The notes beneath the pieces are model-generated. The model saw only the letters and a list, made by a program, of their open reading frames with translations, was not told where the DNA came from and ran no database searches. Source: Nostoc sp. PCC 7120 = FACHB-418 (GTDB lineage: Bacteria > Cyanobacteriota > Cyanobacteriia > Cyanobacteriales > Nostocaceae). From it: a DNA stretch of 32,000 bases. Shown here piece by piece: positions 1-32,000 of this stretch (its first letter is position 1; each line of letters starts with the position of its first letter). Both the position numbers and the translations under genes were made by a program. The stretch lies in contig NC_003272.1 of the NCBI RefSeq assembly GCF_000009705.1, forward strand, positions 3,060,001-3,092,000, in the 5' to 3' direction.

Positions 1-32
1 TAGGTAAATTCATGATACGCTCACTCTCCCGC

Positions 33-1250
33 TTACCTTTTTAACAAATGCCAACATTGTTGTGCGATCGCCCAATCTTCTTGAGTATGAATTACTAACA
101 CCCGTACTGTAGAATCAGCAGTGGCGATATCTATATCTACTGGTTTGTTTTGGTTCTTTTCTGGGTCAAGTTTTAACCCTAAAAACCCAAAGGCTTCACA
201 AGCTGCTTGGCGAATACCTGCTGATTTTTCCCCTACGCCTGCGGTAAACACCAACACATCCAAACCCCCCAGACTCGCCAACATGGAACCAATCCCAGAA
301 CGCAGCCGATGTACGTACATATCCCACGCCAGTTGGGCGCGGTAGTTACCTTGGGTAATGGCTTCTATGACCTGGGGTAAATCGCTGGAAACCCCAGAAA
401 TACCGCGTAAGCCGGAAGCTTTATTTAAAACATAGTCCAATCTTTCAGCAGAGTAATCTGATTGTCGCATTAAGTGAACAATGATCCCCGGATCGATGGC
501 ACCGGAACGACTACCCATCATCAACCCATCTAAAGGTGTGAAACCCATTGTAGTGTCAATACTGCGACCATTTTTAATTGCTGCCAAAGAGCAACCATTG
601 CCCAGATGGCAGGTAATTATCCGCAGAGATGCCAAATCTCGACCAAGGATTTGAGCCGCACGAGCCGAACAGTATTGGTGACTAATGCCATGAAATCCAT
701 AGCGGCGGATACCTTGTTCCACCCATTCAAAAGGGCCGGGATAAATAGCGGCGGCATCGGGTAGAGTGGCATGGAAGCCAGTATCAAACACTGCTACTTG
801 GGGAACATCACCCAAACTTTTTTCGATAGCTTCGATACCTTCCAAGGCGGCAGGATTATGTGCTGGGGCGAGGTTGGATAATTTAGCGATCGCCTGTTTC
901 ACTTCTTCAGTAATAATTACACTATGGCGGTAATTTTGCCCACCATGTACCACCCGATGTCCCACCACATCGATTTCGGATAATTGACCGATAACCTTAG
1001 TTGCACCGCGACTGAGGGTATAAAGCATATAGGTGACGTGTGCTTGACGGGAATCACCATATATAGACTCATGGAGCGTTTCACCTCTAGCTGTTTTGAC
1101 CTCAATTTCCGCCACACTTCTGTCTTGAGTCCAGTTAACTTTCCCTTCCCAAAGCGGCTGGGGTGCTTCACTCAGGAGAGCATCATCGGGAATTTCATAT
1201 AGACAACTCTTTTGGCTGCTTGAACCAGCATTCAAAATTAGTACTTTCAT
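33..1250 (-). CDS. ackA: Acetate kinase
   Basis: 405-aa ORF. N-terminus MKVLILNAGSSSQK and the VGHRVVHGG motif are typical of the acetate/propionate kinase family. The length fits a full-length protein. Confidence 0.93.
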   Translation of the reverse strand: MKVLILNAGSSSQKSCLYEIPDDALLSEAPQPLWEGKVNWTQDRSVAEIEVKTARGETLHESIYGDSRQAHVTYMLYTLSRGATKVIGQLSEIDVVGHRVVHGGQNYRHSVIITEEVKQAIAKLSNLAPAHNPAALEGIEAIEKSLGDVPQVAVFDTGFHATLPDAAAIYPGPFEWVEQGIRRYGFHGISHQYCSARAAQILGRDLASLRIITCHLGNGCSLAAIKNGRSIDTTMGFTPLDGLMMGSRSGAIDPGIIVHLMRQSDYSAERLDYVLNKASGLRGISGVSSDLPQVIEAITQGNYRAQLAWDMYVHRLRSGIGSMLASLGGLDVLVFTAGVGEKSAGIRQAACEAFGFLGLKLDPEKNQNKPVDIDIATADSTVRVLVIHTQEDWAIAQQCWHLLKR

Positions 1251-1350
1251 TACATTTACGTGATTCAGGTTTGTGAAGTGTGAGCTATATCATTTCCTAA
1301 TTTCAGGTATTTATTAAACTTATTACCGATATTTTAGGAAAAGCAAAGAC

Positions 1351-1746
1351 GTGAACCGTTTCCAAAAGCTATCCTCAATCGTGTTCCTGTTATTAGCTTT
1401 CATCTATCCGCCTACATTAGTTGAAGCTAAAGAGAATACTCTCAATAATGCTTTGAATGAGCAAACTATTGAAGCAGAAACAAACTTAGTCGAAGGTGAA
1501 CACAAAGAAACATTAATAGCTCACCGACAATATAGACGGCGTTATCACGGAAGAAGACGGGCTAGACGGCATTACCACAGACGGCGCTATCATAATCGGC
1601 ATTATTACAGGCATTACTATCGTAATGGACGTTATCGTGGTCGGCATTATCGTAGAGCAAATTATCGCGGTCAATACTATCGTCGTGGAGGATGGGAACT
1701 TGTTCGTGACCGTCATGGACGATTAATGTATGATTGGCAGCGTTAA
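1351..1746 (+). CDS. Secreted hypothetical protein with an Arg/Tyr/His-rich low-complexity tail
   Basis: GTG start preceded by AGGAAA. Sec-type signal (KLSSIVFLLLAFIYPPTLVEA|K), then an acidic segment. The tail has 23 Arg, 13 Tyr and 8 His in 57 residues. The first ~67 aa align without gaps to the downstream ORF at 2018-2389. Confidence 0.6.
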   Translation: MNRFQKLSSIVFLLLAFIYPPTLVEAKENTLNNALNEQTIEAETNLVEGEHKETLIAHRQYRRRYHGRRRARRHYHRRRYHNRHYYRHYYRNGRYRGRHYRRANYRGQYYRRGGWELVRDRHGRLMYDWQR

Positions 1747-2017
1747 TACCTAAAGGGTGTGTAGATAACCAGAAAGCTATGATTTGCGTAGGTTGGGGAC
1801 GTTATCAACAATCAGTCCCCACCCATCATCAAAGATGGTTTGATTGGTAAGTAATTTAACTGAATTATTCATGATTTATATCTGTGGTATGAGTTGCTTC
1901 TCTATTATTTGATGAACTTATAGGTAACAAAAATATCATTCTGAAGATAGAGACATAGGTATTTACTAAAATTCTATGTTTATCACTGGTATAAATTTTT
2001 TACTAAAGCTTAACAAA

Positions 2018-2389
2018 ATGAAAAGTGTTACCAAACTATCTTCAATCGCCATATTACTTTGTAGCTTAGTTTATCCCCCCCTGCTCACTGAGGCAAAAGC
2101 TACCACTATCAACAATAGTATTGATCAACAAAGTATTGAAACAGATGCAAACCTAATTAGTAATCAAACTGAAGGTTTTTTACTTGCTCAACGTCGGAGT
2201 GTGCGTAGAAGATATGTCCGTCCAGTTGTGCGTGGAAGATATACTCGTCCAGTTGTGCGTGGAAGATATACTCGTCCAGTTGTACGTGGAAGATATACTC
2301 GTCCAGTTGTACGTGGAAGATATGTCCGTCCAGTTGTGCGTGGAAGATATGTCCGTCCGGTCGTGCGTGGAAGATATATCCGTCGTTAA
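2018..2389 (+). CDS. Secreted hypothetical protein with six RPVVRGRY[T/V/I] nonapeptide repeats
   Basis: ATG at 2018 gives MKSVTKLSSIAILLCSLVYPPLLTEA|K, a signal peptide paralogous to ORF 1351-1746. The C-terminus is six in-frame 27-nt repeat units plus one degenerate unit. Confidence 0.6.
   Translation: MKSVTKLSSIAILLCSLVYPPLLTEAKATTINNSIDQQSIETDANLISNQTEGFLLAQRRSVRRRYVRPVVRGRYTRPVVRGRYTRPVVRGRYTRPVVRGRYVRPVVRGRYVRPVVRGRYIRR
2192..2380 (+). repeat. 27-bp tandem repeat: six near-perfect copies plus one degenerate leading copy, in frame within the CDS
   Basis: CGTCCAGTTGTGCGTGGAAGATATACT repeats head to tail from 2219 to 2380. Copies differ mainly in GTG/GTA and ACT/GTC/ATC, plus two silent changes in the sixth copy. 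A degenerate unit lies at 2192-2218. Confidence 0.95.
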
Positions 2390-2537
2390 TACCAATTCAT
2401 CATTAAGAAAGACCGATTTAGTCTAAATTTCTGGGTTTGGATATGTTAAATCCTTTGGGGGAAGAATATCAGGATTCAGGGCTGAAGATTTAGTAGTTAG
2501 TGGCTAGTTATTCCACTAACCACTAAGCTACCAAGTA

Positions 2538-3536
2538 CTAGTGACTTGCTACTACTTCTAGACGAGCTAGTCTTTCTGCTAGTAGTGTTTCTAACTCTTC
2601 TAGTGCTTTGGTAAAACCTTTGATACCTTCATCTAGTTTGTCATAAGCCATGCGATCGGCAGCGTGCATTTTGTCAAATGTAGCTTTATCGATGGAAATC
2701 TTGTCTATATCCAAAGTTGCTGCTTTAGCTGGGTCGAGTTTACGGGGTAGTTCACCAATGGTGGCTTGTAGTTCACCTAATAAACCAGGGGAAATCGTTA
2801 GTAAATCGCTACCTGCTAGTTCAGTAATTTCACCAATGTTACGGAAACTAGCTCCCATAACTTCGGTCTTATAGCCAAACTTCTTGTAGTAGTTGTAAAT
2901 TGTAGTAACTGATAATACACCTGGGTCTTCCGCAGAAGGGTAGCTATCACGTCCGGTTTCTTTTTTGTACCAGTCGAGAATCCGACCAACGAAGGGAGAA
3001 ATTAAGGTGATACCGGCTTCGGCACAAGCGATCGCCTGATGCAATCCAAACAACAATGTCAAGTTACAATGAATACCCTCTTTTTCCAGAATTTCCGCAG
3101 CCTTGATACCTTCCCAAGTAGAGGCAATTTTAATCAAAACCCGTTCTGGGCCAATACCAGCCGCTTTATATTGAGCGATTAATTCCCGTGCTTTGGTGAT
3201 AGTAGCTTCAGTATCGTAAGACAAGCGGGCATCTACTTCTGTAGAAACGCGACCAGGGATAATTTGTAAAATCTTTAATCCAAAGGATACCGCCAGACGG
3301 TCGAAAGCGAGGGAGACAATTTGACCTTTGCTAGCCCCTGCGCCTGCGTCTTTTTTAGCTTGGAGTAAGGTTTGATCAACAATTTCCTGATATTCTGGCA
3401 TTTTAGCGGCTGCCGTAATCAGAGAGGGATTGGTGGTCGCGTCGCGGGGTGTAAACTTTTCAATTGCTTGAATATCACCTGTATCAGCAACTACTACAGT
3501 CATTTCTCGCAATTGTTCTAGTAGATTTTTAGTCAT
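2538..3536 (-). CDS. tal: Transaldolase
   Basis: Motifs DATTNPSL and KIASTWEG. I chose the second ATG (MTKNLLEQL) because GGAG lies about 8 nt upstream. The ORF track extends to 3548. Confidence 0.92.
3028..3035. repeat. HIP1 octamer GCGATCGC (one example of many)
   Basis: The same octamer also occurs at 64-71, 886-893, 20751-20758, 20953-20960 and many other sites. The highly iterated palindrome is a cyanobacterial genome signature. Confidence 0.9.
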
Positions 3537-3576
3537 AAAATACTCCATGATTTTAGTTTGTTAAGACTTACTTGCT

Positions 3577-3620
3577 TGGTTGCTAGATCCCCGACTTCTT
3601 GAAGTAGTCGGGAATCTGAC
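3577..3620. repeat. Dispersed palindromic repeat, copy 1 (TTGGTTGCT-AGATCCCCGACTTCTTGAAGTAGTCGGGAATCT)
   Basis: Imperfect hairpin in the pyk-tal spacer. A near-identical copy in the same orientation lies at 6653-6697. Confidence 0.85.
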
Positions 3621-3810
3621 CACCGTTAGTTATTGCTTTGGACTAATAAAAAATCCATAACACCTGCGTAAGCCCATTTTGTTTAGGATTTACCCTATCC
3701 CCTCTTCTTCACACCCTTTTTGATTCCTTACAATTCTGATTTTGGCAACTTTTCTTAACCATTGCCCAATTTGGCTAAGAAGCAAAAGCCTCAGACTTAT
3801 TCTAGGAATA

Positions 3811-5241
3811 TTAGGCGGTGATTGGTTGTCCAATAGAATGCACTTTAATTAAACTAGTTGTGCCTGATTTACCAATTGGCACTCCAGAAGTAATAACTAC
3901 CTTGTCACCGTCATGCACCAAACCCGTTCTCACGGCGGTGTTGATGAGATTCATAAACATTTCTTCCGCATTGTGGACTGGTGGGGTTAATAAAGGTTCC
4001 ACACCCCAAGAAAGTGCTAACTGATGGTAGGCGGTTTCGTCGGGGGTCAACGCAAAAATGGGTGTAGTCGGACGATATTTCGACACGAGCTTTGCTGTAC
4101 TCCCTGATGTGGTGTTGCAAAGAATCGCTTTTGCGCCTGTTTCGTAGGCGATACGACAGACCGCTTCAGCTACAGATTCGGTGACACTCAGACCACCTGC
4201 TTCATGGGATAAGCAATGTTTACTACCCTCTTGCAAAGACTTTTCTGTAGTCACGGCGATATCGTGCATAACCTGGACGGCGGCGACGGGATATTGTCCT
4301 ACAGCCGTTTCCCCAGAGAGCATGACGGCATCTGTACCATCGAGAATAGAGTTAGCAACGTCTGTAGCCTCCGCACGGGTGGGATCGGGAGCGCTAATCA
4401 TCGACTCTAGCATTTGCGTTGCTGTAATCACGGGCTTACCAGCTTGGTTGCAACGGCGAATGATGTCCTTTTGAATCAATGGGACTTCATGGATAGGCAT
4501 TTCCACACCCAAGTCACCACGAGCAATCATAATCGCATCAGCAACGTCGATGATAGAATCAATTTGCTCAACGGCTTCTGGACGTTCAATTTTGGCGATT
4601 ACCCGAATAGTTTTCCCCGCCGCTTCAATCATCCGTTGCGCTGGTTCGAGGTCATAAGGCGATCGCACAAAAGACACCGCCACCCAATCTACACTCAAAT
4701 CGATGCCAAAACGCAAATCCTGCAAGTCCTTTTCGGTGATGGAACTGACAGGTAAACGAGTCGCTGGCAGGTTAACACCCTTACGGGTAGAAAGAAGACC
4801 CCCGATTTTGGCAATAGCCCGAATGCGATCGGCATCGCGATCTGTCACAATCAACTTGACACGACCATCATTAATTAAGATTGGTTCCCCAGGTCGTACC
4901 ATTGCGAACAAGGTCGGCAAAGGTAAAGGCAATTCATCAAGACTACTACCCTTTTCTTGCAAGACAAAAGTCACTTCCTGACCAGCCTCTACCATTAACC
5001 CTTCTGGTGGTAAAGTTCCCAAGCGAATCTTCGGCCCGCATAGGTCTTGCATAATCGCCACAGGCTTTTGTCTGTCAGCACTGATTTGCCGCAAATACTG
5101 AGCAGTTTGGGCATGGAAGTCATAAGCTCCATGAGAAAAATTCAGCCGTGCTACATTCATCCCAGCTTCTACCAACGCTTCTAAACGTTCTGGTGCAGAT
5201 GTAGCCGGGCCTACAGTACAGATAATTTTAGTTCGACGCAT
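3811..5241 (-). CDS. pyk: Pyruvate kinase
   Basis: 476 aa. N-terminus MRRTKIICTVGPA, plus the NFSHG and MIARGDLGVE motifs. Confidence 0.93.
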   Translation of the reverse strand: MRRTKIICTVGPATSAPERLEALVEAGMNVARLNFSHGAYDFHAQTAQYLRQISADRQKPVAIMQDLCGPKIRLGTLPPEGLMVEAGQEVTFVLQEKGSSLDELPLPLPTLFAMVRPGEPILINDGRVKLIVTDRDADRIRAIAKIGGLLSTRKGVNLPATRLPVSSITEKDLQDLRFGIDLSVDWVAVSFVRSPYDLEPAQRMIEAAGKTIRVIAKIERPEAVEQIDSIIDVADAIMIARGDLGVEMPIHEVPLIQKDIIRRCNQAGKPVITATQMLESMISAPDPTRAEATDVANSILDGTDAVMLSGETAVGQYPVAAVQVMHDIAVTTEKSLQEGSKHCLSHEAGGLSVTESVAEAVCRIAYETGAKAILCNTTSGSTAKLVSKYRPTTPIFALTPDETAYHQLALSWGVEPLLTPPVHNAEEMFMNLINTAVRTGLVHDGDKVVITSGVPIGKSGTTSLIKVHSIGQPITA

Positions 5242-5248
5242 AGATATT

Positions 5249-5290
5249 GGGGATAGGGGATAGTGAACAGTGAACAGTTACGACTGACTA
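5249..5290. repeat. STRR-like heptamer array (GGGGATA x2, GTGAACA x2, then degenerate heptads)
   Basis: Read directly from the sequence. It lies immediately upstream of the pyk start codon (5241) in the minus-strand sense. Confidence 0.7.
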
Positions 5291-5346
5291 ACTGTTCTAA
5301 CTTTTCGCGTCATGTGGAAAAGTTAACGCCAAACCTAACCCCCCAG

Positions 5347-5410
5347 CCCCCTTCCCTACCAGGGAAGGGGGAGCAATCAAAGCCTCTCTCCTTGCAGGGG
5401 AGAGGTTTGG
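5347..5410. repeat. GC-rich double hairpin of a dispersed-repeat type
   Basis: CCCCCTTCCC-tacca-GGGAAGGGGG (5347-5371) is a perfect 10-bp stem. It is followed by CCTCTCTCC-ttgca-GGGGAGAGG. Both lie downstream of the gap1 stop (5473) on the minus strand. Confidence 0.6.
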
Positions 5411-5472
5411 AGAGGGGTTTTCCAGATACAGTGAAAAGTCAGACTAACTGCTCACCGAATAACTGATAACTG

Positions 5473-6525
<1,053 letters not shown>

Positions 6526-6652
6526 TCAAATTAATCTGGGCGTTTACCCTAGCTTCAACACTGCAAATAGCCAGGTGAATTTTAGTCTGACTGAGCTGAT
6601 CGTGACAGCCCCAGACGCTTTAAGCCCAATTACTTGGCATATTTTAAGGTTT

Positions 6653-6697
6653 TGGTTGCGAGATCCCCGACTTCTTCAAGAAGTCGGGGATCTGAGA
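6653..6697. repeat. Dispersed palindromic repeat, copy 2 (perfect 16-bp arms AGATCCCCGACTTCTT / AAGAAGTCGGGGATCT)
   Basis: The palindrome spans 6661-6693. It begins 14 nt downstream of the xfp stop on the minus strand, so it may act as a terminator or RNA-processing hairpin. Confidence 0.88.
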
Positions 6698-6710
6698 TCC
6701 TCCCTAGTCC

Positions 6711-9092
6711 CTAATACGGCCATTGCCAGTCACTAATGTCTGGCATATCTTCGCCGTGTTGGGAAATGTAGTGTTTGTGTTCGATGAGCTTGTCTTGTAG
6801 TTGTTGCTTGACGTAGGCTGCTTTGTAGCCCAGTTTTGGTACGCGATCAATTACGTCCATGACTAGATGGAAGCGATCGAGGTCGTTCAGCACAACCATA
6901 TCAAAGGGAGTGGTGGTGGTTCCTTCTTCCTTGTAACCGCGCACATGGAGGTTGTTGTGGTTGGGTTGGCGATAGGTTAGGCGATGGATTAGCCAAGGGT
7001 AGCCATGAAAGGCGAAAATAATGGGTTTGTCGGTAGTGAAAATAGTCTCGAAGTCTTTGGGATTTAGACCGTGGGGATGTTCTGTTTTGGGTTGTAGTGT
7101 CATCAAATCGACAACGTTGACTACCCGTACTTTTAAATCCGGGAAGTGTTGGCGCAAAATGTCTACAGCTGCCAAAGTTTCTAGGGTGGGAACATCTCCG
7201 GCGCAAGCCATGACTACATCTGGTTCACTACCTTGGTCGTTGCTAGCCCATTCCCAAATACCAATGCCTTTGGTGCAGTGTTTAACTGCTGCATCCATGT
7301 CTAGGAATTGTAATGCTGGCTGTTTACCTGCAACTATGACGTTGACATAGTTACGGCTTCTTAAACAGTGGTCTGTCACCGATAATAAGGTGTTGGCATC
7401 GGGGGGAAGATATACCCGAATGATCTCAGATTTTTTGTTAACTACATGATCGATAAATCCGGGGTCTTGGTGAGAGAATCCGTTATGGTCTTGTCGCCAA
7501 ACGTGGGAGGTCAGTAGGTAGTTGAGGGAAGCCACAGGTCTGCGCCATGAAATGTGGCGGGTGGTTTTCAACCATTTGGCGTGCTGGTTGAACATGGAGT
7601 CAATGATATGGATAAAGGCTTCGTAACAGGAGAAGAATCCATGACGACCTGTCAGCAGATATCCTTCTAACCATCCTTGACAGCAGGTTTCACTGAGGAT
7701 TTCCATCACCCGACCACTGGGATCAAGGTGGTCATCTTCTGGTAGCTTTTGAGCAACCCAAGTTCTATCGGTGACATCTAAGACGGCGTTGATGCGATTT
7801 GATGCTGTTTCATCAGGGCCGAAGACACGGAAGTTACGGCTGTCTAGGTTGAGCTTCATCACATCCCGCAGGAATTTGCCTGTGACTTGGGTGGCTTCCG
7901 CCATGACTCTACCTGGTTGGGGAACTTCAATGGCGTAGTTTTGAAAATCTGGCATCACCAGGTCACGCAACAGGATACCGCCGTTAGCGTGGGGATTATC
8001 TCCCATACGCCGATCGCCTTTTGGTGCTAATTCTGCTAATTCTGGTATGAGTTTGCCGTTAGCATCAAAGAGTTCTTCTGGTTTGTAACTCTTGAGCCAT
8101 TCTTCTAGTAATTTCAGGTGTTCTGGATTACCTGTAACATTGCCAAAGGGTACTTGGTGCGATCGCCAGTAATCTTCTGTTTTCTTGCCATCTACTTCTT
8201 TTGGCCCTGTCCATCCTTTGGGAGTCCTGAGGATAATCATCGGCCACTGGGGACGCTTGCTAAATCCATGTACACGGGCTTCTCTTTGGATACTGTGAAT
8301 TTCCGCAATCACTGTATCTAAAATAGCTGCCATCTGTTGATGCACAAGGGCGGGATCAGAACCTTCGACAAAATAAGGTTTGTATCCATAGCCGACAAAT
8401 AAGCTTTCTAACTCTTCGTAGCTTAACCGTGCTAGGACTGTGGGGTTAGCAATTTTATACCCATTGAGGTGGAGAATTGGCAGTACTGCGCCATCACTAG
8501 CCGGGTTGAGGAACTTGTTGGAATGCCAACTAGTAGCTAATGCGCCTGTTTCCGCTTCCCCATCACCAACAACAGCCGCCACAATTAAATCAGGATTATC
8601 AAAAGCCGCACCAAAGGCATGAACAAGAGCATAACCCAGTTCACCACCCTCATGAATTGAACCAGGGGTTTCCGGTGCTACGTGGCTGGGAATACCACCA
8701 GGGAAGGAGAACTGTTTGAAAAGTTTCTGCATCCCGCCAGCATCTTGGGAGATGTTGGGGTAATACTCGCTGTATGTCCCTTCTAGATAAGTATTCGCTA
8801 CCAGTCCAGGCCCGCCGTGACCAGGGCCGGCGATATAAACCATACTCTGGTCGTATTTCTTGATAATCCGATTGAGATGGACATAAATAAAGTTCAGTCC
8901 TGGCGTAGTTCCCCAGTGTCCTAAGAGACGGGGTTTAACGTGTTCTTTGTTGAGTGGTTCTCTTAGTAAGGGATTATCAAGTAGATAAATTTGTCCAACT
9001 GACAAATAGTTGGCTGCACGCCAGTAGGCGTTGATTTTATGCAGTTCTTCGTCTGTTAAAGGCTTTATCTGTGGAGGACTTGCTAAAGTCAT
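6711..9092 (-). CDS. xfp: Xylulose-5-phosphate/fructose-6-phosphate phosphoketolase
   Basis: About 793 aa. HEGGELGY signature and a ThDP-enzyme layout. I chose the ATG at 9092 (MTLASPP), which has GGAG 6-7 nt upstream. The ORF track begins at a TTG at 9104. Confidence 0.93.
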
Positions 9093-9442
9093 ATCAATCT
9101 CCAATTACACAATTATTTTGCCGGATTCGTTAGTATGCCAGTTTAGTGATCTACGGGATGCGATTCATCTTACTTGTGACGAATTTTTCCAGTGGCTAAC
9201 AGGGACTTTAGGCGTGATTAGCCAATTTTATACATTTGTACCCATCTAAAATAAGGCTAAAGAAATTCTGTTACTGGCTCCCCTGAAAGGTTAACAGACT
9301 TCACATTTTAGCGAGTAATTTTTAACATTAATTTTAGGTAATGTTAAGAAAGTCACAACGTAATTCAAAAAACAAATAACTACTATTTGTTTTTCGGTAT
9401 GACTAAATGGAGCTTTTGAGACAATTGCCAAAAATTGTTAAT

Positions 9443-9478
9443 AAAAAACTCTACCCACAGAGGGATAGAGTTTTTGTT
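9443..9478. terminator. Bidirectional terminator-like hairpin flanked by an A-run and a T-run
   Basis: AAAAAACTCTACCC-acaga-GGGATAGAGTTTTT, with one bulge in the stem. A T-run follows the stem on both strands. Confidence 0.5.
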
Positions 9479-9582
9479 AGTTGTGAGGATTCAGTGGTCG
9501 GTGGCACAAAACCTAACAACAGCCCGTCAGGAAAGTATTCAAGCAGAGTAAAGGGAACAGAGAATAGGCAACGGGCCACGCC

Positions 9583-9627
9583 ATAAAAATTGTCAGGGGT
9601 GTAAGTATTCCAAGTTACACCCCTGAC
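9583..9627 (-). terminator. Probable terminator of the ComB-like gene
   Basis: Perfect 13-bp stem GTCAGGGGTGTAA / TTACACCCCTGAC (9592-9604 and 9615-9627). AATTTTTAT follows it on the minus strand. It lies about 95 nt after the stop at 9722. Confidence 0.55.
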
Positions 9628-9721
9628 TCAAACCTTGGTTGTTTCGTTGATCCTGTGACAATCCTAAAAAATGCTAAATCTAAAAAAACAGAAAATTTCT
9701 TTAGTTACGGATTTTGCATAT

Positions 9722-10459
9722 TTAGTTTTTAGTTTTAAATACACCTGCTTCTTGCTGAATGGGCAAGACAGTTAAAACATCGGTTTGGGAACAATATTTT
9801 AGGTCTTCATAACATTCAAGGCGTAACAAACGTTTGCCGTGACTAGCATGATGGAATAATCCTAATAAATTGTTTTGCCATTGTGAGTAAAGAGCGATCG
9901 CACTAATCACTTCGTCATTACCAGCTAATTCCTCAGGGGGTAGCTGGGATTTTTCCACAACACTATGGGCGATCGCCCCAGCACAAGCGGTATCTTCTAA
10001 AGAATAACTACCTTCCCAGCCTGAGCCGACAATCCAGACTATTTCTGGTTGTTTTTCTAGAAGATATTGTACTACTGCTGCCCGGTTAATAAAGGCGGCT
10101 GTGAGAACAGTGGCAGAGTCTTGTACTCGTTTTAAAGCACGAGTACCATTAGTAGTACTAATAAACAAGCGTCGTCCCTCCACCAGTTCTGGTGTGCAGT
10201 CAAGGGGAGAGTTACCCAGTTCAAAACCAGTGACTTTCCCACCACCACGCTCTCCGGCTCGTAGCCGTTTTTGTGGAGGCCATGCTTCACTAACTGCAAT
10301 GAGTTCATCCAAATCGCTGAAGACTTGCACAGCTTCGCCACCAGCAGAAAGGACTGTGGCAATTGTGCTGGTAGCTCGTAAGACATCGACCGCGATCGCG
10401 CAGTCGGGAACCTGATCTTTGGGGGTTAATTCCGGAGTATGGTATACAAATAGCTTCAC
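9722..10459 (-). CDS. 2-phosphosulfolactate phosphatase (ComB) family protein
   Basis: 245 aa with a GTG start. The [15 protein letters not shown] motif is typical of the ComB/PF04029 family. Confidence 0.8.
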
Positions 10460-10703
10460 GCGGGGGATACACCTGCTCTAAATACTACTGTCGAGATTAC
10501 ATTCTAATGGGTGTCATTACCCATCATGACAGCTGAATTGAGCTTATTTTTTATAGTTAGGCAAGAGTATTTGCTATTGTGCAATCTCTATCAAATGACT
10601 GTAATCTGAAAAAAGGCCAGGGTCAGCAGGCAGAAGAAGAAATTCTGATTCAGCATTCCCCTTGACCCCTTATCCTCAAAGGGAACCCCACCTTCCCCAC
10701 TAC

Positions 10704-10850
10704 ATTAGGACTTACGCACCCAAGTTGTCTGTTGAGACCTGGTGTAAGGGGGTAAGGGTATAGGGGTGTAAGGGTTTCAAACATTTATACATCTGTACCC
10801 TATACCCTTGTCCAAACCCTTGATCTTTCGTTTTCATGCACAAGTCCTAT
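10704..10850. repeat. MITE-like nested inverted repeat
   Basis: Outer arms TAGGACTTACGCA (10706-10718) and TGCACAAGTCCTA (10837-10849) match at 11 of 13 positions. They enclose an imperfect internal hairpin (AAGGGTATAGGGG... / ...CCCTATACCCTT). Confidence 0.4.
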
Positions 10851-10923
10851 ACATAATTATTAAAGAAGGGAATCTCAGCATCTAGTCCAATATCCAAACT
10901 CTATAATCCAATGCACAACTGAT

Positions 10924-11343
10924 ATGGCTCCTTTACCCGACTATCGTCCTAAACAAATGTCTGTAGGCCCTTTGGAAGCAGAAATTTTAAATATTGTCTG
11001 GGAAGTAGGTTCAGCTACCGTCAAAGATGTCCACGATCGCATTCTGGCTGACCCTAACCGCGAATTAGCTTATACTTCCGTGACTACAGTGTTACGTCGC
11101 CTCACAGACAAAGGTTGGTTAGCTTGTGATAAAAAAGGGCGGGCATTTTATTGGCGGCCATTACTATCAAAACAACAAGCCCAGGTAATTAAAGCCCACG
11201 ATCAATTACATAGCTTTCTAGCAGTGGGTAACCCTGATGTAGTGGCAGCTTTTGCTGATAGCCTTGATGAAGCAGCTAGCGAACAAATAGAAGCGATCGC
11301 CAAACGTATTCAAGCTGCGCGCCAAGCCAGGGAGGAACAATGA
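10924..11343 (+). CDS. BlaI/MecI/CopY family transcriptional repressor (PetR-like)
   Basis: 139 aa. Winged-helix N-terminus (LEAEILNIVWEVGSATVKDVHDRI...YTSVTTVLRRLTDKGWL). The stop overlaps the start of the next gene (ATGA at 11340-11343). Confidence 0.88.
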   Translation: MAPLPDYRPKQMSVGPLEAEILNIVWEVGSATVKDVHDRILADPNRELAYTSVTTVLRRLTDKGWLACDKKGRAFYWRPLLSKQQAQVIKAHDQLHSFLAVGNPDVVAAFADSLDEAASEQIEAIAKRIQAARQAREEQ

Positions 11344-12188
11344 TGCACTTGCTGATGATTTTGACAGCTTTGGTGGTTTCGTGGATTTTCAGAAGTTCTT
11401 GGACTAACCCCCAAGACAATTGGGATGCACGGTGGCAAAGAACATTGTTTTTCTTTCTGTTTCCACCGTTGTTAATTTTGATGACAGCGATCGCTCTCTT
11501 ATTTATGGGGCCGCAAGGCAAAATGGGAGGACTATATACAGGTTGGTTCAGCTATGCACTAGCTTTAACTTTTCTGGGAATTTTCTCTTGTTTGTTTGCC
11601 ACACTAGCTATTCAAGGCTGGCGATCACTACAATCCGCCCGCCACTGCCCTTTAGTTCATCTTGAAGGTAAACAAGTCAGGCTACTCAACACAGCAGCCC
11701 TATTTGCTGGACAAATTGGTTTCTGGCAACCCGAACTTGTAGTTAGTCAAGGATTACTACAAACGCTGTCTCCCAACCATGTAGAAAGCGTTCTCGCCCA
11801 CGAACAAGGACATTTTTATTATCGGGACACCTTTTGGTTTTTCTGGCTGGGTTGGGTGCGTTCTTGCACTGCTTGGCTACCAAATACAGATGCTTTGTGG
11901 CAAGAACTTTTAGTTTTGCGCGAACTTCGTGCCGATAGTTACGCCGCATCCCAAGTTGATCCCCTGTTACTAGCAGAATCACTGTTATTAGTGGTTAGTA
12001 ATGGTTCTGTATTTTCACAATCAGAAATTTGCTGTGCAGCTTTGGGTGATAGTGTAGGCGATCGATTGGAACAAAGAATAGAAGCCTTATTAGCACCACC
12101 AAATCACACCCCAGAAGCCAAATTCCCATCTTGGCATGGTTTTATTTTGGCGCTGCTGCCCTTACTAACTGTCATATTTCACACTTGA
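11340..12188 (+). CDS. BlaR1-like M56 family membrane metalloprotease (PetP-like)
   Basis: 282 aa with several N-terminal TM helices. HExxH site (LAHEQGHFYYRD). Translationally coupled to the BlaI-like gene. Confidence 0.85.
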   Translation: MMHLLMILTALVVSWIFRSSWTNPQDNWDARWQRTLFFFLFPPLLILMTAIALLFMGPQGKMGGLYTGWFSYALALTFLGIFSCLFATLAIQGWRSLQSARHCPLVHLEGKQVRLLNTAALFAGQIGFWQPELVVSQGLLQTLSPNHVESVLAHEQGHFYYRDTFWFFWLGWVRSCTAWLPNTDALWQELLVLRELRADSYAASQVDPLLLAESLLLVVSNGSVFSQSEICCAALGDSVGDRLEQRIEALLAPPNHTPEAKFPSWHGFILALLPLLTVIFHT

Positions 12189-12262
12189 ACAAAAATGTGG
12201 AGCGCAGCGTCAGCATTCAACTAAGGCTTTGTGATCCATTTTCATTAAAAAATAACCAAAAT

Positions 12263-12327
12263 GTAGGGTGCGTCAGTGCGAGAAAACTTAGCTGTACCAA
12301 GAAATTATTTATACTGACACACCCTAC
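12263..12327. repeat. Inverted repeat GTAGGGTGCGTCAGT ... ACTGACACACCCTAC
   Basis: 15-bp arms with one mismatch, separated by 35 nt. It lies in the convergent spacer between the M56 protease gene and the BON gene. Confidence 0.6.
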
Positions 12328-12373
12328 TAACCGTCAAATTGGAATAGTTTATTTGTTGGTGTTCCCTAATTAC

Positions 12374-12823
12374 CTAAGACCTGTTGCTAGGCTCAACTTT
12401 AGCTTCTACTTTTACAGTCTTAACGCCTTTTACTTCTTTGACCAATTTTTCAGCCTTTTCTAGTTCTTGCTGAGAACTTGCTATACCTTTGATGGTAATT
12501 TCACCTTGTTGATTTTCTACTACAAGCTTATTACCTGGGATACCTACCTGTAATTTATTGCTAACTAAGGCTTTTATATCTCCTTCAGTTTTTGTGGCTA
12601 CGGTTTTATTTGTTCCCGTTTTATCTTTGGTATTGCTATTAATTACGGAAATTGGGGTTTCTTTGACAGTAGATTTGATGATTTTACCTGTGGTTTTTGT
12701 CGTTTCAGATGCCTGTTTTGCAGGTACTTGATTAGCTCCACTGGTGTTTGTGGGAGCTTCTTGGCAGCCAAAATTACCAACTAATAGAAAGCCGGTCACT
12801 AATAGGGAAAACACTTTTTTCAT
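12374..12823 (-). CDS. BON-domain lipoprotein
   Basis: ATG at 12823 gives MKKVFSLLVTGFLLVGNFGC (lipobox). The C-terminus has a BON-like segment (ITIKGIASSQQELEKAEKLVKEVKGVKTVKV). The longer ORF-track N-terminus lacks signal-peptide character. Confidence 0.75.
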   Translation of the reverse strand: MKKVFSLLVTGFLLVGNFGCQEAPTNTSGANQVPAKQASETTKTTGKIIKSTVKETPISVINSNTKDKTGTNKTVATKTEGDIKALVSNKLQVGIPGNKLVVENQQGEITIKGIASSQQELEKAEKLVKEVKGVKTVKVEAKVEPSNRS

Positions 12824-13429
12824 TTTTGTCTCCAAATGGAATAATTGAAGCGATAGATTTACCTGTGTGTCGCGTGGAGGAGCAAATCCTAAATAAACAT
12901 TAAACTTGTCAGTACAAGATGGTTGATGCAGGCAAAAATTAGGTAAGACTAACAACTTAGATCACTCATTGGGACTCAAATCCGCAAACTTTTTCTTAAA
13001 AGTTTCTAGTTAGTTTTAGTCAAAACCACCAACTAACAATACTTGTAATAGGGCAGTTGTTAGATGCTATCAGATTTTCTTAAAAATGAAGTCTTTATAT
13101 GCCAAATTTCATATAAATTTTTAAACATAGTCTTAGATGAAAAGTATTAATATAGTTTTATTTTTAACTTATTTTATACTTGTATAAAAATCTATTTATC
13201 TGAAGCGATAAAGTTGAAAACTGTACCTCCATTCATTCTGTCCCACCAATTCACAAAAACTTCATACTTGAGATAGTAGACGTTAAAAACCATTACAGGG
13301 GAAATTGCGCCTATCTTGTTCGGTTATACGACTGTTATTAGGGCATAAATAACTATACGCTCATAGGTAGTAAAGAAATTTTGAATTTTCCGAGCTGCTA
13401 GTCGCTCTTGAAAGAAGGGGTGAAGTTCT

Positions 13430-14932
13430 GTGTACGAATGGATATTGCCAAGTCTGAGTGAAGTTTTAGCCGAAGGTCAGGGAACTGTGGCTGAATGCTC
13501 ACCAACCAAAGCAGAGCGACAGTGGCGCATGAGTCTAGCCGCGACAGAACATTTGCTCATTAACAGTTTAGTTGCTGTTGGATCTGAGGCGCTTCAAGGA
13601 TTAGTTTTAGCTGCACCTGCACCCCTCTTTAGTCAACCTATCCTCACTCAAAACTTACAGACGATTACTTTTACAGCCAGGCCGTTTAACCCTTTGGCAT
13701 TGATGCCATTTCAAATGCCAAGTGCGATCGCCTCTACAGAGTCAAAAACTGCCCTTTGTGAGCCTGTATTACCTTTACTACCTGCCGATCCTTTGGCATC
13801 TGAGCAATTTTGTTTAATATTTACAGATAAATTTAGATTAGTTTTAGTTCTCGCCACACATAAAAACGGTAAAAAAGCTTTCTCGTTTTCCTTTGAGCCA
13901 GAGATAGTCCAGCAGGCTTGGCGATCGCTAGGCGCGCGGGTAATGCTGACTAATCCTGATTTGTTCACGGAGTTGGATAGTTTAGTACAACAGTATCCAG
14001 CGATCGCACCTGATTACCTGACAGTACTCCAGTTTAGCCAATTTTTACTCCAAGAATTACCAGAGGAAGAAACTAGAGATTGGGGATTAGGAAGAAGCCG
14101 GGGAGGAGAGGAGCAAGGTAACAGAGTAGAGGAAATTCCCTATCCTCAATGTCCCATACCTAATGTCCAATGTCCCATACCTAATCCTCCATCAATCAAA
14201 CCTGATGTAGAATTATTGCAAGCTTTTGCTCACGAAGTCCGTACACCGTTGACTACTATTCGTACTATGACTCGTCTGCTGCTGAAGCGGCGTGATTTAC
14301 CAGCCAATGTGATGAATCGTCTAGAAATTATCGATCATGAGTGTACTGAGCAAATTGATCGCATGGAGTTGCTATTTAAAGCAGCAGAACTAGAAACATC
14401 TACTTCCGGGAAATCTGCGAATCCTCATTTAACAGCAATGTCTTTGGATCAAGTGTTGCAACAAAGTATCCCTCGTTGGCAACAAGCAGCCGAACGGCGA
14501 AACTTGACCCTAGATGTAGTTTTACCCCAACAATTACCCACTGTGGTGAGCAATCCTAATATGCTGGATCGTGTACTTACAGGGTTGATGGAGAATTTTA
14601 CCCGCAGTTTACCAGCCGGGAGCCATATTCAAGTACAAGTGATTCCGGCAGGAGATCAATTAAAGTTACAATTGTCTCCTCACACTCACTGCAAAGATAG
14701 CAATAAAGCCAGCGCACCAGTTACACCACCCATCCGTAAAGCTTTGGGACAATTACTCATGTTCCAACCAGAAACAGGCACAATTAGTTTAAATATCGCT
14801 GCTACCAAGCACTTATTTCAAGCGATCGGTGGTAAGTTAATCGTCCGCCAACGCCCACACTACGGCGAAGTATTAACTATTTTCTTACCGCTAGAAGTCA
14901 GTAACAAGCAAAACTTAACTATAAAGAGGTAA
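13430..14932 (+). CDS. Histidine-kinase-like protein with a degenerate ATP-binding domain
   Basis: H-box FAHEVRTPLTTIRT and a plausible N-box (LTGLMENFTRSL). I could not find a DxGxG (G1) or GxGxG (G2) motif. The N-terminal ~220 aa are an unassigned domain. The GTG start is uncertain. Confidence 0.72.
   Translation: MYEWILPSLSEVLAEGQGTVAECSPTKAERQWRMSLAATEHLLINSLVAVGSEALQGLVLAAPAPLFSQPILTQNLQTITFTARPFNPLALMPFQMPSAIASTESKTALCEPVLPLLPADPLASEQFCLIFTDKFRLVLVLATHKNGKKAFSFSFEPEIVQQAWRSLGARVMLTNPDLFTELDSLVQQYPAIAPDYLTVLQFSQFLLQELPEEETRDWGLGRSRGGEEQGNRVEEIPYPQCPIPNVQCPIPNPPSIKPDVELLQAFAHEVRTPLTTIRTMTRLLLKRRDLPANVMNRLEIIDHECTEQIDRMELLFKAAELETSTSGKSANPHLTAMSLDQVLQQSIPRWQQAAERRNLTLDVVLPQQLPTVVSNPNMLDRVLTGLMENFTRSLPAGSHIQVQVIPAGDQLKLQLSPHTHCKDSNKASAPVTPPIRKALGQLLMFQPETGTISLNIAATKHLFQAIGGKLIVRQRPHYGEVLTIFLPLEVSNKQNLTIKR
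14147..14185 (+). repeat. 21-bp in-frame tandem duplication (QCPIPNV / QCPIPNP)
   Basis: CAATGTCCCATACCTAAT occurs at 14147-14164 and again at 14168-14185, separated by GTC. Confidence 0.9.
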
Positions 14933-14965
14933 GCTTACCGCGCTATTTTTCACAATTAATTGTAC

Positions 14966-15032
14966 AGACGCGATTAATCGCGTCTCTCTAACAATTACCG
15001 AGCGATTAATCGCGTCTCTAACAATTACCGAG
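14966..15032. terminator. 20-bp perfect palindrome plus a ~31-bp direct repeat between convergent genes
   Basis: AGACGCGATTAATCGCGTCT lies at 14966-14985. The unit CGATTAATCGCGTCTCT(CT)AACAATTACCGAG occurs at 14971-15002 and 15003-15032. The second copy overlaps the protease stop codon. Confidence 0.55.
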
Positions 15033-15594
15033 GATGAAACTCTACCTCTGTTTCTAAAATCTTGATGTCGTAGTTGCCAAAAAAATCATGCCCTAGTAGA
15101 CCAAATTCTGCTTTTGGTGCGATCGCCACTTGGATGTTTTTAGCTATGGCTCCACCAGCTGCGATCGATTTCACCTTACTAGTAGAAAATTCCACTTGTG
15201 TACCATCAGCAATTTGAGCCTTCATCACCCCTGTAGGCTGGAGTTGGAGAGCGATCGCTAACTTTAGAGGTATTAAGGTATTGTTCGCACCTGTGTCGAC
15301 AATCATTTCAAAGGTTTTCTTATCATTGAAGGTCACATCAATCACAGGCGTTCTACCCAATCGCCGTTTGATAGGAACCCGAAAAACTCTCTCTGCGTTG
15401 TTTTGAACTGTCTTTGTACCACCACACAGCTTTCTCAAGGGAATGGTTCTACCAGAGGTAGTAATCATAAAACATTCGCCTGGATCTTCAGCATTAACAG
15501 TGTGGGAAAACATCAAACACAACAGTGTTGGTATCACTGCTATTACAGCTAATTTAATATTTTTCTTTTCCTGCCTCCAGTCATTTTTTATCAT
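15025..15594 (-). CDS. Secreted or membrane-anchored retropepsin-like (clan AA) aspartic protease
   Basis: 189 aa. N-terminal hydrophobic signal (IKLAVIAVIPTLLCLMFSHTVNA), catalytic DTGA motif (MIVDTGANNTLIP) and a C-terminal GLLGHDFF segment. Confidence 0.8.
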   Translation of the reverse strand: MIKNDWRQEKKNIKLAVIAVIPTLLCLMFSHTVNAEDPGECFMITTSGRTIPLRKLCGGTKTVQNNAERVFRVPIKRRLGRTPVIDVTFNDKKTFEMIVDTGANNTLIPLKLAIALQLQPTGVMKAQIADGTQVEFSTSKVKSIAAGGAIAKNIQVAIAPKAEFGLLGHDFFGNYDIKILETEVEFHPR

Positions 15595-16369
15595 TATTTT
15601 GTTCTCAATTATGTTTCTGGAATATTTATAGAAAATCTGTTTACCTAGATATATGAAACTATCTAGAAAAGAATTAAATCATTAGTTCTTATAGTATTTT
15701 TTCTATAAAAAACAATAATTTCAGGTAATAAAATTGATTTATAGGATTTTTTACAGAAAATTTATTTATTGTTTAACTGTTAAAAATATAGAGCTTCTTA
15801 TGGAGAACTTACTATATATTACATATATTCACTTACCAATAAATTAAAGATTAAGTGAAGACTCAATAAAAATACGAGTGCCTAAAATAGATACTCACAG
15901 ACCATTTATAAAGCTATAGTGTGCGGTTCATCCTCTAAAAGCGATCGCCGCAAATCTTCAGGGCGCACCGCCCATTTGGCAATAATTTCCCACTGATCTC
16001 AGTTTCTTGAATATTTTAATCCTGTCTGAATTTCCCGGACTTGGTGTTTGTGGGATTAGCTGTCAAAATCAGAATCTTTTTCACAGTGATCTTGACTAGG
16101 TAAATACTGACTGTTGGTATAGGTGTAATCTACTACTAAAACGTGAGCAAAGAGACTTAGTAGCTTTTCTACACAGTTGCAAAATCGACGTGTTATAACA
16201 TACTAATGTGCTACGCAGAATGTGTTTTAAAGCACTCTGTGTGAATAAGGGCTGAATAAATATTTATCTTTATAGTCCTGATTTAAAAAGGTTTATGGAA
16301 ATTATGATTAATTTCCATTCTCGCTAAAACGTATTGTCTTTTACTGAAGAAATTACTGAGAACACAATC

Positions 16370-17248
16370 ATGATTACTTCCGACATCACTAGTCTTGAAC
16401 AGCAACCGCAAAGAGAAATTTCCTCCGGCTTAGAAACCCTCTCCTCCTTAGCTGGGCAGAAAACATTATTCATCCTCAAACTATTTGAATATTTGTTAGC
16501 AGCAGCTTTTGTTTGCGCTGGTATCGTCCTCACCGTTTATGCAGATAACAAAAACTTGCTAATTAGTGGAATCATTGCTTTAACGATTCTGAGTTTCTTG
16601 TTTCTGTTCAACAGACAATTATTTCAGGACTCACAAAATACTGCTTATCGGTATAGTATTAGCAAAAAAGCAGAACTTTACAGTTATTTATTAAGTAATA
16701 ATAATTCTGTTTTTGATAGTAATCAGATAGTTCCTGCCAGAGAAAAAGCTTTGCAGTATTGCCAAGATTTGATTGACGATTATAAAAAGGCTCGTAACCT
16801 TTCCCGAAATCTTTATTATGTTCTGCAAATTTCCACTGTTATTTTATCAGGAATTACCCCGATTTTAGTTTTGGTAGATAAACTAGAAGCAGGACAAGCT
16901 TGGCTGAAATGGCTACCTGTAATTTGTCCTGCTATTGCCTCAATAGTTGCGAGTATTGTCACCTCATTTCCTTTCCAAAAAAATTGGGTAGCAGCTAACA
17001 CAACTTTGGAATTATTAGAGGCTGAACAAGAAAAATTCATTTTGGGAGTGACACCAGCTTATCGTTGCTATGATTTGTCTGACATTAGCCAGCAGCAACA
17101 AAAAGCCAGCCAGTCCATAGAACAATTTATTGTACAGGTAAATAATATTCATCTCCAACAAGTACAGCAAGCTAGTGAAATTCAGCAAGAGAAGAAAGAA
17201 TCGGAAAAAACTAACAATAATAATTCTGAGACAGATGACAGGACTTAA
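16370..17248 (+). CDS. Four-TM SLATT/DUF4231-family membrane protein with a Gln-rich C-terminal tail
   Basis: ATG at 16370 (the ORF track starts at a TTG at 16334). It has two N-terminal TM helices and then a DUF4231-like module: basic linker, TM3 YYVLQISTVILSGITPILVLV, TM4 WLKWLPVICPAIASIVASIVTSF, then KNWVAANTTLELLEAEQEKF. The family call rests on pattern recollection, not a search. Confidence 0.65.
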   Translation: MITSDITSLEQQPQREISSGLETLSSLAGQKTLFILKLFEYLLAAAFVCAGIVLTVYADNKNLLISGIIALTILSFLFLFNRQLFQDSQNTAYRYSISKKAELYSYLLSNNNSVFDSNQIVPAREKALQYCQDLIDDYKKARNLSRNLYYVLQISTVILSGITPILVLVDKLEAGQAWLKWLPVICPAIASIVASIVTSFPFQKNWVAANTTLELLEAEQEKFILGVTPAYRCYDLSDISQQQQKASQSIEQFIVQVNNIHLQQVQQASEIQQEKKESEKTNNNNSETDDRT

Positions 17249-17319
17249 TCCTAATTTGTAATTAGTAATTACTTTGCGTCAGTTATCCGAGCAACTATCT
17301 TGAAAATTTACCCAAGTTT

Positions 17320-17540
17320 GATCCTTACGGGAAGGCTTACGCCAACATGGGGGAAACCCTCTTGGCGTAATCTCTGACTTTGCGCTAAATCCTCGTTACA
17401 TCACGGAAAAAGCGGCGTTGCATTGGCGTTAGTCTTTCCTACAGAACGCTACCGCGTTCACCGCTTGCGGTATTGCGTTAGCGTAGCGGGGCGTTCGCTT
17501 TTAGCGTCTCGCAGAGAAGCCCATTGCGAATAGTTTAATT
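17320..17540. repeat. Cluster of GC-rich dispersed-repeat-like segments
   Basis: It contains the hairpin TTACGCCAA-n16-TTGGCGTAA and strings typical of Nostoc spacer repeats (GCGTTAGCGTAGCGGGGCGTTCGC, AGCGTCTCGCAGAGAAGC). There is no ORF. Its composition contrasts with the AT-rich flanks. Confidence 0.4.
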
Positions 17541-17738
17541 CTTTGACAATTAATAGTGGCAGAACAAATTTGTTAACTATTTCAACATTCCGGGAAAAAT
17601 ATACTGCCTTAAGTAATGGATATTGCAAATGAGATATATTCTCTATTGTGATTATTCCTAAAATAGGGTAAATTATCAGGTAATATTTTCATAAATAGAA
17701 AATTTTAGCAATTATTTGTTTGAAATTGCTGCCAAATA

Positions 17739-18758
17739 ATGTTGGAAATTCTGACGAAAGAACAATACGATGAAGTTGTAGAAGGCAGCTTGCAGATGTT
17801 ACAGGCTGTAGATCCTAGTCAGTCCTTCGACTTTGTATATAAATGGGAAAGTCACTTTACTCGTACTTCCTATCAGGAAGTGCAGCTACGCCCAGGATTA
17901 TCTCTAGAAATTTTTGATAAAACTCAATATCGCCAAGTAAATATTCAAAATAATCATGACGAAGAATATCCACTAATCGCAAAATTTTATCTAGCTGGAA
18001 ATCATAGTGTAATTTGCCCTGGTATTGCAGGAGTTAGGGAAAAATATCAAGAAACAGGAGGCAATAATTATTTATTTTACTTACCAGATATTGAAGAAAT
18101 CGAGCAATATTTTGCAGGCGATCGCTATTATATAATCAGAATTATTTTTGACATCAATTTCCTCAGAAATTTTGTTACTGGGTTGACACCTGTTCCCAAT
18201 CAATTGCAACCTTTGCTAGAAAGTGATCATCCACCGCGTTTTCATCTGCCTGTGGGTAAAATCACGCCCACCATGCAAACTATACTATCACAGCTTTTAA
18301 ATGCACCCTATCAAGGTATGGTGCAACGCATTTATCTAGAAAGCAAGGTGCTGGAACTGCTGGCTTTGCAATTAGCGCAAATATTGGAAACTGAACAAAA
18401 TCGCCAAACTTTAATTAACCTCAAAGCCTCTGACATTGAAAGAATTTATCACGCCAAAGACATTTTAATTAGTCAATATGATAATCCGCCGACACTGCTA
18501 GATTTAGCCAGAAGAGTAGGTGTCAATGACAATAAATTAAAATTAGGTTTTCGGGAAGTCTTTGGTACAACAGTCTTTGGCTACTTACATAACTACCGCA
18601 TGGAAATGGCGCAAATGCTTTTACAGGAAGGTAAACAAAGTGTAGCTGAGGTAGCATCTCATGTGGGATATTCTAACCCAGGGCATTTTGCAGCCGCATT
18701 CAAGCGGAAATTTGGCATGAGTCCGAAAGTGTGTAGATTAGGAAGAAAAACGGCTTAA
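17739..18758 (+). CDS. AraC family transcriptional regulator (PchR-like, siderophore-responsive type)
   Basis: 339 aa. C-terminal double HTH (LLDLARRVGVNDNKLKLGFREVFG...VAEVASHVGYSNPGHFAAAFKRKFGMSP). Paralogous to ORF 22897-23886. Confidence 0.9.
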   Translation: MLEILTKEQYDEVVEGSLQMLQAVDPSQSFDFVYKWESHFTRTSYQEVQLRPGLSLEIFDKTQYRQVNIQNNHDEEYPLIAKFYLAGNHSVICPGIAGVREKYQETGGNNYLFYLPDIEEIEQYFAGDRYYIIRIIFDINFLRNFVTGLTPVPNQLQPLLESDHPPRFHLPVGKITPTMQTILSQLLNAPYQGMVQRIYLESKVLELLALQLAQILETEQNRQTLINLKASDIERIYHAKDILISQYDNPPTLLDLARRVGVNDNKLKLGFREVFGTTVFGYLHNYRMEMAQMLLQEGKQSVAEVASHVGYSNPGHFAAAFKRKFGMSPKVCRLGRKTA

Positions 18759-18905
18759 TTAATCTACAAAATCTTAAATTGCATGATGTTTTAACATGAT
18801 GATGATAAACACAAATCTAGCAGTTAACCCATGAGCGAGGAAAGAGAAAGAGCCGATAATGATTCACCGTGGAAATAAATTTTAGAAGCCTACTTTCCCC
18901 AAGCA

Positions 18906-19817
18906 ATGAAGTTTTTCTTCCCCCAAACAGCCCCACTAATTAACTGGGAACGTCCCTATGAATTTCTCGACAAGGAATTTCAACAAATAGCCAGGGAAGC
19001 GGAACAGGGTAGAAGATACGCCGATAAATTAGTCAAAGTTTGGCAACTTCAAGGAGAGGAAGTTTGGTTATTGATTCATGTAGAAATCCAAGCCAAACCA
19101 GAAGATGACTTTGCCGAAAGGATGTTTTCTTATAACCTGCGAATCTTTGACAAATTTGGTCAACCCGCCATCAGTCTAGCAATTTTGTGTGATGCTGACT
19201 CAACTTGGCGACCAAATCAATACAGTTACAATTATCCTGACTGTAGTTTGGACTTTCGATTTGGTAGTGTCAAGCTACTCGATTATCAAAATCGATGGGC
19301 AGAATTAGAAGCTAGCGATAATCCTTTTGCTACGGTGTTAATGGCACATTTAAAGACACAGCAAACCACTAAGCAACCAGGAGAACGCAAAGCATGGAAA
19401 TTTAGCTTAATTCGGCGACTGTACGCACAAGGACTACAAGAAAGGGATATTCGTAACCTTTATCGTTTTATTGATTGGGTTATGATTTTACCAAAAGCGT
19501 TAGAAGCAGAATTTTGGCAAGAGTTTAAACAATTTGAGCAGGAGCGTACCATGAGTTACATTACCACAGGTGAGCGCATTGGCTACGAGCGTGGCAAAGA
19601 AGAAGGGCAACTAAAACAAGCGCAAGCACTTGTACTACGGTTACTGCAAAAACGGGTGGGAGATTTACCCGCAGAAGTTCGGGAACAGATTCAAAGTCTT
19701 TCTCTAGAACAGTTGGCAACACTGGGTGAGGCTTTATTAGATTTTAGTGCGATCTCTGACTTATTCAACTGGCTAGACGCAAATCACGCTAATGATAATC
19801 ATGGTGTACAAGCTTGA
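18906..19817 (+). CDS. Rpn/YhgA-like PD-(D/E)XK family protein with a DUF4351-like C-terminus; possibly 5'-truncated by an in-frame stop
   Basis: E-x-Q nuclease-type motif (LLIHVEIQAK). The C-terminal module is LRLLQKRVGDLPAEVREQIQSLSLEQLATLGEALLDF. An upstream in-frame ATG at 18831 is separated from this ORF only by a TAA at 18876-18878. Confidence 0.75.
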   Translation: MKFFFPQTAPLINWERPYEFLDKEFQQIAREAEQGRRYADKLVKVWQLQGEEVWLLIHVEIQAKPEDDFAERMFSYNLRIFDKFGQPAISLAILCDADSTWRPNQYSYNYPDCSLDFRFGSVKLLDYQNRWAELEASDNPFATVLMAHLKTQQTTKQPGERKAWKFSLIRRLYAQGLQERDIRNLYRFIDWVMILPKALEAEFWQEFKQFEQERTMSYITTGERIGYERGKEEGQLKQAQALVLRLLQKRVGDLPAEVREQIQSLSLEQLATLGEALLDFSAISDLFNWLDANHANDNHGVQA

Positions 19818-19910
19818 AGATAAAGGATTTAGTAGGCGATCGCTAACACTAAGCTTCCCTCTAACGCATATTTGCTGCTAAAATCCTCCAAAGGTTTAGG
19901 CAGACTTTTC

Positions 19911-20747
19911 ATGCGCCGAGATTCGATATTTTATAAGCTGTTTCAACAATCACCAAGTTTATTATTTCAACTATTGACAAACCCGCCAGAAAATGCAGAT
20001 GAATATAAATTTGATTCTGTAGCAGTCAAAGAACCTAAATTTGAAATTGATGGTGTATTTTTGCCGCCCGAAAGCGCAAATCCGGGTACAGTTTATTTCT
20101 GTGAGGTGCAGTTCCAGGAAGATAAAAGGCTTTACGAACGATTATTTGCGGAATCTCACTTATATTTTTATCGTAACCGGAATAGATTTAATGACCTACA
20201 TATAGTCATTATCTACCCATCCCGCAGCATCGAACAAGATGAAGTTCGTCCTTTTCGGAGTCTGTTGAATGGAGACCAGGTAAATCGCATATATTTAGAT
20301 GAGTTGGGTGATATTCGTTCTTTACCTGTGTGGGTTGCATTGATGGTTTTAACTACCCTGGAAGAAAATCGTGCAACCGAAGAAGCTAGGTATTTGCTAG
20401 CTAGGAGTCAGCAGGAAGTACCTCAAGGTGAAAATCGTGCCATCATAGATTTATTAACAACGATTATGGTGTACAAGTTTGAAGGCAAGAGTCAACGTGA
20501 GGTAGAAGAGATGTTAGGAATTACACTGCAAGAAACGCGGGTTTATAGAGAAATTAGGGAAGTAGAAGCGCGATCGCTGATTTTGCGTCAATTAAATCGT
20601 CGTGTAGGGGAGTTACCGCAGGAAGTGCGATCGCGTATCGAATCCCTTCCCTTAGAACAATTGGAAAATCTCGGTGAAGCGTTGCTTGATTTTACCAGCA
20701 TGGCTGATTTAGATGCTTGGTTGTCGGGGTTGGATGCTAATTCTTAA
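19911..20747 (+). CDS. Rpn-like/DUF2887-type PD-(D/E)XK protein with a DUF4351-like C-terminus
   Basis: ATG at 19911 (MRRDSIFYKLFQQSP). Motifs IDGVF...VYFCEVQFQ. The C-terminus LRQLNRRVGELPQEVRSRIESLPLEQLENLGEALLDF is paralogous to the preceding gene. Confidence 0.8.
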   Translation: MRRDSIFYKLFQQSPSLLFQLLTNPPENADEYKFDSVAVKEPKFEIDGVFLPPESANPGTVYFCEVQFQEDKRLYERLFAESHLYFYRNRNRFNDLHIVIIYPSRSIEQDEVRPFRSLLNGDQVNRIYLDELGDIRSLPVWVALMVLTTLEENRATEEARYLLARSQQEVPQGENRAIIDLLTTIMVYKFEGKSQREVEEMLGITLQETRVYREIREVEARSLILRQLNRRVGELPQEVRSRIESLPLEQLENLGEALLDFTSMADLDAWLSGLDANS

Positions 20748-20749
20748 GC

Positions 20750-20869
20750 AGCGATCGCGGTTATCAAACATTAATTAATGAGGCATTGTCAGAATATATT
20801 CGCAATCACGATTTGAAAGAGGATTTGCGTCATATTTTCCGAGAAGAATTAGAGCGATTAAAGCAGTAG
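20750..20869 (+). pseudogene. Remnant of a BrnA-type (ribbon-helix-helix) antitoxin C-terminus
   Basis: A frame with no start codon reads ...SSDRGYQTLINEALSEYIRNHDLKEDLRHIFREELERLKQ*. The GYQTLINEAL..YI string is the characteristic C-terminal motif of BrnA-family antitoxins. No partner toxin gene is present. Confidence 0.5.
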
Positions 20870-20913
20870 TTTTTCATCGTTAAACCTTGTAGATTGATTT
20901 TCTGTGTCGGTTT

Positions 20914-20948
20914 TGTTGGGTTGCACTACGTTTCACCCAACCTACAAG
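20914..20948. repeat. Dispersed cyanobacterial hairpin repeat (GTAGGTTGGGTGAAACGTAGTGCAACCCAACA type)
   Basis: Stem GTTGGGT / ACCCAAC at 20915-20921 and 20935-20941. It overlaps the last codons and stop of the chimeric ORF. A related GTAGGTTGGGG...CCCCACC hairpin lies at about 1786-1822. Confidence 0.6.
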
Positions 20949-22737
20949 ATATGCGATCGCACTGGTTTTTTTGAGAATTGATAAGGTACTTTTCGAGATC
21001 ATCCAGGATCGCATTAATCGCGAAAATATCGGGTTCATGCCAATGTTCACCGACAAAATAGACCTGATTGCGTTGAACAGCATTTAGCTGTTGCCATAGG
21101 GGTCTACGCTGAAGCTTATCTAAGGTTGTCTTGGCTCGATTTCCCCAAAGCGTAAAAAAGAGAACATCGCCATCAATATCAGATAACATCTCTTCCGAAA
21201 TATTTTCTAGGTAAAACAAATCTCCCATTTGCGATCGCGGACGTTGCAGACCAATTTCTTCCAGAATCGTCCCTGAATAATGCTTTTGCCCATACCCCCA
21301 GAATATACCTTCTCCAGTGGCTACGACAGAAACCGTAAGGGTATGGCGACGATCACCCAGTGCTTGCTTGAGTTGTTCAATCCGTTGCGAAGAGCGATCA
21401 ATAAGCTGCTGACTCACTGTTTCTTTGCCTAAAATCTGAGCAAGTTCTTGTAGTTCATACTTCCAACCAATGGGAGGAAAAGGAGTTTGGATATTATTAG
21501 AATGTTCGTAGCCCGCAATCAAGCGATAAAGTACAGTCTTATCTGCGGTGAGAGGGCCTGATAGATCGATGCTAGGCTGATAGTATCCGTAATTTCCTGC
21601 CTCAAACGCAATTTGGTAATAGGGTTCACCCAGAGGTTGCTTCGTAATGGTGTTAATTACTCCACCAGGTTCCACACCTCCGAATAGAACTGAAGCGGGT
21701 CCTTTGAGAACTTCCACTTGCTCGATCGTTCCGATGGGAACAATGTCAATATAATCCGCATCAGGAACCCCGTTGCGTAAGTTTTCGGTGCCTCCCACTG
21801 CAAATCCTTGAGTGAATCCTCGAATAGTCTTAATTCCTGAAGGCGCACCATAAATGGTTCCACCGTCAACAACACCACTGACTGTTTGCACTGCCTCATT
21901 CACGCTTCTGACCTTGCGATCGCGCAATACTTCCTGGGGTACAACCTGAATCGATTGGGGAATATCCCGCAATGGCGTATCCGTCCGCGTCGCTGTACTT
22001 GCATTCGGTACGCCATAACTATCTGCTTCCCCCGTCACCACCAACTCAATTGGGTCATCCTGCTGCGCTGCGGGTTGTTCTTCCGGTTTCTCTTCTGCTG
22101 GTTTTTCTTCGGTTGGTGTTTCCGGGGTTTGTGCAGATATGGCTTTCGATGCAACTGCAAAAATCAACCCCGTATCATCATCAAATAACTCAACCGCAGG
22201 TAAGGCTTTCTCTCCAACCACCGTTACCCGCACGGTATTCACATCAATATTTGTAGCTGTAATTTCGGTAATTCCCTCGATGGGCTTTTCTGACTTAAAC
22301 GTGAAAGCATCCCCATTGGGTAAACGTAATTGCCCACCAGCCACATCAACGATAAAATTATTCCCCGTACTGCGGTTAGCAACTTGCAGTTTATCTCCTG
22401 CGGTTGTCTCTAAAATTACCTCCACACCTTTATCTGTGGGATTGGCTTTGACTCCCGTAATTGCGACACTCCCCTGTTGCTCATCTTGGGAAGGGGGGTT
22501 GGTGTTAATGGGTGCGGGTTGCTGTACTAATAATTTTGCGCTAGTTGCAGGAAGTTCTATTTCGCTGAGTTGGGGAATTGGCAACCCTTTATCTTCCACT
22601 TTTGTTGTAGGGGGAGAAGTGGGAAGGCGAGATTTTCCCTGCGCCCATCCTGGCTGGATTACCAAAGCACTCAAACATCCTGATAAAATTACTAATAGTC
22701 TGAAATTACAATTAGTAGAAAATTGCCAAAATTTCAT
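20926..22737 (-). pseudogene. Chimeric ORF: TonB-dependent receptor N-terminus fused in frame to the C-lobe of a siderophore-binding protein
   Basis: The first ~420 aa are a signal peptide, an AMIN-like domain, a Pro/Glu linker, a plug (DTPLRDIPQSIQVVPQEVL...) and the first barrel strands. The last ~180 aa align to the C-terminal half of the binding protein at 28246-29232 (LGDRRHTLTVSVV.., EEIGLQRP, RPLWQQLNAVQRNQVYFV, ILDDLEKYL). The junction is at about 21465-21505. Confidence 0.65.
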
Positions 22738-22896
22738 ATTTTATCCTCAAAATAGCTCCTCACACGCCAACTTCCACTCTCTGTCATCACAGAAAGCCCA
22801 AGAATTCAAGCTTATTGCAAATAATTACTAAATATTTGTAAAAGTGAGTATACAAAATAGCCAGGAAAAAAATCTATCTATATTTCGTCACCACTA

Positions 22897-23886
22897 TCAA
22901 GATACGGACTTTTTCCCCATTAAACATTCTTTGGGACGGATACCATACTGCCGCTTAAACACGCTGGCGAATAAACTTAAATGAGAATAACCCACAATAT
23001 TCGCCACTTCTGCGACAGTAAGCTTTCCTTCCCGCAAAAGTTTTTCGGCTTGTTCCATCCGCATAACAGTTAGGTAACTAAATACAGTCGTACCAAACAG
23101 TTCCCGGAAACCACGTCGAAGGGTGCGATCGCTGACTCCAACTATTTGTGCTAACTCTAATGATGATGGTGGATTGTCCATCCGCGATCGCAAAACTTCC
23201 CTAGCCTGATGAATTCGCGCAATCGTATCTGGTCTCAGTGATGGTGTTTGCTTTTTCTCTTCATTCTCCAAAAGGGGAGCTAACTGCAAGGCGATTAACT
23301 CAAATATTTTCCCCTGCAAATATATTTGTTTTGTCACCCCATGAAAGGGACAATTGATAATTTGTTGCGCTACTCCATATATTGTTGGGGTACTTTGGGG
23401 ATAAAATACTGGATGTAAATCATCATCCTTAAATAATTTCCGCAGTTGTGGTATCAAGTCTCCATCTTTTCCTGGAAACAAATTTGCTAGGAGTTGACGG
23501 GATACCCCAATGGTCAACCCCACAAGGCGTTGATTTTTTTGGATTTGAGCAACAGTTTTCTGTTGAATCCCACCACCACAAACCAAAGTATAACTTTCTC
23601 CACATTGACCGCGTTCAGTCACAATTTTTCCTGAAAGCAAAACATCAAAATGTAGATCATGTTGACCTTCAGGAGATGTTATAAATACATCATCGTTATA
23701 TTCCAAATCAGTAAAGTCCAGCCAGATATCGGAATGCAAATCCATTTCTTGACGATAACCTTCACCCAATTTCCGTGGTACTTTCCATAAAAATTCAGTC
23801 AACTTCGACCCAGAATCAAATTCGTTTGTGTGTATAGGCTCACCAAGAAGTTCATTCCATTCGTCATGGGTTAGAGTGACTGTCAT
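22897..23886 (-). CDS. AraC family transcriptional regulator (PchR-like), paralog of 17739-18758
   Basis: I chose the ATG at 23886 (MTVTLTHDEW); the ORF track starts at a TTG at 23913. The C-terminal HTH pair is LELAQIVGVSDRTLRRGFRELFG...VAEVANIVGYSHLSLFASVFKRQYGIRP. Confidence 0.9.
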   Translation of the reverse strand: MTVTLTHDEWNELLGEPIHTNEFDSGSKLTEFLWKVPRKLGEGYRQEMDLHSDIWLDFTDLEYNDDVFITSPEGQHDLHFDVLLSGKIVTERGQCGESYTLVCGGGIQQKTVAQIQKNQRLVGLTIGVSRQLLANLFPGKDGDLIPQLRKLFKDDDLHPVFYPQSTPTIYGVAQQIINCPFHGVTKQIYLQGKIFELIALQLAPLLENEEKKQTPSLRPDTIARIHQAREVLRSRMDNPPSSLELAQIVGVSDRTLRRGFRELFGTTVFSYLTVMRMEQAEKLLREGKLTVAEVANIVGYSHLSLFASVFKRQYGIRPKECLMGKKSVS

Positions 23887-23911
23887 AGCTGGTTTTAAGT
23901 TGACATTATGC

Positions 23912-23928
23912 AAATAATGATATTATTT
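23912..23928. promoter_or_regulatory. Fur-box-like AT palindrome AAATAAT-gat-ATTATTT
   Basis: Perfect 7-3-7 inverted repeat about 26 nt upstream of the AraC ATG (minus strand). It resembles the GATAAT-hexamer architecture of Fur operators. Confidence 0.35.
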
Positions 23929-24318
23929 CTCAATAAAGAAGAAAAGAGCGATCGCAGCATTTTTCCAGACTGATTTGCTTGTAGTAAGGGCTTTAGCCCT
24001 GGATTTATGCAACTTAAATGCTGATTAGCTTATTCCCTGAGAGAAAAGAGACAGTGCTGGGACTAGGCGGTTAAGAACCCTCTAATGTCAAAGATTGGTC
24101 ATAATTGAAGAGAGCCAAATTTTACAAGGGTTGCTGAATTTGGGAAATTAATATAACTCAGAGAAATAGGTGCGTGGAATTTCTCCCTGGGGTAAAAGAA
24201 GAAGCCGGAAAGCCGAGTAGATTTTATCCCAGTCCCTCATCCCTCCCGCTTGGGATCAAAAATCTCCGTCTGTGAGTAGACTTCTATATCGGAAATTACG
24301 TACACTCTTTCTCAAGAT

Positions 24319-24338
24319 ATTTGCAAATTAATTGCAAT
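24319..24338. promoter_or_regulatory. Perfect 10-bp palindrome ATTTGCAAAT followed by ATTGCAAT, upstream of the receptor gene
   Basis: It lies about 35-50 nt upstream of the ATG at 24371. Related ATTGCAAAT sites occur at 17622-17630 and 22814-22822, in the other two iron-gene promoters. Confidence 0.4.
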
Positions 24339-24370
24339 ATAAAGTTCGGATAGTGAGAAGAGTGAGCGGT

Positions 24371-26995
24371 ATGAAGTCTTGGCAACAGAAGGAAATCATT
24401 TCAGCAAGTCTTGTGTTTTCGTGCATATCATTGCTAGTGCAACCAGCCGTTGCTGAAACTCGATCGCATCATGATATTAGCAGCACCCAGCTGATGGCGC
24501 AACAATCAGCAGTCAAAGTTACAGGTGTGAAAGTCAACTCTACAGATAAAGGGATTGAAGTTCTCTTACAAACTCCCCAAGCAGAAGCATTGCAACCTGT
24601 AACTAAAACTGAAGCCAATAGTTATATTGCAGATATTCCCAATACAGTGTTAGAACTCCCAGAGGGTAAAGATTTCAGCGTGAATAATCCTGTGGCTGGG
24701 ATTGTGTCTGTAAATGTGACTCAAGCTGATGCTAATACTATCCGAGTGACGGTAACGGGAGAGTCACAAGTCCCAACCGTGGAATTATTTGATAGTGATG
24801 AAAGTCTGATTTTTAGCTTCACACCTGTTGTTTCAACGACACAAACACCAACACAACCAGAACAGCCAACTAGTGAAGAAACACCAGATGCAACAACATC
24901 TGAAAGCGACTCATCAATTGAACTGGTCGTGACAGCAACGCGTACAGAAGAAGATATCCAAAATGTACCGCGTTCTGTAACTGTGATTACTCGTGAGCAG
25001 ATTGAGGATCAAGCAAGGTTAAGCACTAACTTAGCTGACATTCTGGCAAAAACTGTTCCTGGCTTTGGTTCACCAATTAGTCGGACTGATACATTCGGGC
25101 AAAATTTACGGGGTCGCAACATCTCAGTTTTAATTGACGGAGTTCCCCAAAATGGTAATTTACAATCATTTTCTGCACAATTGACCACTATTGATCCCAG
25201 TGCAATTGAACGGATTGAAGTTGTGCGTGGCCCGAATGCGATCTATGGTGGTCAAGCAACTGGTGGTGTAGTCAATATTATTACTAAGAGGCCAAGCGGT
25301 CAAAAACTAACTTCCACAACAAATATTGGTTTGGATACCTCCTTAACTCGTTCCGAAGATAGTTTTGGTTATAACCTTTCCCATCAAATTGCGGGGACAG
25401 AAGGCAAATTTGATTATACTGTGGGTTTTTCGCTGGTGACAACTGCGGGTTTTTATGATGCAGAAGGCGATCGCATTGCTAATTTTGCAGGTGATGATGA
25501 TAGCACCAAAATCAACGCCTTGGCTAAAATAGGAGTTGAATTATCGCCAGAACAACGTCTGCAATTCACTTTCAATCACTTTAATCAGCAACAAAATAGT
25601 GATTTTATTTCCGACCCGGCCGTTGATGATATTCCTGGTATTCAAAAATCTCGCGCCTTGAAGCTACCGGAAGGAACAACTGTGATTGGTGCTGATCAAG
25701 GGATTTCTATCACAAATACTTTACTGAGCTTAAATTACAATAACGACAATATTTTCGGTAGCAAACTTCAGGCTCAAGCTTACTATCGTAACTATAATTT
25801 TGCTGGGGGAATTCCTGATGATAACCGGGGTGGTAGCTTAAGAGCGATTACCGATTCAGAAGGGGGTACAGAACAATTAGGCGGAAGATTGCAAGTTGAG
25901 ACACCCTTCAACTCTCAAAAAACAGTGAGTTTACTTTGGGGTGTGGACTATCAAAATGAGCGTAGTTCTCAAAAATTTAATATTTTCGATCCTGGGGAAT
26001 TTGACGCATCAGGGGGTCGAATCTTTCGCAAGATTGAAGAGCGAGTTTTTGTTCCCGAATATGACTTTAGAGAACTGGGTGTATTTGGTCAATTGCAATG
26101 GGAAGTTAGTGATAACCTGCGTTTAAGTGGTGGCTTGCGTTATGTGAATATAGGTGTGAGTTTAGACGACTACATCACCGCCGATTTTCCCCGTCGGAAT
26201 ATGCAAGGGGGCGATCGCAGTCTTGATTCTACAGTATTTAATGCAGGTATTGTCTATAAATTTACCCCAGAAGTTAGTGTATTTGCCAGCTTTTCTCAAG
26301 GCTTCTCAGTTCCCGATTTAGGTCGTGTCTTCCGACGACCCCCAGCAGGTGTAGTCAATATTTTAAACTCTCTGCAACTGACAGAACCACAGAAAGTAGA
26401 CAACTATGAAATCGGCATTCGCGGTCAATGGGATAATGTCCAAGCATCCTTGTCTGGTTTCTACAACTATTCTGATCTAGGTTCGGCTTTTAACTTTAAC
26501 CGTAGCACTGATTTTCTAGAGACTGTTCGCGCTCCTCAAAAAGTTTACGGTATAGAGGCTGCGGTTGATGTCCAACCTACTGAGGGTTGGAGAGTGGGGG
26601 GTACGGCGACTTGGATAGAAGGTGAAAATGATGCAAATAATGATGGTCAATATCTAGCACTCAACAGTATTACAGTCCCACCATTGAAGTTGACCGCTTA
26701 TGTAGAAAACCAAACCCTCAAAGGTTGGCGGAACAGATTACAATTACTTTACTCAGGCGATCGTGATCGGGCTTTTGAAGATGGTGTAGAAGATGGTAAA
26801 ATCAGCAGCTTCGTCACCGTAGACTACATCAGCAGCATCAAAATAGGTCAAGGGGAACTACAAATAGGCATTCAAAACCTCTTCAATAACCAATATTTCC
26901 CAGTTTACTCACAATACTTTGCACCTTTCTTTGATAGTGCTAACTACGCAGGTCAAGGTAGAACCTTAAGCGTTGGGTATCGGATTATTTGGTAA
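24371..26995 (+). CDS. TonB-dependent siderophore receptor with an N-terminal AMIN-like domain
   Basis: ATG at 24371 gives a signal peptide (MKSWQQKEIISASLVFSCISLLVQPAVA). It is followed by an AMIN-like domain, a Thr/Pro/Glu linker, a plug (IELVVTATRTEEDIQNVPRSVTVITREQIE), a long beta-barrel and a C-terminal ...GYRIIW. Confidence 0.92.
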   Translation: MKSWQQKEIISASLVFSCISLLVQPAVAETRSHHDISSTQLMAQQSAVKVTGVKVNSTDKGIEVLLQTPQAEALQPVTKTEANSYIADIPNTVLELPEGKDFSVNNPVAGIVSVNVTQADANTIRVTVTGESQVPTVELFDSDESLIFSFTPVVSTTQTPTQPEQPTSEETPDATTSESDSSIELVVTATRTEEDIQNVPRSVTVITREQIEDQARLSTNLADILAKTVPGFGSPISRTDTFGQNLRGRNISVLIDGVPQNGNLQSFSAQLTTIDPSAIERIEVVRGPNAIYGGQATGGVVNIITKRPSGQKLTSTTNIGLDTSLTRSEDSFGYNLSHQIAGTEGKFDYTVGFSLVTTAGFYDAEGDRIANFAGDDDSTKINALAKIGVELSPEQRLQFTFNHFNQQQNSDFISDPAVDDIPGIQKSRALKLPEGTTVIGADQGISITNTLLSLNYNNDNIFGSKLQAQAYYRNYNFAGGIPDDNRGGSLRAITDSEGGTEQLGGRLQVETPFNSQKTVSLLWGVDYQNERSSQKFNIFDPGEFDASGGRIFRKIEERVFVPEYDFRELGVFGQLQWEVSDNLRLSGGLRYVNIGVSLDDYITADFPRRNMQGGDRSLDSTVFNAGIVYKFTPEVSVFASFSQGFSVPDLGRVFRRPPAGVVNILNSLQLTEPQKVDNYEIGIRGQWDNVQASLSGFYNYSDLGSAFNFNRSTDFLETVRAPQKVYGIEAAVDVQPTEGWRVGGTATWIEGENDANNDGQYLALNSITVPPLKLTAYVENQTLKGWRNRLQLLYSGDRDRAFEDGVEDGKISSFVTVDYISSIKIGQGELQIGIQNLFNNQYFPVYSQYFAPFFDSANYAGQGRTLSVGYRIIW

Positions 26996-27073
26996 ATTTT
27001 AGGAAGAAAAACAGAGATAAAGAGGTCGCTGTATCAGTTTCTTAGCAGCAATAAAAAGATAAATAATTTAGTT

Positions 27074-27110
27074 ACGTGGGTGTTCGAGTCAGAACACCCA
27101 TGTAATTTTC
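27074..27110 (+). terminator. Rho-independent terminator after the receptor gene
   Basis: ACGTGGGTGTTC-gagtca-GAACACCCATGT forms a 12-bp stem with one G-U pair. AATTTTCT follows it. Confidence 0.6.
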
Positions 27111-27201
27111 TCAAATATGTCACCTGTAACGCCATTGTTGAATATCCAGAGTCAGCTAAGATACCTTAAACTTGTACCCAAACAAACATAAATCATATTT
27201 A

Positions 27202-27225
27202 ATTATTGATAATAATTGTAATTAG
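27202..27225. promoter_or_regulatory. Fur-box-like hexamer array (ATTATTGATAATAATTGTAATTAG)
   Basis: Contains GATAAT and related NATWAT hexamers. It ends about 35 nt upstream of the ATG at 27259. Confidence 0.35.
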
Positions 27226-27258
27226 CTGAAATGACTAACTCTGATTTTGTGGTTTATT

Positions 27259-28230
27259 ATGAACAAAATTTTCTGTGCTGAGGAATCTTGTCAAGCAAAA
27301 GAAGACCCCATTGGTACTGCCATAAATCGCCGATACTATATCTTAATTGAAGTTCCACCACCTTGGACATCTCAACCCCTAGATTCCAAAAATATTCCCA
27401 GTAAATTACAAGATTTACAATCAGATATTGATGAAGCGGCTTGTTATATAAGGTTTGTGTTTATTTACAATGCCAATTATTACCAAAGTGGGCAAACTCG
27501 GTTAATTATCTATTACCAGACAGAAGAAATATATTCAGGGTATAGCAAGAAAGAATATATCCTATCAGATATTAATGATGCAGTACCAATCATCCAAAAG
27601 TGCATCAAAAATGAAACTCTAGAATCTGAAGACACCAATATTCAAACTAGAGATTTTTTAGTATGTACTCATGGTAGTCATGATAAATGCTGTGCTAAAT
27701 ATGGCAATCCTTTTTATCATCAAGCCTTAGCAAAAGTAGAAGATTTATCATTATCTCATGTGCGAGTTTGGCAAAGCAGTCATTTTGGTGGACATCGTTT
27801 TGCACCAACTATGATTGAGCTTCCAGAAGGCAGATATTACGCTAGGTTAGACCAAAAATCTTTTACTTCTATCTTGACACGAACGGGCGATATCCAATGT
27901 TTAAAAAAAGTCTATCGTGGTTGGGGTATCTTACCTTGGCAAGTGCAAATATTAGAAAGAGAGTTGATGCTCAAATATAATTGGGATTGGTTTAATTACA
28001 AAGTGCAAGGTCATGTAATTGAGCAAAACGAGGATGAAACTTTTAGTCAAGTAGAAATAAAGTTTACCACACCTGATGGCATAGTTGGCTGTTATAGATG
28101 TAATGTGATTGAAGATGAAAATAAAAGTGTAGTTTTTAGGGCAGAATGCGGCAATACTGAATTAGTAAAGATTTCTCAATTTAGCATTACAGAACTTGTT
28201 GATATAGCCACATCATTAATCGCAGTTTAA
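27259..28230 (+). CDS. Sucrase/ferredoxin-like (thioredoxin-like 2Fe-2S, Apd1/Aim32-type) protein
   Basis: ATG at 27259 (MNKIFCAEE). Motifs CTHGSHDKCC (Cys-x8-Cys) and SSHFGGHRFAP (HxGGH), the ligand pattern described for bis-histidinyl 2Fe-2S proteins of this family. Confidence 0.78.
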   Translation: MNKIFCAEESCQAKEDPIGTAINRRYYILIEVPPPWTSQPLDSKNIPSKLQDLQSDIDEAACYIRFVFIYNANYYQSGQTRLIIYYQTEEIYSGYSKKEYILSDINDAVPIIQKCIKNETLESEDTNIQTRDFLVCTHGSHDKCCAKYGNPFYHQALAKVEDLSLSHVRVWQSSHFGGHRFAPTMIELPEGRYYARLDQKSFTSILTRTGDIQCLKKVYRGWGILPWQVQILERELMLKYNWDWFNYKVQGHVIEQNEDETFSQVEIKFTTPDGIVGCYRCNVIEDENKSVVFRAECGNTELVKISQFSITELVDIATSLIAV

Positions 28231-28245
28231 TTAATCATCAGGAAA

Positions 28246-29232
28246 ATGTCAATTAAAAATAATTTATTTATCAGGGTATTTACCTTCCTGCACCATATAC
28301 TTAATTATCATCAAATTAAGTTAATTTTATTCAGCATCATCACAGCTTTAATAGTTATCGGCTGTGAAATGAGTACACCAAACAATGTCACTATAAATTC
28401 TGTGAATGCAACTTCAGAAATGCGCGTAGTTAAACATACTATGGGCGAAACAAAAATACCTTTGCGTCCACAGAGGGTAGTTGTACTAGGTGGCTTAGAT
28501 AATATTTTAGCTTTAGGGGTAAAACCAATAGCAGCTACAACATTCAGTGATGATAACTTTGCTGATTACTTACAAGATGTAACATCAGGAATTGAAAAAA
28601 TTGGTATTAATGGTCAACCAAATCTAGAAAAGATTTTATATCTCAAACCAGACTTAATTTTAGGTTTTTCTTGGGATGCTGAATTATATGGACAACTATC
28701 GCAAATTGCCCCAACAGTATTGGCAGATCAAGATAGCGATTGGAAAGATTGGTTAAAGAAATATGCGGAAGCAGTTGGAGAAACAGCAAAAGCTGAAAAA
28801 TTGTTGCAAGAATATGATCAAAGAATGGAAAGCCTGCGTCAACAAATGGGAGATACCCTTTCCCAAACCAAAGTATCTTTAGTCAACTTTTGGGCTAATT
28901 TTACTCGTCTTTATATGAATAATTCCTTTGGTGGATCAATCCTCAAAGAAATCGGTTTACCTCGTCCTAAATATCAAGATAAAGATAAAAATCACGAAAA
29001 TATCTCTTTAGAATTAATTCCTCAGATCAATGGTGATGTTATTTTCTTAATTCTTGGAGGACACAATGAATCAAGGTTGAAACAATTTACCAATCATCCT
29101 TTGTGGTCGCAGTTACAAGCTGTACAAAAAAATCAGGTTTATCCAGTTACAGGTGATGTTTGGATTTCTGCATGGGGAATCATTGGAGCTAATCTTGTTT
29201 TGGATGACTTATTCAAATATTTGCTTGAGTAA
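28246..29232 (+). CDS. fecB: Iron-siderophore ABC transporter substrate-binding lipoprotein (FecB/FhuD family)
   Basis: 328 aa with lipobox IVIGC. Cluster-A binding-protein pattern (RVVVLGGLDNILALGVKPI, LKPDLILG, HPLWSQLQAVQKNQVYPV). The symbol is family-level. Confidence 0.86.
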   Translation: MSIKNNLFIRVFTFLHHILNYHQIKLILFSIITALIVIGCEMSTPNNVTINSVNATSEMRVVKHTMGETKIPLRPQRVVVLGGLDNILALGVKPIAATTFSDDNFADYLQDVTSGIEKIGINGQPNLEKILYLKPDLILGFSWDAELYGQLSQIAPTVLADQDSDWKDWLKKYAEAVGETAKAEKLLQEYDQRMESLRQQMGDTLSQTKVSLVNFWANFTRLYMNNSFGGSILKEIGLPRPKYQDKDKNHENISLELIPQINGDVIFLILGGHNESRLKQFTNHPLWSQLQAVQKNQVYPVTGDVWISAWGIIGANLVLDDLFKYLLE

Positions 29233-29356
29233 TTACAGCGCTTAATCTATATAAAATGTTTCTTCACTGCGCTGAGGACTCTGCACCCTGCAAAAAGCCG
29301 CAGAGGCTTCTACAAAATGACAATTCTATAGCTTTTGCGACTTTTAAAACATCCTC

Positions 29357-30154
29357 TTACAATTGCTTTTCTCCCTTGCGTCCTATTGGTACACACATTG
29401 GTGTTCCTACAACAGGGTCAGAAACAATACGACACTGTAAGCCAAAAACCTCTTGTACCATTTCTTCAGTCATTACATCTTTTGGTTCTCCAGCCGTGAA
29501 AATTCTGCCTTGTTTCACGACAACCAGATAATCTGCATAACGACAAGCCTGGTTTAAATCATGCAGCACCATGACAATAGTTCTCTCTTGATGCTGATTC
29601 AATTCGTATAACAAATCCAACACTTCTATCTGATGTGCTAAATCTAAAAAAGTGGTGGGTTCATCTAACAATAAAATATCTGTATCTTGTGCCAGTGCCA
29701 TTGCAATCCAAGCACGTTGGCGTTGTCCACCAGATAAGGTGTCTAAGGCCCTATCTGCCAAGGATAATAAATTGGTAATCTCTAGCGCCTGTTGGACAAT
29801 TATTTCATCTTTTTCTGACCACTGCTGCAACCAGTTTTGATAAGGATAACGTCCTTGTCCTACTAAGTCTTTGACTGTTAATCCTTCTGGCGCAACTGGA
29901 CCTTGAGGCAAGATTCCTAATTGCTTTGCTACTTCCTTTGTTGCCAGACTAAAAATAGATTGTCCATCTAAATGAACTGTCCCACCATAGGGTTTAAGTA
30001 GTCTGGCTAAACCTCGTAGTAAAGTTGATTTACCGCAACCATTTGCACCAACCAAAGCACTAATTTTACCAGTAGGAATTGCCAAATTCAAGTCACGGAT
30101 AATTGGGACACCATCATAAGCTAAAGACAGACTTTGAGTTGATAATCCTTTCAT
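29357..30154 (-). CDS. fecE: Iron-siderophore ABC transporter ATP-binding protein
   Basis: Walker [10 protein letters not shown], signature LSGGQRQR, Walker [10 protein letters not shown] prefer the start at 30154 ([15 protein letters not shown]). An alternative ATG at 30226 would translate the heptamer array. Confidence 0.9.
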
Positions 30155-30167
30155 ATTGGCTATTTTT

Positions 30168-30205
30168 TGAGTGTTGACTGTTGAGTGTTGACTGTTGAGT
30201 GTTAA
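30168..30205. repeat. STRR3-like heptamer array (CAACAGT/CAACACT alternating on the minus strand)
   Basis: On the plus strand it reads TGAGTGTTGACTGT x2 followed by TGAGTGTT. CAACAGT is the STRR3 heptamer described in heterocystous cyanobacteria. Confidence 0.75.
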
Positions 30206-30263
30206 ACGGGCGGGTTTAACCGACATATGTGTTTTCTGTGTGAATATCTCACAGAACCCATCC

Positions 30264-31304
30264 CTACTTCTTGCGATTACGAATTAACAAATAGAGGAAA
30301 TAAGGCGCACCGACGGCAGCTGTCACTACGCCACAAGGAATTTCGATAGGTGCAAAGAGGGTTCGTCCCAAGAAGTCTGCCACAACAACAAGCATCCCTC
30401 CCAACAACGCAGAGGTAGGGAGCAAGCCTTGATGATTTGTACCTACTAACTGTCTGCCTAAATGGGGTGCTATTAATCCTACAAAACCAATCATTCCGGC
30501 TGTGGCGACTCCTGCACCTGCCAATGCTACACCTACTAGCACTAGCAAACCACGCTGCCATTCCACACGAGTACCTAAACCTTTGGCAACATCATCTCCC
30601 AAATTTAAGGTGTTCAAATGTCTGGCTAATGTCAACGCCATCGGGACAAAAACGATTAACCAAGGTAAGAAGGAAAAGACTTGTTCCCAGGTGCGTCCGT
30701 AGACACTACCCGCTAACCATACCAAAGCGTCACTGACGCTATAGATATCGCCAAAGGTAATCATCAAGCTGGTGAAAGCACCTGCGATCGCAGATAATCC
30801 CACACCCATTAAAATAAACAAAACGGGGGAACTACCATTGTTCCAAGCTAAGGAGTAAATTAAACCAGCCATTAATAAAGCACCTGCAAAGGCTGATAAA
30901 GGCAAAGTGTAAATGGGCGCTGAGGGAAATAGGACAATTACTGTAACTGCTGCTAGACTTGCCCCGGCATTAATGCCAATAATACCGGGATCAGCTAGTG
31001 GGTTGCGTGTGATGCCTTGAAAGATAGTCCCGGCAACGGCTAGTGCCACTCCTACCATGCAAGCGACAAGGGTACGGGGTAGACGCAGGTTGTAAATCAC
31101 AAAAGCATGATCTGGGTTGCCTGTATCTATACCTAATACTGTTTTGATGATATCTAAGGGCGCAATGGGATATTCACCCCGCCCTAAGTTCATTACCATC
31201 GCTACCACAATAGCCACTACCAAACATAGCAATATTGGTGGTACACGTCGGTCAATCCGCAAAGACATGGTTTCGGAACGGATGACGAGCCAATCAACCT
31301 TCAT
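30264..31304 (-). CDS. fecD: Iron-siderophore ABC transporter permease (FecCD family)
   Basis: 346 aa and polytopic. Motif [18 protein letters not shown]. The start overlaps the stop of the upstream permease gene (ATGA at 31301-31304). Confidence 0.9.
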
Positions 31305-32000
31305 TTCTTCACCTTTGATTTAGCCAAGTAAACAAAAAAGGGTGCGCCAACCAATGCTGTCATTACTCCCACAGGTAATTCCTGGGGTTTGAGTAATACA
31401 CGGGCCGCCACATCTGCAACTAAAAGTAAAGTTGCACCGACGACTGCGGAGTATGGCAAAATCCAACGATAATCAGCTTTGATGAAAAATCTCACCATGT
31501 GAGGCACGACTAAGCCAATAAAGCCAATTGGCCCAGCCAGAGATACGGAACTTCCCGCCAGTAAAACCACGCTGATGGCAGTTGTAATTTTCACCCAAGC
31601 AGTCTGTTGACCCAAGCCTTTAGCCATATCTTCACCCAGACTCATGGTTGTAATTTGTCTACCCAGAGCAAAGGCTACTACTAAGCCAATCATGACGAAA
31701 GGTAAGGCTGACAATAAGATGTTGAAATCTCGTCCAGCCAAAGAACCAGCTAACCAAAATCTAATTTCTTCTAAGGTGCGTTGACTAACGATGAGAATAG
31801 CAGTGGTGAGGGAAGAAATCAGTGCTGTCAACGCCGCACCTGCTACGGTGAGATTTAATGGTGTAGCTCCTCCCTTCCCTAAAGACCCAAGGAAGTAGAC
31901 TAACATCGCTGTGACTCCTGCACCCAAAAAGGCCACAGTGGTTAACAAACCCAAGGAGGAGCTGCCAAACACGAAAATTGTTGTAACTACAGCTAATGCG
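31301..32000 (-). CDS. fecC: Iron-siderophore ABC transporter permease (FecCD family), 5' end beyond the window
   Basis: Polytopic FecCD-type sequence ([12 protein letters not shown]..., [17 protein letters not shown]). The frame stays open to the window edge. Confidence 0.88.

What the first reader, a model, noticed from the sequence alone, without database searches (positions are those of the whole stretch)
1351..2389. Adjacent paralogous secreted proteins: conserved leader, acidic spacer, hyper-cationic Arg-rich repeat tails
The two ORFs align without gaps over their first ~67 residues. Shared elements are KLSSI, YPP-L-EAK, T-NN, Q-IE, NL, L-A-R and RRRY.

After that point they diverge completely:
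- One tail is an irregular R/Y/H array with 23 Arg, 13 Tyr and 8 His in 57 residues.
- The other is six RPVVRGRY[T/V/I] nonapeptides.

Both begin with a Sec-type signal and an AXA-like site (VEA|K, TEA|K). An acidic ~30-aa stretch follows, and then the basic tail.

A conserved leader with an anionic pro-segment and a variable polycationic C-terminus resembles precursors of charge-masked cationic peptides. It also resembles a leader/core precursor layout. I cannot assign either ORF to a named family.

The pair lies on the opposite strand inside an otherwise co-oriented glycolytic cluster, which suggests an insertion. Possible roles are binding of polyanions (eDNA, polyphosphate, sheath or exopolysaccharide, LPS) or antimicrobial activity.
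Basis: partly seen in the sequence, partly recalled or inferred. Interest (0 to 1): 0.7.

Follow-up and report, generated by a model that had tools for sequence, protein, structure and literature searches.

The report
Secreted arginine-tyrosine repeat protein pair
Two neighbouring small genes of the cyanobacterium Nostoc (Anabaena) PCC 7120 encode proteins that are probably exported, with a shared leader and extremely arginine- and tyrosine-rich, disordered tails. They belong to an unnamed family found only in heterocyst-forming cyanobacteria, and its function has never been tested.

Summary
The window is Nostoc sp. PCC 7120 chromosome 3,060,001-3,092,000.

- **The two genes.** ORF1 (1351-1746, RefSeq RS14625, absent from the original annotation) and ORF2 (alr2562, true start 2018, 123 aa) are paralogues (BLASTP E=8e-21). 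Each has a Sec-type signal peptide, a mildly acidic ~32-aa segment and a +24/+25 tail.
- **Expression and selection.** Both are transcribed from mapped start sites (published transcription-unit map) and are under purifying selection (dN/dS 0.2-0.5).
- **The family.** A leader-only profile search of 1.84 billion proteins finds about 13 clusters. Every named source is Nostocales. All clusters carry basic, mostly Arg/Tyr-rich tails; across family tails Arg is 35-38%, Lys 0.6-0.7% and Tyr 13-16%.
- **Type A (ORF1-like).** Conserved tail ending in a predicted beta-hairpin.
- **Type B (ORF2-like).** Lineage-specific in-frame tandem repeats.
- **Database matches.** None in Pfam, NCBIfam, PADLOC, PHROGs or PDB sequences, and the locus tags appear in no main text of the searched paper library.
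- **What is not supported.** A recent insertion (the ackA-A-B-tal order recurs in several Nostocales genera), stoichiometric charge masking (-3/-5 against +24/+25), and a RiPP precursor (no conserved partner genes).
- **Best guess (inferred).** Exported, disordered polycations that bind anionic envelope or matrix polymers. An antimicrobial-precursor role remains possible.
- **Also seen.** Both genes lie fully antisense to extensions of the tal and ackA mRNAs.

The parts
1240..1319 (+). Conserved promoter region of ORF1 (type A). Boxes: GTACTTTCATTAC at 1240-1252, TTTGTGAA at 1270-1277 (-50/-43), GA[AG]CTATAT around -35, and AGGTATTTATTAAAC at 1305-1319 (-15/-1).
   Evidence: An alignment of 12 type A upstream regions is conserved for about 110 nt, even where the neighbouring genes differ (A7). 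Type B upstream regions share the proximal part, from about AAGTGTG and the AGGT[AG]TTTAATAAA box to the start codon (A8). Positions are relative to the published TSS.
1320..1800 (+). ORF1 transcription unit: published TU01649, TSS 3061320, 5'UTR 31 nt, 3'UTR 54 nt. It ends inside the inverted repeat at 1791-1824.
   Evidence: Supplement of PMC10287535. The window-to-chromosome offset of 3,060,000 was checked on four genes.
1351..1746 (+). ORF1, type A protein, 131 aa, GTG start (RefSeq PCC7120DELTA_RS14625; BAY68184.1 in strain NIES-23).
   Evidence: 74 homologous clusters. dN/dS 0.24-0.48 in all regions.
1351..1428 (+). ORF1 residues 1-26: Sec-type signal peptide MNRFQK / LSSIVFLLLAFIYPPTL / VEA|K.
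   Evidence: Composition and heuristics. AlphaFold2 helix at residues 3-18, pLDDT 75-80. A26 and K27 are invariant.
1429..1524 (+). ORF1 residues 27-58: acidic/polar segment (net -5) ending in the conserved (E)LL[LI]AH junction.
1525..1668 (+). ORF1 residues 59-106: Arg/Tyr/His-rich low-complexity tail, predicted disordered.
   Evidence: pLDDT below 50 for residues 31-110.
1669..1743 (+). ORF1 residues 107-131: conserved C-terminal motif GQYYRRGGWELVRDRHGRLMYDWQR, predicted beta-hairpin (strands 114-119 and 125-130).
   Evidence: Invariant G, Y, R, G, W, R, G, Y, W. pLDDT 72-78.
1988..3753 (+). ORF2 transcription unit: published TU01651, TSS 3061988, 5'UTR 30 nt, 3' extension 1364 nt running antisense across the whole tal gene.
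   Evidence: log2 fold change -1.71 at 9 h after nitrogen step-down (adjusted P 2.7e-6), recovering by 24 h.
2018..2389 (+). ORF2, type B protein, 123 aa (alr2562 / RS14630). The annotated 137-aa form starting at 1976 begins upstream of the TSS.
2018..2095 (+). ORF2 residues 1-26: Sec-type signal peptide MKSVTK / LSSIAILLCSLVYPPLL / TEA|K.
   Evidence: AlphaFold2 helix at residues 2-18.
2096..2191 (+). ORF2 residues 27-58: acidic/polar segment (net -3) ending in FLLAQ.
2192..2386 (+). ORF2 residues 59-123: polycationic tail (25 Arg, 0 Lys, 7 Tyr; net +25). RRSVRRRYV followed by six RPVVRGRY[T/V/I] units. Predicted disordered.
   Evidence: pLDDT about 40 for residues 62-123.
2200..2384 (+). 27-bp in-frame tandem DNA repeat, 6.9 copies, 92% match. 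Copy number differs in a 101-aa variant (P0090).
1987..2537 (-). 551-nt 3'UTR of the tal mRNA (TU01650), fully antisense to ORF2.
1251..1965 (-). 715-nt 5' leader of the ackA transcription unit (TU01648), fully antisense to ORF1.

Best explanation
**What it is (well supported, about 0.85).** ORF1 and ORF2 are real, separately transcribed genes. They are ancient tandem paralogues of an unnamed protein family restricted to Nostocales. Each encodes a pre-protein of about 120-130 aa. It has a cleavable Sec signal peptide, a short acidic/polar N-terminal segment ending in a conserved (E)LLLA[HQ]-R(R) junction, and an intrinsically disordered tail.

The tail is about 35-38% Arg and 13-16% Tyr, with almost no Lys. 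Type A (ORF1) keeps a conserved Arg/Tyr/His tail that ends in a Trp-flanked beta-hairpin. Type B (ORF2) carries tandem repeats that each lineage has re-expanded independently, so only composition and the Arg/aromatic-aliphatic pattern are conserved.

**How it most likely works (inferred, about 0.4).**
- The signal peptide takes the protein across the cytoplasmic membrane and signal peptidase I removes it after EA|K.
- The acidic segment immediately after the cleavage site keeps the early mature region export-competent. It does not mask the tail.
- The mature polycation (+19 to +22) stays in the periplasm, cell envelope or sheath.
- There its Arg guanidinium groups and Tyr rings bind several sites at once on anionic polymers. 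Candidates are acidic or sulfated exopolysaccharide, the carboxylates of peptidoglycan or lipopolysaccharide, and extracellular DNA.
- In effect it acts as a non-enzymatic cross-linker or coacervating glue of the envelope or matrix of growing filaments.
For: **Shown**
- Paralogy: E=8e-21.
- Family size and range: 74 type A and 8 type B clusters. Every named cluster is Nostocales and annotated 'hypothetical'.
- A leader-only profile against 1.84e9 representatives finds only this family, with diverse basic tails.
- Transcription: each gene has its own TSS and transcription unit.
- Purifying selection: pooled dN/dS is 0.24-0.48 in every region of type A. Pairwise values are 0.21-0.36 for both genes, against 0.02-0.06 for the neighbouring enzymes.
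- All type B DNA repeats have periods divisible by 3.
- Signal-peptide features and invariant EAK.
- Tail composition: Arg 34.8/38.5%, Lys 0.6/0.7%, Tyr 15.9/13.2%. The background is 4.9/4.4/3.0%.
- AlphaFold2 gives pLDDT below 50 through the tails, and a C-terminal hairpin at pLDDT 72-78 in type A.
- No conserved partner genes. Type A sits in unrelated contexts in Nostoc, Calothrix and Tolypothrix.
- Expression: alr2562 drops 3.3-fold at 9 h of nitrogen step-down and recovers by 24 h, like the ribosomal-protein and ATP-synthase operons listed beside it. This fits a growth-linked envelope component better than a stress-induced weapon.

**Inferred from established knowledge**
- Near-exclusive use of Arg over Lys together with Tyr is the residue pattern of multivalent binders of sulfate, phosphate and carboxylate groups. 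It is also the pattern of cation-pi 'sticker' proteins such as secreted animal cements (for example the tick glycine-rich protein in PMC11794139, seen).
- Acidic or neutral early mature regions favour Sec export.
Against: - No localisation, peptide or phenotype data exist.
- The proteins are absent from the main-text protein tables of two Anabaena exoproteome studies. ORF1 was not in the old annotation, and trypsin would shred the tails. Even so, each pro-segment would give one good tryptic peptide, and neither was reported.
- The binding partner is unidentified.
- One family member (P0094) has a mixed-charge RRRFDRDSHD repeat with net charge of only +13. This weakens a pure polycation model.
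- Translocating more than 20 positive charges through Sec is energetically costly.
- The conserved junction, and the type A hairpin, have no role in this model beyond speculation.
- SignalP could not be run.
Confidence: 0.4

Rival explanations
1. Secreted antimicrobial or host-defence peptide precursors. The conserved signal and anionic propiece would be removed at the conserved [HQ]-R-R junction. This would release a hypervariable Arg-rich peptide that kills competitors or grazers. It would be a bacterial analogue of cathelicidin or preprodermaseptin precursors and of Pro/Arg-rich or protamine-like peptides.
For: - The architecture matches: a conserved pre-pro region and an unalignable cationic C-terminus across lineages.
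- Type B tails contain RP[VYI] motifs and 38% Arg.
- The family evolves about 10 times faster than its neighbours.
- Repeat number is polymorphic (P0090).
Against: - No immunity, processing-protease or export gene is conserved nearby.
- dN/dS is 0.17-0.35 in the tails, with no sign of positive selection.
- The type A tail is conserved over the whole family.
- Pro is only 4.7% in type B and 0.9% in type A. True Pro-rich peptides have more than 25% (from memory).
- The pro-segment cannot neutralise the tail.
- A dibasic-specific protease would also cut throughout the tail.
- Expression tracks growth rather than stress.
Confidence: 0.2
2. Signal-anchored or membrane-surface proteins. The N-terminal hydrophobic segment would stay uncleaved, or the cleaved tail would stay on the membrane. 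The polycationic tail would coat anionic lipids (PG, SQDG) on the periplasmic or thylakoid-lumen face, for example bridging or organising membranes.
For: - There is a single hydrophobic segment with charge bias +2 (N side) against -2 (C side), giving N-in/C-out.
- Cyanobacterial Sec signals can target either the plasma or the thylakoid membrane (established knowledge).
- The proteins were not found in exoproteome tables.
Against: - The c-region has a canonical small-x-small site with a helix-breaking PP and invariant EAK. This argues for cleavage.
- There is no second hydrophobic or amphipathic element in the tails.
Confidence: 0.15
3. The locus acts mainly at the RNA level. The ORF2 and ORF1 transcripts and the tal and ackA transcripts overlap completely. 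The conserved tail-to-tail B/tal arrangement would then be an excludon-like switch between growth-phase expression and the nitrogen-stress-induced sugar-catabolic genes. The peptides would be secondary.
For: - The published transcription-unit map shows a 1364-nt alr2562 3' extension over tal, a 551-nt tal 3'UTR over alr2562, and a 715-nt ackA leader over ORF1.
- alr2562 falls at 9 h of nitrogen step-down.
- talB and the xfp operon are described as upregulated during heterocyst development and dependent on SigC/SigE (PMC4390870). ackA rises about 10-fold.
- B is next to tal in 5 of 6 type B contexts looked up (the window), and also in 8 further type A loci.
Against: - Protein-level constraint is clear: dN/dS below 0.5, in-frame repeats, a conserved leader, and conserved composition.
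- Type A keeps its sequence and promoter after moving away from ackA and tal in Nostoc, so it cannot depend on that overlap.
- No causal test exists. This role could coexist with a protein function.
Confidence: 0.12
4. RiPP precursor peptides, with a leader recognised by modifying enzymes and a repeat core that is modified and exported.
Against: - The leader is a Sec signal, not an NHLP/Nif11 or double-glycine leader. There are no NCBIfam or Pfam hits.
- No cyclase, radical-SAM, protease or ABC-exporter gene is conserved next to any member. Type A has unrelated neighbours in different genera.
Confidence: 0.03

Closest known systems
Vertebrate prepro-antimicrobial peptide precursors (cathelicidins; frog preprodermaseptins)
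   Same: The order of parts is the same: a conserved signal peptide, then a conserved anionic propiece ending in basic residues, then a hypervariable cationic C-terminal domain. Paralogues have unrelated tails.
   Different: - There is no sequence relationship. No cathelin domain or any other Pfam hit appears at E<=10.
- The organism is bacterial.
- The propiece is far too weakly charged to mask the tail.
- No processing enzyme is known.
- There is no evidence of positive selection.
- Antimicrobial activity is untested.
Protamines and Pro/Arg-rich antimicrobial peptides (Bac7, PR-39, apidaecin)
   Same: Arg clusters are separated by short neutral or hydrophobic spacers. Type B units such as RPVVRGRYT or RRPVYRRSRY look like such peptides. 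One UniRef entry for a type A member is auto-named 'Sperm protamine P1'.
   Different: - No protamine family appears among the Pfam hits at E<=10.
- Arg is 35-38%, not above 50%, and Tyr is 13-16%.
- Pro is only 0.9-4.7%.
- The proteins are Sec-exported rather than nuclear.
- Type A has a folded C-terminal hairpin.
Secreted cationic, Tyr-rich low-complexity adhesive or coacervating proteins (mussel foot proteins, sandcastle-worm cement proteins, tick cement glycine-rich protein, PMC11794139)
   Same: They are secreted and disordered, and built from short tandem repeats of basic and aromatic residues (with Gly in the P0103 and L076 tails). Repeat number and sequence vary while composition is conserved.
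   Different: - The animal proteins are unrelated in sequence.
- Most of them use Lys and DOPA rather than Arg and Tyr.
- No tyrosinase or partner polyanion has been identified here.
- Adhesion or phase separation is untested.
PatS / PatX / HetN morphogen peptides of heterocystous cyanobacteria
   Same: They are small proteins specific to the same lineage. Some have a hydrophobic N-terminus and a basic C-terminal motif. Type A has RDRHGR near its C-terminus.
   Different: The defining RG[ST]GR pentapeptide is absent from all 179 unique family sequences.
Excludon-type overlapping convergent transcription units
   Same: The alr2562 and tal mRNAs overlap over their full lengths, and the ackA leader overlaps ORF1. 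Their responses to nitrogen step-down are opposite, as far as the data go.
   Different: This describes the transcripts, not the proteins. No causal antagonism has been shown. Type A retains its function-related conservation outside this arrangement.

Membership tests
Sec/SPase I-dependent exported protein | Tripartite signal peptide: basic n-region, hydrophobic h-region of 10-17 residues, and a c-region with small residues at -3/-1 after a helix breaker. | tested here: met
   - n-region MNRFQK / MKSVTK (+2).
- 17-residue core, mean hydropathy 1.9.
- YPP, then V-E-A|K or T-E-A|K.
- A26 and K27 invariant.
- No twin-Arg motif and no lipobox.

This was judged by inspection only; SignalP was not available.
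Sec/SPase I-dependent exported protein | Demonstrated export and cleavage. | not testable with these tools
   No proteomic identification was found. The proteins are absent from the main-text tables of PMC4390845 and of the 2026 bioRxiv exoproteome paper.
RiPP precursor peptide | Co-located maturation or export genes, conserved with the precursor. | tested here: not met
   Neighbours are metabolic genes in the Anabaena clade. In Nostoc, Calothrix and Tolypothrix they are unrelated and variable.
RiPP precursor peptide | Recognised leader family (NHLP, Nif11, double-glycine). | tested here: not met
   No NCBIfam or Pfam hit beyond noise.
Cathelicidin-type prepro antimicrobial peptide | Cathelin-like pro-domain. 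| tested here: not met
   A Pfam scan at E<=10 gives only two sub-threshold, unrelated hits.
Cathelicidin-type prepro antimicrobial peptide | Conserved pre-pro region with a hypervariable cationic C-terminus. | tested here: met
   The leader-only profile retrieves members with unrelated basic tails. This is an architectural analogy only.
Cathelicidin-type prepro antimicrobial peptide | Proteolytic release and antimicrobial activity of the C-terminal peptide. | not testable with these tools
   Needs peptide chemistry and bioassays.
Protamine / protamine-like | Match to protamine profiles. | tested here: not met
   No protamine family appears among the Pfam hits at E<=10. The tails are 35-38% Arg and 13-16% Tyr, and the signal peptide implies an extracytoplasmic location.
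Proline/arginine-rich antimicrobial peptides | High Pro content with PRP-type motifs. | tested here: not met
   Pro is 4.7% in type B tails and 0.9% in type A tails. The >=25% Pro threshold is from memory.
PatS/PatX/HetN | RG[ST]GR motif. | tested here: not met
   0 of 179 unique sequences contain it.
Excludon-like antisense arrangement | Long overlapping transcripts from convergent or divergent genes. | tested here: met
   Published transcription-unit coordinates map exactly onto the window.
Excludon-like antisense arrangement | Mutually exclusive expression with a causal link. | tested here: inconclusive
   alr2562 changes by -1.71 log2 at 9 h without nitrogen. ackA is induced about 10-fold, and talB is reported as heterocyst-upregulated. 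The values for tal and ORF1 in the same dataset could not be retrieved. There is no causal test.

The most novel reading that the evidence does not exclude
Heterocystous cyanobacteria encode a lineage-specific, ribosomally made, Sec-exported class of Arg/Tyr 'sticker' polypeptides. These would act in one of two ways:
- as an extracellular or periplasmic phase-separating glue for the shared envelope or sheath of the filament, a bacterial counterpart of animal cement proteins;
- as the first bacterial example of a eukaryote-style prepro host-defence peptide system, with a conserved leader and hypervariable cationic repeat tails.

In either case their genes would be wired into the sugar-catabolic tal and ackA transcripts by full-length antisense overlap. 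Expression of the envelope or defence peptide and of heterocyst-type carbon catabolism would then be reciprocally controlled.
Probability: 0.2. Interest if true: 0.75.

Novelty: new variant of a known kind. Interest (0 to 1): 0.5.

Why it matters
- **Unnamed family in a model organism.** The family is conserved, expressed and compositionally extreme. It sits in one of the best-studied model cyanobacteria yet has no name or domain entry, and the searched literature does not mention it. One member (ORF1) was missing from the original genome annotation, and its start site was classed as a non-coding TSS.
- **If the tails bind envelope or sheath polymers.** They would be a simple, genetically tractable component of the filament's shared extracellular matrix. 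They would also be a natural Arg/Tyr coacervating peptide of possible materials interest.
- **If they are antimicrobial.** They would extend the conserved-leader, variable-cationic-tail logic of animal host-defence peptides to bacteria.
- **The antisense overlap.** Complete overlap with the tal and ackA mRNAs gives a concrete, testable case of mRNA-mRNA interference at a central carbon-metabolism operon.
- **Practical corrections.** The alr2562 start codon should be moved to window 2018. Two TSS classes should change to gene TSSs (nTSS_3061320f and iTSS_3061988f).

Tried and rejected
1. **Domain and structure databases.** Pfam, NCBIfam, PADLOC and PHROGs scans, and a PDB sequence search with the type A profile, gave only sub-threshold noise.
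2. **C-terminal motif search.** At 41-43 aa it returned nothing at E<=1, not even family members, probably because of composition filtering. Whether the hairpin occurs on other proteins is therefore unknown.
3. **RNA families.** Rfam at E<=1 over 1-4000 found nothing. The 5'UTR plus early coding region of ORF1 has no unusual fold (z=-0.15). A riboswitch or structured-leader reading is rejected.
4. **Literature.** Full-text searches for alr2562, the RefSeq locus tags and the GenBank protein accession BAB74261 gave 0 papers. A composition keyword search found nothing relevant in cyanobacteria.
5. **Expression supplements.**
   - The Flaherty 2011 table was truncated before alr2562.
   - PMC7932525, PMC13156569, PMC4734099 and PMC11797042 held nothing usable.
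   - Mitschke 2011 is not held.
   - The nitrogen-response values for the ORF1 and tal transcription units in PMC10287535 could not be reached before the supplement look-up cap.
6. **Recent insertion or mobile element.** Rejected on synteny. There is no phage-family hit. GC content does dip to 0.32-0.38 around the two genes and their intergenic DNA, against about 0.40-0.52 elsewhere in 1-7000. The lowest values fall on the intergenic windows, so I did not read this as foreign DNA.
7. **PatS/PatX-like morphogen.** Rejected: no RG[ST]GR.
8. **Consensus promoter scan.** It found no more sites than shuffled sequence. The real TSSs come from the published map.
9. **Fold search.** Not run on the AlphaFold2 models, because mean pLDDT of 49-55 would give meaningless matches.
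Full report
**Identity of the window and the two ORFs**

An exact-sequence look-up identifies ORF2 as alr2562 of Nostoc sp. PCC 7120 (BAB74261.1, 137-aa form, and a 123-aa RefSeq-type form). ORF1 is a 'hypothetical protein' present in strain NIES-23 (BAY68184.1) and in several FACHB Nostocaceae assemblies. Both lie on a 6,413,771-bp contig.

Published transcription-unit coordinates fit the window exactly if 3,060,000 is added. The 5'UTRs of 31 and 30 nt place the start codons at 1351 and 2018. A 3'UTR of 54 nt ends ORF1 at 1746. The tal and ackA UTR lengths also fit.

The - strand neighbours are ackA (33-1250), talB (2538-3548), pyk1 (3811-5241), gap1 (5473-6504) and xfp (6711-9104). PMC4390870 lists all2563-all2567 as the SigE-activated xfp operon.

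**Check of the observation**

- BLASTP of the two products gives 40% identity and E=8e-21, with no gaps across the leader.
- The 23 R / 13 Y / 8 H count in 57 residues is exact.
- ORF2 has six RPVVRGRY[T/V/I] units encoded by a 27-bp repeat at 2200-2384, 6.9 copies.
- The leaders have +2 n-regions and 17-residue hydrophobic cores, then YPP and VEA|K or TEA|K. A 32-residue segment of net -5 or -3 follows, then tails of net +24 and +25.

Two corrections apply.
- ORF2 starts at ATG 2018, not 1976. The mapped TSS is at 1988 and all homologues begin MK[SGN].
- ORF1's tail is not just irregular. It is conserved family-wide and ends in a conserved motif.

**The family**

ORF1 retrieves 74 clusters, all about 105-142 aa. 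Every named one comes from Nostocales (Nostoc, Anabaena, Trichormus, Calothrix, Tolypothrix, Halotia, Komarekiella, Nodularia and others). All are 'hypothetical' with no precomputed Pfam domain. I call these type A.

Type A members share the leader, an (E)LLLAHRR junction, an Arg/Tyr/His-rich stretch and a C-terminal motif GQxYRHGxWELVRDRHGRLMYDWQR with invariant G, Y, R, G, W, R, G, Y, W.

ORF2 retrieves only 8 clusters, which I call type B. Their tails are 9-10-residue RRRYIRRPxV-like repeats of variable number.

It found 14 hits at E<=1e-3. Thirteen are small proteins of this family. The fourteenth (P0100) is an odd 876-aa repeat protein.

The tails form a diverse collection of tandem repeats: RRQQY, RRPVVRRRVI, RFGRYQNIQRRQ, GFGRYQRIRRGQ, GGYYRRR, and even a mixed-charge RRRFDRDSHD. 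Genome loci add RRSQY/RRPVY 5-mers and GGSRYRSRGYY. All named sources are Nostocales.

So the leader does define a family with variable basic tails, and the family is narrow.

**Coding status and selection**

- Codon alignments of 77 type A genes give pooled dN/dS of 0.24 (signal), 0.35 (acidic segment), 0.31 (junction), 0.48 (tail) and 0.34 (C-terminal motif).
- Against Nostoc parmelioides and Anabaena subtropica, ORF1 has omega 0.26 and 0.21, and ORF2 has 0.33 and 0.36. ackA, tal, pyk and gap have 0.02-0.06. Tail-only values are 0.17-0.35.
- Both genes are therefore under purifying selection, about ten-fold more relaxed than their neighbours. There is no signal of positive selection.
- Every type B gene carries its own DNA tandem repeat, with periods 15, 18, 27, 30, 33, 36, 45, 54, 57, 60, 72, 81 or 108. 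All are divisible by 3, and matches run mostly from 74% to 100%. The tails diversify by in-frame repeat turnover.
- A 101-aa variant of alr2562, lacking four units, exists in public assemblies.

**Composition and structure**

- Across the family, tails are 34.8% (A) and 38.5% (B) Arg but only 0.6% and 0.7% Lys. Tyr is 15.9% and 13.2%, and His is 9.5% in type A only. In 19 long ORFs of the window (7,739 residues) Arg, Lys and Tyr are 4.9%, 4.4% and 3.0%.
- Family-wide, the acidic segment has a median net charge of -4 (range -6 to 0). The tails have a median of +19 (range +10 to +27). The acidic segment cannot neutralise the tail.
- AlphaFold2 with family alignments gives a confident N-terminal helix. 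pLDDT is below 50 for ORF1 residues 31-110 and about 40 for ORF2 residues 62-123. ORF1 has a beta-hairpin at 114-119/125-130 with pLDDT 72-78.

**Genomic context**

- The order ackA - A - B - tal - pyk - gap (- xfp) recurs in PCC 7120 relatives, A. subtropica, A. azotica, Komarekiella, Roholtiella, Nostoc sp. MG11, Nostoc sp. B(2019) and a Trichormus-like metagenome contig.
- Some lineages keep A but have lost B (L041, L066, L070, L077).
- In most Nostoc, Calothrix and Tolypothrix genomes, type A sits in unrelated and mutually different neighbourhoods.
- Type B is tail-to-tail with tal in 5 of the 6 type B contexts I looked up, including cases without ackA or type A alongside. The exception lies next to a GH38 gene.
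- No modifying enzyme, protease, transporter or immunity-like gene travels with either type.
- The pair is therefore an old tandem duplication at this locus, not a recent insertion. PHROGs gives no hit. GC falls to 0.32-0.38 across the two genes and their intergenic DNA, lowest in the intergenic windows. I do not take this as evidence of foreign origin.

**Expression**

The supplement of Brenes-Alvarez et al. 2023 (PMC10287535) lists the following units.
- TU01649: window 1320-1800, TSS 'nTSS_3061320f', gene RS14625.
- TU01651: window 1988-3753, 'iTSS_3061988f', alr2562, 3'UTR 1364 nt.
- TU01650: tal, window 3792 to 1987, 3'UTR 551 nt.
- TU01648: ackA, starting at window 1965, 5'UTR 715 nt.

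Both small genes therefore have their own start sites. The 'non-coding' and 'internal' TSS labels reflect the missing ORF1 annotation and the over-long alr2562 annotation.

TU01651 falls 3.3-fold at 9 h after nitrogen step-down (adjusted P 2.7e-6) and recovers by 24 h. The ribosomal-protein and ATP-synthase operons listed beside it follow the same profile.

About 110 nt upstream of type A is conserved across genera, even in relocated copies. The conserved block extends to a GTACTTTCAT element, which in PCC 7120 contains the ackA start codon on the other strand. Type B upstream regions share the proximal part of it. Type A uses GTG (76 of 78) or TTG, never ATG.

No Rfam family and no unusually stable fold is present.

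**Interpretation**

With high confidence, these are real, expressed genes for small proteins with Sec-type leaders and disordered Arg/Tyr-rich tails, forming a family specific to Nostocales.

The mechanism is inferred. I favour an extracytoplasmic polycation that binds anionic envelope or matrix polymers at several sites at once. The acidic segment would serve as an export-compatible early mature region, not as a charge mask.

The reasons are these.
- The family insists on Arg over Lys together with Tyr, in an AT-rich genome (the window's own ORFs use Arg and Lys about equally).
- It tolerates any repeat sequence that preserves this composition.
- The tails are predicted to be disordered.
- There are no partner genes.
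- Expression is linked to growth.

The main rival is a prepro antimicrobial peptide. Its architecture fits strikingly well. It is weakened by purifying selection on the tails, conservation of type A, low Pro content, lack of immunity or processing genes, and the weak propiece charge.

A membrane-surface role and an RNA-level (excludon-like) role cannot be excluded, and the latter could coexist with a protein function. A RiPP precursor and a PatS-like morphogen fail their defining tests.

**Novelty and score**

No database family, solved structure or paper in the searched library covers these proteins.

The kind of protein is known: a secreted low-complexity polycation, or a conserved leader with a variable cationic tail. 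This bacterial, Arg/Tyr-specific, lineage-restricted version with two tail regimes is a new variant.

I score interest at 0.5. The family is real, unusual and testable, but it has no demonstrated function.

Noticed in passing
window 1251-3792, both strands: Complete sense/antisense overlap in the published transcription-unit map. The alr2562 unit runs 1364 nt past its stop codon, across all of tal. The tal 3'UTR (551 nt) covers all of alr2562. The ackA unit starts at 1965, so its 715-nt leader covers all of ORF1. alr2562 is down at 9 h of nitrogen step-down, whereas ackA is induced about 10-fold at 12-21 h and talB is reported as heterocyst-upregulated.
   Followed up: partly
window 1240-1350; L002, L004, L039 etc. 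around 5890-6000: About 110 nt upstream of type A is 75-90% conserved across genera, even where the gene has moved to unrelated neighbourhoods. The conserved block reaches a GTACTTTCAT element, which in PCC 7120 is the first codons of ackA on the opposite strand. Either the relocated copies carried the ackA start region with them, or ackA's start lies inside a conserved promoter element. The boxes (TTTGTGAA, GAACTATATA, AGGTATTTAATAAA) match no regulator site I could name.
   Followed up: partly
window 1351; 78 type A loci: Type A genes start with GTG in 76 of 78 loci and TTG in 2, never ATG. Type B genes mostly start with ATG. The conserved non-ATG start suggests that translation is deliberately kept low.
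   Followed up: no
window 1975-1988: The annotated ATG of the 137-aa alr2562 (1976) lies upstream of the mapped TSS (1988), inside a TATGTT -10-like hexamer at 1975-1980. The 14-residue N-terminal extension is an annotation artefact.
   Followed up: yes
window 2200-2384; P0090: A 101-aa variant of alr2562 that lacks four of the nonapeptide units is present in public assemblies. This is either repeat copy-number polymorphism or an assembly collapse.
   Followed up: no
P0100 (876 aa): A protein built from about 16 tandem copies of a ~54-residue unit (…LLLLLAEIFYPRLAECLKLCASQTTTEENVEEAIGR…). It matches positions 12-41 of the leader profile 16 times (E=6e-10). Its source and meaning are unknown.
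   Followed up: no
L041 6300-8400 (Fortiea sp. LEGE XX443): Where type B would sit between type A and tal, there is a ~2-kb segment with two - strand ORFs. One is 375 aa with a Walker-A-like GANGAGKSN motif and the other is 237 aa. This is possibly an inserted ATPase-plus-partner defence-type module.
   Followed up: no
L064, L020, L050: Metagenome bins labelled Leptolyngbyaceae (L064) or Chroococcales (L020, L050) carry loci typical of Nostocaceae. L064's ackA, tal, pyk and gap are 93-98% identical to those of PCC 7120. The bins are probably mis-binned or mislabelled.
   Followed up: no
window 1791-1824 and 2490-2526: There are two inverted repeats. GGTTGGGGAC/GTCCCCACCC lies at the mapped 3' end of the ORF1 transcript. 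A 14-bp stem (TTAGTAGTTAGTGG/CCACTAACCACTAA) lies between the alr2562 and tal stop codons. Neither has a T-run, and the published units read through the second one.
   Followed up: partly
window 14970-15032, 30167-30203, 10741-10775: Other short tandem repeats occur elsewhere in the window: 30 bp x 2, the heptamer TTGAGTG x 5.3, and the octamer GGTGTAAG x 4.4. They were not examined.
   Followed up: no

Follow-up and report, generated by a model that had tools for sequence, protein, structure and literature searches.

All2578 of Nostoc sp. PCC 7120, very probably a recent deletion chimera of a siderophore receptor and a periplasmic binding protein

Introduction

The proteins most closely related to All2578 of Anabaena/Nostoc sp. 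PCC 7120 include: (i) AMIN-bearing receptors of the FhuA/ferrioxamine type, as known from the Nostocales, (ii) periplasmic binding proteins of the FecB/FhuD type, and (iii) other truncated or split receptors of the Nostocales (all2620/all2619, alr2179 and many entries named 'plug domain-containing protein'), which represent decay of a like type. The truncation of all2578 was already noted in 2009, when all2578, all2620, alr2179 and alr4028 were described as having a plug but an incomplete barrel, and 22 functional receptors were counted in Anabaena PCC 7120 with all2578 not among them (Mirus et al. 2009, BMC Biol 7:68, PMC2771747). The RT-PCR panel of that study does not include all2578, and its description of the gene is without the half-binding-protein C-terminus, the deletion junction, an intact orthologue or an expression test. 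The other truncated receptors are cut or split by stop codons, whereas in all2578 a deletion made an in-frame fusion with the following gene.

The locus and its intact relative

The window, which is the whole stretch of 32,000 nucleotides analysed here, encodes a chimeric protein of 603 aa at 20926-22737 on the minus strand, with an ATG start in the ORF list. The ORF is all2578, which Flaherty et al. (2011) tabulate at chromosome 3080925-3082525, in agreement with window base 20926, under the label 'ferrichrome-iron receptor'. The deposited lengths of the protein vary (603, 499 or 181 aa), and its 90%-identity cluster consists of these three annotation variants of one sequence.

The undeleted arrangement, which the preliminary description of this DNA had suggested seeking in related strains, is found on L001, a 5325-bp JGI metagenome contig that is about 98% identical at the all2578 locus. 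The genes of L001 include, in one orientation, a partial AraC gene, a gene for an 892-aa receptor (819-3497) and a gene for a 320-aa Peripla_BP_2 protein (3505-4467), followed on the opposite strand by a brnA/brnT-like pair. The AraC, receptor and binding-protein genes are also separate in a more distant relative, a Cyanosarcina MAG of 72-77% identity. The features that surround all2578 in the window are as follows:

20750..20869, plus strand: 3' remnant of the brnA antitoxin gene, last 38 of 93 codons; the translation matches the C-terminus of L001 BrnA and is truncated at a HIP1 site
20751-20758: HIP1 octamer GCGATCGC, coinciding with the brnA truncation point
20953..20960, no strand assigned: HIP1 palindrome GCGATCGC, 2-6 nt from the junction of a 93-bp deletion
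22738..22896, minus strand: 159-bp spacer between all2580 and the chimeric ORF, with equal spacing in L001; presumed to hold the promoter
22897..23913, minus strand: all2580, an AraC-family regulator, intact and first in the cassette (Pfam HTH_18/HTH_AraC)
24332-26995, plus strand: intact neighbouring receptor, used for comparison with the head of the chimera
28246-29232, plus strand: neighbouring binding protein alr2583, of the FecB/FhuD type
neighbours, plus strand: alr2581, alr2582 and alr2583, encoding a receptor, a Suc_Fer-like protein and a binding protein (Pfam)

The AraC-type neighbour that had been ascribed to all2578 is intact and collinear with the partial AraC gene of L001 (bases 3-659). 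The promoter motif ascribed to all2578 is neither backed nor contradicted by a sigma-70 and terminator scan of 20600-24400, which gives 7 promoter-like matches where 7.4 are expected by chance.

Domain composition of the chimera

The All2578 protein is receptor-derived in its N-terminal head and binding-protein-derived in its tail:

22642..22737, minus strand: Sec-type signal peptide, residues 1-32 (MKFWQ...LLVILSGCLSALVIQPGWA, followed by QG); read from the sequence, with a putative cleavage site
22156..22452, minus strand: AMIN domain, residues 96-194 (Pfam PF11741, E=8e-15)
22030..22050, minus strand: TonB-box-like motif IELVVTG, residues 230-236; a putative TonB box, judged by its place shortly ahead of the plug
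21658..21972, minus strand: Plug domain, residues 256-360 (Pfam PF07715, E=1e-19, profile positions 2-107 of 107)
21487..21657, minus strand: start of the beta-barrel, residues 361-417, ending ...YRLIAGYEHSNNIQ, the last receptor-derived stretch (alignments to FhuA, TIGR01783 and L001)
21486..21487, minus strand: deletion junction Q417/T418 (blastn, base-level view and MAFFT gap)
20962..21486, minus strand: binding-protein-derived part, residues 418-592, comprising the inter-lobe helix and C-lobe and equal to residues 142-316 of the intact 320-aa protein
20926..20961, minus strand: read-through tail CDRISCRLGET and stop, which arose via a second deletion of 93 bp

The fusion of a receptor N-terminus to the C-lobe of a binding protein, as first proposed from the ORF itself, is borne out by Pfam and by alignments to both neighbours. 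The head (residues 87-371) is 36% identical to the N-terminus of the receptor at 24332-26995 (E=2e-44), the tail (residues 425-586) is 40% identical to residues 166-327 of alr2583 (E=5e-29), and both similarities are far beyond chance. The best non-self match is P0002, the 892-aa receptor of L001, with 95% identity across the first 70% of the query. With such AMIN-bearing FhuA/ferrioxamine-type receptors the chimera shares the stretch from the signal peptide, which is near-identical to that of the L001 receptor (single substitution F12L), through the IELVVTG motif, also present in the L001 receptor and paralogues, to the start of the barrel; by contrast, about 480 barrel residues of P0002 are missing, including the C-terminal ...SWEF end. 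With FecB/FhuD-type binding proteins, such as P0124 (97% aa identity) and alr2583, the chimera shares the inter-lobe helix and C-lobe but not the signal peptide and N-lobe. The Peripla_BP_2 match (Pfam PF01497) covers residues 424-563 at profile positions 94-232 of 235, and is thus to the C-terminal part only. Among solved structures, FetA, FhuA and FoxA are the best matches of the head; the receptor-derived part corresponds to residues 23-204 of FhuA (plug and barrel start) and the tail to YfiY residues 130-297 of 303 and FeuA residues 127-269. The cassette is of the FhuA/ferrioxamine type, unlike the neighbouring alr2581 locus of the RhtA/IutA type.

A TonB-dependent receptor is expected to have a plug preceded by a TonB box, a complete 22-strand barrel with a score above the family cutoff, and a C-terminal aromatic residue. 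The chimera has the first of these only. No TonB_dep_Rec_b-barrel (PF00593) match is found anywhere in the chimera by Pfam, and the TIGR01783 score is 121.4 bits over model positions 1-157 of 649, below the cutoff of 223.5, while the intact L001 relative scores 408.9 bits over positions 1-649. The chimera ends in ...SCRLGET and the intact relative in ...SISWEF. A binding protein, in turn, has two lobes that are joined by a long helix and enclose the ligand, and it has an export signal of its own; the chimera has lost residues 1-141 of the intact protein, and the intact N-terminus (MVLRRFIMLAIGTILTITLMAAC...) lies within the deleted segment. No binding cleft is possible because the binding protein's own signal peptide and whole N-lobe (141 residues) are missing. 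Thus, All2578 cannot form a 22-strand barrel, as had been claimed, or a two-lobed binding cleft, and it can serve neither in transport nor in periplasmic binding.

An alignment of the chimera with 24 receptors and 24 binding proteins by MAFFT was judged unfit for use, as it matched the receptor barrels to the binding-protein half of the chimera and the N-lobes of the binding proteins to its receptor half.

The 1876-bp deletion

The window and L001 align by blastn in three collinear blocks, with the receptor-derived part of the chimera matched as far as L001 base 2051:

L001 1-2051, window 23555-21487: 95.8% identity
L001 3928-4452, window 21486-20962: 97.5% identity
L001 4546-4761, window 20966-20751: 98.1% identity

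The window is without L001 bases 2052-3927, exactly 1876 bp, as given by the blastn jump from 2051 to 3928 and by a MAFFT gap of 1876. The lost segment comprises receptor codons 412-892 and the stop, the 7-bp spacer, and codons 1-141 of the binding-protein gene, which encode the signal peptide and N-lobe. Whole codons meet at the junction, ...AAT AAT ATC CAA / ACT CCT TTT..., or N-N-I-Q417 / T418-P-F, and one peptide that spans it is LIAGYEHSNNIQTPFPPIGWK. The junction had been placed at about 21465-21505 and lies at 21487/21486, and the single gap accords with the proposal that one in-frame deletion removed most of the barrel and the N-lobe. The further proposal of a paralogous cassette that had also lost any middle gene needs correction: no middle gene lies between receptor and binding protein in L001, where the two genes are 7 bp apart, and none was lost, while the identity to the alr2581 locus is only 36-40%, which does not make the cassette a close paralogue.

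The receptor and binding-protein genes of L001 are one base out of register, and 1876 is 3x625+1; thus, the two frames were joined by chance, a one-in-three outcome for which selection is not needed and which counts against a fusion shaped by function. In this respect all2578 illustrates how chance can produce an in-frame chimera.

The cause of the deletion is likely microhomology-mediated illegitimate recombination or replication slippage. Long repeats flanking the deleted segment are not found in L001. Of the short repeats, CAA is present at both deletion ends, and the 8-bp CAACCGTT has one copy at the left end and another 17 bp in from the right end; the exact junction is not obtained from either repeat, and the ancestral sequence of the PCC 7120 lineage may have differed slightly. 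A repeat search around the locus within the window returned HIP1-centred short matches only.

Further lesions at the locus

In a second deletion, of 93 bp (L001 4453-4545), the binding-protein gene lost its four final codons and its stop; the native end is ...KNHD*. The ORF now reads through 11 more codons, CDRISCRLGET*. Beyond the read-through tail, the similarity to L001 detected by blastn stops at window 20751, within brnA. The locus has thus undergone at least three rearrangements relative to L001.

Deletions associated with HIP1 reportedly occur in cyanobacteria, as at the smt locus of Synechococcus PCC 6301. Both secondary break points of the all2578 locus lie beside HIP1 in a similar way; by contrast, HIP1 is absent from either end of the main 1876-bp deletion in L001.

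Just past the truncated brnA, two genes of the DUF2887/DUF4351 type lie in tandem, and one of them scores as 'Rpn family recombination-promoting nuclease/putative transposase'.

Origin of all2578

All2578 is very probably a recent deletion chimera and a gene relic without function. The ancestor probably had a siderophore-uptake cassette of the standard cyanobacterial form, in which the AraC regulator was accompanied by a TonB-dependent receptor of the FhuA type, AMIN-bearing at its N-terminus, and by a periplasmic binding protein of the FecB/FhuD type. From this cassette the 1876 bp were lost in one event, likely illegitimate recombination or slippage. Any product would be exported to the periplasm with the AMIN domain, TonB box, plug and barrel start, followed by half of a binding protein. 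The gene is disrupted relative to an intact close orthologue, with both the 1876-bp and the 93-bp deletions apparent against L001. The earlier assessment of the ORF as a probable pseudogene agrees with the missing barrel and, as set out below, with its restriction to one clone and near-absence of transcripts in two datasets.

Distribution, divergence and expression

An alternative, which is improbable, is that All2578 is a functional new protein in which an exported AMIN-TonB-box-plug unit is tethered to half of a binding protein and serves in the periplasm as a TonB-box decoy, modulates TonB-dependent uptake or plugs another barrel in trans. In E. coli, the FhuA cork and barrel can reconstitute activity when exported separately, and TonB-box fragments can inhibit TonB-dependent transport. 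The signal peptide, TonB-box-like motif and plug of the chimera are intact, as is the cognate AraC regulator, and no internal stop or frameshift interrupts the open frame of 1812 nt. Against this reading, the native stop is lost to the second deletion, the neighbouring gene is decayed and half of a two-lobed binding protein is not known to have an autonomous function.

The low dN/dS of the frame likewise speaks for this reading. The window differs from L001 by about 2%, except in the AMIN-coding patch 22188-22505, where the divergence is about 11% and an 18-nt indel is present. The dN/dS values against L001 are:

receptor part: 0.12
binding-protein part: 0.24
AraC gene: 0.13

The derived amino acid changes, scored with five outgroups per part, number about 7 on the window branch versus 12, with no window-branch excess. 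The background divergence of about 2% indicates that the deletion is recent. The open frame, low dN/dS and lack of an excess of derived changes are all expected of a recent deletion, and a gene too young to decay is indistinguishable by these measures from one that is constrained.

The distribution of the chimera argues against function. The exact 603-aa protein is found on 22 contigs of NCBI, JGI and ENA assemblies, and all eight of the chimera-bearing contigs that were inspected are 99.9-100% identical to the window across 4-14 kb; therefore, these contigs represent one clone, PCC 7120 re-sequenced. A search with the C-terminal 186 residues gave 125 relatives, and none of the 120 listed is fused; PF01497 is the sole domain of each, and their lengths do not exceed 326 aa and are mostly about 320 aa. 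In the whole-ORF protein search, Plug and Peripla_BP_2 are combined, among the matches listed, in the chimera only. Scans of genome and metagenome contigs with the intact binding protein gave no further chimera, with only the Cyanosarcina MAG (72%) and Acaryochloris (25%) recovered from collections of incomplete coverage, which yielded neither the genome of the window nor L001. The same architecture conserved across diverged genomes under purifying selection, which had been named as the mark of a genuine domain fusion, was thus not found.

Transcripts of all2578 are also scarce. In the RNA-seq data of Flaherty et al. (2011), which follow a nitrogen step-down through four time points, all2578 accounts for 1, 3, 9 and 9 reads (RPKM 0.04-0.32) and all2580 for 0-2 reads. 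Gonzalez et al. (2016) give an RPKM of 0.000 in the wild type and 0.736 after FurA depletion, and place all2578 among the genes that change less than two-fold. The gene is thus nearly untranscribed in two published datasets, FurA depletion included, neither of which represents the iron or copper starvation that induces many Anabaena receptor genes. All2578 was not found in the other published expression and proteome data examined.

A more specific form of the functional reading is less probable again, namely that the chimera is expressed under metal starvation and exported, and that its free TonB box and plug, which the AMIN domain would fix to the cell wall and the folded half binding protein would stabilise, serve as a TonB-titrating periplasmic decoy or modulator or plug another barrel in trans. 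If the product is expressed, All2578 would be a very young fusion protein and, as a decoy, a newborn regulatory protein caught just after its origin.

Split-gene and artefact explanations

A split gene, in which the missing barrel is encoded elsewhere and assembles with the All2578 plug, is very unlikely. A heterodimer of this kind is discussed for all2620/all2619 of the same genome, but the gene for the 'missing part' adjoins all2620 and alr4028, not all2578 (PMC2771747). In the window the sequences on either side of the missing segment abut, and the segment was thus excised and not displaced locally; with the two sides so joined, a translocated barrel would leave the interpretation of this ORF unaltered. 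Among the protein matches listed, moreover, the PCC 7120 chromosome gave only the chimera and alr2179, the latter of which is truncated too.

An assembly or sequencing artefact, for which nothing speaks beyond the generic concern that any unexpected junction raises, is excluded by the identical junction in the 22 contigs of independent assemblies, with the eight inspected 99.9-100% identical across it.

Comparison with other truncated receptors

All2578, taken as a recent deletion chimera, should be annotated as a deletion-derived pseudogene and counted among neither the receptors nor the binding proteins of PCC 7120. It provides a base-resolved example of a common process, the decay of members of the very large receptor/binding-protein family of the Nostocales. 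The whole-ORF matches also include proteins of 345-624 aa with AMIN and Plug domains only (P0009, P0027, P0046, P0049, P0083, P0085, P0086, P0108 and P0119).

Truncated Receptor Paralogues in Nostocales

Among the protein-search matches listed for the all2578 chimera are many receptor genes of Nostoc, Anabaena and related genomes that encode only the AMIN and Plug portions (345-624 aa), and receptor paralogues are, therefore, often truncated in this group. The matches of this type (P-numbers) include:

PCC 7120: P0009/P0123, the truncated receptor gene alr2179
Other Nostocales: P0027, P0046, P0049, P0083, P0085, P0086, P0108 and P0119

Secondary Break Points and HIP1 Sites

The locus carries two secondary break points when compared to L001, a metagenome contig with an intact close relative of the cassette: (i) the truncation of a brnA antitoxin gene beside the chimera and (ii) the 93-bp deletion that removed the native stop codon of the binding-protein gene. 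The brnA remnant is:

20750-20869 (+): 3' end of brnA, the last 38 of 93 codons, with 97% identity to BrnA of L001

The brnT partner of L001 is missing at the corresponding position of the window. The HIP1 octamer GCGATCGC (at 20751-20758 and 20953-20960) is found within 0-6 nt of both break points, and the truncation point of brnA falls exactly at the first of these sites. As HIP1 occurs 30 times in the 32 kb of the window, the coincidence of two break points with this octamer is unlikely to have arisen by chance (~1e-3, a rough post hoc estimate). Deletions linked to HIP1 have been reported previously.

The 93-bp segment absent from the window is nearly coextensive with a mini-ORF of L001. 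This mini-ORF overlaps the binding-protein gene at its stop codon (ATGACTAA) and may be what is left of a gene for a Cys-rich protein:

L001 4459-4548 (+): 29-codon mini-ORF, translated by hand as MTKSTLFICQSCCFLENHPEARSQSPVG*

Divergent AMIN-Coding Patch

While the rest of the locus differs from L001 by ~2%, the AMIN-coding part of the ORF (22188-22505, -) diverges by ~11% and includes an 18-nt indel. At residues 77-91, which span the indel just N-terminal of the AMIN domain, the window is closer than L001 to the more distant P0004. This suggests that receptor paralogues have recombined, or undergone gene conversion, in one of the lineages.

Neighboring Genes

The synteny with L001 ends exactly at a tandem pair of DUF4351 genes, which may, thus, mark an insertion or replacement event:

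18906-19817 (+): DUF4351-containing gene, first of the pair
19872-20747 (+): DUF4351 and DUF2887 gene, second of the pair, with a score for 'Rpn family recombination-promoting nuclease/putative transposase' that barely reaches the NCBIfam cutoff

An 'orphan' regulator gene, followed downstream by these Rpn-like genes instead of a receptor gene, may be left over from another decayed uptake cassette:

17739-18758 (+): AraC-family regulator, the C-terminal half of which is 51% identical to all2580, the regulator of the chimera cassette

Elsewhere in the window, a central-carbon gene run identified by Pfam has no relation to the chimera:

33-9104 (-): acetate kinase, transaldolase, pyruvate kinase, glyceraldehyde-3-phosphate dehydrogenase and phosphoketolase, all on one strand

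Follow-up and report, generated by a model that had tools for sequence, protein, structure and literature searches.

The locus examined here, part of a 32,000 nt window (the whole stretch of DNA that was analyzed), raises the question of why a gene for a cytoplasmic protein of the Suc_Fer-like family should lie between those for a siderophore receptor and a siderophore-binding lipoprotein. The original prediction took it for a ferredoxin-like gene within a siderophore-uptake operon, and a candidate for the step that releases iron. The features concerned are:

22897..23913, minus strand: AraC-family regulator, divergent from the receptor gene (Pfam HTH_18 and HTH_AraC)
24332..26995, plus strand: TonB-dependent siderophore receptor, IutA2/RhtA-like (Pfam AMIN, N-terminal; Plug; TonB_dep_Rec_b-barrel)
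27070..27107, plus strand: terminator-like 16-bp hairpin followed by UUUUCUC, 75 nt past the receptor stop codon
27158..27258, plus strand: putative promoter/operator region of the SucFer-FecB unit, near-invariant in the window and three related loci (L001, L002, L007) despite differing upstream genes
27207..27221, plus strand: TGATAATAATTGTAA, a predicted Fur-family-box-like site, 52 nt upstream of the ATG, that agrees with the 7-1-7 consensus at 12 of 14 positions
27259..28230, plus strand: Suc_Fer-like/thioredoxin-like-ferredoxin gene, encoding a cytoplasmic protein of 323 aa, alr2582 ortholog
28246..29232, plus strand: FecB/FhuD-type siderophore-binding lipoprotein, fecB1-like (Peripla_BP_2, E = 1.2e-29; lipobox VIGC at Cys40)
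29357..30226, minus strand: ABC importer ATPase, fecE1-like, convergent (Pfam ABC_tran)
30264..31304, minus strand: FecCD-family permease, fecD1-like (Pfam FecCD, E = 1.5e-97)
31301..32000, minus strand: second FecCD-family permease, fecC1-like, its reading frame open through the window end, which cuts it (FecCD profile positions 95-309 only)

The ORF listing gives the frame of the Suc_Fer-like gene as 27247..28230, opening with TTG; the start was placed at the ATG at 27259 because the aligned homologues all begin MN(K/x)(I/F)F. The only Pfam match of the 323-aa product is PF06999, Suc_Fer-like (IPR009737), covering profile positions 2-191 of 191 (E = 1.1e-30, 107.6 bits against a curated gathering threshold of 34.9), and at the level of sequence a chance match to the motif is ruled out. 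The putative cluster ligands are found in two short segments:

27664..27693, plus strand: CTHGSHDKCC, residues 136-145, with Cys136 and Cys145 predicted to bind the ferric iron of a [2Fe-2S] cluster
27781..27795, plus strand: HFGGH, residues 175-179, with His175 and His179 the predicted ligands of its reducible iron

Together these read C136-x8-C145-x29-H175-FGG-H179, which fits the Apd1/Aim32-type motif C-X8-C-X24-75-H-X-G-G-H (PMC11138216), and [2Fe-2S] binding through these four residues is accordingly a prediction from the motif. C136, H138, D142, C145, H175 and H179 do not vary across 120 sequences, and neither do many residues outside the ligand set. An AlphaFold2 model (pLDDT 92.4, pTM 0.91) has three domains, with the motif in what is modeled as a thioredoxin-like ferredoxin fold: this central domain (~87 residues) was matched by Foldseek to Aquifex Fd4 1F37, 1M2A and 5ABR (probability 1.00, target TM 0.57-0.64). 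The N- and C-terminal domains gave only weak beta-barrel or NTF2-like Foldseek matches (probability <0.8), nothing confident marking either as a siderophore-binding module. PDB sequence searches, whether started from the protein alone or from a 120-sequence profile, returned nothing meaningful, and no family member with a solved structure. The N-terminus is a confidently modeled part of the fold without any hydrophobic stretch (maximum 15-residue hydropathy 0.54, against 2.89 in the FecB-like protein), and the protein is cytoplasmic, without a signal peptide. A domain-fusion "Rosetta stone" linking the family to a transporter or reductase was also sought, but the only type of fusion found is with a UbiE-type methyltransferase.

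Most of the original description of the locus holds: the reading frame with its two motifs, the family assignment, the missing signal peptide, the receptor gene just upstream, and the FecB-like gene 15 nt beyond (stop at 28230, ATG at 28246). The absence of a FhuF-type or flavin reductase gene from the cluster was also borne out, as the substantial ORFs of the window contain no FhuF, FhuF_C, SIP or FAD_binding_9 domain. The place of the gene inside a siderophore-uptake operon also stands, with one correction. The Suc_Fer-like gene does sit between receptor and FecB-like genes, but it is not simply co-transcribed with the former: the receptor gene is followed by a strong hairpin, a conserved upstream region belongs to the Suc_Fer-like gene itself, and alr2582 in PCC 7120 heads its own nitrogen-regulated transcription unit (PMC10287535). 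The hairpin was missed by a simple terminator scan and spotted by eye, then confirmed by folding (-24.6 kcal/mol, z = -7.26, none of 200 shuffles equally stable).

The receptor gene, whose true start is likely the ATG at 24371, encodes a member of the NCBIfam TonB-siderophore subfamily (236.7 bits, cut-off 223.5) with RhtA as its top named match, and is syntenic with alr2581, which is iutA2, encoding a schizokinen receptor (PMC2771747, PMC10792254). The whole arrangement matches that of Anabaena/Nostoc sp. PCC 7120, where alr2581 (iutA2), alr2582 and alr2583 (fecB1) are convergent with all2584-86 (fecE1D1C1). Because gene order and flanking carbon-metabolism genes are the same (PMC2771747, PMC3610870, PMC4390870), the gene studied here is almost certainly the ortholog of alr2582, a judgment based on synteny in the literature rather than sequence comparison. 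Alr2582 is annotated merely as an unknown or hypothetical protein; nitrogen step-down induces its gene, in dependence on HetR and SigC (PMC10287535, PMC4390870), and the published data found concern this expression rather than iron. Upstream, TGATAATAATTGTAA is the sole 7-1-7 match with at most two mismatches on either strand of the 32 kb. It recurs at the same offset in L001, L002 and L007 and at -74 in a Coleofasciculus locus (L083), and in none of 47 upstream regions of the paralogous clade B described below. The site is like a Fur-family box, although the match does not tell FurA from Zur/FurB, and only the 7-1-7 form was matched; the E. coli 19-mer Fur box has no match at three or fewer mismatches.

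The original prediction had proposed co-occurrence with uptake genes across cyanobacteria as its own check, and the outcome was clear-cut. In the cyanobacterial clade containing this gene (clade A), siderophore-uptake genes lie beside the Suc_Fer-like gene at 22 of 22 loci, against 0 of 102 in its sister paralogue clade B (Fisher p = 7e-25, uncorrected for phylogeny), even though the clade-B loci come from the same kinds of genomes. The 22 are the window, 13 genome loci, three independent look-ups, L170, L. boryana and PCC 7002, and two prospective cases. Receptor, Suc_Fer-like and binding-protein genes occur together in the window and all 13 genome loci; the three look-ups agree with this context, as do L170, L. 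boryana and PCC 7002; and contexts predicted in advance were correct in four cases of four, including both clade-A predictions. The receptors and binding proteins encoded alongside come from different subfamilies (bit scores 107-1469), and the linkage has therefore outlived partner exchange. In a first tree clades A and B were reciprocally monophyletic, a result contradicted by a larger tree with B nested inside an iron-linked group. Both are rough neighbor-joining trees, and the separation by context is relied on here rather than the branching order. Functions within the family are mixed: the uptake context is missing from clade B, from an Agrobacterium copy, from the methyltransferase fusions and from copies with JmjC-cupin neighbors.

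The same link is found in Chloroflexota, Deinococcota and Bacteroidota, in clades far removed from this one, making four phyla with Cyanobacteriota, and the linked copies of Gloeothece and CctD (see below) likewise fall in deep, separate clades. Gene orders differ. In Chloroflexi the Suc_Fer-like gene follows an ATPase gene and precedes three for binding proteins; in three Deinococcus species it overlaps a permease gene by 4 nt, in an operon containing the importer and nothing else; the Bacteroidota case is Chondrinema. A Pfam census covering 15 loci, with 110 ORFs around them, counted Peripla_BP_2 (17), Plug (15), receptor barrel (14), FecCD (10), ABC_tran (9) and MFS_3 (9), with ExbB and TonB also present and no recurring FhuF or SIP. 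The coupling of this gene to siderophore import genes is tight, recurrent and cross-phylum.

Neither the cyanobacterial association nor the idea of iron reduction is new. A 2026 preprint (10.64898/2026.07.30.741596) reported that CctD, a homologue, recurs in cyanobacterial siderophore transport loci and raised iron reduction as a possibility, and the feature described here is real but a further member of this recently noticed class, an IPR009737 protein inside a cassette of TonB-dependent receptor, binding protein and ABC importer. CctD itself (BAU16020, from the cyanochelin cassette of Leptolyngbya sp. NIES-3755) has the same PF06999/IPR009737 domain and C-x8-C ... HFGGH pattern, and its gene likewise sits among those for a receptor, binding protein, MFS transporter and permeases. 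It differs in following the MFS gene and overlapping a permease gene, where the gene here precedes that for the binding protein; in having Ala in place of the vicinal Cys144; and in serving a beta-hydroxyaspartate siderophore, where the receptor here is of schizokinen type. At 29% identity and in a different deep clade it is not an ortholog, and the two are paralogous lineages in the same type of context.

Other comparisons help to place the protein. Yeast Apd1 and Aim32, compared by published motif, share its Pfam family and ligand pattern, but they are eukaryotic proteins without a link to siderophore import, with proposed roles in redox quality control and in tolerating phenolic compounds, and the bacterial proteins have an extra conserved C-terminal domain of ~100 aa. 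The all-Cys ferredoxins (Aquifex Fd4, A. vinelandii FeSI, the HydB/NuoE N-domains) share the fold of the central domain and the x3 spacing of the last two ligands. They are proteins or domains of ~100 aa with the pattern Cys-X10-12-Cys-X29-34-Cys-X3-Cys (PMC11138216), whereas here the domain is flanked by two more, His175 and His179 occupy ligand positions 3 and 4, and the first spacer is 8. The closest functional analogue of the role proposed below is that of FhuF and FchR (FSR), [2Fe-2S] proteins of the cytoplasm whose genes accompany those for siderophore uptake; their family is unrelated, with four Cys ligands and a fold that is not that of a thioredoxin-like ferredoxin, and our protein has neither their C-C-x10-C-x2-C pattern nor a Pfam FhuF or FhuF_C match. 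SIP, ViuB, YqjH and the SIP-like domain of IrtA are cytoplasmic reductases encoded beside siderophore ABC importers. In mycobacterial IrtA the reductase is fused to the importer, a precedent for tight gene coupling. SIP-type enzymes are flavoproteins using NAD(P)H (PMC11965169), while the Suc_Fer-like protein has no Pfam FAD- or NAD-binding domain and no FAD_binding_9 or SIP match. FchR, called a "novel-type" schizokinen reductase, was considered as a possible Suc_Fer-like protein and rejected, as it groups with the FhuF-type FSRs (PMC11965169).

The reading preferred here, to which we give somewhat less than an even chance, is that the protein is a dedicated accessory of siderophore import, most likely the reductase that releases iron at the end of the pathway. 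A ferric schizokinen-type siderophore would pass the IutA2-like receptor and travel by way of the FecB-like lipoprotein to the FecCDE importer. The Fe(III)-chelate would then receive a single electron from the reduced cluster, along with a proton supplied by one of the histidine ligands; Fe(II) would dissociate, setting the siderophore ligand free; and a general donor (ferredoxin, flavodoxin or FNR) would re-reduce the cluster. Such a role is plausible from gene context and cluster chemistry, and we infer cluster binding by this protein, its reductase activity, its substrate and its electron donor. Apd1 and Aim32 owe their proton-coupled electron transfer to the His ligands (PMC11138216, PMC8482512), and FhuF, also a [2Fe-2S] protein, is Fur-regulated, with a pH-dependent potential argued to be functionally important (PMC8068687). 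Cyanobacterial schizokinen use has no known reductase, a 2019 review pointing only to those of other bacteria (PMC6562677).

Counted for the reductase role as plausible are the family, fold and motif, the linkage and its recurrence across phyla, the Pfam census, a window free of any known reductase gene, the Fur-box-like site, and the precedent of FhuF and SIP. Counted against it are the mixed functions of the family, the induction of alr2582 by nitrogen step-down, and N- and C-terminal domains that match no siderophore-binding module. His-ligated [2Fe-2S] clusters usually have potentials above those of all-Cys clusters. On general grounds this would be a drawback in the reduction of hydroxamate complexes, unless trapping of Fe(II) or protonation helps. 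In the only experiment on a homologue, CctD was also unneeded for cyanochelin-B-dependent growth of the heterologous host Synechocystis, where CctA and CctB sufficed (preprint 10.64898/2026.07.30.741596). This neither proves nor excludes the role; complementation by the host is possible, as is another release route. A search with the PCC 7002 protein gave no Synechocystis homologue among the best 120 of 588 matches. A family member there may be sll1203.

Only two families of cytoplasmic ferric-siderophore reductases are recognized, SIP and the FhuF-type FSRs (PMC11965169, PMC12919436). Operon-embedded Suc_Fer-like proteins could be a third, found in at least four phyla and carrying out proton-coupled one-electron reduction with a Cys2His2 [2Fe-2S] cluster; this broader claim is put forward more tentatively still. 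If true, it would fill in the iron-release step that cyanobacterial siderophore use still lacks and give the bacterial branch of the Apd1/Aim32 family its first physiological function, and the recurrence across phyla suggests that the answer would generalize, including to Deinococcus and Chloroflexi. The locus corresponds to the schizokinen IutA2/FecB1 system of the genetically tractable Nostoc/Anabaena lineage, so the candidate is open to knock-out, with the split between clades A and B as a built-in specificity control. Should the reductase role prove wrong, the tight coupling to importers still marks an uncharacterized component of a well-studied pathway.

Among other explanations, the protein could instead be an electron carrier or redox partner for another enzyme, such as an acylase, a cupin/JmjC oxygenase or one in a recycling step, whose substrate is the siderophore ligand or some similar phenolic or hydroxy-acid compound, without itself reducing the chelated iron. 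Thioredoxin-like ferredoxins are generally electron carriers (PMC11138216), yeast Aim32 has been postulated to act in degradation of phenolic allelochemicals (as cited in PMC8482512), cupin or JmjC genes directly adjoin family members in Okeania, Trichodesmium and Gloeothece, and penicillin-amidase/acylase genes occur in 3 of 15 neighborhoods. The constant neighbors across phyla are however just binding protein, permease, ATPase and receptor, with no second enzyme conserved, and the Deinococcus operon is bare of one; this reading is unlikely. Equally unlikely is an iron- or redox-sensing module, in which a labile His-ligated cluster would register the iron or redox status of the cytoplasm and either control the ABC importer or communicate with the AraC regulator, without substrate turnover. 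Precedents exist in IscR and the NEET proteins, His-ligated [2Fe-2S] sensors listed under Cys3His clusters (PMC12499515), and thioredoxin-like ferredoxins have been suggested to act in regulation (PMC11138216); AraC genes are frequent neighbors, adjoining 7 of the 110 ORFs around the 15 related loci, and the overlaps with permease genes in Deinococcus and CctD are a further point in favor. Many linked loci nevertheless have no AraC gene, including those of Deinococcus, Chloroflexi and PCC 7002, no DNA-binding or recognizable signaling domain is found in the protein by Pfam, and, with three domains over ~320 aa and many invariant residues besides the ligands, it looks more like an enzyme.

Less probable again is an iron acceptor or chaperone whose Cys/His site or cluster takes iron freed from the siderophore and passes it to storage or Fe-S assembly: ferritin or Dps genes lie near copies in Rubrobacter, L091 and L. 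boryana, but this adjacency is sporadic, and the conserved motif binds a stable [2Fe-2S] cluster in the yeast prototypes (PMC11138216). A general housekeeping redox protein, placed here by the history of gene order with no specific role in iron uptake, would fit the standalone genes of clade B and many non-cyanobacterial members and the dispensability of CctD, but is very improbable given a linkage kept or re-created in four phyla with differing gene orders and partner subfamilies, the lack of linkage at the paralogue loci, the conserved Fur-box-like site upstream, and linked reading frames that often overlap or nearly abut.

The gene at 27259-28230 (SucFer, the Suc_Fer-like ortholog of alr2582) very probably encodes a cytoplasmic accessory of siderophore import, the best-supported reading. 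In the ORF listing it runs 27247..28230 on the forward strand with a TTG start; because all homologues begin MN(K/x)(I/F)F, the ATG at 27259 was taken as the start, as in the original prediction, giving a product of 323 aa. Pfam model PF06999 (Suc_Fer-like) matches it full-length (E = 1.1e-30; score 107.6 bits, cut-off 34.9), which bears out the proposed family, while NCBIfam has no model for the protein. The closest database protein, from Nostoc sp. UHCC 0870, is 97% identical. The motifs, and the domains in an AlphaFold2 model, are:

Residues 136-145, CTHGSHDKCC
Residues 175-179, HFGGH
Residues ~1-125, N-domain, alpha/beta
Residues ~130-222, central domain
Residues ~227-315, C-domain, one helix and six strands

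The motif C136-x8-C145-x29-H175-FGG-H179 lies, as first proposed, within the signature of the yeast [2Fe-2S] proteins Apd1 and Aim32 (C-X8-C-X24-75-H-X-G-G-H), in which two Cys hold the ferric iron and two His the reducible iron, the His ligation making proton-coupled electron transfer possible (PMC11138216, PMC8482512). Cys136, Cys145, His175 and His179 fit as predicted [2Fe-2S] ligands. All four are invariant in 120 sequences with identities down to ~27%, as are H138, D142, W36, R131, W171, R180, E233, W242 and W244. Outside the four published ligands, Cys6 (27274-27276), followed by a GEDPIG-type motif (EDPIGT, 27298-27315), is conserved in at least 90% of the family across phyla. Cys144 (27688-27690), adjacent to ligand Cys145, is likewise conserved in at least 90% of the 120-sequence alignment, but its position is Ala in CctD (the homologue in the cyanochelin transport cassette of Leptolyngbya sp. 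NIES-3755), in the Gloeothece copy and in the three examined from Deinococcus; all of these are iron-linked, so Cys144 is not needed for the uptake-linked role.

The model, with the 120 homologues as input, is confident (pLDDT 92.4, pTM 0.91). The N-terminus has no hydrophobic stretch and falls within the confidently modelled fold, in agreement with the expected lack of a signal peptide. Only the central domain gave Foldseek matches, all to thioredoxin-like [2Fe-2S] ferredoxins (probability 1.00, target TM 0.57-0.64): Aquifex Fd4 (1F37 / 1M2A), A. vinelandii FeSI (5ABR) and HydB N-domains. Sequence and profile searches found no solved structure of any family member.

The immediate neighbors of SucFer are:

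22897-23913, reverse strand, AraC regulator
24332-26995, forward strand, TonB-dependent receptor with AMIN domain
28246-29232, forward strand, FecB-like binding protein, 15 nt downstream of SucFer
Convergent to SucFer-FecB, ABC ATPase and two FecCD permease genes

Domain matches, together with a lipobox (VIGC, at Cys40) in the FecB-like protein, uphold the original description of a receptor gene upstream and a binding-lipoprotein gene 15 nt downstream. The cluster was also said to lack an FhuF-type or flavin reductase gene, and a domain search found no FhuF-type or SIP-type gene anywhere in the 32-kb window. Gene order matches the published PCC 7120 region, with receptor, SucFer, fecB and convergent fecE/D/C on the right: alr2581 is IutA2, a schizokinen receptor, alr2582 is annotated "unknown / hypothetical protein", alr2583 is fecB1 and all2584-86 are fecE1D1C1. 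On the left (33-9104, reverse strand) are genes for acetate kinase, transaldolase, pyruvate kinase, GAPDH and phosphoketolase, whose counterparts are all2563-all2567 (PMC2771747, PMC3610870, PMC4390870, PMC10792254).

SucFer and FecB probably form a separate unit under Fur-family regulation, judging from a hairpin after the receptor gene and a conserved upstream region with a Fur-box-like site. The 16-bp hairpin (27070-27107, forward strand) lies 75 nt past the receptor stop codon and is followed by U-rich UUUUCUC; RNA folding gives -24.6 kcal/mol (z = -7.3), and a simple terminator scan did not pick it up. The ~100 nt leading up to the SucFer ATG hardly vary among four genomes (the window and the loci L001, L002 and L007) despite differing upstream genes. 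The sequence TGATAATAATTGTAA at 27207-27221 matches 12/14 positions of the 7-1-7 Fur-family consensus and is the sole match with two or fewer mismatches in 32 kb. Its -52 offset is common to the three closest loci (-74 in Coleofasciculus), and no such site was found in 47 upstream regions of the sister paralogue group, clade B. A separate unit agrees with transcription data from PCC 7120, where alr2582 is first in its own unit, which overlaps fecC1-fecE1 tail to tail and is induced at nitrogen step-down in the late HetR-dependent class (PMC10287535). The unit is SigC-dependent, alr2582 being listed together with all2563, all2564, all2566 and all2567 among SigC-dependent nitrogen step-down induced genes (PMC4390870), and all2586 has been predicted to be a FurA target (PMC4005646); no published data on an iron response of alr2582 were found. 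A further element, AAGATACCTTAAA (27158-27170, forward strand), ~100 nt upstream of the ATG and invariant in the same four genomes, might be related to the HetR-dependent late induction.

Co-occurrence with uptake genes, proposed earlier as a check, was scored at 80 loci in species-representative genomes, the window's own proteins serving to make the profiles. Clade A comprises the window gene and 13 loci (including Nodularia, Goleter, Rivularia, Calothrix, Dulcicalothrix, Gloeocapsa and Myxacorys), and in all of them SucFer stands with receptor and binding-protein genes. The remaining 67 loci, mostly Nostocales at ~46-50% identity, form clade B, and none has uptake genes within 10 kb. Both types occur in one MAG (L009 and L016). 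Against the window's proteins, the receptors and binding proteins that partner clade A score from 107 to 1469 bits, so the link has outlasted partner changes. Independent look-ups fitted the rule, giving AraC-receptor-SucFer-binding protein-MFS in Chroococcidiopsis; NRPS/PKS, then SucFer-binding protein-MFS_3 in Coleofasciculus; FecCD, FecCD, ATPase, then receptor-SucFer-two binding proteins-MFS_3-FeoA in a Thermosynechococcaceae MAG; and no iron genes near a clade-B protein of Cylindrospermum. Among clade-B metagenome contigs, 0/32 were uptake-linked. Four predictions fixed before look-up were all correct, two A-like genes lying in receptor-SucFer-binding-protein arrays and two B-like ones (Okeania, Trichodesmium) outside them. 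In total, 22/22 A-type loci are uptake-linked versus 0/102 B-type (Fisher p = 7e-25, shared ancestry ignored). Other cyanobacterial arrangements are NRPS, then receptor-binding protein-SucFer (Gloeothece PCC 7424), binding protein-SucFer (L. boryana) and exbB-exbD-SucFer beside receptor and binding protein (PCC 7002 pAQ7).

Pfam census covering 15 A-type loci (110 ORFs; FhuF and SIP do not recur)
Peripla_BP_2, 17 ORFs
Plug, 15
TonB_dep_Rec_b-barrel, 14
AMIN, 14
MFS_1, 11 (9 also MFS_3)
FecCD, 10
ABC_tran, 9
HTH_18 (AraC), 7
Penicil_amidase, 3
MotA_ExbB, 2
TonB_C, 2

The association extends beyond cyanobacteria, within a family of 3,273 clusters (50% identity, E <= 1e-3) that widely retains the ligand motifs. 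A Chloroflexi genome has ATPase-SucFer-three binding proteins, and an unassigned contig ATPase-SucFer-binding protein. In three Deinococcus species SucFer is first in an operon and has a 4-nt overlap with an iron-ABC permease gene, after which come binding protein, permease and ATPase; 13 Deinococcus plasmid records are among the matches. SucFer is also linked to import genes on a plasmid of the Bacteroidota member Chondrinema. Where distant loci from metagenomes have 4 kb or more of flanking sequence, about 7/25 are iron-linked. Contexts across the family are mixed: some copies adjoin a ferritin gene, and others, as in Agrobacterium, occur in catabolic contexts and lack the His motif. In rough neighbor-joining trees the iron-linked cases across phyla form several separate clades with differing gene orders, and in a larger one clade B is nested within the iron-linked cyanobacterial group.

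Within the accessory reading the leading role, put forward tentatively, is to reduce the Fe(III)-siderophore after its import: a one-electron, proton-coupled step that would release Fe(II). The argument is that the constant coupling is to the importer and to no other enzyme; that known reductases are absent from these clusters; that His-ligated clusters are intrinsically proton-coupled (PMC11138216); and that FhuF offers a precedent, being a [2Fe-2S] protein too, with a pH-dependent potential considered functionally important (PMC8068687). The rival readings are SucFer as electron donor to a ligand-processing enzyme, as a sensor or gate, as an iron acceptor, or as a protein with no specific role here. 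Only two reductase families are recognized at present (PMC11965169, PMC12919436); if the reductase role is correct, SucFer would define a third. FchR, the "novel-type" schizokinen reductase, was considered as a possible Suc_Fer-like protein and rejected, being FhuF-like (PMC11965169).

Both the association with uptake and the iron-reduction hypothesis are already public, in a preprint of July 2026 about the uptake of cyanochelin (10.64898/2026.07.30.741596). It describes CctD (BAU16020), of the same InterPro family, and finds CctA and CctB enough for cyanochelin-dependent growth of Synechocystis, with CctD dispensable. The CctD gene is on plasmid AP017310, and the protein, 29% identical to SucFer, falls in a separate deep clade. 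SucFer is a further member of a recently noticed class; the original observation is confirmed and its interpretation partly supported. Added here are the alr2582 / IutA2-FecB1 instance, the clean split between an operon-embedded and a standalone paralogue clade with its successful prospective test, the extension of the link into Chloroflexota, Deinococcota and Bacteroidota, the Fur-box-like element conserved upstream and the confident three-domain model.

Several other neighborhoods were observed. Penicillin-amidase / acylase genes, in 3/15 clade-A neighborhoods (L001-L084) and next to the Gloeothece cassette (L177:11773-12987), may process acylated siderophores. In Okeania and Trichodesmium the clade-B paralogue directly follows a JmjC_2 / Cupin_8 gene (L183:3871-6044, L184:4356-7037), and a cupin-like gene comes after the iron-linked Gloeothece copy (L177:5968-7845); this adjacency may reflect partnership with Fe(II)-dependent oxygenases. 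A different functional context is seen in P0211, a 596-aa homologue fusing a UbiE-type methyltransferase to a Suc_Fer-like domain, and in adjacent genes of the two kinds on a metagenomic contig (L091:6199-8062).

Within the window, a 603-aa ORF (20926-22737, reverse strand) joins receptor AMIN and Plug domains directly to the C-terminal half of Peripla_BP_2 (residues 424-563, profile positions 94-232), without a beta-barrel; an in-frame deletion seems to have fused a receptor gene with the fecB-like gene that followed it. Upstream of this chimeric ORF is a second AraC-family regulator (17739-18758, forward strand), with an architecture much like that at 22897-23913. DUF2887 / DUF4351 proteins occur beside iron-uptake clusters here (18906-19817 and 19872-20747, forward strand) and in Chroococcidiopsis (L081:12029-12871). 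Unrelated to SucFer are a BlaI-like repressor with a BlaR1 / M56-like peptidase (10924-12188, forward strand) and a retroviral-type aspartyl protease ORF (15025-15594, reverse strand).
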